Assembly (NCBI GenBank): GCA_030693235.1
Contig: JAUYBE010000006.1
Span: 139,601-203,600, forward strand
Direction of reading: 5' to 3'
DNA length: 64,000 nt
Source: a bacterium
Lineage (GTDB): Bacteria > Patescibacteriota > Minisyncoccia > UBA6257 > UBA9933
Part shown: piece by piece, positions 1-64,000 of the stretch
Numbering within the stretch: position 1 is the first letter of the stretch
Layout of the letters: the number at the start of each line of letters is the position of its first letter
Position numbers and translations under genes: made by a program
Notes under the pieces: model-generated
What the model was told of the DNA's origin: nothing
Databases searched by the model: none
What the model saw: the letters and a program-made list of their open reading frames with translations, nothing else

Positions 1-576
1 GGGGCAACTGCCGTAGCATTGTCTGGTCACTCTCTGGTTATTATTGGCGGTGAAGCTGAGATACGATGTTTAAATCAAATACCTAAGGAATATTGTGCAG
101 TATTGTTATATCCCAAAAATATGAAATCTATTAGCGGAGTCACAGATATACGTCTTTATAGAAAAGGATTTCCTCTATTCAAAAATATGAGTACGGAGTG
201 GGGAGATATTAAAGAAAATATGTTAAAAACAAAGATCATACCAGCGGTTAAGAAAAACGATTATTCGGTTTTATTTAAGGCAATTAATATGTATACGATC
301 GGCGCTTATGGTGATATACCACAATATTTTAAATATCGCTGGGCATCTCATAATATTTTCTTTGACTCGTTTATATATAGCATTTTTTCAAAGCTTTTTG
401 GATCATTAAAAATCGATGAAAATTGTTTTTTTGTTTCTTCCGGGGGTCCACTTATTGTTATTATTACTAAACATTATAAAAAGGCGGTATACTTATTAGG
501 ATATCTAAAGAAAGATTTTATCATTAATAAAGTATCGCTTTATAAAAGGTCAAGCAATTTCCAATTATTAAGATAA
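1..576 (+). CDS. hypothetical protein (5'-truncated; ORF is open from the window edge in the same frame as the listed 19..576 ORF)
   Basis: No stop codon between nt 1 and 19 in this frame. No family motif recognised. Confidence 0.35.
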   Translation, partial: GATAVALSGHSLVIIGGEAEIRCLNQIPKEYCAVLLYPKNMKSISGVTDIRLYRKGFPLFKNMSTEWGDIKENMLKTKIIPAVKKNDYSVLFKAINMYTIGAYGDIPQYFKYRWASHNIFFDSFIYSIFSKLFGSLKIDENCFFVSSGGPLIVIITKHYKKAVYLLGYLKKDFIINKVSLYKRSSNFQLLR

Positions 577-677
577 TCTGTAGTTATTTTTTATTATCTC
601 CGTTTTCTTTTGAATAAAAAACAATCAATAATCTAATTAAATCGCCGAAGGCGCAAAAAAAGAAACGGTGGAGGCGA

Positions 678-729
678 GGGCGGGCAAAAATTCCTTCCCC
701 CCCCCAACCCCCTTCCTTTTTGCCCGCCC
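678..729. repeat. GC-rich hairpin: 13-bp perfect stem GGGCGGGCAAAAA/TTTTTGCCCGCCC with a poly-C loop
   Basis: Direct reading of inverted-repeat arms at 678-690 and 717-729. Loop is ttccttcccccccccaacccccttcc. Confidence 0.5.
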
Positions 730-1088
730 AAGCGAAAATTTATCAAAAGTCGTCGGCGGGATTTTCTTGAAAATGAGTTCTAACTTTGCAAAGCTTGGAA
801 TGTGCCAAAGGCACATGAGCCGATGTATAATGAGATTACAAATTGCCGGTGTAATGCAAAACCTTTTATCAATTTAATTCCCGAAGCTATGATCAAATAT
901 TTTATATATTGTAGAAAATCAAGTAAGGATTTGCTTTGCCCCGTCCGCATTGGGTTTGACGTTCCCCTCACTTCTGCTTTGCAGAAGCACCACGCTTTGC
1001 GTGGTGGCGCGTAGCGCGCGGGGGACGCTAGTCAGTGTCATTGGGATTTTGCTGGAAATAAGTCCGAACTTTTTGGTATAATGACCAC

Positions 1089-1122
1089 AAAAAAATTCCG
1101 AACAATTGTTCGGAATTTTTTT
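1089..1122. terminator. bidirectional intrinsic-terminator-like hairpin AAAAAAATTCCGAACAATTGTTCGGAATTTTTTT
   Basis: Perfect palindrome flanked by A-run and T-run, immediately downstream of the minus-strand tRNA-Pro. Confidence 0.55.
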
Positions 1123-1135
1123 GTTGCCTAAGTTT

Positions 1136-1206
1136 TCGGGCCGCCGGGATTCGAACCCGGAATAAATCCACCCCATGGACTCGTGCTGCCATTACACTAC
1201 AGCCCG
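1136..1206 (-). tRNA. tRNA-Pro (anticodon GGG)
   Basis: The reverse complement folds as a cloverleaf. Acceptor is CGGGCTG/CGGCCCG, the T-arm is CCGGGTTCGAATCCCGG, and the anticodon loop ATGGGGT gives GGG. Confidence 0.75.
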
Positions 1207-1214
1207 TAAATAGT

Positions 1215-1284
1215 TTTTAGTTATTAGTTTGCGGTTAATAGTTTCTAAGTTTTTAATTTTAGTTTTTAAACTATAACTAATAAC
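1215..1284. repeat. inverted repeat TTAGTTATTAGTT / AACTAATAACTAA (13-bp perfect arms)
   Basis: Direct reading. Lies between tRNA-Pro and the 3' end of rpmB (minus strand). Confidence 0.5.
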
Positions 1285-1323
1285 TAATTGACTAAAACCA
1301 ATGACCAAAAACTATAAATCGAC

Positions 1324-1506
1324 TTACGCCTTAGTAAGGCGTTTGATGCATTTCGCGCAAGCTATGACCCGTTTGCCCGAAGACGATTTGGTTTTCTGCA
1401 AATTCGGGTATTTTCTTTTTTTCGGCGTCGGGTTATAATTACCGCGAAGCTTTTTTCTAGCGGCTCTCATAATAGAACCTTTGCCGCAAATTTCACATTG
1501 TTTCAT
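1324..1506 (-). CDS. rpmB: 50S ribosomal protein L28 (zinc-ribbon type)
   Basis: 60 aa with CxxC...CxxC and a basic NP...KR...PNLQ core typical of bL28. Confidence 0.6.
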   Translation of the reverse strand: MKQCEICGKGSIMRAARKKLRGNYNPTPKKRKYPNLQKTKSSSGKRVIACAKCIKRLTKA

Positions 1507-1509
1507 AGA

Positions 1510-1541
1510 TTAGTATTTAGTATTTAGTATTTAGTATTTAG
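1510..1541. repeat. tandem repeat (TAGTATTT)x4 in the divergent promoter region
   Basis: Direct reading. Lies between the rpmB start (1506, minus) and the M50 protease start. Confidence 0.7.
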
Positions 1542-1549
1542 TGTCAAGT

Positions 1550-2155
1550 ATGGAACCGATTTATCTAAAATTATTTTTATACGTGGTCATCGTCCTTTCG
1601 GCGACTTTTCACGAATACGCTCATGGCTTTATCGCTTACAAACTCGGCGATTCAACCGCCAAAGACGCGGGCCGTCTGACTTTAAATCCTTTGGCGCATT
1701 TGGATTTAATGGGAACGGTTGTTATTCCGTTATTTTTATTATTTTACGGCGGAATATTTATCGGCTGGGCAAAACCAGTGCCTTATAATCCTTATAATTT
1801 AAGAGACCAAAAATACGGCTCGCTTAAAGTCGGCATTGCCGGACCGTCGGCGAATTTTTTAATCGCTTTAATTTTGGGGATGTTTATGCGGTTCGCTCCG
1901 ATCTCGCCGCCGTTTTTAATGGCGTTGTCCATTATCGTTTATATTAATATTTTTTTGGGTCTTTTTAATTTGCTTCCGTTCCCGCCGCTTGACGGTTCAA
2001 AGGTTTTTATGGACTTGTTCCCAAGAGCCCGTCATATCATAGAACAGATTGGTTTTTTTGGAATTTTCTTTGCTTTGCTTCTGGCTCTTTTTATTTTGCC
2101 GATTTTGGCGAAAAATCTTTTCTGGCTGATTACCGGCCAAGGATTCGGGATTTAA
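1550..2155 (+). CDS. site-2 protease family (M50) membrane zinc metalloprotease (start may be GTG at 1541)
   Basis: HEYAHG (HExxH) inside a transmembrane helix and multiple TM segments, typical of the small M50 proteases. Confidence 0.55.
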   Translation: MEPIYLKLFLYVVIVLSATFHEYAHGFIAYKLGDSTAKDAGRLTLNPLAHLDLMGTVVIPLFLLFYGGIFIGWAKPVPYNPYNLRDQKYGSLKVGIAGPSANFLIALILGMFMRFAPISPPFLMALSIIVYINIFLGLFNLLPFPPLDGSKVFMDLFPRARHIIEQIGFFGIFFALLLALFILPILAKNLFWLITGQGFGI

Positions 2156-2241
2156 CGCCTGTCCCGAATTTGCCAAAGATTGACAACCATTTTCTTATTT
2201 TGTTATTATACATTGGACTGTCGTTCAGTTATTTTTTATTT

Positions 2242-2653
2242 TATGCCCACAATCAGCCAATTAATTAAAAAGAGAAGAAAAAATACCAAGAAAAAAACCA
2301 AAGCGCCGGCAATGGGTTTGTATTTTAACACGCAGGACAATAAGCCGGTTTATTCAAATTCGCCTTTCAAGCGCGGCGTTTGTTTAAAAGTTTTTACGAC
2401 TACGCCGAAAAAGCCGAATTCGGCCATGCGAAAAGTCGCCCGGGTGCGTTTAACCAACGGCATGGAAGTGACGGCTTATATTCCCGGCGTTGGACACAGT
2501 CTTCAAGAGCATTCGATAGTTATGATAAGGGGCGGCAGAGTCAAGGATTTGCCGGGCGTTAAATATCACATTGTCCGGGGAGTGTTGGACGCCGGCGGCG
2601 TTGAAGGCAGAAAACAGGAAAGAAGCAAGTATGGGGCGAAGAAACCGAAGTAG
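2242..2653 (+). CDS. rpsL: 30S ribosomal protein S12
   Basis: [19 protein letters not shown]...[14 protein letters not shown] core. Start placed at [10 protein letters not shown]. Confidence 0.9.
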
Positions 2654-2732
2654 CTTTTAGGTTTTAGTTTTTAGGTTTTAGATAATAAATTTCTAACACC
2701 TAACACCTAACACTTAACACCTAATACCTAAC
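2654..2732. repeat. family A themed palindrome (TTTTAGG)n-loop-(CCTAACA)n abutting the rpsG start
   Basis: Direct reading. The 3' arm ends 1 nt before the TTG start at 2733. Confidence 0.8.
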
Positions 2733-3200
2733 TTGAGAAGAAAACGTAAATATAAAAAAATTCATCAACCCGACGTTCAATATAATAATATCGCTGTTTC
2801 GCGGTTTATTAACTATTTAATGAAAGGCGGTAAAAAATCCGTTGCCGAGAAATTATTTTACAAATCTTTTGCTAATATTCAAAAGGAAACTAAAACAGAG
2901 CCGCTTTCGATTTTCGAAAAAGCCCTTGAAAACGCCACGCCGCTTCTGGAAGTCGTGTCCAAGCGCGTTGGCGGCGCCAATTATCAGGTGCCTAGAGAAG
3001 TCAGGCCGGAAAGGAAATTTTTATTGGCTTGCCGTTGGATTATTGAAGCAGCTGCGTCAAAAAAAGGTAAACCAATGGCTCAAAAATTGGCCGAAGAATT
3101 AATCGCGGCGTCAAAGAACGAAGGCGCGGCTATAAAGAAAAAACAGAATGTTCATAGAATGGCGGAAGCAAACAGAGCCTTCGCGCATTTCGCCAGATAG
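2733..3200 (+). CDS. rpsG: 30S ribosomal protein S7 (TTG start)
   Basis: RRKRKYKKI...NYLMKGGKKSVAEKLFY matches the uS7 N-terminus. The first codon is ttg. Confidence 0.9.
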   Translation: MRRKRKYKKIHQPDVQYNNIAVSRFINYLMKGGKKSVAEKLFYKSFANIQKETKTEPLSIFEKALENATPLLEVVSKRVGGANYQVPREVRPERKFLLACRWIIEAAASKKGKPMAQKLAEELIAASKNEGAAIKKKQNVHRMAEANRAFAHFAR

Positions 3201-3202
3201 AT

Positions 3203-3275
3203 TAGTTTTTAGGTTTTAGTTTTTAGGTTTTAGATAAAAAAATCTAACACCTAACACCTAACACCTAACACCTAA
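3203..3275. repeat. family A themed palindrome abutting the fusA start
   Basis: Same motifs and orientation as 2654-2732. Ends 2 nt before the TTG start at 3278. Confidence 0.8.
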
Positions 3276-3277
3276 AA

Positions 3278-5428
3278 TTGCGTCAATATCCCTTAGAAAA
3301 ATATAGAAATATAGGAATAATAGCCCATATCGATGCCGGCAAAACAACCGTTTCCGAACGGGTTCTTTTTTATACCGGTGTTTCTCATAAAATCGGCGAG
3401 GTCCATGAGGGAGAGGCGATTATGGATTGGATGGAACAGGAAAAAGAAAGGGGAATCACCATCACCGCGGCGGCCACTACTTGTTTTTGGATGCCGACGT
3501 ATCGTCGGCCGCAGAATTACGCGGACTTGACGCGGACCGACGCGGAAGAAATCAAAAAAAAATATGAACATAGGATTAACATTATTGATACGCCCGGCCA
3601 TATCGATTTCACGGTTGAAGTTCAACGTTCATTAAGGGTGCTTGACGCTGCGGTTGTTATTTTTGACGGCGTGGCCGGCGTTGAACCGCAGTCCGAAACC
3701 GTCTGGCATCAGGCGGATAAATTTAAAGTGCCGCGAATTTGTTTTATCAATAAATTGGACCGGATAGGCGCTAATTTTGAGAAATCGTTTCTTTCAATCC
3801 AGGAAAGATTGAATCCCAACGCGATTGTCGTTCAAATACCGATAGGTCTGGAAGCAAATTTTGAAGGCATTATTGATTTGCTGGCAATGAAGGCTTTTTA
3901 TTTTGAAGGCGATCGCGGCGAAAAAATTATTGAAAAAGAAATACCAAACGAGTTAAAAGTTCAAAGTGAAAAGTTAAAAGTTCTATTAATTGAAAAAATC
4001 TCTGAAACCGACGAAAAATTGACGCAAAAATATCTTGAAGGAAAAGAAATCAGTTTTGAAGAACTTAAACAGGCGATGAGAAAAGCCACAATCAACAGTC
4101 AATTGGTTCCGGTTTTTTGCGGTTCGGCGTTGAAAAACAAAGGCGTTCAGTTGATGCTCGACGCCGTTTTGGATTATTTGCCTTCGCCGCTTGATTTGAA
4201 AGAAATCAAGCCGATTGAAGGAGCGCATCCGAAAACCGAAGAAAAAATTAATCGTCAACCGGCGGATAATGAACCGCTGGCGGCTTTGGCTTTTAAAATC
4301 GCCACAGACCCTTATGTCGGCAGCCTCACCTTCGTCAGAGTTTACAGCGGCGTTCTTAAGAGGGGATCTTACGTTCTGAATTCATCAAAGGGCAATCAGG
4401 AAAGAATCGGCCGGATTGTCCGAATGCACGCCAATCAACGGGAAGAAGTCGAGGAAATGTATGCCGGCGATTTGGGCGCGGCCGTAGGATTGAAAGGAAC
4501 TTCCACGGGCGATACTTTGTGCGATCCGGGCAATCCGATTGTTTTGGAAAAGATTATTTTCCCGGAGCCGGTGATTTCCGTCAGAATCGAGCCGAAAACG
4601 AAAGCCGATCAGGAAAAATTGGGTTTTGCCCTTCATAGATTATCAGAAGAAGATCCGACTTTCCGCATTAGCGGCGACCCCGATACCGGCGAGACGATTA
4701 TTTCCGGTATGGGCGAACTTCATTTGGAAATTATTATTGACCGGGCGAAAAGGGAATTTGGAGTTGAAGCGGATATCGGCAGGCCTCAGGTCGCTTATAA
4801 AGAAACTGTCAACGCCGAGTCCGAAGCTGAGGGTAGATATATCAAGCAATCCGGCGGTCGAGGTCAGTACGGCCATGTTTGGTTAAACGTTAAGTCATTG
4901 GAAAGGGGGAAAGGATTCGTCTTTGTCAATAAAATAAAAGGCGGTATTATTCCCCAGGAATTTATTCCGGCGGTTGAAAAAGGCGTTAAAGAAGCGTTAA
5001 GTAAGGGAATTTTAGCCGGTTATCCGATTGTTGATATTGAGGTGAAACTTTATGACGGTTCTTTTCATGAAGTTGACTCGTCGGAAATCGCTTTTAAAAT
5101 CGCCGGCGCGATGGCTTTTTTGGAAGCGGCAAAAAGAGCCAAGCCGGTGATTTTGGAACCGGTGATGAAAATTCAGGTAATCGCGCCTTTGGAATTTTTA
5201 GGCGACGTTACCGGCGATCTCAATGCCAAGCGCGGAAGGATTGAAAATATTTCAGATAGGGTTAATATTAAAGTGATAGATGTTAAAGTGTCCCTGGCTG
5301 AAATGTTCGGTTACGCGACCAAGTTGCGGTCAATGACTCAGGGCAGAGGAACCTTTACGATGGAATTCGACCATTATGAAGAAGTGCCATCAAATATTGC
5401 CCAGTTGATTATTGAAGGGAAGAAATGA
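3278..5428 (+). CDS. fusA: elongation factor G (TTG start)
   Basis: [17 protein letters not shown]-domain; 716 aa translational GTPase. Confidence 0.95.
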
Positions 5429-5436
5429 TAATAATT

Positions 5437-5508
5437 ATGTGTCATTGCGAACGAAGTGAAGCAATCTATATGTGAGATTGCCGCGGGCTTCGCCCTCGCA
5501 ATGACAGT
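5437..5508. repeat. family C palindrome GTCATTGCGA...TCGCAATGAC
   Basis: Arms gtcattgcgaacgaagtgaagcaatct / agattgccgcgggcttcgccctcgcaatgac. Lies between fusA and rplM. Confidence 0.7.
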
Positions 5509-5514
5509 TATTCA

Positions 5515-5856
5515 ATGCAATACACCATCGATGCCACAAATAAAAAATTGGGAAGATTGGCTTCTGAAATAGCCGTAATTTTGCAAGGCAAAAAAAGTCC
5601 GAAATACGAACCGCGACTGGAAGGCGAGGATAAAGTGTTTATCAAAAATATCAATAATCTGGAAGTTAGCGGCAAGAAAATGAAACAAAAAATTTATTAT
5701 CGCCATACGACTCAGGTCGGCCACTTAAAAGAACAAACTTTGGAGATGCTTTGGCAAAAAAAGGGTCCGGCGGAAGTTTTGCGCCGAGCTGTGCTTCATA
5801 TGTTGCCGAAGAATAGATTAAAAATTAAGAGGATAAAAAGGCTAATAATAGAATGA
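5515..5856 (+). CDS. rplM: 50S ribosomal protein L13
   Basis: IDATNKKLGRLASEIA...YYRHT...LP pattern of uL13. Confidence 0.8.
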   Translation: MQYTIDATNKKLGRLASEIAVILQGKKSPKYEPRLEGEDKVFIKNINNLEVSGKKMKQKIYYRHTTQVGHLKEQTLEMLWQKKGPAEVLRRAVLHMLPKNRLKIKRIKRLIIE

Positions 5857-6284
5857 CTAAACCAATTGAAAAAATCGAAAAAATGTCTGAAAAAAAAGAG
5901 CGTTATTTTGAAGCGGTTGGCAGGCGAAAAACAGCCGTGGCGCGAGTAAGGCTTTTTACAAAAAAAATCGGCATTGAGATTAACGATAAAAATCTCAGCG
6001 ATTATTTTCCGATTCTGCGTCTTCGAAAAACAGTTGAGGCTCCTTTGGAAAAAATGAAAATTGCCGATAAATTGGGAGCGGTTGTTAAAGTTAAGGGCGG
6101 CGGGATTATGGCCCAAGCCGAGGCTATTCAGCTTGGCATTGCTCGGGCTTTGATTAAATTCAATGCTGAATTTAGAAAACGGCTTCGTCGCGTTGATATG
6201 CTCACTCGCGATTCGCGAATGGTTGAGCGAAAAAAATATGGTTTGAAAAAAGCAAGGCGGGCGCCGCAGTGGAAGAAGAGATAA
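5853..6284 (+). CDS. rpsI: 30S ribosomal protein S9
   Basis: GRRKTAVARV... and a C-terminal KKYGLKKARRAPQWKKR. Confidence 0.9.
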   Translation: MTKPIEKIEKMSEKKERYFEAVGRRKTAVARVRLFTKKIGIEINDKNLSDYFPILRLRKTVEAPLEKMKIADKLGAVVKVKGGGIMAQAEAIQLGIARALIKFNAEFRKRLRRVDMLTRDSRMVERKKYGLKKARRAPQWKKR

Positions 6285-6295
6285 CAATAAAATTA

Positions 6296-6360
6296 ACCTA
6301 ATTATTCTAATTTCTAATTTCTAAATTAGGTCAATTAGAAATTAGGTCAATTAGAAATTT
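6296..6360. repeat. themed palindrome (TCTAATT)n / (AATTAGAAATTAGG)n
   Basis: Direct reading of inverted tandem motifs downstream of rpsI. Confidence 0.6.
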
Positions 6361-6367
6361 AAAGGCG

Positions 6368-6910
6368 ATGCTTTCTCTAAAATTTATAATAGGTCTTTTA
6401 ATCCTAATTCTTTCCTTCCATATATTAACTACTATCAATCATTGGTATTGGACTTATCCCTGGCTTGATATACCAATGCATTTTCTTGGCGGTTTTTGGG
6501 TGGCGATGGTGTTCTTGTATTTTTGGCGCTCTGCCCATATTTCTATCGGCGCCGGGCGTTTGTCGACTCCAGCGGTCGACACCGCCCTACGCTCTCGGTT
6601 TGCCGACTCCAACTTTGTCGGAGACCAAGCTCGGCGAACCTCCGAGAGTTGCCGTACGAAACACGGGAAGATCGCTAATTCGTTTATTTTGTTGATTTTA
6701 GTGTTGAGTTTTGTGGCTCTAATCGGCGTTTTCTGGGAATTTTATGAATTTCTTTACGATGTTTTAATTTCCAGCCGCGGTTATTCGGGGTTTGCGCGAT
6801 TGGGCGCCGCCGACATGATAGGAGATTTATTTTTTGACCTTTTAGGCGGCTTGACGTTTTTGATAATTTGCCGCATAATGAATTTAAATAATAATAAAAC
6901 AATACAATAA
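6368..6910 (+). CDS. hypothetical membrane protein with an internal GC-rich segment
   Basis: Multiple hydrophobic helices. No family recognised. Confidence 0.4.
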   Translation: MLSLKFIIGLLILILSFHILTTINHWYWTYPWLDIPMHFLGGFWVAMVFLYFWRSAHISIGAGRLSTPAVDTALRSRFADSNFVGDQARRTSESCRTKHGKIANSFILLILVLSFVALIGVFWEFYEFLYDVLISSRGYSGFARLGAADMIGDLFFDLLGGLTFLIICRIMNLNNNKTIQ

Positions 6911-6915
6911 ACAAT

Positions 6916-8154
6916 ATGAAACAATCTAAACTTTTTATCAAAACCAAACGCGAGGCGCCGAAAGACGAAGAGGCGATTAACGCTAGATTACTGATACGGG
7001 CGGGTTTTATCGATAAATTAATGGCGGGAGTTTACACTTTTTTGCCGTTAGGATTAAGAACGCTTAAAAAAATTGAAAATATTATTCGCGAAGAAATGAA
7101 CAAAGCCGGCGGACAGGAAGTTTTAATGCCCGGTCTTCAGCCGAAAGAAAATTGGGTAAAAACCGGAAGATGGGATTCTATGGATGATCTTTATAAAATT
7201 AAGGACGCAAGCGGAAGAGAGTTTGCTTTGGGTCCGACGCACGAAGAAGTGGTTTTCCCCTTACTTAAAAATGTCATTTTTTCTTATAAAGACCTGCCTC
7301 TTTATGTTTATCAAATTCAAAATAAATTCAGGATGGAATTAAGGGCAAAATCCGGCCTTTTGCGCGGAAGAGAATTTTTAATGAAAGATTTTTATTCTTT
7401 CCATACCGACGAAAAAGACAGAGATGATTATTATGATTTTATGGCGAAAGTTTATAAAAATATTTTTGACATACTAGGTATAGGAGATAAAACACACTAT
7501 ACGCTTGCCTCCGGCGGAACATTTTCCAAATATTCCCATGAATTTCAAACTGTCACCGATGCGGGCGAAGATACAATACATATTTGCTGTAAATGCGAAA
7601 TGGCCATAAATGACGATATTATAAAAGAAAATAAATCCTGTCCAAAATGCGGCGAATCAAGTTTTAGCCCAAAAAAGGCCATAGAAGTTGGGAATATTTT
7701 TAAATTAAAAGAAAAATTCGCCGATGATTTCGGATTGAAATTTAAAGATAAAGATGGAATGGAGAAAACGGTTATAACCGGCTGTTATGGAATCGGTCTT
7801 GGTCGGTTGATGGGAGCCGTTGTAGAGTCAAGCTATGATGAAAAAGGAATGATTTGGCCGGAATCAATCGCGCCGTTTCAAGTTCATTTAATCAGACTAA
7901 CGACAAACGACAAACGACAAACGATTTTTGCGGATAAAATTTATAATGCTTTACAAAAATCCGGCGTTGAAGTATTATACGACGACCGCGAAGATATTGG
8001 CGCCGGCGAGAAATTCGCCGATGCGGATTTAATCGGAATTCCATGGCGGGCCGTTGTCAGTGAAAGAACAGGAAATAAGATTGAGATTAAAAAAAGAAAT
8101 GAGAAGAAAACAAGACTGGTGAGCGAGAAAGAATTTATTAAGACACTAAAATGA
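6916..8154 (+). CDS. proS: prolyl-tRNA synthetase (short form without editing domain; Cys4 insertion)
   Basis: REAPKDEEAINARLLIRAGFI...GVYTFLPLGLR class II motifs. CCKCE...CPKCG insertion. Confidence 0.85.
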   Translation: MKQSKLFIKTKREAPKDEEAINARLLIRAGFIDKLMAGVYTFLPLGLRTLKKIENIIREEMNKAGGQEVLMPGLQPKENWVKTGRWDSMDDLYKIKDASGREFALGPTHEEVVFPLLKNVIFSYKDLPLYVYQIQNKFRMELRAKSGLLRGREFLMKDFYSFHTDEKDRDDYYDFMAKVYKNIFDILGIGDKTHYTLASGGTFSKYSHEFQTVTDAGEDTIHICCKCEMAINDDIIKENKSCPKCGESSFSPKKAIEVGNIFKLKEKFADDFGLKFKDKDGMEKTVITGCYGIGLGRLMGAVVESSYDEKGMIWPESIAPFQVHLIRLTTNDKRQTIFADKIYNALQKSGVEVLYDDREDIGAGEKFADADLIGIPWRAVVSERTGNKIEIKKRNEKKTRLVSEKEFIKTLK

Positions 8155-9191
8155 TTTTCGATTATTTCAAAAAAGACATCGGCATAGATTTGGGAACCGC
8201 CAATTCTTTGGTTTATGTCAAAGATCGGGGAATTGTTGTCAGCGAGCCTTCGGTGGTGGCGGTGAACAATAAAACCGGCCAGGTATTGGCGATAGGCGAA
8301 GAAGCCAAGAAAATGATCGGCAGGACGCCGGCGCATATTTCGGTAATTCGGCCGTTGGTAAACGGAGTTGTTTCCGATTTTGAAATTACCCAGGAAATTC
8401 TCCGTCATTTTTTGAAAAAAATAAATAATAATCGGATTTTTAATTATTGTCGGGTAGTTATCGGCGTTCCCACCAATCTTACCGAAGTGGAAAGAAAATC
8501 CGTGGAAGACGCGGCAATTTCCGCCGGCGCCGCCAAGGTTTATCTTATTGAAGAGCCGATTGCGGCGATTTTGGGCGCCCGTTTGCCGATTAATGAGCCG
8601 ATTTCCAGTATGATTGTGGATATCGGAGGCGGCACTGTTGATATCGCCGTTATTTCCATGGGCGGAATCGTGACGGCCAGAAGTTTGAAAATCGCCGGCG
8701 ATAAATTAAACGACGATATCATTAAATTCGTTCGCGATGAATTTAAATTGATAATCGGCGAGCCGACGGCCGAAGAACTGAAAATCACCATTGGTTCGGC
8801 GGTTCCCATCGAAGAAAAAATGGAATTGGCGGTTCGCGGTCGGGATATAGCTACCGGATTGCCCCGAGAAATTATCGTTAAGGGAAATCATGTTCGAACG
8901 GCGATAAATCGTTCTTTGGGGTCAATGATAAGCGCGATAAAAGAAATAATTGAAAAAACCCCGCCGGAATTGGTTGGTGATATTTTAAAAACAGGCATTT
9001 ATCTTTGCGGCGGCGGAAGTTTGCTGAAAGGAATCGATCAGTTGATTGAAAAAGAAATTTCAGTTAAAGCTTCGATGATTGAGGACCCTTTGACTTGCGT
9101 TGCCAGGGGAACGGGGATTGCGTCGGAAAATATTCAATATTATTCAAAATATTTTGTTGACAATTTAAAACCGATGGAGATAAATATATAA
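8151..9191 (+). CDS. mreB: rod shape-determining protein MreB
   Basis: IGIDLGTANSLVYV... actin-like ATPase motifs; 346 aa. Confidence 0.85.
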   Translation: MIFDYFKKDIGIDLGTANSLVYVKDRGIVVSEPSVVAVNNKTGQVLAIGEEAKKMIGRTPAHISVIRPLVNGVVSDFEITQEILRHFLKKINNNRIFNYCRVVIGVPTNLTEVERKSVEDAAISAGAAKVYLIEEPIAAILGARLPINEPISSMIVDIGGGTVDIAVISMGGIVTARSLKIAGDKLNDDIIKFVRDEFKLIIGEPTAEELKITIGSAVPIEEKMELAVRGRDIATGLPREIIVKGNHVRTAINRSLGSMISAIKEIIEKTPPELVGDILKTGIYLCGGGSLLKGIDQLIEKEISVKASMIEDPLTCVARGTGIASENIQYYSKYFVDNLKPMEINI

Positions 9192-9192
9192 C

Positions 9193-9387
9193 ATGGGTGG
9201 AGTACCGGTAAAACATCATACTAAATCAAAAGTTGGAAGGCGGCGGTCTCATCTTGCTTTGAAGCCGGCCCGGATTTTTGTTTGTCAGAATTGCAGTCAT
9301 CCGATTTTACCGCATCGACTTTGCGGCAATTGCGGAAATTATAAAGGGAAAATAATAAAAAAACCGAAATTGAAAATTAAGAAATAA
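9193..9387 (+). CDS. rpmF: 50S ribosomal protein L32
   Basis: VPVKHHTKSKVGRRRSHLALK... C..C...C..C bL32 pattern. Confidence 0.8.
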   Translation: MGGVPVKHHTKSKVGRRRSHLALKPARIFVCQNCSHPILPHRLCGNCGNYKGKIIKKPKLKIKK

Positions 9388-9394
9388 CATAGCC

Positions 9395-9474
9395 TGTCAT
9401 TTAGCTCGTTCCATAGTTTTACAATAAATTTCGCGGCAATTGCGGAACATATGAGGGGAAATAAAAAATAATGG
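9395..9474. repeat. intergenic segmental duplication: a copy of the nusB 5' end followed by a copy of the rpmF 3' end
   Basis: catttagctcgttccatagttttacaat occurs at 9398 and 9480. gcggcaattgcggaa...gggaaa(a)taa..aaa occurs at 9322 and 9433. Confidence 0.75.
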
Positions 9475-9887
9475 CAACCAGACATTTAGCTCGTTCCATA
9501 GTTTTACAATCGTTGTATGAATGGGATTTTTATAATCGCCAGGTTGATTTAACAAAAATAATTGAACGCAATTTAAAAGAATTCGGTCAGGGGATAGACG
9601 AACCGGAATTTGTTTGGCGGATTGTCAAAGGGGTAATTGAAAATTTTGAAAATTTAAATAAAATTATTGAGAAAGCGGCGCCGGAATGGCCGATTAACCA
9701 AATTTCCATCACCGACCGAAATATTTTACGGATTGGATTATATGAGTTATTATTTGCCGATCATAATGAAGTGCCGCCTAAGGTGGCGATTAACGAAGCG
9801 ATTGAATTGGCCAAAAACTATGGCGGTCCCAATTCAGGAAGATTTATTAATGGAGTTTTAGGAACAGTGTACAAAGAGCTTTCTTAA
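9471..9887 (+). CDS. nusB: transcription antitermination factor NusB
   Basis: 138 aa, [14 protein letters not shown]... NusB-like helical pattern. Confidence 0.7.
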
Positions 9888-10047
9888 AATTTTCAAGCCG
9901 ATAGGCGCTGAAAATTTTACTAGAAAGCCTTTACCCCTCACCTTCTCTATTGATAATTGTTTAATAATTATATAAGGTAGACGCAAGTCGGCTTCGCCTT
10001 ATAGACGTGGTAGGTGTAAATTTATTGGTGGAAAAGGTGGGGGGTGC

Positions 10048-10103
10048 TCAATGTGATAGTAAAATTTACTTCGCATTGGGCTCGTAAATTTTAATCACAT
10101 TGG
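10048..10103 (+). promoter_or_regulatory. hairpin in the rpsD leader ending 1 nt before the start codon
   Basis: Arms tcaatgtgatagtaaaatttac / gtaaattttaatcacattgg. Confidence 0.4.
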
Positions 10104-10104
10104 C

Positions 10105-10719
10105 ATGAAAAGATCTAAAGAAAAACTGGAACGTTCGTTGGGGATGAAGCTTTTTTTGAAAGCGGATCGTTGTAATTCGCCAAAATGCGCGATGGTCAGG
10201 CATCCTCAGCGTCCGGGTATGCATGGCGGAAAACGCCGGAGGGCGAAAACAGAATATGGCGATCAATTATTGGAAAAACAAAGAATAAGAGCAAGCTACG
10301 GGCTTCGGGAAAAACAACTGGCCCGCATTGTCGAAGAGTCTATGAAAAAAACGGGTTCAGTGGGCGAAGCGATTATCAGCTCTTTGGAGCGTCAGTTTTT
10401 CAATGTGATTTTTCGTCTGGGAATAGCGCCTTCACGGGTTGTTTCAAGACAATTTATCAGCCATGGTCATTTTTTGGTTAACGGTAAAAAAGTTACCATT
10501 CCTTCTTATTCGACTAAAATAGGAGACATAGTTTCCATTAAACCTTCTTCTCGCGAGCTCTTGATTTTTAAAGATTTGCCTGATAAGCTTAAAAAATACG
10601 AAACGCTGGAATGGCTTGATTTGGATAAAGAAAAACTGGAAGGCAAAGTAAAGTCCTTGCCGCGCGATATTGAAATTCCGTTTGATATAAATTTAGTGGT
10701 GGATTATTATTCTAAATGA
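10105..10719 (+). CDS. rpsD: 30S ribosomal protein S4
   Basis: SYGLREKQ...GHFLVNGKKVTIPSY... uS4 pattern. Confidence 0.9.
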   Translation: MKRSKEKLERSLGMKLFLKADRCNSPKCAMVRHPQRPGMHGGKRRRAKTEYGDQLLEKQRIRASYGLREKQLARIVEESMKKTGSVGEAIISSLERQFFNVIFRLGIAPSRVVSRQFISHGHFLVNGKKVTIPSYSTKIGDIVSIKPSSRELLIFKDLPDKLKKYETLEWLDLDKEKLEGKVKSLPRDIEIPFDINLVVDYYSK

Positions 10720-10790
10720 GTTTTTAGGTTTTAGTTTTTAGGTTTTAGATAAAAAAATCTAACACCTAACACCTAACACCTAACACCTAA
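10720..10790. repeat. family A themed palindrome abutting the rpoA start
   Basis: Same motif and orientation. Ends 4 nt before the GTG start at 10795. Confidence 0.8.
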
Positions 10791-10794
10791 AAAA

Positions 10795-11544
10795 GTGGAA
10801 TACACAAAACTTAGCGATGCCGTAAAAATTAAAAAAGTTTCTGAAACCGAACGCGAGGGCGTTTTTGAAATTGAAGGGCTTTATGCCGGTTATGGATTGA
10901 CTTTAGGCAATTCTTTGCGCCGCGTCCTTCTTTCTTCATTGCCGGGAGCCGCCATTACCCAAATAAAAATTAAAGGCGTGGAACACGAATTTTCAACAAT
11001 TCCCGGAGTATTGGAAGACGTTCTCGAGATAACCTCAAATCTTAAAAAAGTGCGCTTTCATTTTTACGCCGCCGAGCCCCAGATTTTAACTTTGAAAATC
11101 AAAGGAGAGAAAAAAGTCCTGGCCAAAGACATTAAAACAAACGCTCAAGTGGAAGTGGTTAATCCGGACGCTCATATTGCCACTCTTACAAGCAAGAATG
11201 CCGAAATTGATATGGAGATTATTGTGGAAAAGGGGCTTGGTTATGTTCCTGTGGAAGCCAGAAAAATCGAGAAATTGCCCGTTAAAACAATCGCTCTTGA
11301 CGCTATTTTTACGCCAGTGGTTAAAGTTAATTTTAACGTTGAAAATATGCGGGTTGGCGAACGCACCGACTACAACAGATTAAGACTTTTTATTGAAACC
11401 GACGGCAGTATTACGCCTTCAAGCGTTCTTCATAAATCTTGCAGTATTTTAAAAGACCACTTTGAAAAAATTTCGGCGCTCGAAATTAAAGGAATAGAAT
11501 CGAAAGCGGAACCGGCGGAGAAAAAAACGAAAAAGAAAAAGTAA
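10795..11544 (+). CDS. rpoA: DNA-directed RNA polymerase alpha subunit, N-terminal domain only (GTG start)
   Basis: alpha-NTD motifs (GYGLTLGNSLRRVLLSSLPGAAIT). Ends after 249 aa with a lysine tail. No alpha-CTD coding space remains before rplQ. Confidence 0.85.
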   Translation: MEYTKLSDAVKIKKVSETEREGVFEIEGLYAGYGLTLGNSLRRVLLSSLPGAAITQIKIKGVEHEFSTIPGVLEDVLEITSNLKKVRFHFYAAEPQILTLKIKGEKKVLAKDIKTNAQVEVVNPDAHIATLTSKNAEIDMEIIVEKGLGYVPVEARKIEKLPVKTIALDAIFTPVVKVNFNVENMRVGERTDYNRLRLFIETDGSITPSSVLHKSCSILKDHFEKISALEIKGIESKAEPAEKKTKKKK

Positions 11545-11642
11545 TTAGACGCGATGCGAAACAACAAATACATTCGAATGCCGCGAAAAATTAATTCGTA
11601 GCATTCGCATCTATTCGTAGTTTAGCATCGGGTAGCGAAGCG

Positions 11643-11993
11643 ATGAGACATTTAGTAAAAGGCCGAAAATTTCACAGAGGGAAAGGGCAACGAAACGCTC
11701 TTTTTAAAAGTTTAATCAATAATTTTATTTTAAAAGAAAAGATAGAAACAACCGAAGCCAAAGCTAAAGAAATTCGGCCTAAAATGGAAAAATTAATAAC
11801 TGCCGGAAAAAAGCGGAATTTAAGCGTTTTAAGGATATTGACAGAACAACTTCCCAAGAAAGCCGCTTTGAAAATCTATTACGAATTAAGTCCCCGCTAT
11901 CAAGAACGAAAAGGCGGTTATACCAGAATAACCAAAAGCGCTAAAACCAGAAAGAACGATGGAGCGAAGATGGCGGTGATAGAGTTTGTGTGA
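11643..11993 (+). CDS. rplQ: 50S ribosomal protein L17
   Basis: MRHLVKGRKFHRGKGQRNALFKSL... bL17 N-terminus. Confidence 0.85.
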   Translation: MRHLVKGRKFHRGKGQRNALFKSLINNFILKEKIETTEAKAKEIRPKMEKLITAGKKRNLSVLRILTEQLPKKAALKIYYELSPRYQERKGGYTRITKSAKTRKNDGAKMAVIEFV

Positions 11994-11997
11994 GGGG

Positions 11998-12040
11998 TTG
12001 ACAATTTTGTTGTTGACAATTAATATTAGATAATATAAAT
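11998..12040 (+). promoter_or_regulatory. candidate sigma70-type promoter(s) upstream of tuf
   Basis: TTGACA at 11998 with a 17-nt spacer and TAATAT. Second TTGACA at 12013 with TATAAA. Confidence 0.4.
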
Positions 12041-12063
12041 TTAAAAAGTCGCAATAATTAAAT

Positions 12064-12153
12064 TCATACGAAAATACGAAAACATACGAAATTACGAAAA
12101 CTAACTTTCGTACATTCGTACAATTTCGCACTTTCGTAAGAAAATTTCGTATG
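12064..12153. repeat. family B themed palindrome (TACGAAA)n / (TTTCGTA)n whose 3' arm includes the tuf ATG
   Basis: catacgaaaatacgaaaacatacgaaattacgaaaa ... tttcgtacattcgtacaatttcgcactttcgtaagaaaatttcgtATG. Confidence 0.8.
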
Positions 12154-13350
12154 GCAGAAAAAGCAAAATTTGAAAGAGTTAAGCCGCACATTAATGTTGG
12201 AACTATCGGTCATGTCGATCACGGCAAAACAACTTTAACCGCGGCCATCACTCATGTTCTTAAATTAAAAGGTCTTATCGCGAAAGAGGAGTCGGTTGAT
12301 CAAATCGATAACGCGCCGGAAGAGAAAGCCCGGGGCATTACTATCGCTTTGCATCACTCGGAATATGAATCCGAGAAACGGCATTACGCTCATATCGACG
12401 CTCCGGGACACGCCGATTACATTAAAAATATGATTACCGGCGCGGCTCAAATGGATGGCGCGGTTTTGGTAGTGGCGGCGACTGACGGTCCTATGCCTCA
12501 AACGCGCGAACACATTCTTTTGGCCCGTCAGGTTGGCGTGCCGTCTCTCGTTGTTTTTTTAAACAAAGTTGATATGGTTGATGACCCGGAATTGGTTAGC
12601 TTGGTGGAAGCCGAGGTAAGGGAACTTTTGAAGAAATATAATTTCCCGGGAGATGAAACTCCGATTATAAAAGGATCGGCTCTTAAGGCGCTGGAGGCGC
12701 AATCAGTCGATGACGAAGCGATTAAACCGATTTTGGAATTAATAAAAGCATTGGACGAATACATTCCCGAACCGACGCGAGAAATTGATAAGCCGTTTTT
12801 GATGCCGGTTGAAGATATTTTCTCGATTGAGGGTCGGGGAACCGTGGTAACCGGTCGGATTGAAAGGGGAATGGTTAAAATTAACGAGGAAATAGAAATT
12901 ATCGGTTTGAAACCCACTCAAAAAACGGTTGTAACGGGCATTGAAATGTTTAATAAGCTTCTTGACGAAGGCCGGGCCGGCGACAATGTCGGCATTTTAC
13001 TCCGCGGTCTTAAAAAGGAAGATGTTGAACGGGGTCAGGTTTTGGCGAAGCCGGGGAGCGTGACTCCTCACACAGAATTCGAAGCGGAAGTTTACGTACT
13101 TTCAAAAGAGGAAGGCGGCAGGCATACGCCATTCTTCAAAGGATATAAACCGCAACTTTATATTCGAACCACCGACGTTACCGGAGAAGTGATTTTACCG
13201 GAAGGCATTGAAATGGTAATGCCGGGCGATACAATTAATCTAAAAGTTAATTTAATCGCGCCGGTGGCTTTGGAAGAAAAACAGCGTTTTGCCATTCGTG
13301 AAGGAGGCAAGACTGTCGGCGCCGGAGCGGTAACGAAGATATTGAAGTAG
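12151..13350 (+). CDS. tuf: elongation factor Tu
   Basis: [20 protein letters not shown]-domain; 399 aa. Confidence 0.95.
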
Positions 13351-13359
13351 TCCCTTGTC

Positions 13360-13698
13360 ATGACAAAGAAAAAAGAAAAGGAAATTGAACATCAAACAAA
13401 GTTGCGTTTAAGAATAAAATCTTACGATCATAAATTGATTGATAGTTCTTCGCGGCAGATTATTGATATTGCGGTAAGACAGAACGCCGAAGTGATCGGA
13501 CCGGTTCTGTTACCGACGGATTTCAAGCGTTATACGGTTAATCGCTCAACTTTCGTCCATAAAGATTCAAGGGAACAGTTTGAATTGCGGGTTCATAAAC
13601 GCTTGATTGATATTTTAAATCCAAACCCAAAAATTATTGAAGCTTTGTCCAATCTCAATCTGCCGGCAGGCATTGACATTGAAATTAAAATGATATAA
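13360..13698 (+). CDS. rpsJ: 30S ribosomal protein S10
   Basis: [16 protein letters not shown]...IGPVLLPT uS10 pattern. Confidence 0.85.
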
Positions 13699-13790
13699 AA
13701 TTTTGCTTGGTGAGTGATGAGTTTTCCTTATCTTCAACTCTCCGATCTTGGTCGGAGAAGCGAAGAAATCTAAGGAAAGCCCTTCTAATT

Positions 13791-13822
13791 TTCCCCTCCG
13801 ACCTTGCGTCGGAGGGGTTTTT
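13791..13822 (+). terminator. intrinsic terminator (CCCCTCCGAC...GTCGGAGGGG + T-run) downstream of rpsJ
   Basis: 10-bp GC-rich stem followed by TTTTTTT. Confidence 0.6.
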
Positions 13823-13929
13823 TGATTTTAGCAACTCATACGCGATCGCGCAAAAAGTTGATAATACAATCTATTGGCATATACACTTGTAAATTTTCGC
13901 GCATTCTTTCATAATTAAATTGGCCGTTG

Positions 13930-14110
13930 ATTGGAGGCGTTTCAGCGGGCGGTAAAGAAGCGCACTCACTAAATAAAAAAAATTGGAGGTCACCATTTGC
14001 CGCTCGCTGAAACGCCTGCCCCGATTGACATAAATTTTATTATTTGTTATTCTTAACTCACTAAAAAGATTTAGCTTAAAAAATGAGGGGCTAAATCCCT
14101 CATTTTTATA
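13930..14110 (+). ncRNA. candidate structured RNA / leader between rpsJ and rplC, closed by a terminator-like hairpin
   Basis: Long-range inverted repeat ggaggcgtttcagcgggcgg / ccgctcgctgaaacgcctgcc. Terminator-like hairpin atgaggg..ccctcat plus T-rich tail at 14082-14108. Confidence 0.2.
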
Positions 14111-14129
14111 TTTTTATTAAAATAAAATT

Positions 14130-14759
14130 ATGGCATTCATTTTAGGCAAAAAATTAAAAATGTCGCAGATTTGGAAAGATGATGAAGTGATTCCGGTAAC
14201 GTTGATTCAAGCGGGACCGATAACGATAACGCAAATCAGGACAAAGGAAAAAGACGGTTATGAAGCGGTTCAGGTTGGATTCGGAACGAAAAAATTAAAG
14301 AACATCAAAAAACCGCAGCAAGGCCAATTTAAAAATTTGGGCAATTTTCAGCATGTCCGCGAATTTCGGATTAAACAATTACCAATTACCAGTTACCAGT
14401 TACCAAAAGTAGGCGATGTTTTGGATGTCAGTCAATTTGAAGACGGTGGCAAAGTAAAAATCAGCGGCTTAAATAAAGGTAAGGGATTTCAAGGAGTCGT
14501 TAAGCGCCACGGTTTTCATGGCGGACCGAAAACTCACGGCCAAAAAAATCGCCATCGAGCGCCCGGTTCAATTGGCGCCACGGCGCCGCAACGGGTAATG
14601 CCCGGGAAAAAAATGGCCGGTCGAATGGGACAGGAACGAATAACGGTTAAAAATTTAAAAATTGCCGGCGTGGATAAAGAAAACAATATTTTGATGATTA
14701 AAGGCGCGGTGCCGGGAATGAGGGGAACACTGTTGGAAATTAATCAGTATGACAGTTAA
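14130..14759 (+). CDS. rplC: 50S ribosomal protein L3
   Basis: GKGFQGVVKRHGFHGGPKTHGQKNRHRAPGSIG uL3 signature. Confidence 0.9.
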   Translation: MAFILGKKLKMSQIWKDDEVIPVTLIQAGPITITQIRTKEKDGYEAVQVGFGTKKLKNIKKPQQGQFKNLGNFQHVREFRIKQLPITSYQLPKVGDVLDVSQFEDGGKVKISGLNKGKGFQGVVKRHGFHGGPKTHGQKNRHRAPGSIGATAPQRVMPGKKMAGRMGQERITVKNLKIAGVDKENNILMIKGAVPGMRGTLLEINQYDS

Positions 14760-15375
14760 TTTATATAATCAAAAAAATGAAAAAGCAGGTGCGATAGATT
14801 TGCCAGATAGGATATTCGCGGTAAAATGGAATCCCGATTTGGTTCATCAGGCTTTGATGACTCAATTGGGAAATCGTCGCCAGCCGTTAGCTCACGCTAA
14901 GGGCAGAGGCGAGGTGTCCGGCGGCGGCAAAAAGCCTTGGAAACAAAAGGGCACCGGCCGAGCGAGGCACGGTTCTATTCGTTCGCCCATTTGGAAAGGC
15001 GGAGGCGTTACGCATGGTCCAAACAAAGAAAGGGTTTTCACCAAAAAAATAAATAAAAAAATGAACAGGTTGGCTATTTTTAGCGTTCTTTCCAGAAAAT
15101 TTAAGGACGGCGAGGTAAAAATAATTGAACAATTTGACAGAGACGCCCAAAAAACCGGAAAGTGGAAAGAAATTTTAAAAAATATCAGCGATTTAAGATC
15201 GCGAACGCTTCTTGTTTCCGCTTCCATTAACGGAAGCGTTCATCGAGCGGTTAGAAATATTGAAAAAGTTGACGCCATCGGTTCATTTTCTTTAAATGTT
15301 TACGACTTATTGAAAGCGAAAAATATTATTTTGGAAAAAGAATCAATAAAGGAAATGGAAAAACACTATAAATAA
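14749..15375 (+). CDS. rplD: 50S ribosomal protein L4
   Basis: Position after L3 and a KGRGEVSGGGKKPWKQKGTGRAR uL4 motif. Confidence 0.85.
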   Translation: MTVNLYNQKNEKAGAIDLPDRIFAVKWNPDLVHQALMTQLGNRRQPLAHAKGRGEVSGGGKKPWKQKGTGRARHGSIRSPIWKGGGVTHGPNKERVFTKKINKKMNRLAIFSVLSRKFKDGEVKIIEQFDRDAQKTGKWKEILKNISDLRSRTLLVSASINGSVHRAVRNIEKVDAIGSFSLNVYDLLKAKNIILEKESIKEMEKHYK

Positions 15376-15376
15376 T

Positions 15377-15664
15377 ATGAATACCAAACCATCATCATTG
15401 ATAAAGCAAGCGTGGATTACCGAAAAAGCCGGGGATTTATCGGGTTTTAACAAGTATATTTTTATCGTCGATAAAAAAGCCAATAAGTCGGAAACCAAAA
15501 AAGCGATTGAATCAATTTATGGAGTAAAAGTGAACGATGTCAATATTATAAATACCAAAGGCAAATCAAAAAGATTGGGCCGCAGTTTGGGAAAAACGTC
15601 GACTTATAAAAAAGCGATTGTAACATTGAAAGAAGGCCATAAAATTGATATTATGCCCGCGTAA
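15377..15664 (+). CDS. rplW: 50S ribosomal protein L23
   Basis: 95 aa; ITEKA...FIVDKKANKSETKKAIE pattern; operon position. Confidence 0.85.
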   Translation: MNTKPSSLIKQAWITEKAGDLSGFNKYIFIVDKKANKSETKKAIESIYGVKVNDVNIINTKGKSKRLGRSLGKTSTYKKAIVTLKEGHKIDIMPA

Positions 15665-15670
15665 AAATTT

Positions 15671-16492
15671 ATGAAAACTTATAAACCGACAACTCCATCA
15701 AGAAGGCAGATGACCACCGTTGATTACGGCGTTTTAAGCGCGGTTGAGCCGTTCAAGAGTTTAACTAAAAAACTGCAAAAACATTCGGGCAGAAACAACC
15801 AAGGCAGAATTACCATGAGGCATCAGGGCGGCGGCAATAAAAAACTTTACAGAATTATTGATTTCAAGCAAGATAAACTGGATGTTCCGGCAAAAATTGA
15901 AACGCTGGAATATGACCCTTATCGAACGGCTTTCATCGCCCTTTTGCTTTACCGCGACGGAGAGCGGCGCTATATTTTATGTTCAAAAAACATTAAAGTC
16001 GGCGATGAAATTATTGCTTCGGAAAACGCGGCTCTTAAAGAAGGGAACAGGTTGTTGTTGAAAAATATTCCGGTCGGTTATTTGGTTTACAATGTGGAAT
16101 TGAGCAAAGGCAAGGGCGGACAGTTGGCGAGAAGCGCTGGTTCTTACGCTGAAGTTTTGGCTCAAGAAAACGGTTTTACCAATTTAAAACTTTCTTCGGG
16201 AGAAATCCGGAAAATTCATTGGAATAATTTTGCTTCATTGGGACAGGTTTCAAATCCCGACCATAATTTGGTTACGATCGGCAAAGCCGGCCGTTCACGG
16301 CATTTGGGTATTCGACCGACGGTTCGGGGTTCGGCGATGAATCCTTGCGATCATCCTTACGGAGGCGGCGAGGGAAGAACGCAGCGCGGTACTCGGAAGC
16401 CGAAAACAAAATGGGGTAAAATTACGGGAGGCAGAAAAACGCGGAAGAAAAAGAAATTAAGCGGTAAATATATTATTAAGAAAAGGAAATAA
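15671..16492 (+). CDS. rplB: 50S ribosomal protein L2
   Basis: [16 protein letters not shown]...[13 protein letters not shown] uL2 signatures. Confidence 0.95.
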
Positions 16493-16494
16493 TT

Positions 16495-16794
16495 ATGAGC
16501 AGAAGTTCTAAAAAGGGTCCGTATGTTGATCCAAAATTATTAAAGAAAATAGCTAATCTGAAGCCGGGCGATAAGTCCGCTATTAAAACTTGGTCGCGTG
16601 ATTCGGAAATTTCACCGGAAATGGTCGGTTTTGTTTTTGCGGTTCATAATGGAAAAGATTTTATTACAGTGAGAATTGTCGAAGAAATGATTGGTCATCG
16701 GCTTGGAGAATTCTCGCCGACCAGAAAATTTACCAGGCACGGCGGTAAGATGCAGAAAGAATTGGAAAAGAAAACAACAGAAACAAAAAAATGA
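16495..16794 (+). CDS. rpsS: 30S ribosomal protein S19
   Basis: [12 protein letters not shown]...HNGKDFITV uS19 pattern with a short basic tail. Confidence 0.9.
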
Positions 16795-16798
16795 TATT

Positions 16799-17314
16799 AT
16801 GAAGACTCAAACAGCCAGATTAAAATATTTACATATCGCTCCGCGGAAAGCGCGGTTGGTCGCCAGTTCCTTGAAAGGCTTATCTGTCAATGAGGCCGAG
16901 GCTCAGCTTTTAATAAGTCCGAAAAGAGCAGGCGAACCGATTATCAAGCTTCTTCGGTCAGCGGTCGCTAATGCCAAGCACAACAGCCAATTGAACGCAG
17001 ATAATCTTTTTATCAAGGAAATCAGAGTAGACCAAGGACCGATGTTGAAAAGATTTTTGCCGAGGGCTATGGGTCGGGCAACGCCGCTTCAGAAGAAGAG
17101 CAGCCACATTACTTTGGTCTTGGCTGAATCGGAAAAATTAAAAGCGCCGCGTTTTAAAATCGTAAAACCCGAAAAAATTTCAAAGAAAGAAAAAATTGAA
17201 AAAATAAAAAAAGAAACAGATATTGAAAAGCCCAAAATAACGGAAAGAGATAAAATAAAACCAATTGAAAAACCCGGTTTTATGAAAAAGATGTTTAGAA
17301 GAAAAAGCATATAA
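16799..17314 (+). CDS. rplV: 50S ribosomal protein L22 with a long Lys/Glu-rich C-terminal extension
   Basis: uL22 core (LHIAPRKARLVASSLKG...). Start is placed at the internal ATG at 16799 because the listed 16691 start overlaps rpsS. Confidence 0.8.
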   Translation: MKTQTARLKYLHIAPRKARLVASSLKGLSVNEAEAQLLISPKRAGEPIIKLLRSAVANAKHNSQLNADNLFIKEIRVDQGPMLKRFLPRAMGRATPLQKKSSHITLVLAESEKLKAPRFKIVKPEKISKKEKIEKIKKETDIEKPKITERDKIKPIEKPGFMKKMFRRKSI

Positions 17315-17320
17315 ATAATT

Positions 17321-18007
17321 ATGGGACAAAAAATTAGACCAGATTCATTTAGAACGGGAATTACCAGAGGATGGTTGGCAAATTGGTTTCCCAAAAGATT
17401 GGATTTTAAAAATTCGCTGGAAGAAGACGTTCTAATCAGGGAAATTATTAAAGAAAAAATCAATGCCGCCGGCATCGATAAAATTTTAATAGAAAAAACG
17501 GGCAATAATAATTATCGAATTTTTATAAAAGCCAGCCGTCCGGGACTGATTATCGGCCGAGGAGGAAAAGGAATTGAGGAATTGACCAAATTATTGGAAA
17601 ACAAACTGATAAAATTAAGAGAAAAAAAAGGCGTTTCAAGTCCGATATCTTTAAGTTTAAATATTGAAGAATTGAAGCGTTCGGAAATTTCAGCCAATGT
17701 TATTGCTCAAAATATCGCTTGGGATTTGGAAAAACGGTTGCCTTTTCGGCGGATTATGAAAAAAACTTTAGAGCAAATTCTTCAGAATAAAGAAGTCCAA
17801 GGAGCAAAAATCAGACTTTCGGGACGATTGGGTGGAGCTGAAATCGCCAGAGACGAACATCTGGAAAAGGGGAAGTTGCCTCTTCAGACGCTTCGGGCGA
17901 ATATCGATTACGGCGAAGTAACCGCTTTTACGACTTTTGGAACCATAGGCGTAAAGGTTTGGATATATAAGGGCTTGGTCTGGAATTATAAGGCGGAGCC
18001 GCAATAA
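17321..18007 (+). CDS. rpsC: 30S ribosomal protein S3
   Basis: MGQKIRPDSFRTGITRGW... KH domain. Confidence 0.9.
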   Translation: MGQKIRPDSFRTGITRGWLANWFPKRLDFKNSLEEDVLIREIIKEKINAAGIDKILIEKTGNNNYRIFIKASRPGLIIGRGGKGIEELTKLLENKLIKLREKKGVSSPISLSLNIEELKRSEISANVIAQNIAWDLEKRLPFRRIMKKTLEQILQNKEVQGAKIRLSGRLGGAEIARDEHLEKGKLPLQTLRANIDYGEVTAFTTFGTIGVKVWIYKGLVWNYKAEPQ

Positions 18008-18145
18008 TTACAGTAACCAAACCTTACCCCGCACATATTTTGCGAAACTAATTTTGAATTAATAAATTAAAAAACCAATGATTAAATTTAAAAATAATAT
18101 AGATAAATTTTTATCGCTCCGCTCTAAAATTTATATAAAAATCGC

Positions 18146-18556
18146 ATGTTAATACCAAAAAAAGTTAAACATCGAAAATGGCAGAAAGGAAGATCGCTGA
18201 ACAGAAAAATTGAAACAAGAGGCACCACCTTGTCTTTTGGGAGTTTTGGGCTTCAGGCGTTGGAAAGCGACTGGATTAATTCGAGACAAATTGAAGCTTC
18301 CAGAAAAGCCATAACTCATTTTACCAAGAAAGGCGGCAAAATGTGGATAAGAATTTTTCCTGACAAGCCGATAACCAAGAAACCGCCGGAAGTTACCATG
18401 GGCGGCGGCAAAGGAGCGGTTGAGTATTATGTTTTTCCGGTAAAATCCGGAAGGATTTTATTTGAAATTGACGGAATCAATAAAGAATTAGCCGAAGAGG
18501 CTTTAAGAAGAGCCGGCCATAAATTACCCGTGAAAACAAGAATAATTTCAAAATGA
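18146..18556 (+). CDS. rplP: 50S ribosomal protein L16
   Basis: [16 protein letters not shown]... uL16 N-terminus. Confidence 0.9.
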
Positions 18557-18744
18557 AAAAACAAGAATTTCAACAATTTCAAAATAAGCCATTGATCGAG
18601 CTTCAAAAAGAATTATTGGACTATCGCGAGAAATTAAGAAAATTGAAGTTTGATTTGGCGCAGGGTAAAGTTAAAAATATTAAAGAAATAAACGGGACAA
18701 AGAAAATAATAGCGCGAATAATGACAATCATTAATATAAAGTAA
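18553..18744 (+). CDS. rpmC: 50S ribosomal protein L29
   Basis: 63 aa coiled helix; [24 protein letters not shown]. Confidence 0.8.
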
Positions 18745-18818
18745 TTGATAATTGCAAAATTGCTAATTGAAAGATTAATTTTTCAATCTTTAAATCAGCA
18801 ATCTTTCAATCATATTTT
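18745..18818. repeat. themed palindrome AATTGAAAGATT / AATCTTTCAATT (family G) before rpsQ
   Basis: gctaattgaaagattaa...ttcaatctttaaatcagcaatctttcaat. A related copy lies at 22600-22643. Confidence 0.55.
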
Positions 18819-19049
18819 ATGAAAAGAACACTACAAGGAACAATAGTTTCCGATAAAATGAATAAAACCAGAGTTGTGGCTGTAACGCGTCTTAAAAAAC
18901 ATCCGATATATCATAAATATTATAAAGTAACGCGGAAATTTAAGGCGCATGACGAAAAAAACGAATATAAGGCCGGAGAAAAAGTAATCATTGAAGAAAC
19001 AAGGCCGATCAGCAAAGATAAAAGATGGAGAATTATTGGGAAACAATAA
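18819..19049 (+). CDS. rpsQ: 30S ribosomal protein S17
   Basis: [18 protein letters not shown]...[27 protein letters not shown]. Confidence 0.85.
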
Positions 19050-19050
19050 G

Positions 19051-19118
19051 TTTTTAGGTTTTAGTTTTTAGGTTTTAGAGAATTTCTAACACCTAACACC
19101 TAACACCTAACACCTAAA
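19051..19118. repeat. family A themed palindrome abutting the rplN start
   Basis: Same motif and orientation. Ends 4 nt before the ATG at 19123. Confidence 0.8.
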
Positions 19119-19122
19119 TAAA

Positions 19123-19491
19123 ATGATTCAAGAACGTTCAATATTAAAAGTAGCCGATAATTCCGGAGCGAAAATAATCCGTTGTTTCAGGGTTTTGGGA
19201 GGAACGAGGCGCCGATACGCCGAAATCGGCGATATTATCGTTGCTTCGGTGCAAAAAGCCGAGCCCCGAAAACCGATTAAGAAAAAAGAAATAGTTAAGG
19301 CGGTAATTGTCAGGCAGAAAAAAACTTTTTGCCGTCGGGACGGTTCGTGCGTCAGATTCGATGAGAATGCCGCGGTTTTAATCGACGCTAAAAAAGAACC
19401 GCGAGCCACCAGAATTTTCGGACCGATTCCTCGGGAAATTAAAGAAAAAGGTTTCGAAAAAATAGCAACAATGGCGGAAGAAATAATATAA
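19123..19491 (+). CDS. rplN: 50S ribosomal protein L14
   Basis: MIQERSILKVADNSGAK... uL14 N-terminus. Confidence 0.9.
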   Translation: MIQERSILKVADNSGAKIIRCFRVLGGTRRRYAEIGDIIVASVQKAEPRKPIKKKEIVKAVIVRQKKTFCRRDGSCVRFDENAAVLIDAKKEPRATRIFGPIPREIKEKGFEKIATMAEEII

Positions 19492-19496
19492 ATCAC

Positions 19497-19535
19497 CGAA
19501 TAACGAATTTATACGAATATACGAATATGCGAATA
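19497..19535. repeat. tandem (TACGAATA)-type repeats that copy the first codons of rplX (ATGCGAATA)
   Basis: cgaataacgaatttatacgaatatacgaatATGcgaata. Confidence 0.6.
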
Positions 19536-19832
19536 AAAAAAGGAGACACAGTTAAAATAATTGCCGGTAAAGATAAAGGAAAATCAGCAAAGGTCTTAAA
19601 GGTTTTTCCGGTTAAAAACAAAATTTTGATTGACGGTTTGAATGTTTATAAAAAACACGTTAAACCGAAAAAGCAAGGAGAAAAAGGCCAAACGGTTTTG
19701 GTGCCACGGCCGATTTATGTTTCCAATGCGATGTTGGTTTGTTCGGGTTGCGGCAATTCCGTAAAAACCGGCTATCGTTTGGGTAATGAAAAAAAAGAGA
19801 GAATATGTAAGAAATGCGGAGCGGTAATATAA
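19527..19832 (+). CDS. rplX: 50S ribosomal protein L24 with a C-terminal CxxC...CxxC zinc-ribbon extension
   Basis: KOW motif (KKGDTVKIIAGKDKGK) plus CSGCG...CKKCG. Confidence 0.85.
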   Translation: MRIKKGDTVKIIAGKDKGKSAKVLKVFPVKNKILIDGLNVYKKHVKPKKQGEKGQTVLVPRPIYVSNAMLVCSGCGNSVKTGYRLGNEKKERICKKCGAVI

Positions 19833-20380
19833 TGAAATTTTTTATGGATAAATCAATAATTAAAAAAATAAAAGAAGAGTTGGGTTATAAAAATAATCTG
19901 GAAGCTCCGGTAATAGAAAAAATCGTTGTCGGTGTTGGCGTAGGAAGATTGTCGCAGCAACCTAATTTTGAAGAGAAAATTTTGCCGGAACTGATAAAAG
20001 ATCTTTCTTTGATTACCGGTCAGAAACCGGCCGTCTGCAAGGCAAAAAAATCAATTGCCGGTTTTAAGATTCGAATGGGGCAGATTGTCGGTTTAAAAAC
20101 CGTTCTTCGCCGCGGAAGAATGTATGATTTTCTTGAAAAATTGATTAAAATGGTTTTTCCGCGAGTTAGGGATTTTCAAGGGATTGATCTTAAAAACATG
20201 GATGCTCAAGGGAATTTGTCAGTCGGCTTGAAAGAGCATACTGTTTTTCCGGAAATCAATCCTGAAAATTCCAAAGTTGACTTTGGACTGGAAATTAGTA
20301 TTGTAATTAAGGCTAAAACAAAAGAAGAAGCGATAAAATTATACAGATTGTTGGGAATACCGTTAAAAAAACATGGCTAA
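19832..20380 (+). CDS. rplE: 50S ribosomal protein L5
   Basis: uL5 motifs (ITGQKP...GMDFGL...). The start is ambiguous (19814, 19832 or 19844). Confidence 0.85.
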
Positions 20381-20558
20381 AAAATCAGTAATCGCCAGAG
20401 CGAAAAAAACACCAAAGTATTCAACGCGAATTGTTAATCGTTGTTTTAAGTGCGGTCGAAAGCGCGGTTATCTTCGCGATTTCGGATTGTGCAGAATTTG
20501 TTTCAGAGAAATGGCATCAAAGGGCGAGATACCCGGGGTGAAGAAGGCATCATGGTAA
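20373..20558 (+). CDS. rpsZ: 30S ribosomal protein S14 type Z (zinc-binding, 61 aa)
   Basis: [23 protein letters not shown]. Confidence 0.85.
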
Positions 20559-20559
20559 A

Positions 20560-20705
20560 GAATAATTCGAGAATAAATTCTCGATTATTCTAATTAAGAA
20601 TTAAGAATGCAGAATTAAGAATTAAAATGAATAATTTAAAAAATATTAAAACGCTAATTCTGAATTTATAATTCTAAATTCTTAATTAGCGAAATGAAAT
20701 TTCGC
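20560..20705. repeat. hairpin GAATAATTCGAGA/TCTCGATTATTC, then a themed palindrome (AATTAAGAATT)n, then a GCGAAATgaaATTTCGC hairpin abutting the rpsH ATG
   Basis: Direct reading of the rpsZ-rpsH spacer. Confidence 0.6.
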
Positions 20706-20706
20706 T

Positions 20707-21087
20707 ATGTATACAGATTTATTAATAAAACTTAAAAACGCCCAGGCGGTAAAAAAAGAAAGCGTTAAAATCCATTATTCAAAAATGGATGAGCGGATTC
20801 TTGAAGTTTTAAAAGAAAATAATTATATAAAAGATTTTGATAAAAAAGGAAAAGGAACGAAGCGAGTGATGGAGATTGAATTAAAATATTACAACGAAGG
20901 AAAAGCGATAAGCGGAATTAAATTTATCAGTAAACCGTCGCGCCGAATTTATATCGGTTACAAAGATATCAGAGCCACAAAGCACGGTTATGGTTTGTCG
21001 GTTGTTTCAACGCCGAAAGGAATTATAACCGGCAAAGAGGCGAGGAAAATAAAAGTCGGCGGAGAGATGTTGTTTGAGATATGGTAA
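20707..21087 (+). CDS. rpsH: 30S ribosomal protein S8
   Basis: MYTDLLIKLKNAQ... uS8 pattern. Confidence 0.9.
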   Translation: MYTDLLIKLKNAQAVKKESVKIHYSKMDERILEVLKENNYIKDFDKKGKGTKRVMEIELKYYNEGKAISGIKFISKPSRRIYIGYKDIRATKHGYGLSVVSTPKGIITGKEARKIKVGGEMLFEIW

Positions 21088-21089
21088 GA

Positions 21090-21180
21090 GCATACGAAAA
21101 TACGAAAACATACGAAAAATACGAAAACTAACTTTCGTACATTCGTACAATTTCGTACTTTCGTAAGAAAACTTCGTATG
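21090..21180. repeat. family B themed palindrome whose 3' arm includes the rplF ATG
   Basis: gcatacgaaaatacgaaaacatacgaaaaatacgaaaa...tttcgtacattcgtacaatttcgtactttcgtaagaaaacttcgtATG. Confidence 0.8.
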
Positions 21181-21723
21181 AGTAAAATCGGCAAAAAACC
21201 AATAATTATTCCCGATAACGTCGAGTTTAAAATAAACGGCGGTTTTTTGGAATTAAAAGGCGCCAGCGGCGTTCTTAGTTTAAAAATTCTTCCTTATATA
21301 AAAGTTAAATCGGAAGACAAAACTATTTCATTTGCTCCGGAAAATGATTCAAAACAGGCCAGAGCCAATTGGGGAACTATAAGAGCGTTAACTTTTAATG
21401 CCGTTATCGGTGTTGCTCAGGGATTTAATAAAATTCTGGAAATTGAAGGCGTCGGTTTTAAAGCGAATATGGAAGGCGATATTTTAGTGTTGAATATAGG
21501 TTATTCTCATCCGGTAAAATTTGTCTCTCCGGAAGGCGTTAAAATTTCCGTTGAAAAAAATACCATTAAAGTTTCAGGAATCGATAAATCTCTAGTCGGC
21601 GAGACGGCGGCTAAAATAAGAGCTTTAAAGAAACCGGAACCGTATAAAGGGAAGGGTATTAAATATCAAGGTGAAGTAATCCGTCGAAAAGCCGGAAAGA
21701 AGGTGGCCGGAGCGGCTAAATAA
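21178..21723 (+). CDS. rplF: 50S ribosomal protein L6
   Basis: MSKIGKKPI.IP..V... two-domain uL6 pattern. Confidence 0.9.
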   Translation: MSKIGKKPIIIPDNVEFKINGGFLELKGASGVLSLKILPYIKVKSEDKTISFAPENDSKQARANWGTIRALTFNAVIGVAQGFNKILEIEGVGFKANMEGDILVLNIGYSHPVKFVSPEGVKISVEKNTIKVSGIDKSLVGETAAKIRALKKPEPYKGKGIKYQGEVIRRKAGKKVAGAAK

Positions 21724-21750
21724 ATGTAAAAATCAAATTAAATTTTATTC

Positions 21751-22119
21751 ATGACTAAAACCAAGGTATTAAATAAAATAAGAGAGCGAAGAAAGAAACG
21801 GACACGAGCAAAAATCCATGGAACCGCCGAAAAGCCGCGGCTTTCGGTTTTCCGGTCTAATCGTTATACTTATGTACAATTGATTGATGACGAAAAGGGA
21901 AAGACTTTGGTTGGCGCCTCCAGCAGAGAAATTAAAAAGTCAAAGATTAAAAGTCAAGAGTCAAAGGTTGCTTTGGCTGGGCAGTTAGGGGAATTGATTG
22001 CGAAAAAAGCCGTCGAAAAAGGCATTGGAAAAGCGGTTTTTAATCGGGGAAATTATAAATATCACGGTCGAGTCAAAGCCGTGGCGGAAGGGGCAAGAAA
22101 AGAAGGACTGCAATTATAA
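21751..22119 (+). CDS. rplR: 50S ribosomal protein L18
   Basis: [30 protein letters not shown]. Confidence 0.85.
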
Positions 22120-22129
22120 GTATTTTACT

Positions 22130-22603
22130 ATGCGAGAATTTAAAAAGAAAAGCGAATATAAGGAAAAAGTATTGGATATGCGTCGGGTTACGCGTGTGGT
22201 TGCCGGCGGCAAGCGATTTCGTTTTCGAGCGACCGTTATTATCGGCGATGAAAAAGGAAGAGTTGGCGTGGGGATAGCTAAGGGATTGGATGTCGCGCAA
22301 GCCATTGATAAAGCCAAAACAGACGCCAGAAAACATCTAATAACGGTTTTTTTGGAAAAACGAACTATTCCTTACGAATCTGAAGCGAAATTCAGCGCCG
22401 CGAAAGTTATTATTAAGCCCGCCAAGGCGGGTCATGGACTTAAAGCCGGCGGAGCGGTAAGACAAGTTTTGCTTTTAGCCGGGGTAAGAGACGCGACAGC
22501 AAAGTGTTTGGGCGGAACGAAAAATAAACTAACTAATGCGATGGCGACGATAGAAGCCCTGAAAAAATTAAAAAATTGCAAGATTGAAAAATTGAAAAAT
22601 TAA
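22130..22603 (+). CDS. rpsE: 30S ribosomal protein S5
   Basis: VTRVVAGGKRFRFRATVIIGDEKGRVGVGIAKG... Start is placed at the internal ATG at 22130 because the listed 21998 start overlaps rplR. Confidence 0.85.
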   Translation: MREFKKKSEYKEKVLDMRRVTRVVAGGKRFRFRATVIIGDEKGRVGVGIAKGLDVAQAIDKAKTDARKHLITVFLEKRTIPYESEAKFSAAKVIIKPAKAGHGLKAGGAVRQVLLLAGVRDATAKCLGGTKNKLTNAMATIEALKKLKNCKIEKLKN

Positions 22604-22643
22604 TCTTTAAATCTTTCAATTAGCAATCTTTCAATAGTTTTAT

Positions 22644-23060
22644 ATGCAACTTCATCAACTTAAGCCAACAACTAAATCAAAAAACAAAAAGCGTATTGGA
22701 CGCGGCGGTAAGCGCGGCACTTATTCTGGTCGAGGGCAAAAAGGCCAGAAATCGCGCGCTGGTCATGTCATTCGTCCCGCCGAGCGGGATTTAATTCAAC
22801 GGTTGCCGAAGCTTCGAGGGCATAAGTTTAAGTCGCTGAAAATAAAACCGATTGTTTTGAATTTGGGCAATTTAGAAAAAATGAAAGGCGACGTAATTAA
22901 TATGAAAACCATCCTGGAAGCGGGCTTGATTAGAAAGTCCGACAAAGAGGTTAAAATTTTAGGCAAAGGCGCGATTAAAAAGCCAATTAAAATTGAAGGA
23001 TTAAAAATTTCAAAAAGCGCCAAGAAAAAAATAGAATCCGCCGGCGGCAGTGTTTCGTGA
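22644..23060 (+). CDS. rplO: 50S ribosomal protein L15
   Basis: KKRIGRGGKRGTYSGRGQKGQKSRAG... uL15. Confidence 0.85.
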   Translation: MQLHQLKPTTKSKNKKRIGRGGKRGTYSGRGQKGQKSRAGHVIRPAERDLIQRLPKLRGHKFKSLKIKPIVLNLGNLEKMKGDVINMKTILEAGLIRKSDKEVKILGKGAIKKPIKIEGLKISKSAKKKIESAGGSVS

Positions 23061-23098
23061 ATTATGAATTATGAATAATGAATTAAGTTTTAAATTTC
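23059..23098. repeat. tandem (GAATTAT)x3 repeats resembling the secY start (ATGAATAAG)
   Basis: tgaattatgaattatgaataatgaattaagttttaaatttcATGaataag. Confidence 0.55.
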
Positions 23099-24367
23099 AT
23101 GAATAAGTTTCTTCAAATCTTCAAAATCAAAGAATTGCGCAATAAAATTTTAGTGGTGGCTTTTTTGTTGCTGTCTTTCCGCGCTTTGGCGGTAATTCCC
23201 GTTCCCGGCGTTGATATTTTGCGCTTAAAGGAGTTTTTCGCCTCCAATCAATTATTCGGTTTTTTGAATCTTTTTTCCGGCGGCGCTTTGGCTAATTTAT
23301 CAATTGTTATGTTGGGGGTGGCTCCTTACATTACAGCCACCATTATTATGCAGCTTTTGACAATGATTTTCCCGAAATTGAAAGCGATGTATCACGAAGA
23401 AGGCGCTGTCGGCAAAGCGAAATTTAATCGTTATTCTCGCTACTTGACCGTTCCTTTGGCAGGTCTTCAATCGTACGGTTTTTTAAATCTTTTGATTTCT
23501 CAAGGAGCGTTGCCGGTTTTAGGGTTATTTGATTTAATAAGAAATGTCGTTATTATTTCCGCTGGTTCCATAATTTTGGTTTGGCTCGGGGAATTAATAA
23601 CCGAACAAAAAATTGGCAATGGTATTTCTTTGATTATTTTTGCCGGCATTGTCAGCGGTTTGCCAACAACTGTTTGGCAGGCAATTACCGCCTATGATCC
23701 GGCGATTTTGCCGACTTATATTGTTTTTATTATTGTGGCGATTTTAGTAATTGCCGGTGTGGTTTTTATTAACGAAGGGGAGAGAAAAATTCCGATTGCT
23801 TACGCCAAGCGCGTCAGGGGAATGAAAATGTACGGCGGCTCCTCGAGTTATTTGCCGCTCAAAGTCAATCAAGCCGGCGTGATTCCCATAATTTTTGCCA
23901 TTTCTATTTTGCTTTTTCCGCAATTTTTCGCGCAGGCAGTGTCGATTTTTTCCAAAGATTTATCTCTTAAGCTTATTGATTTGGTTAATAATGTTTTTAA
24001 TAATCTATATCTTTACAGTTTGTTTTATTTCGGATTGGTGGTTATTTTTACTTATTTTTACACGGCCGTCACTTTTGATCCGAAAGAAATTTCAAAAAAT
24101 CTCCAACGCGCCGGCGGTTTTATTTCGGGTATCAGGCCGGGCGATTCAACTTCAGGTTTTCTTTCTAAAATCATTAGCCGCTTGACTCTTTCTGGAGCGA
24201 TATTTTTAGGATTGGTGGCAATTTTGCCGAATTTAACGCAGATGGTTACCGGTATTACTATTTTAACCATCGGCGGCACGGCGCTGTTGATTGTTGTTTC
24301 GGTGGCTTTGGAAACAATTAGGCAGATTAATTCGCAATTAGTGATGAGGGAGTATGAGGAAATATAG
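23099..24367 (+). CDS. secY: preprotein translocase subunit SecY
   Basis: 10-TM protein in the expected position after rplO. Confidence 0.9.
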   Translation: MNKFLQIFKIKELRNKILVVAFLLLSFRALAVIPVPGVDILRLKEFFASNQLFGFLNLFSGGALANLSIVMLGVAPYITATIIMQLLTMIFPKLKAMYHEEGAVGKAKFNRYSRYLTVPLAGLQSYGFLNLLISQGALPVLGLFDLIRNVVIISAGSIILVWLGELITEQKIGNGISLIIFAGIVSGLPTTVWQAITAYDPAILPTYIVFIIVAILVIAGVVFINEGERKIPIAYAKRVRGMKMYGGSSSYLPLKVNQAGVIPIIFAISILLFPQFFAQAVSIFSKDLSLKLIDLVNNVFNNLYLYSLFYFGLVVIFTYFYTAVTFDPKEISKNLQRAGGFISGIRPGDSTSGFLSKIISRLTLSGAIFLGLVAILPNLTQMVTGITILTIGGTALLIVVSVALETIRQINSQLVMREYEEI

Positions 24368-24460
24368 TAAAAGTTAAAAGTTCATAAAGTTCATAAAGTT
24401 TATAAAGTCGCGGATTAAAACACTTTATAACATTATAACTTTCAACTTTATAAACTAATA
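24368..24460. repeat. themed palindrome (AAGTTCATAAAGTT)n / (ACTTTATAA)n before adk
   Basis: aagttcataaagttcataaagtttataaagt ... actttataacattataactttcaactttataaact. Confidence 0.6.
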
Positions 24461-25198
24461 ATGATAGCAATCATAATGTATGGTCCTCCGGGCTCCGGTA
24501 AAGGAACTCAGGCTAAGCTTTTAGCCGATAAATTCGGGTTGATTCATTTTGACACAGGGAAATACATTGAACGAGTTGTTCACAATTCAAAAAATAAAAA
24601 AAATAAAATAATTCAAAAACAGCGCGAATTATTTGATTCCGGAATTTTATGCGATCCTTCTTGGGTTTTTAAAATTGTAAGCGAAAAAACTCGCCAGTTG
24701 GTTAAAATTGGTTTTGGTATTGTCTTTAGCGGCTCCCCCCGGACGTTTTACGAAACCTTTGGCATAAAACACGAAACAGACGCGAAAATTAAAAAAAACA
24801 CGAAACAGACGCGAAAATTAACAAGGGGTTTAATTGATATTTTAGAAAAATATTACGGCAAGAAAAATGTTTTTGTTTTTAATATTGATATTTCCGATAA
24901 AAATTCAATCAAAAGAAACGGCAATCGTTTAATGTGCTCGGTTTGCGGGACTCAGATATTAAATAAAGTTTTAAAGTTTAAAAGTTTAAAAGTTTCAAAG
25001 TGTCCGTTTTGCGGCGGAAAACTTTATCGCCGGACATTAGACAAACCGGAAATCATTAAAGTAAGATTAAAAGAATATCGGGAAAGAACATTGCCGATTC
25101 AAAAAGAATTGAAAAAACGCGGTTATAAAATTATTGATATTAATGGCGAGTCCTTGCCGGAAAAAGTTCATAAAAAAATATCTTCTTATTTAACTTAG
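24461..25198 (+). CDS. adk: adenylate kinase (zinc-LID type) carrying repeat-derived insertions
   Basis: GPPGSGKGTQA P-loop. CSVCG...CPFCGG LID. Internal 29-nt direct repeat and an AAGTTTAAAAGTT array. Confidence 0.8.
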   Translation: MIAIIMYGPPGSGKGTQAKLLADKFGLIHFDTGKYIERVVHNSKNKKNKIIQKQRELFDSGILCDPSWVFKIVSEKTRQLVKIGFGIVFSGSPRTFYETFGIKHETDAKIKKNTKQTRKLTRGLIDILEKYYGKKNVFVFNIDISDKNSIKRNGNRLMCSVCGTQILNKVLKFKSLKVSKCPFCGGKLYRRTLDKPEIIKVRLKEYRERTLPIQKELKKRGYKIIDINGESLPEKVHKKISSYLT

Positions 25199-25199
25199 A

Positions 25200-25964
25200 A
25201 TGGTCAATACTTATTCTTTTTCTGAAATTAAAAAAATCGTCTTAGCCGGCAAAATTTTGGCGAAAATTTTGGAAACCGTTAAAAAAGAAGTAAAAGTCGG
25301 AGTTAGTTTAAGACATTTAGATAGATTAGCTTTTCAGCTTGCTAAAAAATACAAAGCCAGACCTGCTTTTTTGGGTTATCAACCGGATAACGCCTCAAAA
25401 CCGTTTGGCGGCTCAATTTGCGCTTCGATTAACGACGTAATTGTTCACGGTTTGCCTTCGGATTATAAACTTCAAAACGGCGATGTTTTGAAAATTGATT
25501 TTGGAATTGAGTACCAAAGTTTTTTTGCTGACGCCGCGATTACTATTGGTATTGACGAGATTTCCAAAGAAACAAAACATTTAATTGAAACAACCGAATC
25601 GGCTTTAAAAAAAGCGATTAAAATGGCGAAGCCGGGAAGAACTTTGGGCGATATCGGCTGGATTATTGAAAAAACCGCGGAGGATAACGGATTAAAAGTA
25701 ATAAAAGATTTAACCGGCCATGGTATCGGTAGAGAACTTCACGAAGACCCCGTGATTTATAATTTTGGCAAAAAGGCAAGCGGGATTAAATTGGAACCAG
25801 GAATGGTTTTGGCAATTGAACCGATGTTCTCCATTGGTTCCGGAAAAATTATCCAACGTCCGGACGAAAGTTGGGCGACAGAAGACGGCTCTTTATCGGC
25901 TCATTTTGAGCATACAATCGCGATTACCGAAAAGGGATCACAGATATTAACCATTAACAATTGA
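25200..25964 (+). CDS. map: methionine aminopeptidase type I
   Basis: Pita-bread fold motifs with D, D, H, E, E metal ligand positions. Confidence 0.85.
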   Translation: MVNTYSFSEIKKIVLAGKILAKILETVKKEVKVGVSLRHLDRLAFQLAKKYKARPAFLGYQPDNASKPFGGSICASINDVIVHGLPSDYKLQNGDVLKIDFGIEYQSFFADAAITIGIDEISKETKHLIETTESALKKAIKMAKPGRTLGDIGWIIEKTAEDNGLKVIKDLTGHGIGRELHEDPVIYNFGKKASGIKLEPGMVLAIEPMFSIGSGKIIQRPDESWATEDGSLSAHFEHTIAITEKGSQILTINN

Positions 25965-26001
25965 CTATTAACCATTGACCGCATAGAATATTCTTATTAA
26001 A

Positions 26002-26751
26002 ATGAAACCTTATCTTTCCGTCATCATTCCTGCTTATAACGAGGCCAAGCGTTTGCCGCTGACTTTAATTGATATTGACAAGCATCTTAAAAGCGCGGAT
26101 TTTTCTTATGAAATTATTGTTGTTGATAATAATTCCACCGATGCCACGCCGGCAGTCGTTGAAAGATTTTCGCATTTGATTGAAAATTTAAAATTAATAG
26201 AATGTCATATTCCGGGCAAAGGAGCGGCGGTAAAAAAGGGGATGCTTGAAGCAAAGGGTGAAATCCGGATTTTCACGGATGCGGATAATTCCACTTCAAT
26301 CGACCAATTCAATAAAATGATTCCTTATTTTTGTAGAAGCGGAACTACGCGGAATAAAATAGGATATGATATCGTAATCGGTTCCCGAGACATTGAAGGC
26401 GCTAAATTAATTCCATCTCAACCATGGTATAAAAGGCTGGCGGGCAATCTTGGCAATTTATTTATTCAATTTATGCTTTTGCCCGGAATTTGGGATACCC
26501 AGTGCGGTTTTAAAGCGTTTACCGAAGAAGCGGCCGAGAAAATTTTTCCCTTAATAAAAATCAGCCGTTGGGGGTTTGACGTTGAAATTTTGGCTTTGGC
26601 GAAAAAATTCGGCTATAAAATTAAAGAAATTCCCGTTGTCTGGGTGAATAATCCGTTTTCGTATGTCAAAGCATCGGCGTATATTCAGGTTTTGTTGGAA
26701 GTGGTGAAAATAAAATGGTGGATAATAACAAATAAATATAAAATAAAATAA
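26002..26751 (+). CDS. family 2 glycosyltransferase (dolichyl/polyprenyl-phosphate sugar synthase-like)
   Basis: SVIIPAYNEA...VVDNNSTD... GT2 N-terminal motifs. Confidence 0.7.
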   Translation: MKPYLSVIIPAYNEAKRLPLTLIDIDKHLKSADFSYEIIVVDNNSTDATPAVVERFSHLIENLKLIECHIPGKGAAVKKGMLEAKGEIRIFTDADNSTSIDQFNKMIPYFCRSGTTRNKIGYDIVIGSRDIEGAKLIPSQPWYKRLAGNLGNLFIQFMLLPGIWDTQCGFKAFTEEAAEKIFPLIKISRWGFDVEILALAKKFGYKIKEIPVVWVNNPFSYVKASAYIQVLLEVVKIKWWIITNKYKIK

Positions 26752-26753
26752 TT

Positions 26754-27209
26754 ATGCAACATCATCTTACCAAAGAAGGTTTAGAGGAATTAAAAAAGGA
26801 ATTGGAGTCTTTTAAAAAAGAAGGCCGTCAGGAAATTGCCGAACGATTAAAACGCGCCAAAGAATACGGCGACCTTTCGGAGAATTCGGAATACGCTGAT
26901 GCCAAAGAATCCCAAACCAAACTTGAAAGCCGGATTTTTGAATTGGAAAAAATAATCAGAAACGCGGTTTTGATTAAAAAGAGCGTCTATAAAGACAAGG
27001 TAAATATTGGCTCAACTATTGAAGTTCAAAAAGGAAGTAAGATGTTTAAATACACGATTGTCGGTTCAAAAGAAGCGCGGCCGGAAGCGAATTTAATTTC
27101 CAACGAGTCGCCGTTGGGCAAAGCGTTTTTGGGCGGAAAAATCGGAGACAAAGTTGAGATTAATACGCCTAATGGAGAAGTTGATTATAAAATAATAAAA
27201 ATAGAGTAG
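26754..27209 (+). CDS. greA: transcription elongation factor GreA
   Basis: YGDLSENSEYADAKE motif; 151 aa. Confidence 0.8.
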   Translation: MQHHLTKEGLEELKKELESFKKEGRQEIAERLKRAKEYGDLSENSEYADAKESQTKLESRIFELEKIIRNAVLIKKSVYKDKVNIGSTIEVQKGSKMFKYTIVGSKEARPEANLISNESPLGKAFLGGKIGDKVEINTPNGEVDYKIIKIE

Positions 27210-27210
27210 C

Positions 27211-28569
27211 ATGCTCGAAGACATTATTAAAGAAAGACAGTGTAAGTTGGAAAACCTTATTCAGGCGGGCATTGACCCTTATCCGTCAAAAATTAGGCGA
27301 ACGCTTTCCGTCGCCGAAGCTCTTAAAAAATTCAATCAATTATCGGCCGCTAAAAAATCGATTTTTCTCGTCGGCAGGATAATCGGTTTGCGTGACCAGG
27401 GCAACCTGATTTTTATTGATATAAAAGATGGGAGCGGATCGGCCTCAAAGGGGAATGAAGGCAAAATTCAAGCCGTTCTTAAAAAAAATAATCTTGCGAA
27501 TTTTAAAGTTCTGAAGCAAAATTTGGATATCGGCGATTTTTTGGAAATCGGCGGTCCGCTTTTTAAAACTTTAAAAGGCGAAAAAAGCGTTGATGTAAAA
27601 AAAGCCGAAATTATTGTTAAAAGCTTGCGGCCATTGCCGAGTCAGTGGCACGGACTTAAAGACGTTGAAGAACGATATCGTAAGCGGTATTTGGATATCA
27701 TCTTAAATCCGCAAATAAAAGAAAGCATACAGAAGCGCTCGGAAATCGTTCAAAAAATAAGAACCGATTTGTCAAAAGACGGTTTTTTGGAGGTGGAAAC
27801 GCCAATTTTACAATCTTTGGCCGGCGGCGCTTTGGCGCGGCCCTTTATCACCCATCACAACGCTTTAAACTGCGATTTTTATTTGAGAATCGCGCCCGAG
27901 CTTTATTTAAAAAGACTATTGGTTGCCGGTTTTGAAAAAATTTTTGAAATCGGACGGGTTTTTAGAAACGAGGGCATTGATCGGGAACACAACCCTGAAT
28001 TTACCATGCTGGAACTTTACTGGGCTTATCAGAATTGGGAAGGATTAATGAAATTTACAGAAAAACTTCTTAAAAAATTTATTCCCGGAAAATGGGAGAA
28101 AATCACTTACGGACAAGTTATTAAAAAATATACCAAACGCGACCTTAAAGATTTAAAGCCGGAAGAGATTGACGAAATTTTTAAAAAAGAAGCACGGCCG
28201 AAAATCATTAAACCGACCTTTGTCACTCATTACCCGAAATCAATTTCGCTTTTGGCGAAGTCTTGTTCGGATAATCCTGAATTGACTGAAAGATTTCAGT
28301 TGATAGTGGATGGTATGGAAATCGTTAATGGTTTTTCCGAATTAAACGACCCGATAGATCAGCGCGAGCGAATGAAGGAGCAAGAAAAAAAATATCATAA
28401 GGGCGACAAGGAAGCTTCGCGGCTGGACGAAGATTTTTTGGAGGCGATTGAATATGGTATGCCGCCGGCGGCCGGTCTCGGCATCGGCATAGATCGCACG
28501 GTCTCTTTAATTACCAAAAACCGCAACATCAAAGAAGTAATCATATTTCCGACATTAAAGCCAAAATAA
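27211..28569 (+). CDS. lysS: lysyl-tRNA synthetase (class II)
   Basis: FEIGRVFRNEGIDREHNPEFTMLELYWAY motif 2/3 region. Confidence 0.85.
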   Translation: MLEDIIKERQCKLENLIQAGIDPYPSKIRRTLSVAEALKKFNQLSAAKKSIFLVGRIIGLRDQGNLIFIDIKDGSGSASKGNEGKIQAVLKKNNLANFKVLKQNLDIGDFLEIGGPLFKTLKGEKSVDVKKAEIIVKSLRPLPSQWHGLKDVEERYRKRYLDIILNPQIKESIQKRSEIVQKIRTDLSKDGFLEVETPILQSLAGGALARPFITHHNALNCDFYLRIAPELYLKRLLVAGFEKIFEIGRVFRNEGIDREHNPEFTMLELYWAYQNWEGLMKFTEKLLKKFIPGKWEKITYGQVIKKYTKRDLKDLKPEEIDEIFKKEARPKIIKPTFVTHYPKSISLLAKSCSDNPELTERFQLIVDGMEIVNGFSELNDPIDQRERMKEQEKKYHKGDKEASRLDEDFLEAIEYGMPPAAGLGIGIDRTVSLITKNRNIKEVIIFPTLKPK

Positions 28570-28570
28570 T

Positions 28571-29833
28571 ATGTTAGATATTAATTTTATCCGTCAAAAT
28601 TCGGAAGAAGTCAAAAAAGGCGTTGCCGCCAAAAATGTAAATCCTCAATTAGTGGATGATTTTTTGGTTTTGGATAATGAATGGCGAGAGTTGGTCAAAG
28701 AAACCGATGATTTGCGGGCAGAACAGAAGAAGCTTTCCGAAGAGCGTAAAATCAATGAAGCAAAAGAATTAAAAAATAAAATTCAAAATCTGGAAGAAAG
28801 ATTGAAGCAAGTTGAAACCGAACGTCAGAAAATTTTATACCAATTGCCGAATTTGCCGTTAGAAGACGTACCGGTAGGCAAAAATGAAAGCGAAGATATT
28901 GTTTTACGCGAAGTGGGTGAAAAGTTAAGCTTTGACTTTGAACCGAAAGATTATTTGGAGCTCGCCGAAAAATTGGATTTAATTGACATTAAACGCGCTT
29001 CAAAAGTTTCAGGAAGCCGCTTCGGTTATTTAAAAAATCAAGCGGCGCTTTTGGAATTCGCTTTGATTAAATTAGCATTAGACACAGCGGCCAAACATGG
29101 ATTTACGCCGATTATTCCGCCGGTGATGATTAAAGAAGAAATGATGAAAGGAATGGGATATATTCAAAGTTCAATGTTAGACGAGGAAGTTTATTTTTTA
29201 AGAGACGATGATTTGGTTTTGGTTGGAACTTCCGAGCAGTCTCTCGGCCCGATGCATAGCGATGAGATTTTTGAAGAAAAAGATTTGCCCAAAAGATATG
29301 TGGCTTTTTCAACCTGTTTTCGCCGCGAAGCTGGTTCTTATGGAAAAGACACCAAAGGCATTTTAAGGGTTCATCAATTTGATAAAATAGAAATGTTTAT
29401 ATTTTCACTTCCAGAAAATTCATTAAAAGAACATCTGTTAATGCTGAAAATTGAGGAAGAATTAATGCGGGAATTAGGAATCCCTTATCGGGTTGTTCAG
29501 CTTTGCACGGGCGATATAGCTCAGCCGTCGGCTTCCACTTATGATATTGAGGCGTGGCTACCGGGCCAAAACAACGGCAAGGGCCAGTATCGTGAAACTC
29601 ACTCCACTTCCAATTGCACCGATTTCCAAGCCCGAAGATTAAATATCCGTTATAAACCCCTAAAACCTAAAACCCAAAACCTAAAACCTAATTACGTTCA
29701 CACCCTAAACGGCACCGCTTTCGCAATTGGCAGAATGCTTATCGCCATCATTGAAAATTACCAACAAAAAGACGGTTCGGTTTTAATGCCGAAAGTTTTG
29801 CAAAAGTACTTAGGATTCAAGAAAATTGAATAA
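28571..29833 (+). CDS. serS: seryl-tRNA synthetase carrying an in-frame family-A-like repeat insertion
   Basis: N-terminal coiled coil plus class II core (TCFRREAGSYG...HTLNGTAFAIGRMLIAIIENYQ). Confidence 0.85.
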   Translation: MLDINFIRQNSEEVKKGVAAKNVNPQLVDDFLVLDNEWRELVKETDDLRAEQKKLSEERKINEAKELKNKIQNLEERLKQVETERQKILYQLPNLPLEDVPVGKNESEDIVLREVGEKLSFDFEPKDYLELAEKLDLIDIKRASKVSGSRFGYLKNQAALLEFALIKLALDTAAKHGFTPIIPPVMIKEEMMKGMGYIQSSMLDEEVYFLRDDDLVLVGTSEQSLGPMHSDEIFEEKDLPKRYVAFSTCFRREAGSYGKDTKGILRVHQFDKIEMFIFSLPENSLKEHLLMLKIEEELMRELGIPYRVVQLCTGDIAQPSASTYDIEAWLPGQNNGKGQYRETHSTSNCTDFQARRLNIRYKPLKPKTQNLKPNYVHTLNGTAFAIGRMLIAIIENYQQKDGSVLMPKVLQKYLGFKKIE

Positions 29834-29894
29834 TCCACGCGACTCGAAGGAGATTTTGGAAATTATCCAACAAGAAAATTAGACGAATAAATTT

Positions 29895-30593
29895 ATGAAA
29901 ATTGATTACTGGCAAATTTTAAAAGCGACGTGGCCAATAGTAAAAGAGCTGTGGCCACTTTTGGTTATTCTTCTCGCCATTCTGATTATCAGATTATTTT
30001 TTTACTGGCTCGATTTAGAAATAAATAATTGGCGCATTAGACAAAAATTTGCAAAAGGCGAAAAATGGCGATCCGATCAAGATTTAATTCGATGGTTACG
30101 CGGTATGAAACCATCAGAATTTGAAGAATATATCGCTGATCTATTTCGGAGGCTTGGTTATAAAACGGAAGCAACTGGCGGATCGCATGATGGAGGAGTG
30201 GATGTAATAGCTGAAAGGGATGGTAAGAAACACTATATTCAATGCAAAAAGTATTTCTCGGAACATCAGGTAGGTTCTCCGGAGGTGCGGGAATTTTATG
30301 GAGCGATTGCTGATCATTTGGTAAATGGCGAGGCTTGGTATATTACAACTAATAAATTCACGCCCGAGGCAGAAAATTTCGCGAAAGATAAGCCAATTAT
30401 TCTTATTAACTCATTTGATTTAATTAAATATATTCATCAAGCAGAAAATAAAGGATTTGATAGTAAGCCCCAAAATGAAACAAGTTTAAAATGTCCCGAA
30501 TGCGGCGGCGTTCTTGTAGAACGAGATGGAAAATTTGGTAAATTTTTAGGTTGCTCAAATTATCCTAAGTGCGCGTATACGCAAAAGATTTAG
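29895..30593 (+). CDS. membrane-anchored Mrr-like restriction endonuclease domain fused to a C-terminal topoisomerase-type C4 zinc ribbon
   Basis: N-terminal TM helix. FRRLGY...GGSHDGGVDVIAE...YIQCKKY (PD-(D/E)xK Mrr_cat-like). CPECGG...CSNYPKC. Confidence 0.5.
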   Translation: MKIDYWQILKATWPIVKELWPLLVILLAILIIRLFFYWLDLEINNWRIRQKFAKGEKWRSDQDLIRWLRGMKPSEFEEYIADLFRRLGYKTEATGGSHDGGVDVIAERDGKKHYIQCKKYFSEHQVGSPEVREFYGAIADHLVNGEAWYITTNKFTPEAENFAKDKPIILINSFDLIKYIHQAENKGFDSKPQNETSLKCPECGGVLVERDGKFGKFLGCSNYPKCAYTQKI

Positions 30594-30732
30594 TTTTAAA
30601 AATTTCGCGGCCAATCAATATTTTCGAGAATGTCGAAATGTTTAGTAGTTTATTCCTTATGGTCTAATTCGCGCGAATAAGAGAATAGTTTCCCGCTTGT
30701 TTTAGGCGCTTTATAATTATAAAATTAAATCC

Positions 30733-31485
30733 ATGATCCAAAATGACATATATTTTAAAAAGATGAAAATAGTAATAAAAATAGGAAGCGCTGTTCTAAC
30801 TGATAGAAATTCGAAAATCAAAAAAGATGTTATTTTAAATATTACAAACCAAGTTTGTAAACTTATGAAAATAGGGCACAGCGTTTTGATTATTACGTCA
30901 GGAGCGATAGCGAGCTGTGGCAATAAAGCTTATCCGGAAAATCTAAAAGCAAGTATCGGTCAGCCAAAATTAATGAGTATTTATTCTAAGTTTTTTGGTG
31001 TTTTTAAGCAGGAAATAGCGCAATTTCTTTATACTCATCAAGATTTTAAGGACAAGAGGCGTGAATATGTGGGTAAAACCCTGAAAGAAGCCCTAAAAAG
31101 AGGTATTGTGCCAATAATCAATGCTAATGATGCGGTAACAAGCGAGGAAATCGACGCTTTGAAAGAATTTTCCGACAATGATATTTTGGCGCGCGATATC
31201 GCGTCGCTTGTTGATGCAGATATTCTTTTTATTCTCATTAAAGAGAAAGGCCTTATGAATTATAAAACAAAAAAGGTGATTTCAGAGATTAGTTTTAATC
31301 AGGCCAACCAATATATCAAAGATAATATTTTTTCCGGAAAAAGAGGGGGTATGAGAAGTAAGGTAAGAATAGCAAAACAACTGTGGCGTTCCGGCGTAAA
31401 AGTAAAACTTCTTCCCGGTTCTAAAAAAGATATTATTCTGAGATCCTTTGAAAACAAAAGAATTGGAACAATATTCAAACCTTAA
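30733..31485 (+). CDS. amino acid kinase family protein (glutamate 5-kinase-like, no PUA domain)
   Basis: IVIKIGSAVLTD...VLIITSGAIASCG resembles the ProB N-terminal motifs. Confidence 0.4.
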   Translation: MIQNDIYFKKMKIVIKIGSAVLTDRNSKIKKDVILNITNQVCKLMKIGHSVLIITSGAIASCGNKAYPENLKASIGQPKLMSIYSKFFGVFKQEIAQFLYTHQDFKDKRREYVGKTLKEALKRGIVPIINANDAVTSEEIDALKEFSDNDILARDIASLVDADILFILIKEKGLMNYKTKKVISEISFNQANQYIKDNIFSGKRGGMRSKVRIAKQLWRSGVKVKLLPGSKKDIILRSFENKRIGTIFKP

Positions 31486-31494
31486 AATTCAATT

Positions 31495-32361
31495 ATGAAA
31501 AGCAGCATATATTTTGACGAAAAATCGGAGCGGAGAAGAAAGCGGATGTTAAAAATCAAGATTTACGCGGGATTAGCGGCTTTTTTTGTTTTGCTCATCG
31601 GCGCGGGGTATTTGATCGTTTATTCTCCGCTATTTCAAATTAAAAACATTTCAATATTTCGGTCGTCCGACGACCGAAATTTGACATCGGACGTTCAGAA
31701 ATTAAAAGAAAATCTTAAAAATTTCTTTACCAACCAATCAAAAATTGCCGAATTTTTGGGCCCTGAAAATATTTTGATTTGGAAATCGGAAAAATCCGCT
31801 GAGTTTATAAAAAATTATCATCAAATCGCGGAATTGAAAATCGAAAAGCATTATTTGGGACGGGAAATAAAAATCAGCGTTTCGGAAAGAGAGCGATTTG
31901 GCATTTGGTGCTTCATAACGCGGAACTACGCGGAAGATAACGCGGAACTACGCGGAAATAGTCTGCGTGAGTCAGCATGCTGGTGGTTTGATAAAAAGGG
32001 TGTTATTTTTTCGGAAGCGTTGAAGGCGGAAGGGCAATTGATAAATAAAGTAGATGATTTTTCCGGCCGTTCCTTAAATCTCGGCGAACCGGTTCTTGAA
32101 GAAAAATTTCTTTCTAATTTGTTTAAAATTTTTGAAATTCTTGAAAAATCGGATTTGAAAATAAAATCGCTGAAATTGGAAAATCTTAAACTTCAAGAAG
32201 TTGTTACCGATTCGCCGTTAATGCCGAAAATCCATTTCAGCTTAAGAATTAATTCGGAATTCGCCTTAGCCGCTTTGGATTCCATCAAAAAAATCGGATT
32301 TAGTAAAATAGAGTATATCGATTTAAGAGTGGAGAATAGAGCATATTACAAACTTAAGTAA
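31495..32361 (+). CDS. hypothetical membrane-anchored protein, possibly FtsQ/DivIB-like (POTRA)
   Basis: Single N-terminal TM helix. IKISVSERERFGIWC resembles the POTRA beta-strand. Contains a tandem ACGCGGAA insertion. Confidence 0.25.
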   Translation: MKSSIYFDEKSERRRKRMLKIKIYAGLAAFFVLLIGAGYLIVYSPLFQIKNISIFRSSDDRNLTSDVQKLKENLKNFFTNQSKIAEFLGPENILIWKSEKSAEFIKNYHQIAELKIEKHYLGREIKISVSERERFGIWCFITRNYAEDNAELRGNSLRESACWWFDKKGVIFSEALKAEGQLINKVDDFSGRSLNLGEPVLEEKFLSNLFKIFEILEKSDLKIKSLKLENLKLQEVVTDSPLMPKIHFSLRINSEFALAALDSIKKIGFSKIEYIDLRVENRAYYKLK

Positions 32362-32365
32362 AATT

Positions 32366-34207
32366 TTATAGTTTGTAAATAAATATTGATTTACCCGCTT
32401 TAAAATCCGGCTGATACGGATTTTTTATTTCTTTCAGCCATTGGTATTCGTTTTCCGGACTTCTTGATTGGCCCGGATGAAGTTCGCCAAAAGCGTTTTG
32501 AAGAGTATTAATTGAAATCGCCAACCATCCAATATTTTCGTATTTCGGATTATTTTTCGATGATTGCCAATATTCAGCTTTATCTCCCAAATAATATTTC
32601 GGGTTGCCGCCGCCGAAATAATCAATGGCGATCTTTTTTATGTCATTGTTATAGTCATTGTCATTGTTTCTATCATTCACCCATTTAGCTAGTCGTTTCA
32701 AATCCTGACCCCAGTCGTAGTTAGAATCCACGGCGTAACGATAACCGTTATTTGTTCCGCCGGCGAATTGGTTGAAATAAGAAAGAAAATGAGGATAAAC
32801 CAACAAGGTTTCGGCAAAATACCAAACCATTAAAACGGCGATTAAAATTTTTTTAGTTTTTGCTTTTTTGCCATTAATCCATTTTTTAATCGCGCCGGCA
32901 GTTAAGATATAAATAAACGGCATTGTCGGCAGAATATGCCGAATACCGATATTCAACGGACTTTTAATACTGTAAAGCCAATAGAAAATCACAAATGAAA
33001 TCATTGCGAATTCGGCGAAATGAAGACCGAGATAGTCCATTAAACGACATTTGACATTTGACACTTGACATTTGACATTTTTAACAATTCTCCAAGAAGC
33101 AAAAATAAAAGCAAGAAGAATTAATATCAGCGACGGAATAGATTCTTTTAAAATAAAAAGTACTGGAAAATAATACCACCAACCAACTGCCGAAACTTCG
33201 CCCAAGAAATAACCGGTATTACCGCCGGATGAACGTTGCATCACCATTAAAACGCCGAGCATATATTCTCCAAGCGGCCTTAAAATTTTATTATTGGCCA
33301 TCCAAATATTAATTTCCGCCAAACATCGTAAATTCAGTTTACAGCTTTCCCAATTTGCGTCCGGGCCGCCGGCAAAAGAAGCTAAAGTGAATTTTGTGTC
33401 GGCAAACTGTTTTTCAATCGGATAATTAATCGTAAACAAGAAATAAACCGCGTAGACCAAGGCGTAGCCGATAATAAAAATCAATAAAAGCGCTTTAATA
33501 TAATGAAAAGCTTTATTTTGCTGTTTGTCGTAATAAATTTTCCAGATATAAAAAATAACGATTAAAAATATAAAAAACGGAATTAAAAGCACGGCAGAAA
33601 ATTTCATCAATTGGGCGACGCCGAAAGCCAAGCCGGCGAAAATTAAATATTTTTGCGACGGCCCAAGGAGAAATTTTACAAAATAATAAGTGGCGATGAA
33701 TATTCCCAGAGCCGCGCCGAGGTCAGTAGTAACATAATGGCCGTGAGCAAGTACGGTCGGAGAAAGGGAAAAGAGAAAAGCGGGAAACAGCGCCCACCAG
33801 CGGCCCATAAGTTCTTTTCCCCAAATATAAATAAAAATTATTAAGAGGAGAGTTAAAAGCATCGGGCCCAAACGCGACCACTGGATAATTTTATCGGCGT
33901 CGTTTCCGGATTCATATAAAAATTGGTTGCCGGCTTCCCATTGGCCGTTAATGTCATTTTGCCAAGCGGATTTGTCAGTCGGAAAATTCAACTTGTGAAA
34001 TAATAACGGCAAAGCGGCTAAAGTTTTTACCAAAGGCGGATGTTCGGGATTTAAACGATAATCCAGATATTTGACGTAGCCGTAGCCGGCCGGAATGTGC
34101 GCCAGTTCATCCATTGTGGCCGATTCCTGGAGAGAGGCGTTGAGCATCAAAAAAAATGACGCTGAAACAATCGCGGCCAACAAAAGCCAATTAATGTATT
34201 TATTCAT
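32366..34207 (-). CDS. GT-C fold membrane glycosyltransferase (GT39 / ArnT / PMT_2-like)
   Basis: About 12 TM helices. An N-terminal MDELAH first-loop acidic motif. Contains tandem CATTTGACA and TCATTG arrays. Confidence 0.55.
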   Translation of the reverse strand: MNKYINWLLLAAIVSASFFLMLNASLQESATMDELAHIPAGYGYVKYLDYRLNPEHPPLVKTLAALPLLFHKLNFPTDKSAWQNDINGQWEAGNQFLYESGNDADKIIQWSRLGPMLLTLLLIIFIYIWGKELMGRWWALFPAFLFSLSPTVLAHGHYVTTDLGAALGIFIATYYFVKFLLGPSQKYLIFAGLAFGVAQLMKFSAVLLIPFFIFLIVIFYIWKIYYDKQQNKAFHYIKALLLIFIIGYALVYAVYFLFTINYPIEKQFADTKFTLASFAGGPDANWESCKLNLRCLAEINIWMANNKILRPLGEYMLGVLMVMQRSSGGNTGYFLGEVSAVGWWYYFPVLFILKESIPSLILILLAFIFASWRIVKNVKCQVSNVKCRLMDYLGLHFAEFAMISFVIFYWLYSIKSPLNIGIRHILPTMPFIYILTAGAIKKWINGKKAKTKKILIAVLMVWYFAETLLVYPHFLSYFNQFAGGTNNGYRYAVDSNYDWGQDLKRLAKWVNDRNNDNDYNNDIKKIAIDYFGGGNPKYYLGDKAEYWQSSKNNPKYENIGWLAISINTLQNAFGELHPGQSRSPENEYQWLKEIKNPYQPDFKAGKSIFIYKL

Positions 34208-34228
34208 ACTAATGTTATAATTATAACA

Positions 34229-34552
34229 ATGATTTTAAAATTCGCAAAAGAAATTTCGTGGACGAAACACGCTCAAGCAAAGATGAGATTTTACGGATTA
34301 TCCGAGCAAAGGGTGCGTCGAGTTTTAAATTCGCCGAAAAGAACAGAGGAGGGGATTGCGCCGAATACCGTAGCGATGATGCAGCCCGCTTTAATTAAAA
34401 CTAAAGATGGCAAACAAACCTGGAGCCAGGAAATTTGGGTAATGGTTCAAAAGTTGAAAATTATAAGCGTTTGGAGATATCCGGGACGGACAAAACCCGG
34501 CGAGCCGCTGCCGGTCGATATTTTATCGGAAATAAAAGAATCGTTATTTTAA
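34229..34552 (+). CDS. DUF4258-like small protein (putative toxin-like)
   Basis: WTKHAQAKMRFYGLSEQRVRRVL resembles the DUF4258 tkHA..rM.eRgIs.eeV..vl N-terminal signature. Confidence 0.35.
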   Translation: MILKFAKEISWTKHAQAKMRFYGLSEQRVRRVLNSPKRTEEGIAPNTVAMMQPALIKTKDGKQTWSQEIWVMVQKLKIISVWRYPGRTKPGEPLPVDILSEIKESLF

Positions 34553-34822
34553 GTCTCTCCAGCGCGAAGGGTCGTTTAATTTTTTCCTTCTTTCTTCTTC
34601 AAATTCTTTTTTGGCGCGCACCACTCCGGTTGAATGATCAGATTCCGGAGCAAATTCTACTTTCTTTTTTGTTTCTATGGTTTCCTCGGGATCTTTTATT
34701 TCTTGAGGGTTTTTAAATTTTTCTTTTTCAAACATATTATAAAATACTTGAACGACCTTTATTATTTTTATATAATAACGCAAAAAGCGATTAACGTCAA
34801 CAAATATGGTATAATTATAATT

Positions 34823-35833
34823 ATGAAACTATCCATCGGTATTGTTGGTTTGCCGAATGTCGGCAAGTCAACGCTTTTTAAAATTTTAACCAAACAGGAA
34901 GTTAATATCGCCAATTATCCTTTTGCCACGATTGACCCGAATGTCGGGGTGGTGACAGTGCCGGACGAACGGCTGAAAAAATTAGCGAAATTAAGCAACT
35001 CTAAAAAAATCGTTCCGGCTATCGTAGAATTTTATGATATTGCCGGCCTGGTTAAAGGCGCGAACAAAGGCGAGGGTTTAGGCAATCAATTTTTAAGCCA
35101 TATCCGAGAAACAAACGCTATTATTCACATTGTTCGTTGTTTTAAAGCTTCAGAAATTATTCATGTTGAAAATGAAGTCAATCCTTTAAAGGATTTGAAA
35201 ATTATCAACACAGAATTGATTTTGAAAGATTTGGAAACCGTTGAAAAAAGATTTATCAGTCTTGAAAAAGAAATCAGAACCGGCGATAAACAGAAAATCA
35301 AAGATTTGGAAATCTTGAAAACAGTCAAAGAAAATTTAAATAAAAATATTTTGCCGATTAATTCGGGAGAAATCGCCGCCGAGCCGGCTGTAAAAGAATT
35401 GAATTTATTAACAGCCAAACCGCAGATTTATCTGTTGAACGGTGGCGAAGAAGATGTTGATTCGGAACTTAAAGAAAAAATTAAATCTTTAGGCGCCGAT
35501 TATTTAATCATTAATCTATCGACGTCCGACGTCGATAATATTGATAAGTTGATTAAAAAAGCTTATGAAATTTTAGGTTTAATCAGTTTCTTAACTACCG
35601 GCGAAGACGAGACGCGGGCTTGGACAATTAAAAAAGGCATCAAAGCGCCGCAGGCCGCCGGCGAAATTCATACGGATTTCGAAAAAAAATTCATTAAAGC
35701 AGAGGTGATTGAATGGAGCCGATTATTGGAAGTCGGAAGTTGGCAGCAGGCCAAGCAAAAGGGCCTTATTCGTTTGGAAGGCAAAGAATATATTATTCAA
35801 GATGGCGATGTCGTGGTGATAAAACATGGTTAG
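34823..35833 (+). CDS. ychF: ribosome-binding ATPase YchF (start placed at MKLSIGIVGLPNVGKST)
   Basis: G1 GLPNVGKST, G3 DIAGLV, TGS-like C-terminus. Confidence 0.85.
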   Translation: MKLSIGIVGLPNVGKSTLFKILTKQEVNIANYPFATIDPNVGVVTVPDERLKKLAKLSNSKKIVPAIVEFYDIAGLVKGANKGEGLGNQFLSHIRETNAIIHIVRCFKASEIIHVENEVNPLKDLKIINTELILKDLETVEKRFISLEKEIRTGDKQKIKDLEILKTVKENLNKNILPINSGEIAAEPAVKELNLLTAKPQIYLLNGGEEDVDSELKEKIKSLGADYLIINLSTSDVDNIDKLIKKAYEILGLISFLTTGEDETRAWTIKKGIKAPQAAGEIHTDFEKKFIKAEVIEWSRLLEVGSWQQAKQKGLIRLEGKEYIIQDGDVVVIKHG

Positions 35834-35911
35834 AATCACAAAATATAACACTTTTTAATAATTACTATGATATCAAACGATCGTGTGATATCATAGTAAT
35901 GCGTTTTTATT

Positions 35912-37480
35912 TTAATTTAAAATAACCACATACCCATTCTCCAGGATTTGATTTTTTTGTTCGGGTAAAATATAGAAGAGATTTTTCTCTTTTTGTTTTT
36001 CCGGAGTGAAAGTGTCGGTAATGAACATTACGGTTTGCGCCGGCATTGGGATACCGCGGACGTCAACACCGCCGGCTTCAACGATAACGTATTTTGGCGT
36101 TTCTTTCGGCAGAGAATTTAATTCGCGGCCGATTTGAACGTAATCGGCGGAAAAAGCTCCTTGAACATTGTAATTTTGTCCCCATTTAATGAAATAAGTA
36201 TTGTAGGCCTCAAACACAAGAATAGAAAGCAGAAAGTAAAAAGTAGAAAGTAAAAAAATTTTTATTCGTATATTCGTAAATATTCGTAATTTCGTAAATT
36301 GTTCGTAAAGCCAAACACCGCCAAAACCGGCTAAAATAAAAATTGGCGGAATCATTATAATCGCGCGGAGAGCGTGCGGCATACCTTCGTTGGAAACAAC
36401 AACTGGAAGAGCGGCGATAATTAGCCAAGCGAATAAAATTAAGAATGGTAATTTTGGGAAGTCCGACTTCCTTAATATTGATTTGGTTCCCAAAATAGTT
36501 CCTATTATAAATAAAATTCCGACCGGCCAAAAAAGTTCCGGTTTGCCCGCGTAATTATGGCGCCAATTATAATCGCCGCTGAAATTAAACATTCCGGCGG
36601 TCTTTAAAATATTAACTGTTAAATCTTTAATCGGGGCAGGAGAATTGAAAACAGAAATTTGGGTTGTTCGCCCGAAGAAATCCTGAGGGTTTTGCAGAAA
36701 ATATAATCCCAATGGCGCGGCAACAATAATAGCTATTAGAATATAGCCACTAGCCACTAGTAGTATTTTTTTACGAATTTGCCAATTTTTATTTCCGAAC
36801 CAGTAGTAAAATAAAATTGTTAAAATTAAAAGCGGCGTGGCGCGATAGGCGATATAAGTGTGAAAACCAAAACCATAGAAAATTCCACCAAACAAAGAAA
36901 AAAGTATAGCTCGCCCCTGTCCAGTCAACTGGACAAGGGATTGATTATTTTGATTATTTGGAGCGGTAGATTTTAACTTATTAAGAGACGCTAAAAGAAA
37001 ATATATTCCCCAGACAAGAAAGAATGGCGCCATTATCGCGCGAAAACCGATACGGGAAAAAAGAATATGCCAAAAGCTCACGGCGAGAAGAAAAGATGAA
37101 AGTAGGGCGATAAACTCCGCCTGCCTGTCTGGCGGGCGGAGTTTAAACAACTCTCTTGTTAAAAAATACGTTCCCAATACCGTTAAAATTCCGAACACCG
37201 CTGCTACGCTTCTCGGTACCCACGGTTCGTGGCCAAATTTAACAATAAAAAATCCGATGATATTCGGCCAAAGCCCTTCGCGGCCGTTATTTTCCGGATA
37301 AAAAACTTTTAAATTTCCGGTTTCCCACGCCTCTACGCCATTATTGGCGTAAATTGCTTCGTCGGGATAAAGTCCGGGCGGCAGTTCGACGATATTGTAT
37401 AAACGCAGAAAAGAGGCTATAATTAGAATAACAAAAACTATTAACCATTGACTTTTGACTATTGACGATAATTTGCTCAT
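35912..37480 (-). CDS. GT-C fold membrane glycosyltransferase (GT39 / ArnT / PMT_2-like), second copy
   Basis: LPPGLYPDEAIYANNG first-loop DE motif and many TM helices. Contains internal TACGAAA-family repeats and GC-rich palindromes. Confidence 0.6.
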   Translation of the reverse strand: MSKLSSIVKSQWLIVFVILIIASFLRLYNIVELPPGLYPDEAIYANNGVEAWETGNLKVFYPENNGREGLWPNIIGFFIVKFGHEPWVPRSVAAVFGILTVLGTYFLTRELFKLRPPDRQAEFIALLSSFLLAVSFWHILFSRIGFRAIMAPFFLVWGIYFLLASLNKLKSTAPNNQNNQSLVQLTGQGRAILFSLFGGIFYGFGFHTYIAYRATPLLILTILFYYWFGNKNWQIRKKILLVASGYILIAIIVAAPLGLYFLQNPQDFFGRTTQISVFNSPAPIKDLTVNILKTAGMFNFSGDYNWRHNYAGKPELFWPVGILFIIGTILGTKSILRKSDFPKLPFLILFAWLIIAALPVVVSNEGMPHALRAIIMIPPIFILAGFGGVWLYEQFTKLRIFTNIRIKIFLLSTFYFLLSILVFEAYNTYFIKWGQNYNVQGAFSADYVQIGRELNSLPKETPKYVIVEAGGVDVRGIPMPAQTVMFITDTFTPEKQKEKNLFYILPEQKNQILENGYVVILN

Positions 37481-37497
37481 AAATTTATTTTAACATT

Positions 37498-37908
37498 ATG
37501 GAAACAAATCAGCAAAATTTTGAACATAGTATTTTGGAAGCGGATATTGAGAGATTAAGCAAGGAAATCGCCGAAAAGCGAAATTTATTGGAGCATAAAA
37601 ATTTATCGGAACGAGAATTGATAAAAAAATCGCTTGAGCCGATGATTAGGCAAATACCCGTTAATAACCTGCAACCGACGACCGACGACCAACAACAAAT
37701 CAGTAATCAAGTTTTGCCAAACTATCTCAAAGATTCGCCATTAGAAATCAAGCTTCAGGTGGAAAAATTGATTTATTTAGCTTTTCATCATGGAATTATT
37801 AAAGTTGCCAAAGAAGCTCAAAAAAACGGCGGTTTTGTTTTAGACGCTTTTCACGACGCTTTGACGGATAAACTTCACGAGGAATTAAAAAAGAGAAAGT
37901 TGATATAA
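37498..37908 (+). CDS. hypothetical protein
   Basis: 136-aa ORF with no recognised motif. Immediately upstream of the large ATPase. Confidence 0.3.
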   Translation: METNQQNFEHSILEADIERLSKEIAEKRNLLEHKNLSERELIKKSLEPMIRQIPVNNLQPTTDDQQQISNQVLPNYLKDSPLEIKLQVEKLIYLAFHHGIIKVAKEAQKNGGFVLDAFHDALTDKLHEELKKRKLI

Positions 37909-37929
37909 TCGCGAATATTTACGAATTTG

Positions 37930-37998
37930 GAAGTGTCATTGCGAGGGCGAAGCCCGTGGCAATCTCATTAGATTGCTTCGCCTGCGGCTCGCAATGAC
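37930..37998. repeat. family C palindrome GTCATTGCGAGGGCGAAGCCC...GGCTCGCAATGAC
   Basis: One arm is near-identical to an arm of the 5437-5508 copy. Ends 9 nt before the ATG at 38008. Confidence 0.7.
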
Positions 37999-38007
37999 GA
38001 TATTATT

Positions 38008-40341
38008 ATGAATATTTATTTAATTTTAGGAATAGCCGCCGCCTTTTTTATTGTTTTTGTTTTATTTTTGATATTCAAAAATCTTCGCCAAAAACGGTTG
38101 GCGCAAGCTCTTAATTTAAAACTTCTTTTAATTCGTTTATCGCAAAAACAACTTAAAGATTTTTCCTCCGAAGGCAAATCGGGTTCGGATTGGAAGGACG
38201 AAATTAATCTTTCAGCCCAGCTTTTCGGAATTTTAGCCGGATTAAAATCGCCGTTTGTTTTTGAGACAGCGGTTCATCATATCGGCGAGGAAATTCATTT
38301 TTACTGCGCGGTGCCGAGAGAATCAATCGAATTTGTCAGCCGGCAAATCGAAGGTTTGTGGGAAGAAGCGTCTATTGAGCCGATCGACGATTATAATATT
38401 TTTAATTCCGCCGCCGGCGCCGCCACTTCCGGAGTTTATCTCAAACAAAAACTGTTTTACGCTTTGCCGATTCGCGCTTATGTTGAAGCCAATATTGACA
38501 CCTTCAGTCCTCTTTTAAGCGGACTTTCAAAAATCAATGAAATAGGCGAAGGCGCGGCAATTCAGTTATTAATCAGGCCTGCGCCATTATCGGCAAAAAA
38601 ATCGATTTTACAGATGATTGATAATCTTAAAAAGGGAGCAAAAATAGACGATATTCTTAAAGCCAACTCGCTCAAATTTAAAGACATTAAAAAAGCCGTT
38701 AATCCTGAAAAAGAAAAATTGGAAAGAGTGATCGACGATGAATCGATTAAGGCTCTGGAACTAAAAATTTCCAAGCCGCTTTTGTCGGTTAATTTAAGGG
38801 TTCTGGTTTCTAGCGCCAGTCAATACCAAACGGACGCTATTTTGGAAAGCATTGTCGGCGGTTTTTCGCAGTTCAGCGCGCCGCGCCGGAATGAATTAAA
38901 AATTATTAAGCCTCGAAATCCCAAAAACCTGATTTATCAATTCTCTTTCCGCGAATTCGACGACAGCCAATCAATGATTTTAAATACGGAAGAATTGGCC
39001 AGTTTATTCCATTTGCCGTCTTCAAGCACGGAAATTCCAAAAATTAAATGGCTTAAATCCAAAGAAGCCGTAAGCCCGCTGAATTTGCCGAAATCCGGAA
39101 TTTTAATCGGAGAAACGTCTTTCCGCGGCGAACGCAAGCCTGTTTATCTTACCGAAGACGACCGTAGACGGCATATTTATATCATCGGCCAGACCGGCAC
39201 CGGAAAATCAACTTTAATGACCAATATGGTCGTCGATGACATTAAAAACGGCAAAGGAGTCGCCATTATCGACCCGCACGGCGATTTGATTGAAAAAATT
39301 TTGGGCGTGATTCCCGAGGAGCGAGGCGACGACGTAATTATTTTCGACCCTTCGGATATTCGGCGGCCGCTGGGGATGAATATGTTGGAATATGATTTCA
39401 ACAAGCCGGAAGAAAAAACCTTTATCGTCAACGAAATGTTTAATATTCTGGACAAACTTTACGATATGAAAACCGTCGGCGGACCGATGTTTGAACAGTA
39501 TACTAAAAACGCGATTTTATTGTTGATGGAAGACGCAATTAACGAGCTCGCCACCTTAATGGATATTCCGCGAGTTTTTACGGATGTTGATTTTCGAAAT
39601 GAAAAATTATCGCGCATTAAAAATCCGGTAGTCATTGATTTTTGGGAAAAAGAAGCGGCTAAGGCAACCGGCGAGCATTCTTTGGCGAATATGGCGCCCT
39701 ATATTACTTCCAAATTCAACAATTTTATCGCCAACGATTACGTCAGGCCGATTATTAGCCAAACAAAATCAGCTTTTGATTTTAGAAAAGTGATGGACGA
39801 AGGAAAAATTTTATTGGTTAATTTGTCAAAAGGCAAAATAGGGGATATCAATGCCAATTTATTGGGAATGATTATTACTGGAAAAATTTTAATGGCGGCT
39901 TTAAGTCGGGTTGATACGCCGGAGGACCAACGCCGAGATTTTAATCTTTATATTGACGAGTTTCAGAATTTTACCACCGATTCAATCTCCACGATTTTAT
40001 CCGAAGCTCGAAAATACCGGCTTAGTTTGATAATGGCTCATCAGTTTATCGCTCAATTGACGGAAAAAATCCGCGACGCGGTTTTCGGCAATGTAGGTTC
40101 TATTATCAGTTTTCGGGTTGGGCCGACGGACGCGGAATTTTTAGTCAAACAATTCGCGCCGGTTTTTAACGAAAATGATTTGGTCAATATTGACAATTTC
40201 AACGCTTACGCCAAAATTCTCATTAACGGTCAGACTTCCAAGCCGTTTAATATTAAAACTTTACTGCCGGAAAAAGGCAATAAAGAAATAGGCGATAAAA
40301 TCAAAGAATTGTCTCGCCTGAAATACGGTAGCAAAATATGA
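38008..40341 (+). CDS. membrane-anchored TraG/TraD/VirD4-like (HerA/FtsK superfamily, DUF87-type) P-loop ATPase
   Basis: N-terminal TM helix. Walker A IIGQTGTGKST. IIDPHGDL. Walker B LYIDEFQNF. RKYRLSLIMAHQ. Confidence 0.5.
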   Translation: MNIYLILGIAAAFFIVFVLFLIFKNLRQKRLAQALNLKLLLIRLSQKQLKDFSSEGKSGSDWKDEINLSAQLFGILAGLKSPFVFETAVHHIGEEIHFYCAVPRESIEFVSRQIEGLWEEASIEPIDDYNIFNSAAGAATSGVYLKQKLFYALPIRAYVEANIDTFSPLLSGLSKINEIGEGAAIQLLIRPAPLSAKKSILQMIDNLKKGAKIDDILKANSLKFKDIKKAVNPEKEKLERVIDDESIKALELKISKPLLSVNLRVLVSSASQYQTDAILESIVGGFSQFSAPRRNELKIIKPRNPKNLIYQFSFREFDDSQSMILNTEELASLFHLPSSSTEIPKIKWLKSKEAVSPLNLPKSGILIGETSFRGERKPVYLTEDDRRRHIYIIGQTGTGKSTLMTNMVVDDIKNGKGVAIIDPHGDLIEKILGVIPEERGDDVIIFDPSDIRRPLGMNMLEYDFNKPEEKTFIVNEMFNILDKLYDMKTVGGPMFEQYTKNAILLLMEDAINELATLMDIPRVFTDVDFRNEKLSRIKNPVVIDFWEKEAAKATGEHSLANMAPYITSKFNNFIANDYVRPIISQTKSAFDFRKVMDEGKILLVNLSKGKIGDINANLLGMIITGKILMAALSRVDTPEDQRRDFNLYIDEFQNFTTDSISTILSEARKYRLSLIMAHQFIAQLTEKIRDAVFGNVGSIISFRVGPTDAEFLVKQFAPVFNENDLVNIDNFNAYAKILINGQTSKPFNIKTLLPEKGNKEIGDKIKELSRLKYGSKI

Positions 40342-40345
40342 CTAC

Positions 40346-40418
40346 GCCGGAGTAGCTCAGTTGGTAGAGCAATGCTTTCGTAAAGCAGAGGTCGCGAGTT
40401 CGAATCTCGCCTCCGGCT
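40346..40418 (+). tRNA. tRNA-Thr (anticodon CGU)
   Basis: GCCGGAG acceptor, GCTCAGTTGGTAGAGC D-arm, anticodon loop TTCGTAA, GCGAGTTCGAATCTCGC T-arm. Confidence 0.8.
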
Positions 40419-40419
40419 C

Positions 40420-41280
40420 ATGATTAAAAAAGCCATTATTCCGGTTGCCGGGTTAGGAACAAGATTTTTGCCGGCGACAAAAGCTCAGCCAAAAGAAATG
40501 TTGCCGATTATAGATAAGCCGGTGATTCAGTATTTGGTTGAAGAAGCGGTTAAATCGGGGATTATCGATATTATTTTTGTTACCGGACGAGGCAAGCGGG
40601 CGATTGAAGACCATTTTGATTACGCGCCGGAACTGGAATCCCGCCTGCTTCAAAAAAATAAAGAAGATGTTTTTAAAAAAGTGAGAGCGATTTCCGAGTT
40701 GGCGAATTTTGCTTATGTCAGGCAAAAATCGCCTAAGGGCGATGGCGATGCTTTGCTTTGCGCCGATCATTTAATTAACGATGAGCCGGTGGCCGTTCTT
40801 TTTGGAGACGATGTTGTTGACGGCAAAATGCCTTGTCTTTCGCAAATGATTAAAGTTTTTGAGAAATATAAAGATTGCGTAGTCGCTCTTGAAGAAGTGC
40901 CGAGACAGGAAGTTAAGCATTACGGCGTCGTTAAGGCGGTTAAAATTTCCGAACAAATTTTTGAAATTCAAGACATTATTGAAAAACCGAATCCCAAAGA
41001 AGCGCCGTCTAATTTAACCATTGTCGGCAAATATATTCTTATTCCCGAAGTTTTTGAGGAATTAAAAAAGATTAAGCAGATAGAAAAAGGGGAACTTAAA
41101 CTGGCTGACGCTTTAAAATCTTTATTAAAAAAACGTCCGATTTACGGATATAAATTTGAAGGCAAGAGATATGATTGCGGAAGCAAAATCGGTTTTTTGA
41201 AAGCAACAGTTGATTTTGCTTTAAAACACCCGGAAGTAAAAAAAGATTTTAAAAAATATTTAAAGAGTTTAAAAATATAA
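40420..41280 (+). CDS. galU: UTP--glucose-1-phosphate uridylyltransferase
   Basis: KAIIPVAGLGTRFLPATKAQPKEMLPIIDKP signature. Confidence 0.85.
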   Translation: MIKKAIIPVAGLGTRFLPATKAQPKEMLPIIDKPVIQYLVEEAVKSGIIDIIFVTGRGKRAIEDHFDYAPELESRLLQKNKEDVFKKVRAISELANFAYVRQKSPKGDGDALLCADHLINDEPVAVLFGDDVVDGKMPCLSQMIKVFEKYKDCVVALEEVPRQEVKHYGVVKAVKISEQIFEIQDIIEKPNPKEAPSNLTIVGKYILIPEVFEELKKIKQIEKGELKLADALKSLLKKRPIYGYKFEGKRYDCGSKIGFLKATVDFALKHPEVKKDFKKYLKSLKI

Positions 41281-41323
41281 AATTATTGATTTTTCAATAA
41301 ATCTGTGTTAATATTTGATTCAT

Positions 41324-42386
41324 ATGAACGAAAATCCATTACAACGACTCGAAGAATTGAAAGAGCTTGCCCGGCGCTTAGCCGGGCGGCTTTGACGTTG
41401 AGACAAAGAGAAATCGCGTTAAAGAGATTGAATACGAATTTTCCGACCCTGATTTTTGGAAGAACAGGGAAATTGCCGACGCTAAAATAAAGGAAGTCGG
41501 CGAGTTAAATGAATTAGTAAAAAAATTTGATGAAATTGAAAAAAAATTGGCGGTTCCGTTAGATAGGCAGGCGGAAATATTACTTAAAGAAATTCAATCC
41601 AAACTTCGCAAGCTGGAAATTGAAAATTTATTTACCGGAAAATACGACAAGGGCCCGGCGATTGTTTCAGTTTTTGCCGGCGCCGGAGGACAGGATGCCG
41701 AAGATTGGGCCGGAATGCTTTATGAGATGTATGTGAAATTCAGCGAACAACGCGGCTGGAAAACAAAAATTATTCACGAAAGTTTTGGCGATTTTCAGTC
41801 AAGAACCGGCCGTCATCTGATTAAAGATATTGCTTTGGAAATTAAAGGCGATTACGCTTACGGTTATTTGAAAAAAGAAGCCGGCGTTCATCGCTTGGTA
41901 AGAATTTCGCCTTTTTCAGCGGAAAAGAAAAGGCATACTTCTTTCGCGTTGGTTGAAATTTTGCCGGAATTGAGCGAAATAAAAGAAGACGAATTCAAGA
42001 TTCCCGAAGAAGATTTGAAAATTGAATTTTTCCGTTCCAGCGGTCCGGGCGGCCAGAACGTCAATAAAGTTGAAACTGCCGTAAGAATAGTCCATACTCC
42101 GACCGGTTTATCGGCGAGCTCCCAAGTCGAACGCTCCCAATCCCAGAACCGCGAACGGGTTATGAATTTGCTTAAAGCCAAATTGATAAAACTAATGGAA
42201 GAAAGCCGGATAAAAGAATTAGGCCAGTTGCGAACCAAAGTAAAGCCGGAATGGGGGAATCAAATCCGTTCTTACGTGCTTCATCCGTATAAAATGGTAA
42301 AAGACCACAGAACAGGCGTTGAAACAAGCCGGGCAGAGGAAGTTTTAGAAGGAGATATTGATATGTTTGTGGAAAGTGAGGTATAA
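41324..42386 (+). CDS. prfB: peptide chain release factor 2 with programmed +1 frameshift (frame 0 41324-41392, then +1 frame 41394-42386)
   Basis: MNENPLQRLEELKELARRLAGRL then CTT TGA C at 41390-41396. The downstream frame has SPF and GGQ motifs. The listed ORF 41305..41490 is a frame artefact. Confidence 0.85.
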
Positions 42387-42395
42387 TATAAAAGC

Positions 42396-43088
42396 ATGAT
42401 TATCTTCCAAAACGTTTCCAAATTCTATAATAATAACAGCCATCAAACAACGGCTTTGGAGGACGCCAGTTTTACCATTAATTCCAAAGAGTTTGTTTCT
42501 CTTGTCGGAAAATCCGGAGCCGGCAAATCAACAATCGTTAAATTATTGATTGCCGAAGAAAAACCGACTAATGGCCGAGTTATTTTCGGCTCTTACGACG
42601 TTAATAAAATAAAGCAGCATGAATTGCCGCAACTTAGGCGCCGTATCGGCGTTATTTTTCAAGATTTTCGGCTTTTACCTAATAAAACGTCTTTTGAAAA
42701 CGTCGCTTTCGCCTTGGAAGCCGCGGGACGGCTTCAATCGGATATTGAAGAATTTGTTCCTCAAGCTCTGGAAATGGTCGGTTTGAAAGACAAAATGTTT
42801 AATTTTCCCAAAGAACTTTCCGGCGGCGAAAAACAAAGAGTGGCAATCGCCCGGGCGATGATTAATCATCCGGATATGATTATCGCGGATGAACCGACCG
42901 GCAATCTTGACCCGATAAACGCTTGGGAAATTATTAAATTATTGATTAAAATTAATGAATTGGGAACAACCGTGCTTTTAGCCACTCATAACAAAGAGAT
43001 CATCAATTATCTTGAAAGAAGAGTTATTAATTTGGAAAACGGCCGGATTACAAGAGATGAAGAGAAGGGGAAATACATATTAGTATAA
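42396..43088 (+). CDS. ftsE: cell division ATP-binding protein FtsE
   Basis: ABC ATPase with GKSGAGKST, LSGGEKQRVAIARA and DEPTGNLD. Confidence 0.85.
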   Translation: MIIFQNVSKFYNNNSHQTTALEDASFTINSKEFVSLVGKSGAGKSTIVKLLIAEEKPTNGRVIFGSYDVNKIKQHELPQLRRRIGVIFQDFRLLPNKTSFENVAFALEAAGRLQSDIEEFVPQALEMVGLKDKMFNFPKELSGGEKQRVAIARAMINHPDMIIADEPTGNLDPINAWEIIKLLIKINELGTTVLLATHNKEIINYLERRVINLENGRITRDEEKGKYILV

Positions 43089-43094
43089 AATTAA

Positions 43095-44003
43095 ATGTTA
43101 ACAACGTTATTTCGCATAATTAAAAACGGTTTTCTCAGTTTTTGGCGGAACGGCTGGCTTTCAATGGCAACGCTTTCCATTATTATTCTGGCTTTGTTGG
43201 TTTTTGAAGGAATAATAATTTTTAATATTTTAACCAAAACCGCTTTAACCGCTCTTCAGGATAAAATAGATATCAGTATTTATTTTAAAACCAACACTCC
43301 GGAAGACGAGATATTGAAAACGAAAAAATCTCTGGAAACATTGGCCGAGGTTAAAAATATAGAATACATTCCCCGCGACAAAGCTCTGGAAATTTTTAAA
43401 GAGCGGCACAAAAACGATTCTGCTATTTCTCAATCGCTTGAAGAGCTTCAAGATAATCCGCTTTTGGCTTCGTTAAACATCAAGGCTCATAATCCGAAAG
43501 AATACGTTATAATCTCCGGTCATCTTGACGAGGCGAGTTTTAAAGGCTGGTTTGAAAAAGTCACTTACGCCCAGAACGCGGTGGTGATTGAAAGATTGGG
43601 ACGCATTATTGATACGGCTCAAAAAGGCGGTTTGATTCTGATTATTTTTATCGCTCTTATCGCGGTGCTTGTGACTTTTAACACCATTAGATTGGCGATT
43701 TATTCCAATCGGGAAGAAATCGGAATAATGCGCTTAGTGGGCGCTTCCAATTCTTTTATCAGAGGCCCTTATGTGGTGGAAGGAATAATTTACGGTACGA
43801 TAGCCGGAATTATAAGCATTGCCATTGCCGGCCCTGTTATTTATTTCGCTTCGCCTTATATTAAAATTTTCATCCCGGAAATAAATCTTTGGTCTTATTT
43901 CGCTTCGCATTTATTCACTTTTCTGGGTTATCAATTGCTTTTCGGAATCGGTTTGGGAATTATTTCTTCAAGCATCGCGATAAGCAAATATCTCAGAATT
44001 TAA
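43095..44003 (+). CDS. ftsX: cell division permease FtsX
   Basis: 4-TM FtsX-like permease directly downstream of ftsE. Confidence 0.8.
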   Translation: MLTTLFRIIKNGFLSFWRNGWLSMATLSIIILALLVFEGIIIFNILTKTALTALQDKIDISIYFKTNTPEDEILKTKKSLETLAEVKNIEYIPRDKALEIFKERHKNDSAISQSLEELQDNPLLASLNIKAHNPKEYVIISGHLDEASFKGWFEKVTYAQNAVVIERLGRIIDTAQKGGLILIIFIALIAVLVTFNTIRLAIYSNREEIGIMRLVGASNSFIRGPYVVEGIIYGTIAGIISIAIAGPVIYFASPYIKIFIPEINLWSYFASHLFTFLGYQLLFGIGLGIISSSIAISKYLRI

Positions 44004-45706
44004 ATCTTGTGGTTTATCCTTGCCATCATTTCCAAGTCTTTATTTTTTAATTGTTCCAAGATTTGCAAAGTCGGATCAATGGCAATGCTTCTTCCTAAAT
44101 ATTGACCCGAAGTGAAATGGGGAAGCAGCGCGTAATCAACTCCTTGCTCGTAAAGAATTTCCGCTTCTTTTTCGTCTTGGGCTCTTATAATCACTTTTAT
44201 TTTATTCCGATTTTTTAATGAGTTGAGTTCGGAAAGCAGCGTTAAGTTGTCTTCAAAATCAGGGCTTGTCGAAATAATCAAACGGGCTTCGTTAAAATTG
44301 GCTCTTTCAAAAATTTCCGCGTCACCGATGTCGCCGAAGACATAATCAAAGCCGTGTTTTCTTAATTGGCTGATTATTTCGGGGTCAAAATCAATAATTA
44401 AAAGATCGTCTTTGGGAAGATGAAAAGCGATGCTTTGCCCCAAGCGATGAAAGCCGATTAAAATTACCGGTTTCTTGAATTGTTTAATCAGGGAGTCGTT
44501 TTCTTTTATATTTTTTCTTTCAAATAAAGAAAGAAAGCCGCTTAATCGTTTGAAAATTTTGTTTGCATGAATAATCATATAAGTTGAAAGAATAATGGTA
44601 ATAATGCCGACGGCCGTAATTAAAGAAACCACTTTTTCGTTTAAATGTCCGAGTTTAAATCCGAGAGCCGCCAGAATCAAACTGAATTCTGAAATTTGGG
44701 CCACTGTCAATCCGCACATAAAACTTGTTCTTTTGCGATAACCCATAATTCCCATAATGATTAAAACAATCAAAGGATTGCCGATTAGAACAAAAAGCGA
44801 AAACACTATAATTTGAACGGTTATGCCGGAAAGATTGGAAAAAATAAGCGAGGAACCCAAAATAACGAAGAAAATTAAAATAAAGAAATCTCTTAATGAT
44901 TTTATTTTGGCGGAAATCTGGAAATGTTCGGAAGAATTGGCTAACGCCAAACCGGCCAGAAATCCGCCGATTTCAATGGAAAAACCAAACTTTGTCGTAA
45001 GCGTGGCTATGCCAAAGCACCAAGCAAGACTTGTCAAAAAAAGAAGTTCCTGGGAGCTGGCGATTTTGTTAAAAATCAGAGGAAGAATTTTTCTTCCCAA
45101 ATAAAGCATAGCGACAAAAAGCGCGACTCCTTTCATAATTGTAAAAACGGCGCCGCTTAAAACGATTTTTTCTCCGCCGATTCCCGCTAAGAAAATCAAA
45201 AGCAAGATTGCCGCAAAATCCTGAACCAAAAGAAATCCGATGCTGATTTTTCCATAAAGACTGTTGATGTCTTTTTTCTCGGAAAGCAATTTAACAATGA
45301 TGATGGTGCTGGAAAAAGTCAGGGCAATGGCGATATAGGCCGATTGAATATAATTAAAGTTAAAAAATGTCGCGATAAAAAAACCGATAAGAGCCGTAAA
45401 AATAATCTGGCCGATACCGGCTATAAGCGAAATTTTTCCGACTAATCTCAAAGAAGAATAATTGATTTCCAGACCGACTAAAAAAAGCAAAAACATTATG
45501 CCCAATTCGGAAAAAGTCTTAAAAAGCTCTTTATTGTCCAAATGGAAAAAACCAAAGATGCCAATAATGATACCGGTAAAAATATAAGCCAGAATAATCG
45601 GCTGTTTTAGCTGCCGGCTTATAATCCCCAAGCCGGCGGCGATGAGAATGACAATCGCTAATTCAAAAAATCCCGTGGACATAAAATAATTATAGCAGAT
45701 TGACAA
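44000..45706 (-). CDS. monovalent cation:proton antiporter (CPA2/KefB-like) with a C-terminal RCK/TrkA-N domain
   Basis: About 12 TM helices followed by a Rossmann ILIGFHRLGQ segment. Confidence 0.7.
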   Translation of the reverse strand: MSICYNYFMSTGFFELAIVILIAAGLGIISRQLKQPIILAYIFTGIIIGIFGFFHLDNKELFKTFSELGIMFLLFLVGLEINYSSLRLVGKISLIAGIGQIIFTALIGFFIATFFNFNYIQSAYIAIALTFSSTIIIVKLLSEKKDINSLYGKISIGFLLVQDFAAILLLIFLAGIGGEKIVLSGAVFTIMKGVALFVAMLYLGRKILPLIFNKIASSQELLFLTSLAWCFGIATLTTKFGFSIEIGGFLAGLALANSSEHFQISAKIKSLRDFFILIFFVILGSSLIFSNLSGITVQIIVFSLFVLIGNPLIVLIIMGIMGYRKRTSFMCGLTVAQISEFSLILAALGFKLGHLNEKVVSLITAVGIITIILSTYMIIHANKIFKRLSGFLSLFERKNIKENDSLIKQFKKPVILIGFHRLGQSIAFHLPKDDLLIIDFDPEIISQLRKHGFDYVFGDIGDAEIFERANFNEARLIISTSPDFEDNLTLLSELNSLKNRNKIKVIIRAQDEKEAEILYEQGVDYALLPHFTSGQYLGRSIAIDPTLQILEQLKNKDLEMMARINHKI

Positions 45707-45728
45707 TCGAGCCGCAAATCTTATAATT
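45701..45728 (+). promoter_or_regulatory. candidate sigma70-type promoter (TTGACA-16nt-TATAAT) for the ABC-F gene
   Basis: ttgacaatcgagccgcaaatctTATAAT. Confidence 0.45.
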
Positions 45729-45738
45729 AATAATCTAG

Positions 45739-45774
45739 ATGAATAAATGCCCCCTCAGGGGAGTTTTTTTATGA
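45739..45774 (+). promoter_or_regulatory. candidate 11-codon leader uORF (MNKCPLRGVFL) overlapping a GC hairpin plus T7 run; its stop overlaps the ABC-F ATG (ATGA)
   Basis: atgaataaatgccccctcaggggagtttttttATGA read directly. Confidence 0.3.
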
Positions 45775-47243
45775 CAGAACACCTTAATGAGAAAAAAACA
45801 ACCGGAAACGTTATTTTGCGATTTGATAATGTTTCTTTTAATCACGGCATTAAACCGATTTTTAATGAGGTCAGTTTTGGCGTTCGCGAAGGAGCGAAAA
45901 TAACAGTGATGGGCCAAAACGGCGCCGGCAAAAGCACTTTATTCGGCCTTATAATGTCCGTTCATAATCCGGAAGAGGGCAATATCCATATTCAAAAAGG
46001 ATTGACTATCAGCCAAGCAACGCAGGTGATGCCTCGCGAAAAACTTGATTTTTCAGTCCGAGAATTTTTTCAAAGCGCCTTTGCTGAAAAGGTATACAAT
46101 ATTGATCCGCGAATAAAAGAAGTCTTGGAAGTTGTTCGTCTGGTTGCTCCATTTGAGAAAAAAATCAGCGATTTTTCCGGAGGACAACAAGCTCGCTTGT
46201 TATTGGCGTACGCGCTTATTCAAAAGCCGGATATTTTATTGCTTGACGAGCCGACCAATAATTTAGACAAGCAGGGGATAGAGTATTTAACGAAATTTTT
46301 GATTGAATACGCGAAAACTTGTTTGGTTATTTCGCACGACGCTAAATTTTTAAATTCTTTCACGCACGGCGTTTTATATATTGATTCCCGTACGCGTAAA
46401 ATAGAATACTATGTCGGCGATTATTTTGATGTGGTTGCCGAGATAACGGCCAGAATAGAGCGCGATCGCATGAAAAATGTCCGCTTGGAGCGGGATATTT
46501 CCAATCGCAAAGAGCAAGCTAATTTTTTCGCCCAAAAAGGAGGACATATGCGCGATGTCGCCAAAAAAATGAATAAAAAAATAAAAGAGTTGGAAGGGCA
46601 GTTGGTTGAAACTCGCAAGGATGACAAGACGATTCGCGATTTTATTATTCCGGCGACAATTTTTTCCGAACCGGTGGCAACCATTAATTCAGTTTCAATA
46701 ATACATAATCATAAGCCGACGGCTAAAAAAGTCGGCGTTGTTTTAAAAAAAAGAGAGCGGCTATTGATAAGCGGCCCGAATGGCATTGGCAAAACTTTCT
46801 TTTTGGAGAGTATGGTGAACGGCTCGGCAAAAGGCGTTTCTCTGCTCAAGGAAGCGGTTATCGGTTATTATCGACAGGATTTTTCCGGCCTTGATATGAA
46901 TGCTTCGGTGTACGAAACGCTGTCCGACGTTATGAAAACCGGCTCTGACGAACAGCTTCGTTCAGTGGCGGCGCAGTTTTTATTAACAAGCGAGATTCTG
47001 AATAATAAAGTTAAATCGCTTTCCGAGGGGCAAAAGGGTCTGCTTTGTTTCGCGCAATTCGCGCTTCAACATCCGGCGCTTTTAATACTTGACGAACCGA
47101 CCAATCATATCAATTTTCGCCACTTGCCGGTTATAGCGCGGGCGCTTAATAAATACGAAGGCGCCATGATTCTCATTTCCCATATGAGCGAATTTATTGA
47201 TGAAGTGAAAGTCACGCAAACTCTTGATCTCGGGGCGCTGTGA
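45771..47243 (+). CDS. ABC-F family ATPase (two tandem ABC domains, no TMD)
   Basis: Two Walker A sites (GQNGAGKST, GPNGIGKT) and two signature motifs. Alternative start at 45747. Confidence 0.8.
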   Translation: MTEHLNEKKTTGNVILRFDNVSFNHGIKPIFNEVSFGVREGAKITVMGQNGAGKSTLFGLIMSVHNPEEGNIHIQKGLTISQATQVMPREKLDFSVREFFQSAFAEKVYNIDPRIKEVLEVVRLVAPFEKKISDFSGGQQARLLLAYALIQKPDILLLDEPTNNLDKQGIEYLTKFLIEYAKTCLVISHDAKFLNSFTHGVLYIDSRTRKIEYYVGDYFDVVAEITARIERDRMKNVRLERDISNRKEQANFFAQKGGHMRDVAKKMNKKIKELEGQLVETRKDDKTIRDFIIPATIFSEPVATINSVSIIHNHKPTAKKVGVVLKKRERLLISGPNGIGKTFFLESMVNGSAKGVSLLKEAVIGYYRQDFSGLDMNASVYETLSDVMKTGSDEQLRSVAAQFLLTSEILNNKVKSLSEGQKGLLCFAQFALQHPALLILDEPTNHINFRHLPVIARALNKYEGAMILISHMSEFIDEVKVTQTLDLGAL

Positions 47244-47245
47244 TT

Positions 47246-48208
47246 TTATTTTTCCGATTTTATTTTATTTAAAATCTTTTTTACTTTTTCCAAACTATTT
47301 TCGTCAAGGATAGAAATGGGAAAGGTGCTCTTGTTTATTTTTTTCAGCTCTTTTAATTTTTCCGCGAGCGATTTTTCGTTAATCATATCGCTCTTGCTTA
47401 GAAACACATATTCCGGTTTTTTTATAAGTTCTTTGCTATGCGTTTCAAGTTCTTTTTTTATTATCGCGTAATCTTTCGCCGGATTTTCCGATTCCGCGGA
47501 AATTAAATGAAAAAGAATTTTCGTGCGTTCAATATGGCGGAGGAATTTTATGCCCAAGCCCTTGCCAACGGACGCGCCTTCAATGAGCCCGGGAACATCC
47601 GCGATAATAAGTTCGTAATACGCTCCCAAATTCGGTTCTAAAGTCGTGAAAGGATAGTTCGCGACTTTGCTTTTCGCTTTCGTAAGTTCGTTTAACAAGC
47701 TGGATTTTCCGGCATTCGGCAAACCGATAAGTCCGACATCTGCGATAAGTTTGAGTTCTAATCTGACGGTAGAATATTCGCCCGACAGGCCTTCTTGAAA
47801 TTGCTTTGGACTGGTGTTGGTCGAAGAGCGAAAATGAAAATTTCCTTTTCCGCCGAAACCGCCTTTTACGACAAGAATTCTCTCGCCGATTTTTAACACT
47901 TCCGCAGTCTCATTCATTTCTATTTTATGAATTACCGTTCCGACCGGAACTTTTAAAACAACGTCGCTTCCATCGGAACCGTCGTTAAATTGCGCCCTTC
48001 CGTCCGCGCCGTCTTTCGCTTTAATATCTTTTTTATTCCTGAATTGGCCGAGAGCGTTTAAATCCGGAACGCCCTCAAAAAAAACACTGCCGCCTTTGCC
48101 GCCGCTTCCGCCTGTCGGACCCAGGCTCATCATATTTTTATTAAAAGCCACTGCGCCTCTCCCGCCATTGCCAGCGCTGACTTTGATTGTTACGTCGTCG
48201 ATTAGCAT
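47246..48208 (-). CDS. obg: GTPase Obg
   Basis: MLIDDVTIKVSAGNGGRGAVAFNK Obg fold, then the G domain GLIGLPNAGKSSL. Confidence 0.85.
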   Translation of the reverse strand: MLIDDVTIKVSAGNGGRGAVAFNKNMMSLGPTGGSGGKGGSVFFEGVPDLNALGQFRNKKDIKAKDGADGRAQFNDGSDGSDVVLKVPVGTVIHKIEMNETAEVLKIGERILVVKGGFGGKGNFHFRSSTNTSPKQFQEGLSGEYSTVRLELKLIADVGLIGLPNAGKSSLLNELTKAKSKVANYPFTTLEPNLGAYYELIIADVPGLIEGASVGKGLGIKFLRHIERTKILFHLISAESENPAKDYAIIKKELETHSKELIKKPEYVFLSKSDMINEKSLAEKLKELKKINKSTFPISILDENSLEKVKKILNKIKSEK

Positions 48209-48260
48209 ATAAAAATTTACTTAGACATTATAAATTTTTTTGAGGATTTAGAATAGGGGG

Positions 48261-48896
48261 CTAAGCGAATAACTCATCCAATGAATGAATTATTGCGGTG
48301 GCGTATTCTTTTAAATCGAATTTGTGTTCTTTTCTATTAAGATAAATAAAATCAACTCCTGTGTTTTTGGCATAATAAGCGTCTTCACTGCTGTTTCCCA
48401 CGTATACGGTTTCCTCCGGTTTTAAACAAAGTTGCTCGAGCGTGTGATGAAAACTTGACGGATCGGGCTTTTCGCTAAATTCGCTGTCCGCGATGGAAAA
48501 ATAAAAATCATGCGGAGCGCCGTTTAATTTTTTTATTTCTATTTGCGCTATTTTACGGGGAGCTCCCGTGATAATAGAGATTGTTTTACCCAAATCTTTT
48601 AATTTTCTGAATGTCGGTTCCGCGTCTTCATACGCTTGCGTATGAGCTGAACGCTGTTCCGGCGTATCTATAATATGAAAAAGTTCCCAAAATTTATCGG
48701 GGTTTAAATTAAAATGATTTTTTATGATTTCGCTTCTTCCTGATTCAAACCAAAATCTATCAATAACAAATTCATCCGCTATATTCCCGCCAAGCTGTTT
48801 TATTACCACAGGCACGACTCTGTGCCTGTATTCAGGCATTGTATGTATTAACGTGCCGTCTAAATCAAAAGAAATGTGTTTATATTTATTAATCAT
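48261..48896 (-). CDS. HAD superfamily hydrolase
   Basis: ISFDLDGTLI motif I. GNSSED. Confidence 0.6.
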   Translation of the reverse strand: MINKYKHISFDLDGTLIHTMPEYRHRVVPVVIKQLGGNIADEFVIDRFWFESGRSEIIKNHFNLNPDKFWELFHIIDTPEQRSAHTQAYEDAEPTFRKLKDLGKTISIITGAPRKIAQIEIKKLNGAPHDFYFSIADSEFSEKPDPSSFHHTLEQLCLKPEETVYVGNSSEDAYYAKNTGVDFIYLNRKEHKFDLKEYATAIIHSLDELFA

Positions 48897-48927
48897 AATA
48901 ACCGATCTTGAATAAATTTACGAATTT

Positions 48928-49599
48928 TCATTTTTTGATCACTAAAGATAAAGTTTTATCAAAATCTCTATTTTTTTTCCAAGATTTTTCAATTAATCGT
49001 CTTAATTTATTATGCGGAGCGCGGCCATAATCCGGGAAAAATAAAAATTTATCAAATTCTAAATTGAGTAAAACCGTGAATGCTTCTTTTATGTCCCAAA
49101 TTTTATTTTCTGAAAGTCCGCTATTTTCACATTTTTCCCAATAATATTTATGGAACATAAAATGCATTAGCTCGTGCATGGCTGTGTCAATTGCTATGTA
49201 TTTATTGCTAAACATTTTGACCGCAAACCATTCTTCTTTTATTTTATAACCAAACTTATCGGCAGAAGATAATACTCCTTTAACTGATTTATGGGGAAAT
49301 CGGTGTTTATGTACTTGTTCCAGTTTTTTAATAAAATCCTTTTCAATTTTTAACCACTCTTTGTTTATATCTTGAGCAAGAGATTTTAATTGCCTTTCTT
49401 TTTTATAAAGATATTCAATATTTTTTCTTATAACATTTTTTCTCTTTATTAGGGGTAATTTTAATAAATTTTCATTTGCTGGGATTATTTGTTGCGGAAA
49501 CCCCCGATCTATATTTCTTTTATATGCATTTAAAGCAATTAGATGATTTTCAATGTCTAAATTTTTATCAATAACAAATTTAATTATTTGTTTTTTCAT
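48928..49599 (-). CDS. hypothetical protein with an HExxH motif (MHELMHF)
   Basis: AT-rich 223-aa ORF with a candidate zincin-like motif. Confidence 0.3.
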   Translation of the reverse strand: MKKQIIKFVIDKNLDIENHLIALNAYKRNIDRGFPQQIIPANENLLKLPLIKRKNVIRKNIEYLYKKERQLKSLAQDINKEWLKIEKDFIKKLEQVHKHRFPHKSVKGVLSSADKFGYKIKEEWFAVKMFSNKYIAIDTAMHELMHFMFHKYYWEKCENSGLSENKIWDIKEAFTVLLNLEFDKFLFFPDYGRAPHNKLRRLIEKSWKKNRDFDKTLSLVIKK

Positions 49600-49607
49600 A
49601 AAGTTGG

Positions 49608-49678
49608 CTGCGGGGCTAGGAATCGGACCTAGATTTAGAGATTCAAAGTCTCTCGTGCTACCATTACACTACCCCGCA
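49608..49678 (-). tRNA. tRNA-Gln (anticodon UUG)
   Basis: The reverse complement is TGCGGGGTAGTGTAATGGTAGCACGAGAGACTTTGAATCTCTAAATCTAGGTCCGATTCCTAGCCCCGCAG. Anticodon loop is CTTTGAA. Confidence 0.7.
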
Positions 49679-50353
49679 ATTTCCCAAAATACCTTCTATC
49701 CAACCGCTAATTTTTCTGTTTAAATTAGTACTTTTGTTCACTAATATCCTTACTAATCCATAATAATTCTCATTCGTATTTTTTCTTTTCGTATTAACTT
49801 TGTTTCTTTTAAAATATACATATTTAAATTTATTTTGTGAAGCTTTAGTGATTTTTGACCAGTACTGGATGGAATCAACTACTTTATTTTTAGAATTTTC
49901 GTGTATGTAAATTTCATACTTTATATCATTTTCCGGTATTTTTAATATTTTACGCAACCATTCCATAAAAACTTTTATCATCATTGGATCGGAATTGCTA
50001 AAAGTTACTCCTTGACTAATATTATGCGGTTTTGATTTACTGCCTTCAGCCCAATATAAAGAAACTCCTATTAGCCATAATTCTCTATTTGAAATGTTTT
50101 TTATTTCCGAAATAGCTTTATTTTTAATGAGCCGGACTATTTCAATCCTTTTATTTCTTTTGGCGATAGCCCCGCGTTGCATACTAGCCAATTTCTTTTC
50201 TGTCAATCTTTGTTTTTGTTTTTTAGACAAACCAACCGATCTTAGCCATAAAGAAAGCGTTGATTTAGCAACCGGAATTTGTTTTAAAATTTCAGAATAA
50301 GAAAAACCCAACTTTCTTAAATTTATTGCCTTTTCTTTTGCTGTGGCTTTCAT
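49664..50353 (-). CDS. HTH plus LAGLIDADG-like protein (candidate homing-endonuclease-like); its 3' end overlaps the tRNA-Gln 5' end
   Basis: N-terminal HTH-like FSYSEILKQIPVAKSTLSLWLR. LIGVSLYWAEGSK resembles LAGLIDADG. The last codons (CGVV*) are encoded by tRNA acceptor/D-arm sequence. Confidence 0.3.
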   Translation of the reverse strand: MKATAKEKAINLRKLGFSYSEILKQIPVAKSTLSLWLRSVGLSKKQKQRLTEKKLASMQRGAIAKRNKRIEIVRLIKNKAISEIKNISNRELWLIGVSLYWAEGSKSKPHNISQGVTFSNSDPMMIKVFMEWLRKILKIPENDIKYEIYIHENSKNKVVDSIQYWSKITKASQNKFKYVYFKRNKVNTKRKNTNENYYGLVRILVNKSTNLNRKISGWIEGILGNCGVV

Positions 50354-50408
50354 ATGAACAACGATGATATATGTAAATTATATTATATCGTTGTTCGAAA
50401 ATCAATCA

Positions 50409-51515
50409 TTATTTCAAATTTTCTATAATTGCCACTTCCAGCGGCACGATTGCGAACGGACTATAACGCATTTCAGTGTAAGCTTCAATCAGCGATTTAA
50501 TCAATCTAACGGTTTTTTCCGCGTCAATCGCTTGGCTGTGTTTTTTAATGGTTTTCATTTCTTGGTCGGTCAGTTCGCGGGAAAAATGATTTTCCAGTTC
50601 CGGAGAAAATTTTAAAGCCAAAACTCGGCGGAAATAATGGATTAAATCTTTATTGAGCTGGGTAAGATTATAACCGCCTTCGTTAATCTTGGAAAGATAT
50701 TCCAATCCGGCCGCCAAATCGCGATTTATCAGCAATTCCGCCAGTTTGGATGTTTTTGAAAAAGAAACGGAGCCGATAATTTCTTCAACATCGTTAATGT
50801 CTATTTGTTTTCCGGATTTTAGCGAAGCAATCTGATCTAAAAGCGATTCGGCGTCGCGCATGCTTCCGCCGCCCGCTTCGGCGATTAATTCAACGGCTTC
50901 ATCGCTGATTTTAATGCTTTCCGTTTCGGAGATGCTTTTCAGTTTTTCGGCTATTGTCTTAAGCGCCAGTCTTTTGAAATGAAATCTTTGAGTTCGGGAA
51001 ATAATCGTCGCCGGCATTTTTTCGGCTTCGGTGGTTACCAAAATTAAAATCGCGTGAGCCGGCGGTTCTTCTAAAGTTTTCAAAAGAGCGTTAAAAGCGT
51101 CTTTGGTCAATTGGTGGGCTTCGTCAATAATATAAACTTTATAATGATACGCGGCAGGGGAGACGCGAATGCTTTCTTTGATGTCGCGGATTTCATCAAT
51201 GCCTCGATTGGAAGCGGCGTCAATTTCAATAACGTCCATTGCAGAACCCTTGTCAATTTCCAAACAAGCTTGGCATTCATTGCACGGTTCGCCGAGTTTT
51301 TTAAAAGCCGCGTCGCTAAATCGCTTTTGGCAATTGGCGATTTTGGCGATAATTCTGGCGGTGGTGGTTTTACCCGAACCTTTCGGTCCGTAAAACAAAT
51401 AAGCGTGAGCCAAACGGTCAAGCCGTCCCGCGTTTTTTAAAAGTTCCGAGACTGCTTCTTGTCCCAGAAGATCGGATAAGATTTTGGGCCGATATTTGCG
51501 ATAAATAGCCAGCAT
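50409..51515 (-). CDS. dnaX: DNA polymerase III subunit gamma/tau (short form)
   Basis: FYGPKGSGKTTTARIIAK..C..C zinc module and SRC/clamp-loader motifs. Confidence 0.85.
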   Translation of the reverse strand: MLAIYRKYRPKILSDLLGQEAVSELLKNAGRLDRLAHAYLFYGPKGSGKTTTARIIAKIANCQKRFSDAAFKKLGEPCNECQACLEIDKGSAMDVIEIDAASNRGIDEIRDIKESIRVSPAAYHYKVYIIDEAHQLTKDAFNALLKTLEEPPAHAILILVTTEAEKMPATIISRTQRFHFKRLALKTIAEKLKSISETESIKISDEAVELIAEAGGGSMRDAESLLDQIASLKSGKQIDINDVEEIIGSVSFSKTSKLAELLINRDLAAGLEYLSKINEGGYNLTQLNKDLIHYFRRVLALKFSPELENHFSRELTDQEMKTIKKHSQAIDAEKTVRLIKSLIEAYTEMRYSPFAIVPLEVAIIENLK

Positions 51516-51519
51516 TTGT

Positions 51520-51590
51520 TTAGGTGTTAGGTGTTTAGGTGTTAGGTGTTAGTTAATTTCTAAAACCTAAAAGCTAAAACCTAAAAGCTT
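51520..51590. repeat. family A themed palindrome in reverse orientation, abutting the dnaX start on the minus strand
   Basis: gtttaggtgttaggtgtttaggtgttaggtgttag...ctaaaacctaaaagctaaaacctaaaagc. Orientation relative to the downstream gene is as for the other copies. Confidence 0.8.
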
Positions 51591-51656
51591 AAATTACATT
51601 TTACATTAAAACATCCACCCTTGACAAGTTTTGGCAGTCTGCTATCCTCTTAATAT

Positions 51657-52124
51657 ATGAGTAGATACGCAGTCTTGGTACTGCCTTTTTTTATAGTAAG
51701 CGTTATATCAATCGAACCGCTTATTACCAATAGTTCCGGAGGCTCCATAGCAGAAAATTTCAGCCAAGAACCCACTGCCGAGTTTTTAGCCCAGAATTAT
51801 CCGGTTTTGAAAGATACTCAAAACGAAGCTAAAAAAACCGAAATTGTCAAAACATTAATCACGGCTTATTCAAGTACGGTTGATCAAACAGACGATACTC
51901 CTTTTATTACCGCTTCCGGCAGTTATGTCAGACCGGGAATCGTGGCGGCTAATTTTTTGCCTTTCGGCGCCACAATCCGGATACCGGGAATTTTCGGCAA
52001 TCAAATTTTTGTCGTCGAAGACCGGCTCCATAAAAAAAACAACGACCGAATAGACATTTGGATGCCGACAGAAAAAGAAGCTTTGGAATTCGGCGTTAAA
52101 ATCAGCGAAATAGAAATTCTCTAA
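51657..52124 (+). CDS. 3D-domain protein (MltA/YuiC-like, cell-wall-associated)
   Basis: N-terminal signal/TM; AYSSTVDQTDDTPFITASG...RIDIWM 3D-domain pattern. Confidence 0.6.
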   Translation: MSRYAVLVLPFFIVSVISIEPLITNSSGGSIAENFSQEPTAEFLAQNYPVLKDTQNEAKKTEIVKTLITAYSSTVDQTDDTPFITASGSYVRPGIVAANFLPFGATIRIPGIFGNQIFVVEDRLHKKNNDRIDIWMPTEKEALEFGVKISEIEIL

Positions 52125-52127
52125 ACA

Positions 52128-52853
52128 TTGTACCAATTACAACTTGAAAAATTTTCCGGACCGATTGAAAAACTTCTGGAACTGATCGAGAGGAAAAAAT
52201 TGGAAATCACCGAATTAAATTTAGCCGACGCAACGGCTGATTTTTTAAATTACGTTAAAAGGATTGAAAATATAGAACCGCGTCTTTTGGCGGATTTCGT
52301 GGTAATAGCCGCCAAACTTTTACTTATCAAATCAAAAGCGCTTCTGCCGAATCTTCAATTAACCGAAGAGGAAGAAAAAGACATAAAAGATTTGGAAAAC
52401 CGCCTCAAAATTTACCGGCAATTCAAGCCGGCGATTGACCATCTTAAAGAATTGTCGGAACGGAACGGAGTCTCGATTTCCCAGCCGCTCTTCAGCCGCC
52501 GACCGATAATTTTTTATCCGTCGGAAAATATTAAAATCGGCGAATTGCATAAAGCCATCAAAGGAATTTTTGACAACTTTAAACAATTTCAAAACGAGAC
52601 CAAAATAATCAAATCTTCGCTTATTACTTTGGAGGAAAAAATCGAGGAGATTATAAATCGGCTGAACGCGGACTCACGCAGACTTGACGCGGACTCGCGC
52701 GGAAAAATTGGTTTTGATGAATTAATAAGGGGAAAACCGCGTTCGGAAATTATTGTTTTGTTTTTAGCCTTACTTCATCTATTGGCAAAGCAATCGATAA
52801 GGGTTGAGCAAAAAGAAAAATTTTCTGATATAATTATTACTAAACAACCATGA
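52128..52853 (+). CDS. scpA: segregation and condensation protein A
   Basis: Kleisin-like ScpA pattern. Directly upstream of scpB. Confidence 0.7.
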   Translation: MYQLQLEKFSGPIEKLLELIERKKLEITELNLADATADFLNYVKRIENIEPRLLADFVVIAAKLLLIKSKALLPNLQLTEEEEKDIKDLENRLKIYRQFKPAIDHLKELSERNGVSISQPLFSRRPIIFYPSENIKIGELHKAIKGIFDNFKQFQNETKIIKSSLITLEEKIEEIINRLNADSRRLDADSRGKIGFDELIRGKPRSEIIVLFLALLHLLAKQSIRVEQKEKFSDIIITKQP

Positions 52854-53377
52854 CTATGACCAATGACAAAATTACGGCCGCTATTGAAGCGATTCTTTTC
52901 GTCTACGGCGAGCCGATGGAAATAAAACGAATAGCCGATATTTTGAAAGTTGAAGAAAACACCGTAGATGAAGCATTGAAAGAGCTTGAGAGCGGATATT
53001 TGGCGGAAAACAGGGGATTAAAGCTGATTTTTAACAGTCGGCAGGTCCAATTGGCGACCAAGCCCGATTTCGCCGATTTTCTAGAAAATTTTATCAAAGA
53101 AGAATTTAAGGAGAATTTAACTCCCGCTTCTTTGGAAACGCTTTCGCTTATCGCTTATTTGGGACCGCTTTCCCGCGTTCAAATAGAGTATCATCGCGGA
53201 GTTAATTCCAGTTTTATTTTAAGAAATTTATTAATCCGCGGTTTGATTGAGCGTTTTCCTAATCCTCAAAAAGGCAATGTTTATCTTTACCAACCGAGCT
53301 TTGATTTGTTAAAATATTTGGGAATATCAAAAATCGAAAAACTGCCGGAGTATGAGAAGTTTAAGACTATAATATAA
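52850..53377 (+). CDS. scpB: segregation and condensation protein B
   Basis: AAIEAILFVYGEPMEIKRIADIL winged-helix pattern. Confidence 0.75.
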   Translation: MTMTNDKITAAIEAILFVYGEPMEIKRIADILKVEENTVDEALKELESGYLAENRGLKLIFNSRQVQLATKPDFADFLENFIKEEFKENLTPASLETLSLIAYLGPLSRVQIEYHRGVNSSFILRNLLIRGLIERFPNPQKGNVYLYQPSFDLLKYLGISKIEKLPEYEKFKTII

Positions 53378-53447
53378 GTTTTTAGGTTTTAGTTTTTAGG
53401 TTTTAGTGAATTATCTAACACCTAACACCTAATACCTAACACCTAAA
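53378..53447. repeat. family A themed palindrome abutting the ATG at 53451
   Basis: Same motif and orientation. Ends 3 nt before the ATG. Confidence 0.8.
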
Positions 53448-53450
53448 TAA

Positions 53451-54617
53451 ATGCGCTTCCAAGCCTTAATTCTTTCATTAATTATTTTGATTTCGTTTTT
53501 AATAACCGGCGTTAATGGTTCGGCTTCGCTCACCATTTTAGCCGAAGAAAATCCGGCGCCTGAACCAATAGACACTTCGCCGTCTCTTTTCGCAAAAGAT
53601 TTTTATTCCGCTTTTAAAGAAAAAACAATTATTCTTGGAGAAAAAACTGCTCTGGCGAACCGTGATTTAGCGGAAAAAATAAATCAAAACATGGATTTTT
53701 TAAATCAAGCCGCGTCCGTCAATTTCGATAATTTTATTTTGAAATTAAATTCTCAGCCAGAGGCTGATCCGCCTCGGGCGGAAAAAAATAATTCCAAAGA
53801 CTACGCTTTAATCTCAGAAACGGGGATTGATTTGTCACCGTTAATTTGCGATTCGGAAATTCCTCAACTCGCGGTTAAAGCGGCTTTGGTAAAATATTTG
53901 AGTCCCTCGATGGATTCGGAACAGGTTATTTTTGAACTCAATCCCGGGAGCCGTTGGCCGATCGCTTCTTTGACAAAATTAATGACAAGCGTTATCGCCG
54001 CCGAGAAAATTGATTCGGACATTGATTCGGACAAGGAAATAACGATGAGCGCGAAAGCGGTTGCCACCGAAGGCGCAGCCGGAGGTTTTGGGGTTGGAGA
54101 AATTTATAAAACAGGCGATTTGATCAAGGCGATGCTTGTTTCTTCGAGCAATGACGCGGCGGCAGGCGTTATTGAAAATTTCGGCGAAAAAGAATTTATT
54201 GACGAGATGCAAAAAAAGGCGGCCGAGCTTAAAATGTTTCAAACCAGCTATCTGGAACCGACCGGTTTGTCTTTTATCAATCAATCAACAGCCAATGATT
54301 TGGCCAAATTAGTGAATTATGTGCGCCAAAATCATCCGGAATTGCTTGAAATTTCCCGCCAAAAAGAAGTGGAAATTTTTGAACTAAAATCAAAGAAAGC
54401 GAGAAAATTATTATCGGTGAATAGATTCGCCGGACAAACGGATTTTATCGGCGGGAAAACCGGCTATATTGAAGAATCAGGCCGCAATTTAGTCGCCCTT
54501 TTTGACATTAACGGCAAAATAATTTTAAGCATTGTGCTGGGCGCCGACGATTCTTTTAAAGAAACGGAGAAAATAAAAAGTTTTATTCAAAAATGTATCT
54601 CACCCACGCTTTTCTAA
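53451..54617 (+). CDS. D-alanyl-D-alanine carboxypeptidase (PBP5/DacA-like serine peptidase)
   Basis: Signal peptide. ASLTKLMT (SxxK), SSSND (SxN), GGKTGY (KTG). Confidence 0.7.
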   Translation: MRFQALILSLIILISFLITGVNGSASLTILAEENPAPEPIDTSPSLFAKDFYSAFKEKTIILGEKTALANRDLAEKINQNMDFLNQAASVNFDNFILKLNSQPEADPPRAEKNNSKDYALISETGIDLSPLICDSEIPQLAVKAALVKYLSPSMDSEQVIFELNPGSRWPIASLTKLMTSVIAAEKIDSDIDSDKEITMSAKAVATEGAAGGFGVGEIYKTGDLIKAMLVSSSNDAAAGVIENFGEKEFIDEMQKKAAELKMFQTSYLEPTGLSFINQSTANDLAKLVNYVRQNHPELLEISRQKEVEIFELKSKKARKLLSVNRFAGQTDFIGGKTGYIEESGRNLVALFDINGKIILSIVLGADDSFKETEKIKSFIQKCISPTLF

Positions 54618-55666
54618 TCGTAAAAATTTTAAGCTATTTTATTTTATCTTTCGCCGTTACTTTGGCTTTGGCGCCGATTTTGATTCGTTTTTTATACAAA
54701 TATCAATGCTGGAAAAAAAAACCCAGAGAACAAACTTTCGGCGGTGAAAAAACTCCGATTTTCACCAAACTTCATAGCGTTAAGGAAATAACGGTTCCGC
54801 GGATGGGCGGCATTTTAATTTGGGGAACGGTTTTGATTATCAGCGTCGGCGTTTTTATAGCTTCTCAAATTTTACCCGAAGACTCGGCTTTTAAAATAAA
54901 TTTTCTTTCCCGCTCGCAAACCTGGTTGCCTTTGTTCGTTTTGATTTCAGCTTCGCTCTTGGGATTGGTTGACGACATTCTGGTTATTAAAAACAAAGGT
55001 AAATACATCGGCGGCGGCATTAGATTTAAAGTCAGACTGGCGCTTATTTCTTTAATCGCTCTGGCCGGCGCCTGGTGGTTTTATTACAAACTTGAATGGT
55101 CAAGCATTTATATCCCTTTTTACGGCAATCTGGAAATCAATGGTTTGTATATTTTACTTTTCATATTAGTTGTTTTGGCCACTTTTTCCGGCGGGATTGT
55201 TGACGGCTTAGATGGTTTGGCAGCCGGCAGTCTTTTGCCGATTTTTTCCGCGTTCGGAGTAATTGCCTATACCAAAGGAATGTACGATTTGACAGTTTTA
55301 ATTACGATAATTTTAGGCGCTTTAGCGACCTATTTGTGGTTCAATATCCATCCGGCGAAATTTTATATGGGCGAGACCGGTATTATGGGATTAACCGTAA
55401 CTCTGGCGGTAATCGCTTTGCTCACCAACAGCGTTTTATTTCTGCCAATCATCGCTTTTGTTTTGGTCGTTGAATCCGGTTCGGTGATTTTACAATTGCT
55501 TTCCAAAAAAATCAGAGGCAAAAAAATATTTTTATCCGCGCCCATTCATCATCATTTTGAAGCGCTTGGTTGGCCGGAAACGCAAATAGTGATGAGATTC
55601 TGGATTGTTTCGGCGGTAATGAGCGGTTTGGGACTCGTATTGTTCTTTTTGAGCAAATTCCTTTAA
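54593..55666 (+). CDS. mraY: phospho-N-acetylmuramoyl-pentapeptide transferase
   Basis: 10-TM MraY with a DDxxD-like GLVDDILVI motif and HHHFE. Confidence 0.85.
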   Translation: MYLTHAFLIVKILSYFILSFAVTLALAPILIRFLYKYQCWKKKPREQTFGGEKTPIFTKLHSVKEITVPRMGGILIWGTVLIISVGVFIASQILPEDSAFKINFLSRSQTWLPLFVLISASLLGLVDDILVIKNKGKYIGGGIRFKVRLALISLIALAGAWWFYYKLEWSSIYIPFYGNLEINGLYILLFILVVLATFSGGIVDGLDGLAAGSLLPIFSAFGVIAYTKGMYDLTVLITIILGALATYLWFNIHPAKFYMGETGIMGLTVTLAVIALLTNSVLFLPIIAFVLVVESGSVILQLLSKKIRGKKIFLSAPIHHHFEALGWPETQIVMRFWIVSAVMSGLGLVLFFLSKFL

Positions 55667-55668
55667 TA

Positions 55669-55764
55669 TCATACGAAAGTGCGAAAATATACGAAATTAC
55701 GAAACATAAAAACAACTTCGTACATTCGTAAAATTTCGTATTTTCGTAAGAGATTTTTGTAATG
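55669..55764. repeat. family B themed palindrome ending in the ATG at 55762
   Basis: tcatacgaaagtgcgaaaatatacgaaattacgaaa...cttcgtacattcgtaaaatttcgtattttcgtaagagatttttgtaATG. Confidence 0.75.
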
Positions 55765-57198
55765 ACTATTCTTATCAAAAACATTCAGTTAATCGACGGC
55801 AGCGGCCGACCGGCGTTTAAAGCCGATGTTTTGGTAAAAAAAGAAAAAATTCACGCCATTGGAAATTTTCCGCGTTATCGGGCAAACGAGATTATTGACG
55901 GAATGGGCGCTTATCTTAGCCCGGGATTTATAGATATTAACACCGAATCAGACCATAATTTGACTCTTTTTTCCAATCCAGCTCAGCAGGACTTTTTACT
56001 TCAGGGAATAACAACTATTATCGGCGGTCAAGGAGGCGCTTCTTTGGCGCCGCTTATTTACGGCTCTTTGGAATCAATCAAGGAATGGGCGAACACAAGG
56101 AAAATTAATATCGATTGGCACACGGCCGCCGAATTTTTTAAAGTTATGGAGCGCCGGCGATTAGGCATAAATTTCGGCACTTTAGTCGGCCATCGCACCG
56201 TCAGGCAAGCTTTAATAGGCGATCCAAGAAAAGATTTGTCGCGCAATGAATCAAGAATTTTAAATTCAATTCTGGAAAAATCTTTAAAGGAAGGAGCTTT
56301 CGGATTTTCCAGCGGTTTGGATTACCCCCATAGCCGTCAAATTTCCTATAATGAAATTAAATCTTTGGCGGAAACAACGGCGAAACATAAGGGTGTTTAC
56401 GCGGCTCGTCTTCGCGATGAAAAAAGGGGACTGCTTTCTTCGGTTAAAGAAATTATTGAAATCGCCAAAGAAACCGGCGTTAAAGTTTTAATCAATAATT
56501 TAAAACCTTTAATCGGTTACAGGAAAGATTATGAAGCTGCTTTGGAATTAATCAGTAAAAACACCGATAAAGCCGATGTTTATTTTGACGCTTGTCTATC
56601 AGATACAAACGCAGTTTTAATTTATGAATTTTTGCCCGGCTGGGTTCGGAAAGCCGATTGTGAAACGATGTTAAAAGATATTCAAACTCCGGGATTAAAA
56701 GAGAAAATTTTAAAAGAAATGCCGCGAATCAAGGGAGAAGAAATTATTCTCAACGCTCCGGCTAATAAATATTTAGTCGGAAAATCATTGAAGGAATTCG
56801 CTCAAAATCGAAATTTAACCATTGGCGAAAGCTTGCTGGAATTGATGAAAATAACCGATTTTCGGGCGGTTGTTTCTTATAAAAATATTAGTTTTAAAAA
56901 AACCGTCCAATCTTTAACTCACGAACGGGCGATTGTGGCTTCAAAAAGCGCCGGCAAATTTTTGAAATTGGTTGAAAAAGAAAAAATTATGCCGATTGAA
57001 AAAGCGATTTATAAAATTACCGGCTTGCCAACCGCAAAATTGAAATTAAAAAACAGGGGATTGGTCAGAGAAGGTTATTCCGCCGATTTGGTTCTTTTTA
57101 GGGACGCGGAAATCAGGGAAGTGATTCTAAACGGAAAAAGAGTGGTGAAAGACGGAGAATTTCAAAATATTTTGGCGGGAAAGATTTTGAGACATTAA
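55762..57198 (+). CDS. amidohydrolase-family protein (D-aminoacylase-like) in the slot usually held by murD
   Basis: IKN..LIDGSG...ADVLV....I..IG...SPGFID TIM-barrel amidohydrolase N-terminus. Confidence 0.65.
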   Translation: MTILIKNIQLIDGSGRPAFKADVLVKKEKIHAIGNFPRYRANEIIDGMGAYLSPGFIDINTESDHNLTLFSNPAQQDFLLQGITTIIGGQGGASLAPLIYGSLESIKEWANTRKINIDWHTAAEFFKVMERRRLGINFGTLVGHRTVRQALIGDPRKDLSRNESRILNSILEKSLKEGAFGFSSGLDYPHSRQISYNEIKSLAETTAKHKGVYAARLRDEKRGLLSSVKEIIEIAKETGVKVLINNLKPLIGYRKDYEAALELISKNTDKADVYFDACLSDTNAVLIYEFLPGWVRKADCETMLKDIQTPGLKEKILKEMPRIKGEEIILNAPANKYLVGKSLKEFAQNRNLTIGESLLELMKITDFRAVVSYKNISFKKTVQSLTHERAIVASKSAGKFLKLVEKEKIMPIEKAIYKITGLPTAKLKLKNRGLVREGYSADLVLFRDAEIREVILNGKRVVKDGEFQNILAGKILRH

Positions 57199-57202
57199 TC
57201 AG

Positions 57203-57264
57203 GTTTTAGGTTGTAGGTTTTAGGTTTTAGAACCTAACACCTAACACCTAACACCTAACACCTA
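57203..57264. repeat. family A themed palindrome ending 0 nt before the ftsW ATG
   Basis: ggttttaggttgtaggttttaggttttagaacctaacacctaacacctaacacctaacacctaATG. Confidence 0.8.
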
Positions 57265-58383
57265 ATGAAAAAAGCAGGTCATCATCCGGATTATGTTTTT
57301 ATTTCTTTTATTGTTTTATTGGCGGTTTTCGGTTTGGTAATGCTTTCTTCGGCTTCTTCGGATCTCGGTAAAATTAAATTCAACGACACCTATTATTATC
57401 TTAAACATCAATTGCTTTACGGATTAAGTTTCGGGCTGGCGGGTTTTTTGATAGCCAGTTTGATTCATTACCGTTTCTGGCAGAAATTGGCGGTGCCGCT
57501 TCTTCTTATAAGCGTTTTTGCTTTGGTTTTGGTTTTTACGCCATTGGGATTTACCCATTCCAGCGCCAATCGTTGGCTCAATCTCGGTCCCTTTTCGGTT
57601 CAACCGGCCGAGCTTTTGAAATTTTCTTTTATTATTTATTTAAGTGCCTGGTTAAGTTCGAAAAAAGAAAGTTCGGGCAGGCGGAAAAGTTTTTCAACCG
57701 GTTATTTGCCGTTTTTGATTATTTCCGGATTGGTGGCTTTTTTGATTATTATGCAACCGGCCACTACCACGGTCGCCATTATTATGGCCGCCGGTCTTAT
57801 TGTGTATTTCGTAAGCGGCGCCCGATTGTCTTTTGTTTTCGGAACGATATTCTTGGGATTATTGGGCTTGACTTTAGTTATAACGACTTCTCCTTATCGC
57901 TTGGAACGGGCGGAAACTTATATCAAAACTTTATTTAGTTCCGAAACAATTGACACCCGAAAAGAAGGTTATCATCTTGATAAAGCTTTGACGCTAATCG
58001 GTTCTGGAGGACTGACAGGCGTCGGTTTCGGCAAATCAATTGCTAAATTTAAAAATCTTCCCGAACCTATCGGCGATTCGATTTTCGCGGTCATCGCAGA
58101 AGAGCTCGGTTTCATCGGAGCCCTGATTTTAATCGCGACTTTTATCGCGTTTTTCATAAGAGGAATTATGATTGCCAAAAAATCGCGCGACCAATTCGCC
58201 GTTCTGACGGTCGTCGGATTTATTTCTATTATTATTATTCAAACTTTTATTCATATCGCCGCCAATTCGGGGTTATTGCCGTTGACCGGCGTTACTCTGC
58301 CTTTCATCAGCTACGGCGGCACTTCTTTGGCGATTTTTTTGACGATGACAGGGGTTGTTGTTAATATATCAAAGTATACATGA
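57265..58383 (+). CDS. ftsW: SEDS-family peptidoglycan polymerase FtsW/RodA
   Basis: 10-TM SEDS protein between mraY and murG. Confidence 0.85.
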   Translation: MKKAGHHPDYVFISFIVLLAVFGLVMLSSASSDLGKIKFNDTYYYLKHQLLYGLSFGLAGFLIASLIHYRFWQKLAVPLLLISVFALVLVFTPLGFTHSSANRWLNLGPFSVQPAELLKFSFIIYLSAWLSSKKESSGRRKSFSTGYLPFLIISGLVAFLIIMQPATTTVAIIMAAGLIVYFVSGARLSFVFGTIFLGLLGLTLVITTSPYRLERAETYIKTLFSSETIDTRKEGYHLDKALTLIGSGGLTGVGFGKSIAKFKNLPEPIGDSIFAVIAEELGFIGALILIATFIAFFIRGIMIAKKSRDQFAVLTVVGFISIIIIQTFIHIAANSGLLPLTGVTLPFISYGGTSLAIFLTMTGVVVNISKYT

Positions 58384-59531
58384 TTCGCATTCTATTCACC
58401 GGCGGCGGGACCGGCGGACATATTTATCCGATCTTGGCCGTTGCCGAAGAGTTAAAACTTAAATTTATCGAAGGTTCGGAAATTGACCTGCGCTATCTCG
58501 GTTCTCCGGAATCTTTTCGCGGACTGTTGGAAAACAACGGCATCAAAGTTTCCAAAATTATCTCGGCGAAATTAAGGCGTTATTTCGATTTGCGAAATTT
58601 TATTGAAATTCCGTTTTTATTCCCTTTAAGCGTTATCCAGGCTGTTTGGAAAGTTTTTTGGATTATGCCCGATGTTTTGTTTTCCAAGGGCGGTCCGGGT
58701 TCATTGCCGGTTGTTTTGGCTTGCAAGTTTTATCGCGTTCCGATTATCATTCACGATTCCGACACCGTGCCGGGATTGGCCAATAAATTGGCGGCTCGGT
58801 TCGCCAATCGCATCGCTGTTTCTTTTGCTTCGGCAGCTGATATTTTTATCGCGAAAAATCCCAAACTGGAAAATAAAATCGCTTTAATCGGCAATCCGAT
58901 AAGAAATTCGCTGATAAGCGGCGAAATTCTGGATAAAGAAACCGCCAAGAAAATTTTCGGTTTTAATCCGAAAAAGCCGGTCATTTTGATAATTTGCGGT
59001 TCTCAAGGCGCGGCAAAAATCAACGATTTTATGATAGAAACAGCCGGAGAATTAATTAAAGATTTCCAAATCCTCCATCAAACGGGAATAAAAAATTTTA
59101 AAAACGTTAAACAAGAATTGGATAGTATTCTAAAAAATTATCCCGCGGAAGAAAAAGCCAATTACAAAACATTTCCTTATTTTGAAAAAGATTTGAAAGA
59201 CGCCTATACGGCCGCTGATTTGGTTATTTCCCGCGCTTCCGGCGGTTCAATTTTTGAAATCGCCGCGTTCGCTAAGCCATCGATTTTAATTCCTTTGCCT
59301 TCCGAAGTGGTCGGCGCTCATCAGATTAAAAACGCTTATGAATACGCGAAAAACGGCGCCGCCGTTATTATCGAGCAGGAAAATCTCAAACCCGATATTT
59401 TTTTATTCCAGCTTAAAAAATTGTTTTCCGAACCGGAAAAATTAAATAGAATGTCTCAAGCCGCGAAAAGTTTTTCCAAACCCGAAGCGGCGAGAATTAT
59501 CGCCGAAGAAATAATAAGATTAACGAGCTAA
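58380..59531 (+). CDS. murG: undecaprenyldiphospho-muramoylpentapeptide beta-N-acetylglucosaminyltransferase
   Basis: ILFTGGGTGGHIYPILAV GT28 N-terminal motif. Confidence 0.85.
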   Translation: MIRILFTGGGTGGHIYPILAVAEELKLKFIEGSEIDLRYLGSPESFRGLLENNGIKVSKIISAKLRRYFDLRNFIEIPFLFPLSVIQAVWKVFWIMPDVLFSKGGPGSLPVVLACKFYRVPIIIHDSDTVPGLANKLAARFANRIAVSFASAADIFIAKNPKLENKIALIGNPIRNSLISGEILDKETAKKIFGFNPKKPVILIICGSQGAAKINDFMIETAGELIKDFQILHQTGIKNFKNVKQELDSILKNYPAEEKANYKTFPYFEKDLKDAYTAADLVISRASGGSIFEIAAFAKPSILIPLPSEVVGAHQIKNAYEYAKNGAAVIIEQENLKPDIFLFQLKKLFSEPEKLNRMSQAAKSFSKPEAARIIAEEIIRLTS

Positions 59532-61301
59532 TGGTTGCTTTCTAAGGCGGACGTTTTGCGGAGTGATTTCCAAATATTCGTCATCCGCCATAACTTCAAG
59601 GCCGCGTTCAATCGTAAGCGTGAAAGGCGGCGTAAGTTCTATGGCTTCGTCATTGCGCGAAGAACGCGTATTTGTAAGTTGTTTGCCTTTTATCGGATTC
59701 ACTTTCATTTCTTCTCCTTTGGAAGTGTTGCCGATAACCATTCCTTCGTACACTTCGGCGCCGGGACCGATATAAAGCGCGCCGCGTTCTTGCAAATTCC
59801 AAAGCGCGTAGCCCAAAGCTTTGCCGGCCGACATTGAAATCATTGAACCGGTCGGTTTTTTGTTAATATCTCCGGCATAAGACCTAAATTCGATGAAGCG
59901 GGACGAAAGAATCCCTTCACCTTTAGTGTCTATGACAAATTGGTTCCGATACCCGAGAAGTCCCCGCGTCGGACCTTCGAACGAAAGTCGCATAGTCGCG
60001 TCGCGTTGAAACATATTTTTTAAAACAAAGCCGCGGTTGCTAAGACGCTCAATCACCACGCCTTGATATTCTTTCGGAATGTCCGCGAGCGCTTCTTCAA
60101 ACGGTTCGTGTTTTGCTCCGTCTATTTCGCGAATAATGACTTGCGGCTGGGAAACCTGAAGTTCATATCCCGCCCGCCGCATATTTTCAAGCAAAATAGC
60201 GATATGAAGTTCGCCGCGTCCGGAAACGCGGAAATTGTCCGGTGATGAAAAATCAACTTTTAACCCGACATTTACTTCAAGTTCGCGTTCAAGATATTCG
60301 CGCAATTGTCTTGAAGTCACGTATTTCCCCTCGCGTCCGGCGAACGGAGAATTATTCACCAAAAAATTAAGGCAAATTGTCGCTTCGTCAATCGCGATCG
60401 CCGGCAACGATTCAGCATTGGAATCAGTTGTCACGGTTTCACCGATATCGATATTGGGAAGACCGGCAATAAGAATAATATCGCCAGCCACCGCTTCACT
60501 CGCTTCTATTCTTTCCAAGCCGTTAAAAGTGAAAATCTTCGCGATTTTACCTGAACGAATTTCTTTATTTTGTTTTTTTATAAAAACATTCGCGCCTGCC
60601 GTCGCGACGCCTTCATATACGCGTCCTATCGCGAGACGCCCCATAAAATTATCGTATGCTAAATTAAACGGTTGAAATCGTAAAGGTTTTTGCGAAAGCG
60701 CTTCGGAAGACGAAGACGGTATGTGATTAAGAATCGTATCAAGAAGGGGAGTGAGGTCTTTTGATTCATCGGTAAGTTTGAGTTTCGCGATGCCTTCGCG
60801 ACCTATTGAATAAACAACGGGGAAATTCGCCTGCTCGTCGCCCGCGCCAAGTTCAAGAAAAAGTTCAAGCGTTTGTTCTTCCGTCAACGCCGGATCGGCG
60901 GCCGGCTTGTCGATTTTATTGATTACCACAATCGGCTTAAGGCCGAGTTCGAGAGATTTTTTTAACACGAAACGGGTTTGCGGCATCGGACCTTCTTGAC
61001 TGTCCACCACCAAAAGCACAGAATCGATGGAGCGCAAAACGCGTTCCACTTCCGAACCGAAATCGGCGTGGCCCGGCGTGTCCACGATGTTAATTTTAGT
61101 CACGGCTCGTCCCGAATCAGCCGAAGGATAAAAAACAGCCGCGTTTTTTGAATAAATCGTAATACCGCGCTCAAGTTCAAGCGCGTTGGAATCCATAGAA
61201 ACGCCCTCCTTAGCAACGCCCGTCTGGCGCAAAAGCGCGTCGGTCAAAGCAGTTTTGCCATGGTCAACGTGAGCGATTATAGCGATATTTCTGATTTCCA
61301 T
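59520..61301 (-). CDS. typA: translational GTPase TypA/BipA
   Basis: IRNIAIIAHVDHGKTAL; 593 aa with EF-G-like domains. Confidence 0.9.
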   Translation of the reverse strand: MEIRNIAIIAHVDHGKTALTDALLRQTGVAKEGVSMDSNALELERGITIYSKNAAVFYPSADSGRAVTKINIVDTPGHADFGSEVERVLRSIDSVLLVVDSQEGPMPQTRFVLKKSLELGLKPIVVINKIDKPAADPALTEEQTLELFLELGAGDEQANFPVVYSIGREGIAKLKLTDESKDLTPLLDTILNHIPSSSSEALSQKPLRFQPFNLAYDNFMGRLAIGRVYEGVATAGANVFIKKQNKEIRSGKIAKIFTFNGLERIEASEAVAGDIILIAGLPNIDIGETVTTDSNAESLPAIAIDEATICLNFLVNNSPFAGREGKYVTSRQLREYLERELEVNVGLKVDFSSPDNFRVSGRGELHIAILLENMRRAGYELQVSQPQVIIREIDGAKHEPFEEALADIPKEYQGVVIERLSNRGFVLKNMFQRDATMRLSFEGPTRGLLGYRNQFVIDTKGEGILSSRFIEFRSYAGDINKKPTGSMISMSAGKALGYALWNLQERGALYIGPGAEVYEGMVIGNTSKGEEMKVNPIKGKQLTNTRSSRNDEAIELTPPFTLTIERGLEVMADDEYLEITPQNVRLRKQPLAR

Positions 61302-61315
61302 ATGATTTTATAATT

Positions 61316-61345
61316 TTGTCATTGCGAGCGAAGCGAAGCAATCCC
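61316..61345. repeat. family C element GTCATTGCGAGCGAAGCGAAGCAATCC (single arm/short form) upstream of typA
   Basis: Direct reading. Shares the GTCATTGCGAG...GCAATC core with copies at 5437 and 37930. Confidence 0.65.
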
Positions 61346-61545
61346 TATAAAAAATAGGCCTGCTTGGCCAAGAAACTTAAAATAAAAGTTTATAATATTA
61401 AAGGTTTTTAGTCAATATTAGTGGCCGTAGAATCCGCGGCCTTTTTTGTCTGGAATTGTATAAAGGGTTATGCCGTTATTTTGGCAAAATTCAACCACTT
61501 CTATTTCGCAATCTTCAAGGTCGTCATGCTTTGTTCTTTAATCTA

Positions 61546-62652
61546 CTATCGTACGCCGAGCGAGAAACCCTCAAATACAATATTTTTCGGTTTTATAATA
61601 ACCTTTTTGTCGTTCGATGATTTTGTAATATTTCCAGCTATCCAAGCTTTAAGATTATTATTTTTGGCTATCAACACAACTTTTTCCGCATCTTTTTCCG
61701 GAACATAGATCGCAAAACCGGCACCCATATTAAAATTACCATACATCTCTTTATCATCAGCTTGGCTATGTTGTTGTATGAACTCAAAAACCGGATGAGA
61801 CACTAGTATATTTTCTATAGTATAAATAAATGGTTTTGTGGCTCGCATAAGTTTTCTCCAACCATGCCCGGTGATATTTACCGTGTAATGGATATTAATT
61901 TCATTATTTAAGCAATCTTCAATTAATGGCACGTAAATAATAGTCTGATCAAGAAGCGTTTCTCCGTAAGTCCGGCCATCCTCAAGCTTTGTTAAATAGC
62001 CATCCGGAAGATTTTCCGCAATTTTTCTCGCAAGAGTTAAGCCATTAGCATGAATGCCAGAACTTTCAATCAAAACAATAACATCTCCATCTTGAATATC
62101 AGCAGTAATAATTCTTTCTTTTGGTTGGATTATACCAACCGCCGATCCGCTTATAACCGCAGTTTCAGGATAAACTATATCTTTTAAGGTCGGTGTTTCG
62201 CCGCCGCCCCATACGCATTTAGATAAATTACAGGCGTGCTCCCATCCATCTATTAAATCTTTTGATAATTTTTCATTATTGAACCAATTTGAATTTCCCA
62301 CGGCAAGATGCATAGCCACTGATATTGGCAACGCGCCCAAAGTAATAAGATCATTAACAATCGCAGCAACTGCATCCTGTGCGATGTTTTTATAAAAAGA
62401 TTTTCCGGTAAGCTTATACATTTTGTCGGCAACAATATTTTTTGTTCCCAATCCTTCTTCCACGTGAGCAATATAACTATTTGGCGTTTCAATAAGATAA
62501 ACGCTTTCTCCTCGGCTCATCGGCAATTCTTTAAAATTAAAACGTTCTATATTTTTAGAGGTATTTTGAGCTGCTTTTTGAGCAAATCTTTTAAACGGAT
62601 CCATTGAGTTGTAATCAACGCCCGAACCGGAATAAGTCAACTTGTTATCCAT
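61546..62652 (-). CDS. purM: phosphoribosylformylglycinamidine cyclo-ligase (AIR synthase, PurM family)
   Basis: SGSGVDYN...FNMGAGFAIYV PurM-family pattern. Start is placed at MDNKLT, so the 86-aa N-terminal extension in the ORF track is probably not translated. Confidence 0.6.
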   Translation of the reverse strand: MDNKLTYSGSGVDYNSMDPFKRFAQKAAQNTSKNIERFNFKELPMSRGESVYLIETPNSYIAHVEEGLGTKNIVADKMYKLTGKSFYKNIAQDAVAAIVNDLITLGALPISVAMHLAVGNSNWFNNEKLSKDLIDGWEHACNLSKCVWGGGETPTLKDIVYPETAVISGSAVGIIQPKERIITADIQDGDVIVLIESSGIHANGLTLARKIAENLPDGYLTKLEDGRTYGETLLDQTIIYVPLIEDCLNNEINIHYTVNITGHGWRKLMRATKPFIYTIENILVSHPVFEFIQQHSQADDKEMYGNFNMGAGFAIYVPEKDAEKVVLIAKNNNLKAWIAGNITKSSNDKKVIIKPKNIVFEGFSLGVR

Positions 62653-62678
62653 ATAACGATAATATAACATATATAATA

Positions 62679-64000
62679 TATGGCGCAAAGAATTGACATA
62701 GCGTATAAAATCGACGATGCGAGGGGCAATGCTAAGAAGGGAAATTTTGAGGCACTTGGTATTTCGGGAAATATAAAGGACGTAAGAATAGTCGATTCTT
62801 ATACTATTAATGAAAGTTTTTCTAAACAGCAGCTTTGCAAAATAGCCGGCGCGCTTTCTAATCCGCTTATTGAAGAATTTTCCATTAATAAGTCTTGGGC
62901 TCCCAAACATTTTGATTGGGTTGTTGAAACTGGGTATTTGCCCGGCGTCACCGACAATGTCGGCGCGACGGCTCGTGAAACGATAAAAGATTTATTAAAG
63001 AAAAAATTCGGCAAAAATACAGGAGTCTATTTTTCCCAATCTTTATTTATTTCCGGGAAAATTTCTCAAAAAGACATTGAAATTATTGCCAATAGTCTTT
63101 ACAACCCGCTTATTCAAAGAGCGCAAATAAAAAATTTTGCCCGGTTTAAAAAAGATCGCGGTATGACCGTAATGGTGCCAAAAGTAAAATTACAACAAAA
63201 GCCATCTGTCGATTATGTGAACGTAAACGTTAGCGATGAAGAGTTAAAAACAATCGGAGAAAAAGGGATTAAAAATTCCGACGGAACGCGAAGGGGGCCG
63301 CTTGCCATGGATCTTGAATACATGAAAGTTATTCAAGCTTATTTTAATAAATTGGGCCGTCAGCCGACAGACGTTGAATTAGAATCTATAGCTCAGACAT
63401 GGTCGGAACATTGTAAGCACACGATTTTCGCCAATCCAATTGATGATATTCCGGACGGATTATTTAATTATTACATTAAAAGGGCAACTGATTTAATTCG
63501 TAAAAGAAGGGGCAAAAAGGACATTTGCGTATCTGTTTTTAAAGACAATTCCGGCGCCATAAATTTTGACGATGATTATTTAATTACCCACAAAGTTGAA
63601 ACACATAATAGTCCCTCTGCCCTTGATCCGTTCGGAGGGGCAATAACCGGCATTGTAGGAGTAAATAGAGATGCCATCGGATTTGGTATGGGCGCTAAAC
63701 CAATAATCAATACATACGGATTTTGCTTCGGCGAACTAAATGATAAAAGGCCTCTTTATAGAGACGCTGCTAAGACTAATAAAATGCTATTGCCAAAGCG
63801 GATTATGGAAGGGGTTATTTCCGGTGTTAACGTGGGTGGAAATTGTTCCGGCATACCAACTTCTCTTGGTTTTTTATTTTTTGACCAGACGTATCGCGGG
63901 AAGCCGCTTGTTTTTGTAGGCACTGCCGGCCTTATTCCTAAAAAATCGCATAATAAGTCTCTGTATGAAAAACGTGCTTTGCCTGGCGATCTTATAGTTA
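62679..64000 (+). CDS. purL: phosphoribosylformylglycinamidine synthase (large PurL type with an N-terminal PurS-like domain), 3'-truncated by the window edge
   Basis: ATG at 62679. The ORF stays open to nt 64000. AQTWSEHCKHTIF PurL signature. Two PurS-like segments precede it. Not in the ORF track because it has no in-window stop. Confidence 0.65.

What the first reader, a model, noticed from the sequence alone, without database searches (positions are those of the whole stretch)
13700..14129. 430-nt structured spacer inside the S10 cluster, between rpsJ and rplC
rpsJ is followed by a strong intrinsic terminator (13791-13822). Next comes a region with a long-range 17-bp inverted repeat (13935-13951 / 14001-14017) enclosing about 49 nt. 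A second terminator-like hairpin (14082-14108) lies 20 nt before rplC. In most bacteria rplC follows rpsJ closely within one transcript. Here there may be an independent small RNA, or a regulatory leader for the rplC-led operon, perhaps an L4- or L3-responsive attenuator. The listed ORF 13707..13892 runs through the terminator and is unlikely to be real.
Basis: partly seen in the sequence, partly recalled or inferred. Interest (0 to 1): 0.5.

Follow-up and report, generated by a model that had tools for sequence, protein, structure and literature searches.

The report
Paired small RNAs before rplC operon
The 430-base gap between two ribosomal-protein genes of this uncultured Wolfebacteria-like bacterium holds two small RNA genes built to base-pair with each other, then the promoter and a terminator-type control hairpin for the downstream ribosomal-protein operon; none of these RNAs matches a described family.

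Summary
All three hairpins are at the stated places, and the spacer folds far better than shuffles (z = -8.8). Comparison with about 90 related CPR loci splits it into four conserved modules.

- **A (about 13709-13823):** a roughly 115-nt small RNA with its own TTGACA-17-TAAAAT promoter overlapping the end of rpsJ. It has covarying helices and the "rpsJ terminator".
- **D (about 13922-14026):** a hairpin RNA with its own promoter, a wildly covarying stem and an invariant 35-nt core (GCACUCAC...GGAGGUCACC).
- **P:** the near-invariant rplC promoter (14025-14053).
- **E (14068-14107):** a terminator-like hairpin with a covarying stem and a conserved loop, GGCUAAAUC. That loop is complementary to GAUUUAGCU just upstream.

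A and D always occur together. A's 5' end and its pre-terminator tail are complementary to the two halves of D's core. Compensatory changes arose in at least five lineages.

Rfam, ARAGORN and Pfam give nothing. I read A as a trans-acting RNA that clamps D, which usually runs without a terminator into the rplC leader. I read E as an r-protein-type attenuator. The anatomy is well supported; the function is inferred.

The parts
13673..13701 (+). Promoter of small RNA A. The -35 TTGACA lies inside the last rpsJ codons. The -10 TAAAAT overlaps the rpsJ stop codon.
   Evidence: The scan scores it 11 of 12. All 24 distinct A copies have TTGACA-17-TATAAT-like boxes 6-7 nt (10 in L092) before (A/G)GUGAGUG, including loci with no rpsJ upstream.
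13709..13823 (+). Small RNA A (about 115 nt), made of:
- 5' seed GGUGAGUG, 13709-13716
- P1, 13722-13729 paired with 13772-13779
- P2 hairpin, 13731-13766
- tail seed CUUCUAAUUUU, 13782-13792
- intrinsic terminator 13793-13817 plus U6
   Evidence: Model R2 finds 37 copies, all on the + strand, one per locus. Of 17 pairs, 9 show changes on both sides; 96.7% of cells pair against 84% in shuffles and 42-62% in slid controls. RNAalifold predicts the same fold on its own.
13887..13915 (+). Promoter of small RNA D (TTGTAA-17-CATAAT)
   Evidence: The scan scores it 9 of 12. All 26 distinct D copies have a sigma-70-like site scoring 7-10 of 12. In the 11 compact forms the -10 box ends 19-21 nt before the core.
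13926..14026 (+). Small RNA / leader hairpin D, made of:
- main stem, 13935-13956 paired with 13996-14017
- invariant core 13957-13995, containing GCACUCAC (13962-13969), an A-rich linker, and GGAGGUCACC (13985-13994)
   Evidence: Model R1 finds 40 copies, all on the + strand, 122-1367 nt upstream of rplC. All 9 stem pairs show changes on both sides; 97.7% pair against 57.5% in shuffles. The wobble pairs checked by eye in six stems are G.U on the + strand (no systematic count). The core is unique in the window.
14025..14053 (+). rplC-operon promoter P (TTGACA-17-TG-n-TATTCT, extended -10)
   Evidence: The scan scores it 10 of 12, with the TG motif. It is nearly invariant in relatives, including those that lack A and D.
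14068..14107 (+). Leader E. GAUUUAGCU (14068-14076) is complementary to the hairpin-top sequence GGCUAAAUC (14089-14097: the 7-nt loop plus the closing G-C pair) of a terminator-like hairpin. The core stem is 14083-14089 paired with 14097-14103, followed by a U-run.
   Evidence: There are 42 distinct copies with two unrelated stem sequences and the same loop. In the stem, 5 of 8 pairs show changes on both sides and 93.4% pair. In the upstream-to-loop pairing, 96.9% of cells can pair and all changes are wobble-compatible, but none is on both sides. E is unique in the window.

Best explanation
The spacer is a compact regulatory locus with four parts.

**1. Small RNA A.** A is a free-standing, roughly 115-nt small RNA. 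It is transcribed from a promoter embedded in the end of rpsJ and ends at the strong terminator. That terminator also closes the tuf-rpsJ unit.

**2. Hairpin RNA D.** D starts from its own promoter. In most species, including this one, no terminator separates D from the rplC promoter. D is therefore probably the 5'-terminal element of a long, distal-promoter transcript of the rplC operon. In some species it may also be a short RNA.

**3. A pairs with D through two helices.**
- A's 5' end (A/G)GUGAGUG(C) pairs with D's GCACUCAC(U).
- A's tail CCUUCC-N-U pairs with D's A-N'-GGAGG.
- Together these open D's weak inner helix and mask its invariant Shine-Dalgarno-like GGAGGU.
- The topology fits a bimolecular four-way junction: D stem, helix 1, A's P1, helix 2.
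- I infer that this links the output of the tuf-rpsJ unit to the stability or read-through of rplC-operon transcripts, now that the S10 operon is split.

**4. Leader E.** Downstream of the conserved proximal promoter, E is a transcription attenuator. The terminator hairpin competes with pairing between GAUUUAGCY and the loop. An operon-encoded ribosomal protein (L4 or L3, by analogy) probably binds the conserved loop to favour termination.

**Shown versus inferred.**
- Shown: conservation, covariation, co-occurrence, and co-evolution of A with D.
- Inferred: transcript ends, the direction of regulation, and the protein effector.
For: **Conservation tracks rplC, not rpsJ.**
- Pieces of the spacer are conserved upstream of rplC in relatives where the rpsJ-rplC gap varies from 68 to 3024 nt.
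- They are also conserved where rpsJ is absent from 4 kb of upstream sequence.

**A.**
- 37 model hits.
- Covariation supports the fold.
- Each copy has its own consensus promoter.
- In L082 a minus-strand gene lies between A and D, so A acts in trans.

**D.**
- 40 hits, all on the + strand.
- All 9 stem pairs covary.
- Promoters are conserved.
- Only 8 of 26 copies have a U-tract after the hairpin.
- The rplC -35 box lies within 26 nt in 17 of 26 copies.

**A with D.**
- They co-occur in 37 of 40 D loci. The other three are one contig end and two divergent A copies.
- Neither is found in the remaining 52 loci searched.
- Helix 1 scores -12.6 to -17.5 kcal/mol in 25 of 25 cognate pairs.
- Helix 2 shows matched changes: CU/AG, UU/AA, UUU/AAA and U/A.
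- Cognate pairs bind better than permuted ones: -10.08 against -9.14 +/- 0.21, beaten in 0 of 20,000 permutations.
- An rplC tree places these switches in at least five lineages.
- L092 also carries a compensated change in helix 1.

**E.**

**GGAGG is otherwise unused here.** None of 61 genes has a strong Shine-Dalgarno sequence.
Against: - There are no expression data. Transcription starts, 3' ends and read-through from D are inferred from consensus motifs only.
- Helix 1 is almost invariant, so it rests on complementarity plus one compensated case.
- L123 has a mismatch in helix 2. L115 keeps the pairing only through wobble pairs.
- The permutation test ignores phylogeny.
- D's core halves recur in a nested outer stem in L092 where A could not bind well. 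The core may therefore also be a protein-binding or tertiary motif.
- The E upstream-to-loop pairing has no change on both sides, and no effector has been identified.
- All relatives are metagenome bins. I could not check whether species lacking A and D at this locus carry them elsewhere.
Confidence: 0.5

Rival explanations
1. A and D are the two chains of one obligate bimolecular structured RNA. This would be a two-piece housekeeping RNA or ribonucleoprotein scaffold folded around a four-way junction. Its function would have nothing to do with regulating the neighbouring ribosomal-protein genes, and its position would be mere synteny.
For: - A and D co-occur strictly and keep a fixed order.
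- Two co-evolving intermolecular helices give a consistent four-way-junction topology.
- The junction nucleotides are highly conserved: nnGA and CACCA in D, GAG and RCC in A.
- In some relatives D grows into a roughly 300-nt RNA with a pseudoknotted insert, as housekeeping RNAs do.
Against: - No known two-piece RNA fits. Rfam (SRP, RNase P, 6S, tmRNA) gives nothing even at E up to 10, and ARAGORN finds no tmRNA.
- About half of the closely related species lack both RNAs at this locus.
- D abuts the rplC promoter without a terminator in most species.
Confidence: 0.2
2. D is a free-standing decoy (sponge) RNA that titrates A. A's real targets would be mRNAs elsewhere in the genome, reached through its 5' seed or its C/U-rich tail.
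For: - A has the anatomy of a classic trans-acting small RNA: its own promoter, accessible seeds and a terminator.
- D has its own promoter. In 8 of 26 species a U-tract follows the hairpin.
- In the window the 10-mer ACUCACUAAA also occurs at the predicted 5' end of the rplC leader (repeat D7).
Against: - No other bipartite target exists in the 64-kb window.
- The rplC-leader match is absent even from the closest relative.
- D's fixed position and orientation next to the rplC promoter are not needed for a sponge.
Confidence: 0.2
3. A is not a separate gene. It would be a cis-acting 3'-UTR or riboswitch-like element with a terminator that gates read-through from rpsJ into rplC.
For: - A sits directly after rpsJ in the window and in many relatives.
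- It ends in a terminator.
- In the window, P2's 3' strand GGUCGGAG could pair with the terminator's 5' arm (repeat D6).
Against: - That alternative pairing is not conserved, for example in L081 and L006.
- A keeps a perfect TTGACA-17-TATAAT promoter where rpsJ is absent (L057, L008, L128, L021) or 1-2.6 kb away (L006, L096).
- In L082 an opposite-strand gene separates A from D and rplC.
Confidence: 0.05
4. The spacer is ordinary: a terminator, a promoter and chance hairpins in AT-rich DNA, or small protein-coding ORFs.
For: - The number of terminator-like sites is within the range of shuffles.
- Three ORFs of 41-61 aa overlap the region.
Against: - The fold has a z-score of -8.8.
- Three independent covariation tests are positive.
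- Invariant cores persist across rplC identities of 63-88%.
- Indels in the A-run and hairpins break the reading frames.
- The ORFs have no Pfam hits.
Confidence: 0.03

Closest known systems
Escherichia coli S10-operon leader (L4-interacting RNA, attenuation plus translational control)
   Same: Both are leaders of the rplC-rplD-... gene block that contain an intrinsic-terminator hairpin just before the first gene. In E. coli, L4 (with NusA) stimulates termination there (PMC3616713).
   Different: - The E. coli leader precedes rpsJ, has five hairpins and is confined to Gammaproteobacteria.
- Here the leader follows rpsJ and precedes rplC.
- It is a single hairpin with an upstream complement.
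- It shares no detectable sequence or structure with any Rfam leader.
- The effector is unknown.
Bacillus subtilis infC-rpmI-rplT leader (L20-dependent transcription attenuation)
   Same: The logic I propose for E is the same: a ribosomal protein shifts a terminator/antiterminator choice in the leader of its own operon (PMC1865079, abstract seen).
   Different: The protein, the RNA and the size (about 200 nt) all differ. E is 40 nt, and its antiterminator is supported only by conserved complementarity.
Small RNAs made from promoters inside the 3' end of a coding gene (DapZ/MicL type; own knowledge)
   Same: A's -35 box lies in the last rpsJ codons, and A shares its terminator with the upstream mRNA.
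   Different: Those small RNAs act through Hfq on mRNA ribosome-binding sites. A's only identified partner is another non-coding hairpin, and the genome barely uses Shine-Dalgarno sequences.
T-box leader-tRNA recognition (own knowledge)
   Same: In both, a structured trans RNA is read at two separate sites by a leader RNA upstream of an operon that carries a terminator.
   Different: There is no tRNA, no specifier or T-box sequence, and no Rfam hit. The terminator (E) lies behind a second promoter, and no D-E alternative pairing was found. This is an analogy of logic only.
Two-site kissing small-RNA/target pairs and sponge RNAs (e.g. OxyS-fhlA; own knowledge)
   Same: Two short, separate intermolecular helices form between a structured small RNA and a hairpin loop of its partner.
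   Different: Here both helices fall in one 35-nt core and flank one helix of the small RNA, which gives a four-way junction. The partner is a syntenic non-coding element.
STAB-SD 5' mRNA stabilisers of Bacillus (own knowledge)
   Same: D has a Shine-Dalgarno-like GGAGG near a transcript's 5' end that is not followed by a start codon.
   Different: Binding of 30S subunits and any effect on stability are untested. In D the element is partly paired in cis and has a dedicated RNA partner.

Membership tests
E. coli-type S10 leader (L4-interacting RNA) | Lies upstream of rpsJ, the first gene of the S10 operon | tested here: not met
   E lies after rpsJ, 22 nt before rplC. rpsJ is transcribed with tuf and is followed by a terminator.
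E. coli-type S10 leader (L4-interacting RNA) | Multi-hairpin architecture (HA-HE) with HD and HE required | tested here: not met
   The window has one hairpin plus a 9-nt upstream complement. No ribosomal-leader model reaches its threshold; the best are L10_leader at 20.6 bits against 44 and S15 at 18.8 against 39.5.
E. coli-type S10 leader (L4-interacting RNA) | L4 binding and NusA-dependent termination | not testable with these tools
   Needs purified proteins and in vitro transcription.
Terminator/antiterminator attenuator (generic) | Promoter, then a GC-rich hairpin plus U-tract, before the first gene | tested here: met
   Promoter 14025-14053 and hairpin 14079-14107 with a U-run. The arrangement is conserved in 42 distinct copies, and 5 of 8 stem pairs covary.
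Terminator/antiterminator attenuator (generic) | A conserved alternative pairing that excludes the terminator | tested here: inconclusive
   GAUUUAGCY against GGCUAARUC: 96.9% of cells can pair and every one-sided change is wobble-compatible, but no pair changes on both sides. Mutual exclusion is argued from geometry only.
Trans-acting base-pairing small RNA (module A) | Own promoter and intrinsic terminator, independent of neighbouring genes | tested here: met
   Consensus promoters are present in all copies, including loci without rpsJ. A terminator is present in all. An opposite-strand gene lies between A and D in L082.
Trans-acting base-pairing small RNA (module A) | Conserved accessible seed with a complementary partner that co-evolves | tested here: met
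   Helix 1 forms in 25 of 25 pairs. Helix 2 compensations arose in at least five lineages, and the permutation test gives 0 of 20,000. L092 carries a helix-1 compensation.
Trans-acting base-pairing small RNA (module A) | Expressed as a discrete transcript | not testable with these tools
   No transcriptome data are available.
Known housekeeping RNAs (SRP, RNase P, 6S, tmRNA, tRNA) | Match to the family covariance model or ARAGORN | tested here: not met
   Nothing is found in the spacer at E up to 10, in the window at gathering thresholds, or in 20 related loci, L008 and L021. ARAGORN finds three tRNAs elsewhere and no tmRNA.
T-box riboswitch | Specifier loop, T-box sequence and a tRNA ligand | tested here: not met
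   No Rfam T-box hit. The partner is not a tRNA.
STAB-SD 5' stabiliser | Shine-Dalgarno-like element near the 5' end of the downstream gene's transcript, without a start codon | tested here: inconclusive
   GGAGGU is invariant and no start codon is conserved after it. Co-transcription with rplC is inferred only from the missing terminators in 18 of 26 copies.

The most novel reading that the evidence does not exclude
A and D form a dedicated bimolecular four-way-junction switch. Through it, the leader of the rplC operon reads a trans-encoded RNA made from the end of rpsJ, which re-couples the two halves of a split S10 operon.

The genome has essentially abandoned Shine-Dalgarno sequences. In that setting, D's invariant GGAGGU and A's CCUUCC tail would act as a Shine-Dalgarno / anti-Shine-Dalgarno mimic pair. 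The pair would compete with free 30S subunits, so that ribosomal-protein synthesis is tuned to ribosome availability by RNA alone.
Probability: 0.15. Interest if true: 0.85.

Novelty: new variant of a known kind. Interest (0 to 1): 0.62.

Why it matters
Almost nothing is known about RNA-based regulation in the Candidate Phyla Radiation, which makes up a large share of bacterial diversity and cannot be grown alone.

This locus yields three RNA families that are absent from Rfam. Each has clean comparative support.
- One is a candidate autoregulatory leader for the largest ribosomal-protein operon. Such leaders were previously defined only in Gammaproteobacteria.
- The other two are a rare case where co-evolution between two separate non-coding RNAs can be read directly from sequence.

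The pair gives concrete, testable partners: seed sequences and the compensatory mutants that nature has already made. It also offers a handle on how organisms with tiny genomes and no Shine-Dalgarno sequences coordinate ribosome synthesis.

Tried and rejected
**Database and coding checks that found nothing**
- Rfam at permissive thresholds on the spacer, on the window and on 22 related loci found nothing near a gathering score.
- The sub-threshold hits (miRNA, Termite-leu, L10 and S15 leaders) only reflect hairpins and U-runs.
- ARAGORN found no tmRNA or tRNA in the spacer.
- The three overlapping ORFs have no Pfam hits, and indels in relatives break their frames.
- The D core is absent from viral contigs.
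- Two literature searches on CPR or Patescibacteria RNAs returned nothing relevant.

**Resemblances to known RNAs, considered by eye and dropped**
- SRP domain IV for A's hairpin: the distance from tetraloop to internal loop varies from 3 to 8 bp and the tetraloop is not conserved.
- RNase P CR-I for AAGGAAAGCCC: this sequence is paired locally in P1.
- Hammerhead or C/D-box motifs: GUGAUGAG occurs only in the window's clade.
- K-turn in D's internal loop: the opposite strand lacks the GA.
- boxA for NusB/NusE: about 6 of 12 matches only.

**Pairing ideas that did not hold**
- A as a riboswitch with a conserved antiterminator: the pairing seen in the window is not conserved.
- D-loop to E complementarity: the two bases after CUAA vary.
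- Mimicry of 23S rRNA by the E loop: GCUAAAU occurs, from memory, at two places in E. coli 23S. A 7-mer is not significant, and no Wolfebacteria 23S sequence was available.

- RNAcofold cannot represent the loop-internal intermolecular helices, so its dimer energies are uninformative. I used RNAduplex instead.
- The MAFFT alignment of D arms misaligned the stems, so I used a model-based alignment. That alignment leans towards the structure.

Full report
**Observation**

The window encodes tuf (12151-13350), rpsJ (13360-13698), a 431-nt gap, then rplC (14130-14759), rplD and the rest of the S10 block.
- A 10-bp, 8-GC hairpin at 13793-13817 is followed by T6.
- An inverted repeat is longer than reported: 22-nt arms at 13935-13956 and 13996-14017, 91% complementary.
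- A hairpin at 14079-14107 has a T-run and ends 22 nt before the rplC ATG.

The spacer folds at -143.8 kcal/mol against -96.4 +/- 5.4 for shuffles, z = -8.8. Rfam finds nothing near a gathering score, and ARAGORN finds nothing here.

**Context**

The rplC protein retrieved 160 related loci from genome and metagenome collections. The nearest are Candidatus Wolfebacteria / Paceibacterota bins, at up to 88% identity.

In this clade the S10 operon is broken after rpsJ.
- The rpsJ-rplC distance ranges from 68 to 3024 nt.
- In several loci with a full 4 kb of upstream sequence there is no rpsJ or tuf at all.
- Yet pieces of the window's spacer are conserved upstream of rplC in many of these loci.

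The conserved material therefore is not simply an rpsJ tail. Reading the upstream regions side by side resolves four modules.

**Module A (about 13709-13823)**

- Every copy begins (A/G)GUGAGUG, 6-7 nt downstream of a TTGACA-17-TATAAT promoter.
- In the window the -35 box lies in the last rpsJ codons and the -10 box overlaps the stop codon; the scan scores it 11 of 12.
- Where rpsJ is absent or distant (L057, L008, L128, L021, L006, L096) the promoter is a perfect consensus.
- After the seed comes helix P1 (UUUUCCUU with AAGGAAA) and a variable hairpin P2 with a conserved AA/GC internal loop.
- Then comes a conserved tail (RCCCUUCCAGU, or CUUCUAAUUUU in the window) and an intrinsic terminator.
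- On a plain MAFFT alignment of 16 sequences, 9 of 17 pairs change on both sides. 96.7% of cells pair, against 84% in shuffles and 42-62% in slid controls.
- RNAalifold predicts the same fold and adds one more covarying pair.
- A covariance model finds 37 copies, one per locus, all on the rplC strand.

**Module D (about 13922-14026)**

- A 35-nt core, nnGA-GCACUCAC-UAAGyAAAAAAA-CUGGAGGU-CACCA, is almost invariant.
- The flanking stem has 9-22 uninterrupted pairs in 24 of 26 copies (4 by this measure in L115 and L123), with unrelated sequences in different species.
- All nine modelled pairs change on both sides. 97.7% pair, against 57.5% in shuffles.
- In the six stems I checked by eye the wobble pairs are G.U on the + strand, which fixes the strand; I did not count this systematically.
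- The A-run varies by single nucleotides, and one frame hits a stop in L006, so the core is not coding.
- Each copy has a sigma-70-like promoter. In the compact forms its -10 box ends 19-21 nt before the core, so the RNA would start at the foot of the stem.
- All 40 copies lie upstream of rplC on its strand.
- Only 8 of 26 have a U-tract after the hairpin.
- In 17 of 26 the rplC -35 box follows within 26 nt; in the window it follows within 7 nt.

D is therefore probably read through into the rplC leader.

**A and D belong together**

Co-occurrence is strict.
- Of the 40 loci with D, 37 have A by model.
- The other three are a contig end (L001, whose twin L082 has A) and two loci with a divergent A visible by eye.
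- The remaining 52 loci searched have neither.

A's 5' end is the exact complement of D's GCACUCACU. This helix 1 has 8-10 bp and scores -12.6 to -17.5 kcal/mol in all 25 cognate pairs.

A's tail is complementary to D's A-run plus GGAGG (helix 2). Here the two RNAs change together:

| D sequence | A sequence | Where |
|---|---|---|
| ...ACUGGAGG | CCUUCCAGU | most loci |
| ...AUUGGAGG | CCAAU | window clade, L019, L092 |
| ...AUUUGGAGG | CCAAAU | L128 |
| ...AUGGAGG | CCAU | L021 |

- An rplC tree puts these switches in at least five separate lineages.
- L115 and L003 keep the pairing through wobble pairs, which fits RNA pairing and not a shared DNA site. L123 has one mismatch.
- Cognate pairs bind better than permuted ones: -10.08 against -9.14 +/- 0.21 kcal/mol, beaten in 0 of 20,000 permutations. 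This test ignores phylogeny.
- L092 also carries a compensated change in helix 1: D has CACUCAC-A and A has U-GUGAGUG.
- In L082 an opposite-strand pseudouridine-synthase-like gene separates A from D, so the pairing must work in trans.
- The two helices flank A's P1 and D's stem. As an inference, this gives a bimolecular four-way junction.

**Modules P and E**

- The rplC promoter (14025-14053, extended -10) is nearly invariant, including in relatives without A and D.
- Downstream, 42 distinct leaders share GAUUUAGCY, a variable linker, and a terminator-like hairpin whose loop reads GGCUAA(A/G)UC.
- The stem comes in two unrelated versions: CAGCCGG/CUGGCUG, and AUGAGGG/CCCUCAU as in the window.
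- 5 of 8 stem pairs change on both sides.
- The upstream 9-mer can pair with the loop and the top of the stem in 96.9% of cells. All 26 one-sided changes are wobble-compatible, but none is on both sides.
- A 9-bp helix cannot form inside a 5-7-nt loop of a closed hairpin, so I treat the two structures as alternatives. That is attenuator logic.

**Mechanism**

| Status | Content |
|---|---|
| Shown | Four conserved modules; RNA structure in A, D and E; strict A-D co-occurrence; co-evolving A:D pairing |
| Inferred | A is a trans-acting small RNA whose synthesis is tied to the tuf-rpsJ unit. D is the 5' hairpin of a distal-promoter rplC transcript. A's binding opens D's weak inner helix and masks its GGAGGU, changing stability or read-through. 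E terminates when an operon-encoded protein binds its loop. |

The GGAGGU is notable because this genome almost never uses Shine-Dalgarno sequences. Only 3 of 61 genes have any 4-mer match, and none has a strong one.

I put about 0.8 on the anatomy, about 0.75 on direct A:D pairing, and about 0.25 on the specific regulatory outcome.

**Comparison with known systems**

- E works like the E. coli S10 leader and the B. subtilis L20 leader (PMC3616713; PMC1865079). It fails the membership tests for the former: position, architecture and model match.
- A resembles small RNAs made from promoters inside the 3' end of a gene.
- The two-site reading of a structured trans RNA by an operon leader recalls T-box logic.
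- D's element recalls STAB-SD stabilisers.

The last three are analogies from my own knowledge, not memberships. No housekeeping RNA model fits either RNA.

**Verdict**

The finding is real and richer than described: two new, mutually pairing small RNAs plus a new ribosomal-protein leader candidate in a CPR lineage.

It is limited by the absence of any expression or binding data, and by reliance on metagenome bins.

Noticed in passing
window 2698-2731, 3242-3275, 10757-10790, 19091-19117, 51520-51554 (-), 53413-53446, 57232-57265: Tandem arrays of 4-5 copies of the heptamer ACACCTA sit directly upstream of at least seven start codons (rpsG, fusA, rpoA and others), always in the sense orientation. 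ACCTAACACCTAA gives 27 hits against 0 expected. The genome is essentially free of Shine-Dalgarno sequences (3 of 61 genes), so these may be a different kind of translation-initiation signal.
   Followed up: partly
window 12064-12150; also 21159-21177 and 55742-55760: The tuf 5' leader is an inverted array of TACGAAA and TTTCGTA repeats ending in TTTCGTAAGAAAATTTCGT-ATG. The same 19-mer precedes two other genes. Similar TTCGTAA repeats lie upstream of rplC in some relatives (L005, L028, L032, L036, L057).
   Followed up: partly
window 10795-11544: rpoA is only 249 aa. It matches the N-terminal and insert domains only, with no alpha C-terminal domain, and ends in a lysine-rich tail.
   Followed up: partly
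window 2180-13698: The gene order is unusual: rpsL-rpsG-fusA ... nusB-rpsD-rpoA-rplQ-tuf-rpsJ. Alpha-operon genes and nusB therefore lie upstream of tuf, and rpsJ (NusE) is detached from rplC.
   Followed up: partly
L092 400-712; also after D in L008, L019, L021, L100, L102: In some relatives the D hairpin is nested inside an outer D-like stem, together with a conserved insert of about 170 nt. That insert has three interlocking 8-bp helices (a double pseudoknot) and no Rfam match.
   Followed up: partly
L021 1300-2235: About 900 nt of GC-rich sequence lies between D and the rplC promoter. It has its own consensus promoter and terminator, only overlapping junk ORFs, and no Rfam hit. It may be a large unknown RNA.
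   Followed up: partly
window 13964-13973 and 14056-14065: The 10-mer ACTCACTAAA occurs both in D's core and at the predicted 5' end of the rplC leader. A's 5' seed could therefore also reach the proximal transcript. This is absent from the closest relative L081.
   Followed up: yes
L006 1200-3500: Two ORFs (402 and 264 aa) are inserted between rpsJ and module A. The first carries a DPFMGSGTT methyltransferase-like motif. Close relatives L093-L095 lack the insertion.
   Followed up: no
L042-L080 (Clostridia / Oscillospiraceae loci): These unrelated Firmicutes loci consistently have an rpsJ-rplC spacer of 120-190 nt. I did not examine it for structure.
   Followed up: no
window 14383-14405: A short tandem repeat TTACCAG x3 lies inside rplC (…LPITSYQLP…), in a region that varies in length among relatives.
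   Followed up: no

What the first reader, a model, noticed from the sequence alone, without database searches (positions are those of the whole stretch)
24769..25000. adk carries two repeat-derived insertions, including a 29-nt direct repeat read in two different frames
acacgaaacagacgcgaaaatta occurs twice at 24769 and 24798 (period 29 nt, not a multiple of 3). The reading frame encodes HETDAKIKK, then NTKQTRKLT from the same nucleotides shifted. This sits between the NMP-binding region and the LID. Separately, AAGTTTTAAAGTTTAAAAGTTTAAAAGTTTCAAAGT at 24965-25000 is related to the family H hairpin upstream of adk. It inserts KVLKFKSLKVSK between the two Cys pairs of the zinc LID (CSVCG ... CPFCGG). 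Either the Adk protein tolerates both insertions, or there are assembly errors.
Basis: seen in the sequence. Interest (0 to 1): 0.6.

Follow-up and report, generated by a model that had tools for sequence, protein, structure and literature searches.

The report
Repeat-encoded loops in adenylate kinase gene
An intact adenylate kinase gene of an uncultured Patescibacteria (CPR) bacterium contains two stretches built from short DNA repeats whose unit length is not a multiple of three, so one repeat is translated in several reading frames; they lie at the only two places where this protein family tolerates length changes, and other housekeeping genes in the same genome have similar repeat-built loops.

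Summary
A 29-nt tandem duplication (24766-24794 / 24795-24823, 57/58 identical) and an 8-nt repeat (AAAGTTTN x4.6, 24965-25001) lie inside an intact adk ORF (24461-25198) between secY and map. Segment 1 is a true lineage-specific insertion: net +16 aa, 54 nt gained and 6 lost. It sits in a loop after 'PRTFYETFG' and is predicted to be disordered. Segment 2 is not a 12-aa insertion. It replaces the normal tip of the zinc LID (CxxC-x18-CxxC against the canonical x16). Across 120 orthologues, internal length variation is confined to these two sites. At least three unrelated classes of short repeat or palindrome occupy site 1 in different lineages, at or within the same codon in the loci with DNA. 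Independent assemblies reproduce the LID repeat (L081) and a diverged two-unit 29-nt insert (L082). Gain or loss of one unit truncates the protein, and the two repeat units read in frame 0 carry substitutions that remove TAA stops, so the segments are translated. The window holds nine non-triplet tandem arrays inside genes, against 0.1 expected (fusA and serS among them). I found no relation to the upstream hairpin beyond chance. This is a new variant of in-frame repeat insertion, of moderate interest.

The parts
24461..25198 (+). adk (nucleoside monophosphate / adenylate kinase), 245 aa, intact ORF
   Evidence: ORF list. Pfam ADK 57.5 bits against a cut-off of 26.8. PDB Adk hits to E=6e-18. 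AF2 mean pLDDT 87.7 and Foldseek TM 0.81-0.86 to Zn-type Adk structures. 100% identical to an NCBI MAG protein named nucleoside monophosphate kinase.
24482..24508 (+). P-loop GPPGSGKGT (residues 8-16)
   Evidence: Invariant columns in the 30-sequence alignment; aligns to the P-loop of solved Adk.
24764..24826 (+). Hot-spot loop, residues 102-122 (IKHETDAKIKKNTKQTRKLTR). Uninserted relatives have 5 residues here (DKSQN): net +16 aa, 54 nt gained and 6 lost
   Evidence: Codon alignment with orthologue DNA. AF2 pLDDT 52-55 over residues 101-120, and <50 for 105-109 and 111-115.
24766..24794 (+). 29-nt repeat, copy 1, read as (K)HETDAKIK
24795..24823 (+). 29-nt repeat, copy 2 (28/29 identical to copy 1), read in the frame shifted by 2 nt as NTKQTRKL
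   Evidence: Removing or adding one copy gives a stop at codon 116 or 130.
24935..25012 (+). Zinc-knuckle LID core, C159-S-V-C162 ... C181-P-F-C184, spacer 18 aa
   Evidence: All four Cys are invariant in the 30 orthologues.
24965..25001 (+). 8-nt tandem repeat AAAGTTTN x4.6, read in all three frames as KVLKFKSLKVSK. Units 1 and 4 (frame 0) have T and C at position 8 instead of A, which removes TAA stops
   Evidence: The pure consensus translates as KV*KFKSLKV*; +/-1 unit truncates the protein. AF2 pLDDT about 60 over residues 171-180.
It is context only; no link to the LID repeat was shown
   Evidence: RNA fold -15.7 kcal/mol, z -3.9. Similarity to the LID repeat is not above the null.

Best explanation
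This is a working adk gene in which two surface segments are encoded by short non-triplet DNA repeats and are translated as passenger peptides. Segment 1 is a 54-nt insert made of two 29-nt units. It sits in the loop that follows the PRT strand (after 'FYETFG'), is disordered, and leaves the catalytic core untouched. It stays in frame only as a pair of units together with its flanks. Segment 2 is the distal hairpin of the zinc-ribbon LID. Its ordinary coding sequence has been replaced, for a net gain of 2 aa, by an (AAAGTTTN)n array read in three frames. Point substitutions keep that array open. Both segments come from a genome-wide mutational process in this Patescibacteria lineage: the spread and turnover of short tandem repeats, hairpin arms and palindromes. 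Selection then filters the products, so in essential genes they survive only in frame, free of stops, and at structurally permissive loops. In adk those loops are exactly these two sites plus the C-terminus. Shown: the anatomy, the reading frames, the intact fold and motifs, the two hot spots, recurrence across lineages, the genome-wide excess and the stop-avoiding substitutions. Inferred: how the repeats are generated (slippage or tandem duplication, recombination or insertion of short elements), that the peptides are neutral, and that the enzyme is active.
For: (1) The gene is intact. The P-loop, the PRT arginine, the LID arginines and the four Cys are conserved. AF2 gives pLDDT 87.7, low only at residues 101-120 and 171-180. 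Foldseek matches Zn-type Adk.
(2) The hot spots are real. In 120 orthologues, internal indels longer than 1 aa occur only after residues 100-119 (25 sequences, up to 18 aa) and in LID residues 170-177.
(3) Site 1 is hit repeatedly by different elements:
- Class i, a GC-rich palindrome read as LPAGQAG, LPAGRQG or LSAGLTG, in P0004, P0005, P0059 and P0078 (P0003's LPDRRAS assigned tentatively); DNA shown in L083, L084 and L091.
- Class ii, CGCGGA spaced 10-11 nt and read as NADxRG, in P0031, P0036, P0042, P0076 and P0120; DNA shown in L090 and L093.
- Class iii, in the window and in P0010.
The junctions fall at or inside the same D/N codon.
(4) LID alleles built from different repeat units occur in relatives: AAAGTTTN in L081 and L083, its reverse complement AAACTTTN in L087, and ATNTCGAA in L084. 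Recombination shuffles them among close relatives.
(5) The segments are translated. Frame-0 units carry T or C where the consensus A would create TAA. Any +/-1 unit change truncates the protein.
(6) The pattern is genome-wide. Coding sequence holds 9 non-triplet arrays scoring >=50, against 0.1 in codon shuffles. fusA has a 24-aa insertion containing an ACGCGGA array. A serS loop is encoded by (CCTAAAA)n, a unit resembling the reverse complement of the arm unit of the commonest intergenic hairpin family.
(7) Independent assemblies reproduce both structures.
Against: No source copy of the 29-mer was found in the 64 kb window, in the related loci or in JGI metagenomes. For segment 1, 'repeat proliferation' therefore rests on analogy with the other classes. 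The near-perfect identity of the two 29-nt copies (57/58) contrasts with 69% identity between the two units in L082. The insert is also unusually conserved at third codon positions between the window and L082 (0.81 against 0.51 elsewhere, p=0.005). A neutral passenger of ancient origin would not show either pattern. They require a recent or independent acquisition, homogenisation, or a constraint at the DNA level. No biochemical or expression data exist. This Adk family lacks the canonical Arg36, so its exact substrate is unverified.
Confidence: 0.7

Rival explanations
1. The repeats are kept for a function at the DNA or RNA level, such as phased protein-binding sites, an mRNA structure, or pairing with the upstream hairpin. 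On this view the encoded peptides are by-products.
For: The two 29-nt copies are 57/58 identical although they are read in different frames. Identity between the window and L082 inserts does not follow the usual codon-position pattern: 0.86/0.67/0.81 against 0.76/0.83/0.51 in the rest of the gene. All four LID units differ in concert between the window and L087. The LID repeat is 73% complementary to the right arm of the upstream hairpin (I1).
Against: The closest relatives lack the elements. L081 and L085 have no 29-mer insert, and L085 has the ordinary LID sequence, so neither element is required. L081 keeps the LID repeat but has a different upstream hairpin. The match to the hairpin is not above chance. 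The LID repeat folds weakly on its own (-3.6 kcal/mol).
Confidence: 0.1
2. The inserted peptides are adaptive at the protein level: Lys/Arg/Thr-rich loops that give Adk a new interaction or tune LID dynamics.
For: The window and P0010 inserts share 12 of 21 residues and the same frame. The KVLKFK-type LID occurs in several clades. Tandem repeats in Borg elements are argued to create functional disordered regions (PMC9879509).
Against: The substitutions between the two inserts are mostly non-synonymous: 9 of 11 changed codons, with the second codon position the least conserved. The sister lineages lack the insert. Unrelated sequences occupy the same site in other lineages. AF2 predicts no structure there.
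Confidence: 0.1
3. Insert 1 is ancient: one insertion in a common ancestor of the window and P0010 lineages. It was then lost precisely in many lineages, and gene conversion has kept the two copies identical in the window.
For: Position, frame and period (29 nt) are the same in both lineages, with 78% nt identity. At one site both window copies carry G where both L082 copies carry A (my reading of the sequences), which could reflect concerted change.
Against: The NJ tree places at least five uninserted lineages between the two carriers. Third codon positions in the insert are 81% identical, against 51% in the rest of the gene and about 50% in the immediate flank (flank counted from the alignment). 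That points to an age younger than the split of the genes. P0016 and P0020, sisters of P0010, carry a different insert.
Confidence: 0.2
4. The structure is an assembly or sequencing artefact, or adk is a decaying pseudogene.
For: The exact protein is known from a single contig (one member). Tandem repeats can be mis-assembled. Read data could not be examined.
Against: The arrays are 58 and 37 nt long, shorter than typical short reads (my assumption about the sequencing technology). The ORF is continuous and all catalytic motifs are kept. Independent assemblies carry the same LID repeat (L081) and a homologous two-unit insert (L082, L092). The stop-avoiding substitutions argue for selection.
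Confidence: 0.04

Closest known systems
Rickettsia palindromic elements (RPEs): MITE-like repeats inserted in frame into unrelated housekeeping genes (review PMC10969869)
   Same: Selfish or neutral repeat DNA persists inside essential protein-coding genes. It is read through in frame at positions compatible with the fold, and it recurs across many genes and species.
   Different: RPEs are about 150 bp, palindromic, dispersed in multiple copies, and encode one conserved peptide. The units here are 7-29 nt direct tandem repeats whose length is not a multiple of three, so they are read in two or three frames. The 29-mer has no other copy in 64 kb.
Tandem repeats in Borg extrachromosomal elements that create disordered regions in proteins (PMC9879509)
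   Same: Perfect nucleotide tandem repeats arise within ORFs, evolve fast, and add predicted disordered peptide.
   Different: In Borgs every tandem repeat inside an ORF has a unit length divisible by three and gives perfect amino-acid repeats. Here 9 of 11 coding arrays have non-triplet units, and only the total length is in frame. The host genes are core housekeeping genes of a bacterium.
REP sequences / mobile GC-rich palindromes. REPs: PMC3733652. Yeast mitochondrial GC clusters and 'byp' elements: from my own knowledge, not checked here
   Same: The class i element found at the same adk site in relatives is a 20-22-nt GC-rich perfect palindrome in an AT-rich genome (ACCTGCCTGCCGGCAGGCAGGT). 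It is also present in rplR and at the 3' end of adk.
   Different: It is absent from this window. No RAYT-type transposase was looked for. These palindromes are translated (LPAGRQ) rather than being extragenic or bypassed.
Bacillus-type adenylate kinase with a zinc-binding LID (e.g. 1P3J, 1ZIN, 5G3Z)
   Same: Same fold (TM 0.81-0.86), P-loop, LID arginines and Cys4 knuckle.
   Different: The spacer between the Cys pairs is 18 residues rather than 16. The loop after PRT carries 7 family-specific residues plus 16 lineage-specific ones. Arg36 of the NMP site is not conserved in this Patescibacteria family.
Simple-sequence contingency loci (phase variation by slipped-strand mispairing)
   Same: A non-triplet tandem array lies inside an ORF, and gaining or losing one unit switches the frame.
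   Different: The gene is a single-copy core gene inside the ribosomal-protein/secY operon. No frameshifted alleles were seen among the orthologues retrieved. Switching adk off would presumably be lethal, not adaptive.

Membership tests
Adenylate kinase (Pfam PF00406; long form with zinc LID) | Match to the ADK profile above the curated threshold | tested here: met
   57.5 bits against a cut-off of 26.8, covering residues 7-220.
Adenylate kinase (Pfam PF00406; long form with zinc LID) | P-loop GxxGxGK[GS]T plus the core and LID arginines | tested here: met
   GPPGSGKGT, R94 (PRT), R152/R156, R190/R191 and R202 align to solved Adk. Arg36 of the NMP site is replaced throughout this family.
Adenylate kinase (Pfam PF00406; long form with zinc LID) | LID with CxxC...CxxC zinc knuckle (Pfam ADK_lid) | tested here: inconclusive
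   All four Cys are present and invariant. ADK_lid scores only 18.4 bits against a cut-off of 26.6. Zinc binding cannot be tested here.
Adenylate kinase (Pfam PF00406; long form with zinc LID) | Adk fold | tested here: met
   AF2 pTM 0.82; Foldseek E=7e-17, TM 0.81-0.86 to 5g3z, 4tyq and 1zin.
Adenylate kinase (Pfam PF00406; long form with zinc LID) | ATP:AMP phosphotransferase activity | not testable with these tools
   Needs an enzyme assay or complementation.
RPE / MITE-type in-frame mobile repeat | Dispersed multi-copy family in the same genome | tested here: not met
   The 29-mer has only its two tandem copies in 64 kb, and no significant match elsewhere. (AAAGTTTA)2 has no close second site. 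Only 64 kb of the genome was available.
RPE / MITE-type in-frame mobile repeat | Palindromic or terminal-inverted-repeat structure | tested here: not met
   Segment 1 is a direct repeat. The LID array is only quasi-palindromic (-3.6 kcal/mol).
RPE / MITE-type in-frame mobile repeat | In-frame persistence at a structurally permissive site of a housekeeping gene | tested here: met
Borg-type amino-acid tandem repeats | Unit length divisible by three, giving perfect amino-acid repeats | tested here: not met
   Units are 29 and 8 nt, and the peptides are not repeats. Compare PMC9879509.
Phase-variable contingency locus | Unit-number polymorphism among strains that switches the ORF on and off | tested here: inconclusive
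   +/-1 unit truncates the protein. The only independent assembly of the same LID allele has the same unit number (L081), and no truncated orthologues were seen. Population reads were not available.
Programmed frameshift / translational bypass element | The frame is disrupted or a stop lies inside the element, so recoding is required | tested here: not met
   The ORF is continuous through both segments.

The most novel reading that the evidence does not exclude
Patescibacteria genomes may host an active process, still unidentified, that writes short non-triplet repeats and palindromes into the same position of essential genes in independent lineages. In adk that position is at or within one codon, right after the FG-D/N codon. 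The process would also homogenise or invert the repeats at the DNA level, so that protein loops such as the Adk LID tip become passengers of DNA-repeat dynamics. The 2x29-nt insert would then be a recent product of that process, not an old duplication.
Probability: 0.25. Interest if true: 0.75.

Novelty: new variant of a known kind. Interest (0 to 1): 0.5.

Why it matters
The result shows that an essential, structurally well-understood enzyme in an ultra-small bacterium carries loops dictated by DNA-repeat dynamics, not by protein-level selection. Adk is a standard model for LID dynamics, so the result marks two natural sites that accept insertions. It also warns annotators that non-triplet tandem arrays in CPR genes are not necessarily frameshifts or assembly errors. 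Finally, it points to a genome-wide source of protein length variation in Patescibacteria. That source could be studied with existing metagenomes, by timing gains, finding source copies and looking for a target motif. I found no description of this in the literature I searched. That search was small, so this is not proof of absence.

Tried and rejected
1. Exact search for the 21-nt core of the 29-mer in JGI metagenome contigs found nothing. A degenerate class iii pattern found only the P0010 contig. No source element was identified.
2. Smith-Waterman search with the 29-nt unit against the rest of the window and eight orthologue loci found nothing above shuffles except the homologous L082 insert. 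I therefore dropped my impression that it resembles the arm of the L082 upstream hairpin.
3. The LID repeat against the upstream hairpin is the best hit in the window but lies within the null. Rejected as evidence of relationship.
4. The GC-rich palindrome of relatives (CCTGCC..GGCAGG) is absent from the window.
These were useful only for the range of LID lengths.
7. The whole-window inverted-repeat scan missed the G-U-rich hairpins. Folding the intergenic gaps replaced it.
8. k-mer over-representation gave no convincing uptake-sequence-like signal.
9. The idea of a recombination tract carrying the insert from a P0010-like donor was rejected, because third codon positions in the flanks are about 50% identical.
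10. Four literature searches found no report of this in Patescibacteria.

Full report
**Observation**

The ORF at 24461-25198 (+, 245 aa) lies between secY (23099-24367) and map (25200-25964). TRF and the repeat finder extend it to a 29-nt unit, 24766-24794 / 24795-24823, with one mismatch in 58 nt. Because 29 is not a multiple of three, copy 1 is read as (K)HETDAKIK and copy 2 as NTKQTRKL. At 24965-25001 an 8-nt unit AAAGTTTN is repeated 4.6 times and read in all three frames as KVLKFKSLKVSK. Its periodicity is significant.

**The gene**

- Pfam ADK scores 57.5 bits against a cut-off of 26.8.
- phmmer finds Bacillus-type and Aquifex adenylate kinases.
- AlphaFold2 with a 30-sequence alignment gives mean pLDDT 87.7 and pTM 0.82.
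- Foldseek matches Zn-containing Adk structures at TM 0.81-0.86.
- The P-loop, the PRT arginine, the LID arginines and all four Cys are conserved.
- The identical protein is in NCBI as a 'nucleoside monophosphate kinase' of an uncultured bacterium. The nearest named relatives are Patescibacteria/Parcubacteria.
- Low model confidence is confined to residues 101-120 (pLDDT 52-55) and 171-180 (about 60). These are the two repeat-encoded segments.

**Segment 1 is a real insertion in a hot spot**

PDB alignments break between residues 98 and 125. I retrieved orthologue DNA and compared it codon by codon. The closest relatives, L081 and L085 (87-88% nt identity), read TTT GGA GAT AAA AGC CAA AAT GGT (FGDKSQNG). 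The window has 21 codons where they have five. That is a net gain of 48 nt, from 54 inserted and 6 deleted.

In a 120-sequence alignment, internal length variation longer than one residue is confined to two places. One is this slot, where 25 sequences carry inserts of up to 18 aa. The other is the LID tip.

Different lineages carry unrelated sequences at this slot:

- **Class i** is a 21-nt GC-rich palindrome, for example ACCTGCCTGCCGGTCAGGCAGGT, read as LPAGQAG. It occurs in lineages only about 52% identical to each other (L084, L091). It also appears at the 3' end of adk (L081, L085, where it creates an LPAGRQV tail) and inside rplR (L091).
- **Class ii** is CGCGGA spaced 10-11 nt and read as NADxRG(L)NADxRG (L090, L093).
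- **Class iii** is found in the window and in P0010/L082.

In the loci for which I have DNA, the junctions fall at or inside the D/N codon that follows FG. The boundaries are ambiguous by one or two bases.

**Origin of the 2x29-nt insert**

L082 carries a homologous insert at the same place, in the same frame and with the same 29-nt period. Its two units are only about 69% identical to each other by my count from the sequences. The window's units are 57/58 identical.

The NJ tree built without the variable regions nests the window among uninserted sisters and puts P0010 in another clade.

Between the window and L082, identity by codon position is 0.76/0.83/0.51 in the rest of the gene but 0.86/0.67/0.81 in the insert. 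For the third position the binomial p is 0.005. The insert therefore does not behave like an old protein-coding segment under purifying selection. It is either younger than the split of the two genes, through independent acquisition or exchange of a short element, or it is homogenised or constrained at the DNA level.

I could not find a source copy. The 29-mer has no other significant match in the window or the loci, and none in JGI metagenomes apart from the P0010 contig. The origin remains unresolved. One 29-nt unit more or less truncates the protein at codon 130 or 116. A simple recent duplication of an in-frame single copy is therefore excluded.

**Segment 2 is a replacement, not an insertion**

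Bacillus-type Adk has CxxC-x16-CxxC. The window has x18. The other orthologue loci checked range from x12 to x22, and the 120-orthologue survey shows a wider spread. The widespread state in the neighbouring clades is ATFKDVxxLKM (x16).

The repeat-type allele NKVLKFKSLKVS occurs in the window, L081 and L083. More diverged forms occur in L086 and L087. Other findings on the LID alleles:

- L084 has a different 8-nt unit, ATNTCGAA.
- L087's array matches the reverse complement of the window's array (28/31) better than the direct orientation (26/32). All units therefore differ in concert.
- Sliding-window identities show that adk is a mosaic among close relatives. The window is 98-100% identical to L081 across residues 133-190, which include the LID. 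It is closer to L085 across residues 55-94. Recombination therefore moves LID alleles between lineages.
- The two units read in frame 0 have T and C at position 8, where the consensus A would create TAA. The same holds in L087. This is direct evidence of selection to keep the frame open, and so of translation.

**The suggested link to the upstream hairpin**

The secY-adk spacer folds into a hairpin whose arms are 7-9-nt AAAGTT / AACTTT units. Its left arm is the best match in the window to the LID repeat, with score 15. Other sites score 13-13.5, and periodic queries with permuted units have a median best score of 16. L081 shares the LID repeat but has an upstream hairpin with different units. 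The link is not demonstrated.

**Genome context**

- The window contains many intergenic hairpins whose arms are tandem 7-9-nt units. One family (TTTTAGG.../CTAACAC...) has at least six copies and needs G-U pairs, so it pairs on the sense RNA strand.
- Inside genes there are 11 tandem arrays with TRF score >=50, nine of them with non-triplet periods. Codon-shuffled controls give 0.75 and 0.1.
- fusA has a 24-aa insertion relative to Thermus EF-G that contains an ACGCGGA array.
- A serS loop is encoded by (CCTAAAA)x4.7, net +4 aa relative to Aquifex SerS. By my reading, this unit resembles the reverse complement of the arm unit of the main hairpin family.
- A 22-nt unit is perfectly duplicated and read in two frames in the ORF at 31495-32361.

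The adk case is therefore one instance of a genome-wide pattern.

**Comparison with known systems**

In-frame persistence of repeat DNA in housekeeping genes is known from Rickettsia palindromic elements (PMC10969869). Repeat-made disordered regions are known from Borg elements, where every tandem repeat inside an ORF has a unit divisible by three (PMC9879509). Here the units are short, direct and non-triplet. They are read in several frames and recur at the same site in many lineages. Neither family definition is met; see the membership table. Four searches found no description of this for Patescibacteria. That literature check is limited.

**Verdict**

The best explanation, at confidence 0.7, has three parts:

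- adk is functional.
- Two permissive surface segments are occupied by the products of short-repeat turnover.
- Those segments are translated as passenger peptides.

The mechanism that generates and spreads the repeats is inferred, not shown. I rate the novelty as a new variant of a known kind, and the interest as 0.5.

Noticed in passing
window 2654-2732, 3201-3277, 10720-10794, 19050-19122, 53378-53450, 57199-57264 (possibly also 51516-51656): A family of intergenic hairpins whose left arm is (TTTTAGG/AGTTTTTAGGTTTT)n and whose right arm is (CTAACAC)n. Pairing relies on G-U, so it works only on the sense RNA strand. The hairpins sit between genes of the ribosomal-protein region, with folding z-scores of -4.5 to -9.6. 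They look like terminator or processing hairpins built from tandem heptamers.
   Followed up: partly
window 12065-12150, 21088-21177, 55667-55761: A second family of periodic hairpins, (ATACGAAAA)n ... (TTTCGTACA)n, in three copies (z -3.8 to -6.8).
   Followed up: partly
window 3494-3565 (fusA, ORF 3278-5428): EF-G carries a 24-aa insertion (residues 73-96) between 'TTCFW' and '[11 protein letters not shown]' relative to Thermus EF-G. The insertion contains an ACGCGGA array spaced 10-11 nt (3519-3546), read as [11 protein letters not shown] second array, (AGTTAAA)n at 3951-3982, encodes [11 protein letters not shown] with no change in length.
   Followed up: partly
window 29653-29691 (serS, ORF 28571-29833): (CCTAAAA)x4.7 encodes the loop KPLKPKTQNLKPN, net +4 aa relative to Aquifex SerS. 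The unit resembles the reverse complement of the arm unit of the commonest hairpin family.
   Followed up: partly
window 31915-31957 (ORF 31495-32361, no Pfam hit): A 22-nt unit, ATAACGCGGAACTACGCGGAAG, is duplicated perfectly and read in two frames (ITRNYAEDNAELRGN). This is the same kind of structure as the 29-nt pair in adk.
   Followed up: no
window 7895-7924 (class II aaRS with HGTP anticodon domain), 14376-14406 (rplC), 33046-33080 (PMT_2 glycosyltransferase, minus strand), 52666-52703 (scpA): Four more non-triplet tandem arrays lie in frame inside genes: GACAAAC, CAATTAC, AAATGTC and ACGCGGACTC. All three CGCGGA arrays in the window lie on the coding strand, and no inverted partner is present.
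   Followed up: partly
window 5429-5511 and 37909-38007: Two copies of a GC-rich hairpin of the type GTCATTGCGA...TCGCAATGAC, a different kind of repeat from the periodic AT-rich hairpins.
   Followed up: no
L081:2181-2200, L084:1806-1826, L091:5167-5186 and 7982-7998: Relatives carry a 20-22-nt GC-rich perfect palindrome, ACCTGCCTGCCGGCAGGCAGGT. It is inserted in frame in the adk loop (LPAGQAG) and in rplR (LPAGRQ), and at the 3' end of adk, where it creates a new tail LPAGRQV*. It is absent from this window.
   Followed up: partly
window 24554-24574 (adk residues 32-38): This Patescibacteria Adk family reads TGKYIE(R/Q)VV where canonical Adk has TGDMLRAAV. The AMP-site Arg36 is not conserved, and the family also has about 5 extra residues in the NMP-binding domain. 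The substrate specificity may differ from classical Adk.
   Followed up: no
adk, window 24461-25198, against L081, L084 and L085: The identity pattern among close relatives is a mosaic. For example, residues 143-162 are 100% identical in three relatives, whereas residues 65-94 are 75-80% identical to L081 and 90-93% identical to L085. This indicates homologous recombination within this group.
   Followed up: partly
window 40342-40419: The intergenic sequence folds as a cloverleaf (GCCGGAGTAGCTCAGTTGGTAGAGC...) and is probably a tRNA gene. I did not run ARAGORN.
   Followed up: no

What the first reader, a model, noticed from the sequence alone, without database searches (positions are those of the whole stretch)
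29656..29690. In-frame family-A arm (CCTAAAACCTAAAACCCAAAACCTAAAACCTAA) inside seryl-tRNA synthetase
The serS reading frame translates the repeat as KPLKPKTQNLKPN, between RRLNIRY and VHTLNG. Canonical SerRS has only a few residues at this position (established knowledge of SerRS motif 3 surroundings). This is one arm of the intergenic family A element inserted without breaking the frame. So the hairpin motif, or the slippage process that makes it, also acts on coding DNA.
Basis: partly seen in the sequence, partly recalled or inferred. Interest (0 to 1): 0.7.

Follow-up and report, generated by a model that had tools for sequence, protein, structure and literature searches.

The report
Heptamer-repeat module inside seryl-tRNA synthetase
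A 33-base run of the 7-base unit CCTAAAA sits in frame in a surface loop of an essential enzyme of a tiny (Patescibacteria) bacterium. The same short module also occurs in frame in many other housekeeping genes and as one arm of hairpins between genes, so it looks like a miniature dispersed DNA repeat that proteins merely tolerate.

Summary
serS (28571..29833, 420 aa) carries (CCTAAAA)x4.7 at 29659-29691, read in frame as K-PLKPKTQNLKPN-Y. The one off-consensus unit (CCCAAAA, C at 29675) removes the TAA that a perfect 7-nt repeat would place in this frame.

The repeat matches family-A hairpin arms: 27-28/33 to the right arm, and 21-23 of 24-26 to the reverse complement of the left arm. It is not a simple insertion. 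It replaces a loop that is 8-10 aa in solved SerRS and 9 aa in most Patescibacteria, for a net gain of 4-6 aa.

It is one case of a clade-wide pattern. Tracts of about 30-35 nt of tandem heptamers make up about half of all tandem repeats in the window. They also lie in frame in EF-G, L3, another class II aaRS and a PMT glycosyltransferase. The exact 32-mer of serS recurs in frame in PGK, TIM and TatD genes from other metagenomes, and its 26-nt core in at least 15 gene families, always in the sense orientation. It also forms a hairpin arm.

Orthologous loops carry different heptamers or none. The copying mechanism is unresolved. No description was found in the literature searched.

The parts
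28571..29833 (+). serS, seryl-tRNA synthetase, 420 aa; host gene of the repeat
   Evidence: ORF. PF02403+PF00587 and 100% identical NCBI entry. PDB 2DQ3 E 9e-107. AF2 pLDDT 90 and Foldseek TM 0.92 to 2DQ3.
29654..29695 (+). Codons 362-375 (KPLKPKTQNLKPNY): the variable loop between the strand ending in RY361 and the strand starting at VHTLNG, just before motif 3
   Evidence: The AF2 model has strands 360-362 and 374-385 flanking a coil at 363-373, and the mean pLDDT of residues 361-370 is 70. The equivalent loop is 10, 10 and 8 aa in 2DQ3, 2DQ0 and 6X94.
29659..29691 (+). Tandem heptamer tract (CCTAAAA)x4.7. The 32-mer 29660-29691, CTAAAACCTAAAACCCAAAACCTAAAACCTAA, is the dispersed module.
   Evidence: TRF. 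An identical 32-mer lies in frame in PGK (L105), TIM (L134/204/211), TatD (L161) and L109/183. No inverted partner. mRNA MFE is 0 kcal/mol.
29675..29677 (+). Codon 369, CAA (Gln). The C at 29675 replaces the T of the consensus unit and so removes the in-frame TAA that (CCTAAAA)n gives once every 21 nt.
   Evidence: Read directly from the sequence. Relatives solve the same codon as CAA (L083), TCA (L087), and TAT or TAC in other genes. In L083 ligA the stop-free unit is homogenised to a perfect (AACCCAA)x4.6.
2651..2732 (+). Family-A hairpin element, copy 1: (TTTTAGG/TTTTAGT)n, loop, (CTAACAC)n
3202..3275 (+). Family-A hairpin, copy 2, between the stop of ORF 2733..3200 and the start of EF-G
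   Evidence: It folds at -22.2 kcal/mol, z -4.8, as 6-bp helices split by periodic mismatches.
10719..10790 (+). Family-A hairpin, copy 3
19049..19117 (+). Family-A hairpin, copy 4
51517..51593 (-). Family-A hairpin, copy 5, inverted. It lies directly upstream of the minus-strand clamp-loader gene 50409..51515.
53377..53446 (+). Family-A hairpin, copy 6, between scpB and a D-Ala-D-Ala carboxypeptidase gene
57201..57265 (+). Family-A hairpin, copy 7. Its left arm is all GG-type units and is the closest to the serS tract.
33046..33080 (-). In-frame heptamer tract (AAATGTC on the sense strand) in a PMT_2 glycosyltransferase. This is a second loop where orthologues carry different heptamers.
7895..7924 (+). 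In-frame tract (GACAAAC)x4.3 in a class II aaRS (6916..8154)
14376..14406 (+). In-frame tract (CAATTAC)x4.4 in ribosomal protein L3
3951..3982 (+). In-frame tract (AGTTAAA)x4.6 in EF-G
24965..25001 (+). In-frame 8-nt tract (AAAGTTTA)x4.6 in the adenylate kinase LID loop, a net gain of 2 aa over relatives

Best explanation
The serS repeat is one copy of a dispersed module of about 32 nt made of tandem heptamers (unit CCTAAAA, with one stop-free CCCAAAA unit). In this Patescibacteria clade, such tracts of about 30-35 nt occur in two settings. Pairs in inverted orientation fill short gaps between genes (the family-A hairpins). Single tracts lie in the sense orientation and in the one open frame inside tolerant surface loops of housekeeping proteins.

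In SerRS the tract has overwritten the variable hairpin loop just before motif 3, a net gain of 4-6 aa, leaving the catalytic motifs intact.

Shown:
- the tract is real and translated;
- the loop is a hot spot for such tracts across the clade;
- the identical 32-mer sits in unrelated genes and in a hairpin arm;
- the tract is younger than the gene's divergence from its relatives, or is maintained at the DNA level.

Inferred:
- The module spreads and is renewed at the DNA level. The proposed route is copying between tract loci (gene conversion or template switching at slipped structures), followed by slippage in 7-nt units. Only changes of 21 nt or 3n nt that are free of stop codons would survive in genes.
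- The enzyme tolerates the extra Lys/Pro-rich loop rather than needing it.
For: (1) Reality and frame.

(2) The loop is variable and exposed. It is 8-10 aa in solved SerRS. In the AF2 model it is a coil with lower pLDDT between two strands.

(3) The site is a hot spot. Among the 120 closest SerRS, loop lengths are 6-8 aa (14), 9-10 aa (53) and 12-14 aa (53), with none of 11 aa. Of the long loops, 19 repeat at least 3 residues at a spacing of 7 aa. The DNA shows CCTAAAA (window, L083, L087), AATCAGC (L081), AAACTCA (L092) and a 21-nt duplication (L084 against L086).

(4) The process is genome-wide. In the window, 26 of 54 tandem-repeat clusters have period 7 and most have 4-5 copies. Across 93 sequences there are 61 intergenic and 31 coding period-7 arrays. 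These are concentrated in the closest relatives, and 69 more distant loci have none.

(5) Units are shared within a genome. L083 has seven CCTAAAA-type tracts in frame in serS, PMT, ligA (2), gatC and gatA (2). The serS and gatA tracts share 33 identical nt.

(6) The module is dispersed.
- The 26-mer core has at least 120 metagenome hits.
- 28 hits lie in ORFs of 150 aa or more, all in the sense orientation and none antisense, although an antisense frame is open.
- Host genes are TsaD, PGK, enolase, PEP synthase, TIM, TatD, LigA, MiaA, ThrRS, a GlmM-like protein, GatA, SerRS and a prepilin leader.
- Sources name Wolfebacteria and Moranbacteria.
- The window's exact 32-mer is in PGK, TIM and TatD.

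(7) There is a link to hairpins. In L137 and L206 the left arm of a family-A hairpin is the exact reverse complement of the module, including its CCC unit.

(8) The tract is maintained or recent at the DNA level. Four-fold sites of window and L087 serS agree at 43% (n=93), but 6 of 6 agree inside the tract.

(9) Other lineages carry decayed versions of the same length (for example KPKNQISNVKTGY and KPKVKGLNLKTNEY). This fits arrival followed by drift.
Against: - No copying mechanism was identified. Pfam scans of 30 window ORFs found no transposase, reverse transcriptase or similar enzyme. No target-site duplication is visible at 13 junctions.
- Net length changes are 0 to +6 aa (TIM 0, TsaD +1/+3/+4/+6, TatD +3, enolase +4, SerRS +4 to +6) and never +10-11 aa. 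A simple cut-and-paste insertion is therefore excluded.
- The L081 tract shares both flanks (AAATCAG... and ...CAATTAAATT) with the canonical loop of L089. It could therefore have grown in place.
- Five other in-frame heptamer tracts in the window have units not seen in its intergenic hairpins.
- L083 and L087 have the tract in serS but no family-A hairpin in the 21 and 12 kb held.
- The metagenome pattern itself required the CCC unit. The identity of that unit across hits is therefore partly a result of how the search was set up.
- Some of the 28 ORFs are on high-GC contigs and may be spurious.
Confidence: 0.55

Rival explanations
1. Purely local origin. The tract grew in place by slipped-strand mispairing from a Lys/Thr/Pro-rich loop sequence, as a coding minisatellite. 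Its likeness to family-A arms and to tracts in other genes reflects a shared mutational preference for A-rich heptamers plus the same frame and stop constraints, not copying.
For: - The L081 tract is flanked by the same bases as the canonical loop.
- Ten-residue loops of more distant relatives already contain TCTAAAACTAAAAA (L010).
- Loops of 7 and 14 aa differ by exactly 21 nt, or 3 units (L086 against L084).
- L083 ligA has a perfectly homogenised stop-free unit.
- Orthologous PMT loops carry related units that differ at the same position in every copy, which is concerted evolution.
- Six coding tracts in the window have six different units.
Against: - An identical 32-mer occurs in unrelated genes of different organisms, and as a hairpin arm.
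- Seven tracts of one unit family lie within 10 kb of one genome.
- Tract length is narrow (about 4-5 units) and no SerRS loop exceeds 14 aa.
- The same loop holds unrelated units in backbones at least 89% identical.
Confidence: 0.25
2. The tract is selected for a function. One version is at the protein level: a Lys/Pro-rich loop that helps tRNA or partner binding. The other is at the nucleic-acid level: a recognition tract such as an uptake-type or protein-binding signal. Such a signal would need copies spread along the chromosome and would be placed in loops where no intergenic room exists.
For: - There is a strict sense-orientation bias, 28:0.
- The DNA sequence is kept where synonymous sites are otherwise near saturation.
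- The tract replaces loops with little length change, as DNA uptake sequences do in coding DNA (established knowledge of Haemophilus USS and Neisseria DUS).
- serS alleles are visibly mosaic, which would fit frequent recombination.
Against: - One genome carries many unrelated units, not one signal.
- Close relatives do well with a 9-aa, 7-aa or 6-aa loop, or with a different peptide.
- Decayed tracts exist.
- The sense bias is also expected from selection against the hydrophobic antisense peptide LGFRFWVLGF.
- The tract RNA has no predicted structure.
Confidence: 0.1
3. A complete family-A hairpin element (both arms) was inserted into serS, and one arm and the loop were later deleted.
For: The tract matches the arms. 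Hairpin elements come and go at orthologous intergenic gaps.
Against: - A roughly 75-nt hairpin in frame would carry stop codons. The right arm reads CTA ACA CCT AAC ACC TAA, so it would be lethal in an essential gene.
- No trace of a second arm exists.
- None of the coding copies examined in relatives or metagenomes has two arms.
Confidence: 0.05
4. Assembly artefact: a chimeric join or collapsed repeat placed the tract in serS.
For: Metagenome assemblies break and mis-join at such repeats. P0142 ends inside a tract, and L087/L090 are mosaic.
Against: The frame and length are intact and motif 3 follows in frame. The same tract lies at the same site in independent assemblies and samples.
Confidence: 0.03

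Closest known systems
Rickettsia palindromic elements (RPEs)
   Same: Both are dispersed short repeats found between genes and, in frame, inside unrelated housekeeping genes. In both, the inserted peptide lies where protein structure tolerates it (review PMC10969869; Ogata et al. 2000 from memory).
   Different: RPEs are about 100-150 bp palindromic elements that add a whole peptide segment. Here the unit is a tract of about 32 nt of tandem heptamers, corresponding to a single arm. It replaces a loop with a net change of 0 to +6 aa, and the same site turns over between different units.
Cyanobacterial STRR sequences (short tandemly repeated repetitive heptamers)
   Same: Both are tandem heptanucleotide arrays dispersed in many copies through a bacterial genome. 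This rests on my own knowledge (Mazel et al. 1990); a heptamer-probe paper is listed in PMC3542288.
   Different: STRR are described as mainly intergenic, occur in heterocystous cyanobacteria, and have other units. In-frame copies in essential enzymes and inverted-pair hairpins filling stop-start gaps are not part of that description, as far as I know.
Tandem repeats of Borg elements
   Same: Both are fast-evolving tandem repeats that arise within genes and create new, probably disordered protein segments (PMC9879509).
   Different: In Borgs the genic units are divisible by 3, and the repeats arise locally and independently. Here the unit is 7 nt, so each tract needs a stop-free variant and a total length of 3n. 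The same tract also recurs in many genes.
REP/BIME and MITE-like intergenic hairpins
   Same: Family-A elements are imperfect palindromes of 65-82 nt in short intergenic gaps. They have many copies per genome and are present or absent at orthologous gaps in relatives.
   Different: The arms are themselves tandem heptamers with a regular mismatch every 7 nt. No RAYT or transposase was seen in the ORFs scanned. The elements fit exactly between a stop and the next start codon.
DNA uptake sequences (USS/DUS)
   Same: Both are over-represented short DNA motifs found as inverted pairs between genes and, in preferred frames, inside tolerant parts of proteins without changing length (established knowledge).
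   Different: USS and DUS are one 9-12 bp motif per species and depend on a known uptake bias. Here many unrelated units coexist, and no uptake specificity is known.
Simple-sequence contingency loci (phase variation)
   Same: Both are tandem repeats, with a unit not divisible by 3, inside an ORF.
   Different: Contingency loci switch non-essential surface genes on and off by frameshift. serS is essential, and only in-frame variants (differences of 21 nt) are seen.

Membership tests
Seryl-tRNA synthetase (class II aaRS), host gene | N-terminal coiled-coil arm plus class II core with motifs 2 and 3 | tested here: met
   PF02403+PF00587. Full-length alignment to 2DQ3 with E 9e-107. AF2 model TM 0.92 to 2DQ3. 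Invariant residues such as R355, R356, H377, N380, E395 and N396 are kept.
RPE / MITE-type in-frame repeat | Many dispersed copies of one sequence, both intergenic and in frame in unrelated genes | tested here: met
   At least 120 metagenome hits. 28 hits lie in long ORFs covering about 15 protein families. An identical 32-mer is in PGK, TIM, TatD and SerRS.
RPE / MITE-type in-frame repeat | The element is a palindrome with terminal inverted repeats | tested here: not met
   The serS copy and all coding copies examined are single direct-repeat tracts with no partner arm and an MFE of 0.
RPE / MITE-type in-frame repeat | Insertion adds the element's length and often leaves a target-site duplication | tested here: not met
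   Net change is 0 to +6 aa for a 10-11 aa module. No duplication is visible at 13 junctions.
STRR-type heptamer arrays | Tandem repeats of a 7-nt unit present in many copies per genome | tested here: met
   26 of 54 tandem-repeat clusters in the window have period 7. Across 93 sequences there are 92 such arrays.
STRR-type heptamer arrays | Cyanobacterial, with the STRR1-3 units | tested here: not met
   The host is Patescibacteria. The units are CCTAAAA, CTAACAC and others.
Phase-variable contingency locus | Copy-number changes shift the frame and switch the gene on or off | tested here: not met
   All serS alleles seen are in frame, and length classes differ by 21 nt. Population reads were not available.
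REP/BIME with RAYT | A cognate RAYT (TnpA-like) gene in the genome | tested here: inconclusive
   None among the 30 window ORFs scanned with Pfam. The rest of the genome is not available.
Intrinsic terminator (reading of family-A hairpins) | GC-rich stem followed by a run of T | tested here: not met
   The stems are AT-rich with periodic mismatches. The right arm is followed by AAAATTG, AAAAAAG or ATG, not by a T run.
DNA uptake sequence | A single motif per species whose frequency is driven by uptake bias | not testable with these tools
   Many different units coexist in one genome, which argues against membership. Uptake bias cannot be tested here.

The most novel reading that the evidence does not exclude
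This Patescibacteria clade may have an active DNA-writing or DNA-copying process that lays down tracts of about 32 nt of tandem heptamers. The tracts would be placed as inverted pairs in stop-start gaps and as single sense-strand tracts in tolerant loops of essential genes. The process would repeatedly overwrite the same sites with new units. That would be a new class of miniature mobile or templated element, distinct from transposons, MITEs and ordinary microsatellites. It would be a steady source of new protein loops in ultra-small genomes.
Probability: 0.25. Interest if true: 0.9.

Novelty: new variant of a known kind. Interest (0 to 1): 0.72.

Why it matters
- **Repeats in essential enzymes.** Even the most reduced bacterial genomes carry a self-propagating or self-renewing class of short repeats. 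These write themselves into essential enzymes, including tRNA synthetases, glycolytic enzymes, EF-G, L3, DNA ligase and TsaD.
- **A source of new loops.** This is a concrete, testable route to lineage-specific protein loops in the Candidate Phyla Radiation.
- **A possible repair or replication peculiarity.** The narrow tract size, the 7-nt unit, the turnover of units at fixed sites and the link to intergenic hairpins point to an unknown repair, replication or recombination feature. Comparative genomics could track it.
- **Practical cautions.** Such tracts break and mis-join metagenome assemblies, since mosaic serS alleles and contig ends fall inside tracts. They can also mislead alignments and phylogenies of marker proteins.

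Tried and rejected
- **Partner arm.** A search for an inverted partner of the serS tract within 400 nt found only trivial 10-nt matches, so the hairpin reading of the coding copy was dropped. RNA folding of the tract gave an MFE of 0.
- **Rfam.** A scan of the whole window found only 3 tRNAs and no family for the hairpins.
- **Phylogeny.** An NJ tree of 120 SerRS with the loop masked scattered the tract types among 9-aa loops. I first read this as recurrent gain. I then withdrew that as proof, because serS alleles are mosaic: L087 and L090 are 100% identical over about 850 nt and then 70-85%. That pattern could come from recombination or from chimeric assembly.
- **Does each genome's serS unit match its own hairpin family?** This holds for the window only. 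L081, L083, L087 and L092 show no matching hairpin in the 12-21 kb held.
- **Before-and-after pair.** I looked inside the 90% cluster of a module-bearing MiaA. All members carry the module, and the length differences are N-terminal.
- **Candidate enzymes.** Pfam scans of 30 window ORFs for transposase, RT or RAYT found none.
- **Literature.** Searches for heptanucleotide or 7-bp repeats in Patescibacteria, Parcubacteria or CPR found nothing. The STRR search gave only indirect references.
- **Terminator reading.** Reading family A as intrinsic terminators was rejected because there is no T run.
Full report
**1. The observation**

The window is a 39% GC stretch of a Patescibacteria (Parcubacteria-type) genome. 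The ORF 28571..29833 (+) encodes a 420-aa seryl-tRNA synthetase. Three lines of evidence identify it:
- It is 100% identical to an NCBI entry 'MAG: serine--tRNA ligase' and carries PF02403 plus PF00587.
- It aligns end to end with Aquifex SerRS 2DQ3 (E 9e-107).
- An AlphaFold model (pLDDT 90) superposes on 2DQ3 with TM 0.92.

Its closest relatives are named Patescibacteria, Wolfebacteria or Paceibacterota. They share the gene order ribosomal operon, secY, adk, map, GT2, greA, lysS, serS.

At 29659-29691 TRF finds (CCTAAAA)x4.7 with 92% matches. In the serS frame, codons 362-375 read K P L K P K T Q N L K P N Y, between ...FQARRLNIRY and VHTLNG.

Chance does not explain this. The 15-mer with up to 2 mismatches hits 38 times in the window against 0.37 expected. 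Codon-shuffled ORFs give 0.01 period-7 arrays against 5 observed.

A perfect 7-nt repeat read in triplets passes through TAA once every 21 nt. The only off-consensus unit, CCCAAAA, turns that codon (369, at 29675-29677) into CAA. The tract then ends just before the next TAA would fall. This follows directly from the sequence.

**2. Loop length at this position**

The equivalent segment is KDSKTGKNRF (10 aa) in Aquifex, RDRTDEKPRY (10 aa) in Pyrococcus and RTPEGPQF (8 aa) in 6X94.

In 80 genomes of the wider group it is almost always 8-10 aa, typically RDKxGKLNF. Loop lengths among the 120 closest proteins are:

| Loop length (aa) | Proteins |
|---|---|
| 6-8 | 14 |
| 9-10 | 53 |
| 11 | 0 |
| 12-14 | 53 |

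The window's 14-aa loop is therefore 4-6 aa longer than the canonical one. The tract occupies essentially the whole loop, so this is replacement, not pure insertion.

In the model the tract-coded residues form a coil (363-373) at the tip of a beta hairpin, between strands 360-362 and 374-385. Confidence is lower there, with a mean pLDDT of 70 for residues 361-370. I could not compute distances to the active site or to the tRNA.

**3. The same loop in relatives**

Of the 53 long loops, 19 repeat at least three residues at a spacing of 7 aa, which is what a 7-nt DNA repeat produces. The DNA confirms this:

| Locus | Backbone identity | Loop DNA or peptide |
|---|---|---|
| L083/L002 | 73% to the window | AAACCTAAAACCCAAAACCTAAAACCTAAAACC |
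| L087 | 67% to the window | Nearly the window's loop, with TCA in place of CAA |
| L081 | 80% to the window | (AATCAGC)x4.4 |
| L092 | 90% to L087 | (AAACTCA)x4.7 |
| L084 | 77% to the window | A 21-nt duplication of the 7-aa loop RNQKLEY seen in L086 |
| L088 | | 6 aa |
| L089, L090, L091 | | Canonical 9 aa |

Loops of 6-7 aa and 13-14 aa differ by 7 aa, which is 21 nt or three units.

On a tree built without the loop, tract types are scattered among canonical loops. The genes are mosaic, however. L087 and L090 are 100% identical for about 850 nt and then 70-85% identical. This patchiness may therefore reflect allele exchange or chimeric assembly rather than repeated gain.

At four-fold degenerate sites the window and L087 serS agree at only 43% (n=93), yet all six such sites inside the tract agree. 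The tract is therefore either younger than the split of the two genes or kept uniform at the DNA level. Other lineages keep the 13-14 aa length but have lost the periodicity (for example KPKNQISNVKTGY and KPKVKGLNLKTNEY), as expected for old tracts left to drift.

**4. A genome-wide and clade-wide pattern**

In the window, 26 of 54 tandem-repeat clusters have period 7, and most have about 4-5 copies (27-40 nt).

Intergenic arrays usually come as inverted pairs. The seven family-A elements read (AGTTTTT AGGTTTT)x2, then a 3-11 nt loop, then (CTAACAC)x4-5. They fill the gap between a stop codon and the next start codon. They fold as 6-bp helices interrupted by a mismatch every heptad (-21 to -27 kcal/mol, z -3.7 to -4.9).

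In-frame tracts in the window lie in these genes:

| Gene | Unit | Period (nt) |
|---|---|---|
| EF-G | AGTTAAA | 7 |
| Class II aaRS (6916..8154) | GACAAAC | 7 |
| Ribosomal protein L3 | CAATTAC | 7 |
| SerRS | CCTAAAA | 7 |
| PMT glycosyltransferase | AAATGTC | 7 |
| Adenylate kinase | AAAGTTTA | 8 |
| EF-G and ScpA | ACGCGGA-type | 10-11 |

The PMT loop repeats the serS story. At one orthologous site the units are AAACCTA (L083), AAATGTC (window), AAAGCTA (L084), AAAAGTC (L082), CAAGTAT (L003, L004) and none (L051, L054). Each variant is present in every unit of its tract.

Across 93 sequences there are 61 intergenic and 31 coding period-7 arrays. These are concentrated in the closest relatives, and 69 more distant loci have none. 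Orthologous intergenic gaps are empty in some relatives and filled by different hairpin families in others. One family sits at different gaps in the window and in L084.

**5. The serS tract is a copy of a dispersed module**

In L083, seven CCTAAAA-type tracts lie in frame in serS, PMT, ligA (two), gatC and gatA (two). All have the A-rich strand as sense. The serS and gatA tracts share 33 identical nt, and one ligA tract is a perfect (AACCCAA)x4.6, meaning the stop-free unit has been homogenised.

The results were as follows:
- 28 hits lie in ORFs of at least 150 aa, all in the sense orientation and reading KPKTQNLKP. None is antisense, although the antisense frame LGFRFWVLGF is open.
- The hosts are TsaD (one gene has four tracts), PGK, enolase, PEP synthase, TIM, TatD, LigA, MiaA, ThrRS, a GlmM-like protein, GatA, SerRS and a prepilin leader.
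- Sources name Wolfebacteria and Moranbacteria for some hosts.
- A few of the 28 are on high-GC contigs and may not be genes.
- The window's exact 32-mer (29660-29691) is in PGK, TIM and TatD.

In L137 and L206 the reverse complement of the module, CCC unit included, is the left arm of a family-A hairpin. The stop-free unit therefore also exists outside genes.

Against solved homologues, module-bearing loops show these net changes:

| Protein | Net change (aa) |
|---|---|
| TIM | 0 |
| TsaD (four sites) | +1, +3, +4, +6 |
| TatD | +3 |
| Enolase | +4 |
| SerRS | +4 to +6 |

The change is never +10 to +11 aa. No target-site duplication is visible at the junctions.

**6. Mechanism**

Shown:
- The tract is translated.
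- It lies in a variable, probably exposed loop.
- The loop is a hot spot for heptamer tracts.
- The same tract is dispersed among genes and hairpin arms.
- The tract is renewed or recent at the DNA level.

Inferred, at about 0.55 confidence:
- Tracts are copied between loci, by gene conversion or template switching at slipped or hairpin structures.
- They are then reshaped by slippage.
- Selection passes only sense-oriented, stop-free versions of 3n length, of tolerable size, in loops.
- The enzyme tolerates the tract rather than needing it.

The main rival, at about 0.25, is purely local growth by slippage. It is supported by three points:
- the L081 tract shares both flanks with the canonical loop;
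- loop length classes differ by 21 nt;
- units evolve in concert within tracts.

Identical 32-mers in unrelated genes and unit sharing within genomes argue against it.

A selected function, as a peptide or as a DNA or RNA signal, gets about 0.1. Insertion of a whole hairpin with later loss of one arm gets about 0.05. An assembly artefact gets about 0.03. No enzyme candidate was found in the 30 window ORFs scanned.

**7. Comparison with what is known**

The closest parallel in behaviour is the Rickettsia palindromic element, a dispersed repeat found in frame in many housekeeping genes (PMC10969869). That family's defining features (palindrome, size of about 100-150 bp, additive insertion) were tested here and are not met.

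The closest parallel in form is the cyanobacterial STRR heptamer array (from memory). It differs in host, units and location.

Borg tandem repeats also create new protein segments, but their units are divisible by 3 and they arise locally (PMC9879509).

Uptake sequences share the pattern of inverted pairs between genes plus frame-biased copies in genes. They are a single motif per species.

Full-text searches found no description of heptamer tracts in Patescibacteria.

**8. Verdict**

The finding is real and its core idea holds: the family-A unit is present in frame in serS. Its details need correction, because the tract replaces a 9-10 aa loop and is a solo tract. It opens onto a wider, apparently undescribed pattern. 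I rate it a new variant of a known kind, with interest 0.72.

Noticed in passing
window 2651-2732, 3202-3275, 10719-10790, 19049-19117, 51517-51593, 53377-53446, 57201-57265: Family-A hairpins fit almost exactly between the stop codon of one gene and the start codon of the next. They are always oriented (TTTTAGG)n then (CTAACAC)n then the start codon. There is no room for a separate Shine-Dalgarno site and no T run. The two arms are never perfect complements, with a U.C or G.A mismatch every 7 nt. This suggests a role in coupling or processing rather than termination.
   Followed up: partly
window 24368-24460; L084 4464-4538: A different hairpin family (AAAGTTCATAAAGTTTATAAAGTCGCGGATTAAAACACTTTATAAC...) lies between secY and adk in the window but between L15 and secY in L084. 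The same element is therefore at different gaps in related genomes.
   Followed up: partly
window 24766-24821 (adk): A perfect 29-nt direct repeat (x1.9) inside adenylate kinase encodes a roughly 16-aa segment, KHETDAKIKKNTKQTRKLT. This segment is absent or much shorter in the relatives' Adk.
   Followed up: partly
window 3519-3546 (EF-G), 52666-52703 (ScpA), 31915-31960 (ORF 31495..32361): In-frame arrays of a 10-11 nt unit containing ACGCGGA give peptides such as LNADSRRLDADSRG. Similar peptides (LNADKRG, QINADGKQINADKQ) occur in ThrRS and enolase of other metagenome contigs (L197, L115). This looks like a second dispersed coding module.
   Followed up: no
L087, L090, L091, L092 (serS): serS alleles from related populations are mosaic. 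L087 and L090 are 100% identical for about 850 nt and then 70-85% identical. L090 and L091 are 100% identical in a different segment. The cause is either recombination or chimeric metagenome assembly.
   Followed up: partly
L181 (TsaD), L093 (TsaD): One TsaD gene carries four CCTAAAA-type tracts in four different loops. The orthologue in L093 has, at one of these sites, a tract of another unit (peptide LNPQSSILNPQ), and at another site a roughly 50-aa insertion.
   Followed up: partly
L148 (minus strand, around 3079): The module forms the leader peptide of a type IV prepilin-like protein: M-LKPKTQNLKPN-S-FTLIELLIVI.
   Followed up: no
window 36223-36309, inside ORF 35912..37480 (-): A pair of arrays typical of an intergenic hairpin (TACGAAT-type and TTTCTAC-type) lies inside a 522-aa ORF that has no Pfam match. 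The ORF may be two genes read through an intergenic element.
   Followed up: no
window 29895-30593: Directly downstream of serS is a protein with a Mrr_cat restriction-endonuclease domain, a topoisomerase-type zinc ribbon and an N-terminal membrane segment.
   Followed up: no
L141, L160, L172-L174 and other metagenome loci: Long non-coding (CCTAAAA)n arrays with occasional CCC units occur on contigs of 42-66% GC, so the same heptamer is also a long satellite in other, unidentified organisms.
   Followed up: no
L109/L183: The module joins a 23S-rRNA-intervening-sequence protein domain (PF05635, Avd-like) to a downstream hydrophobic segment in one ORF. This may be a read-through of a former intergenic tract.
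   Followed up: no
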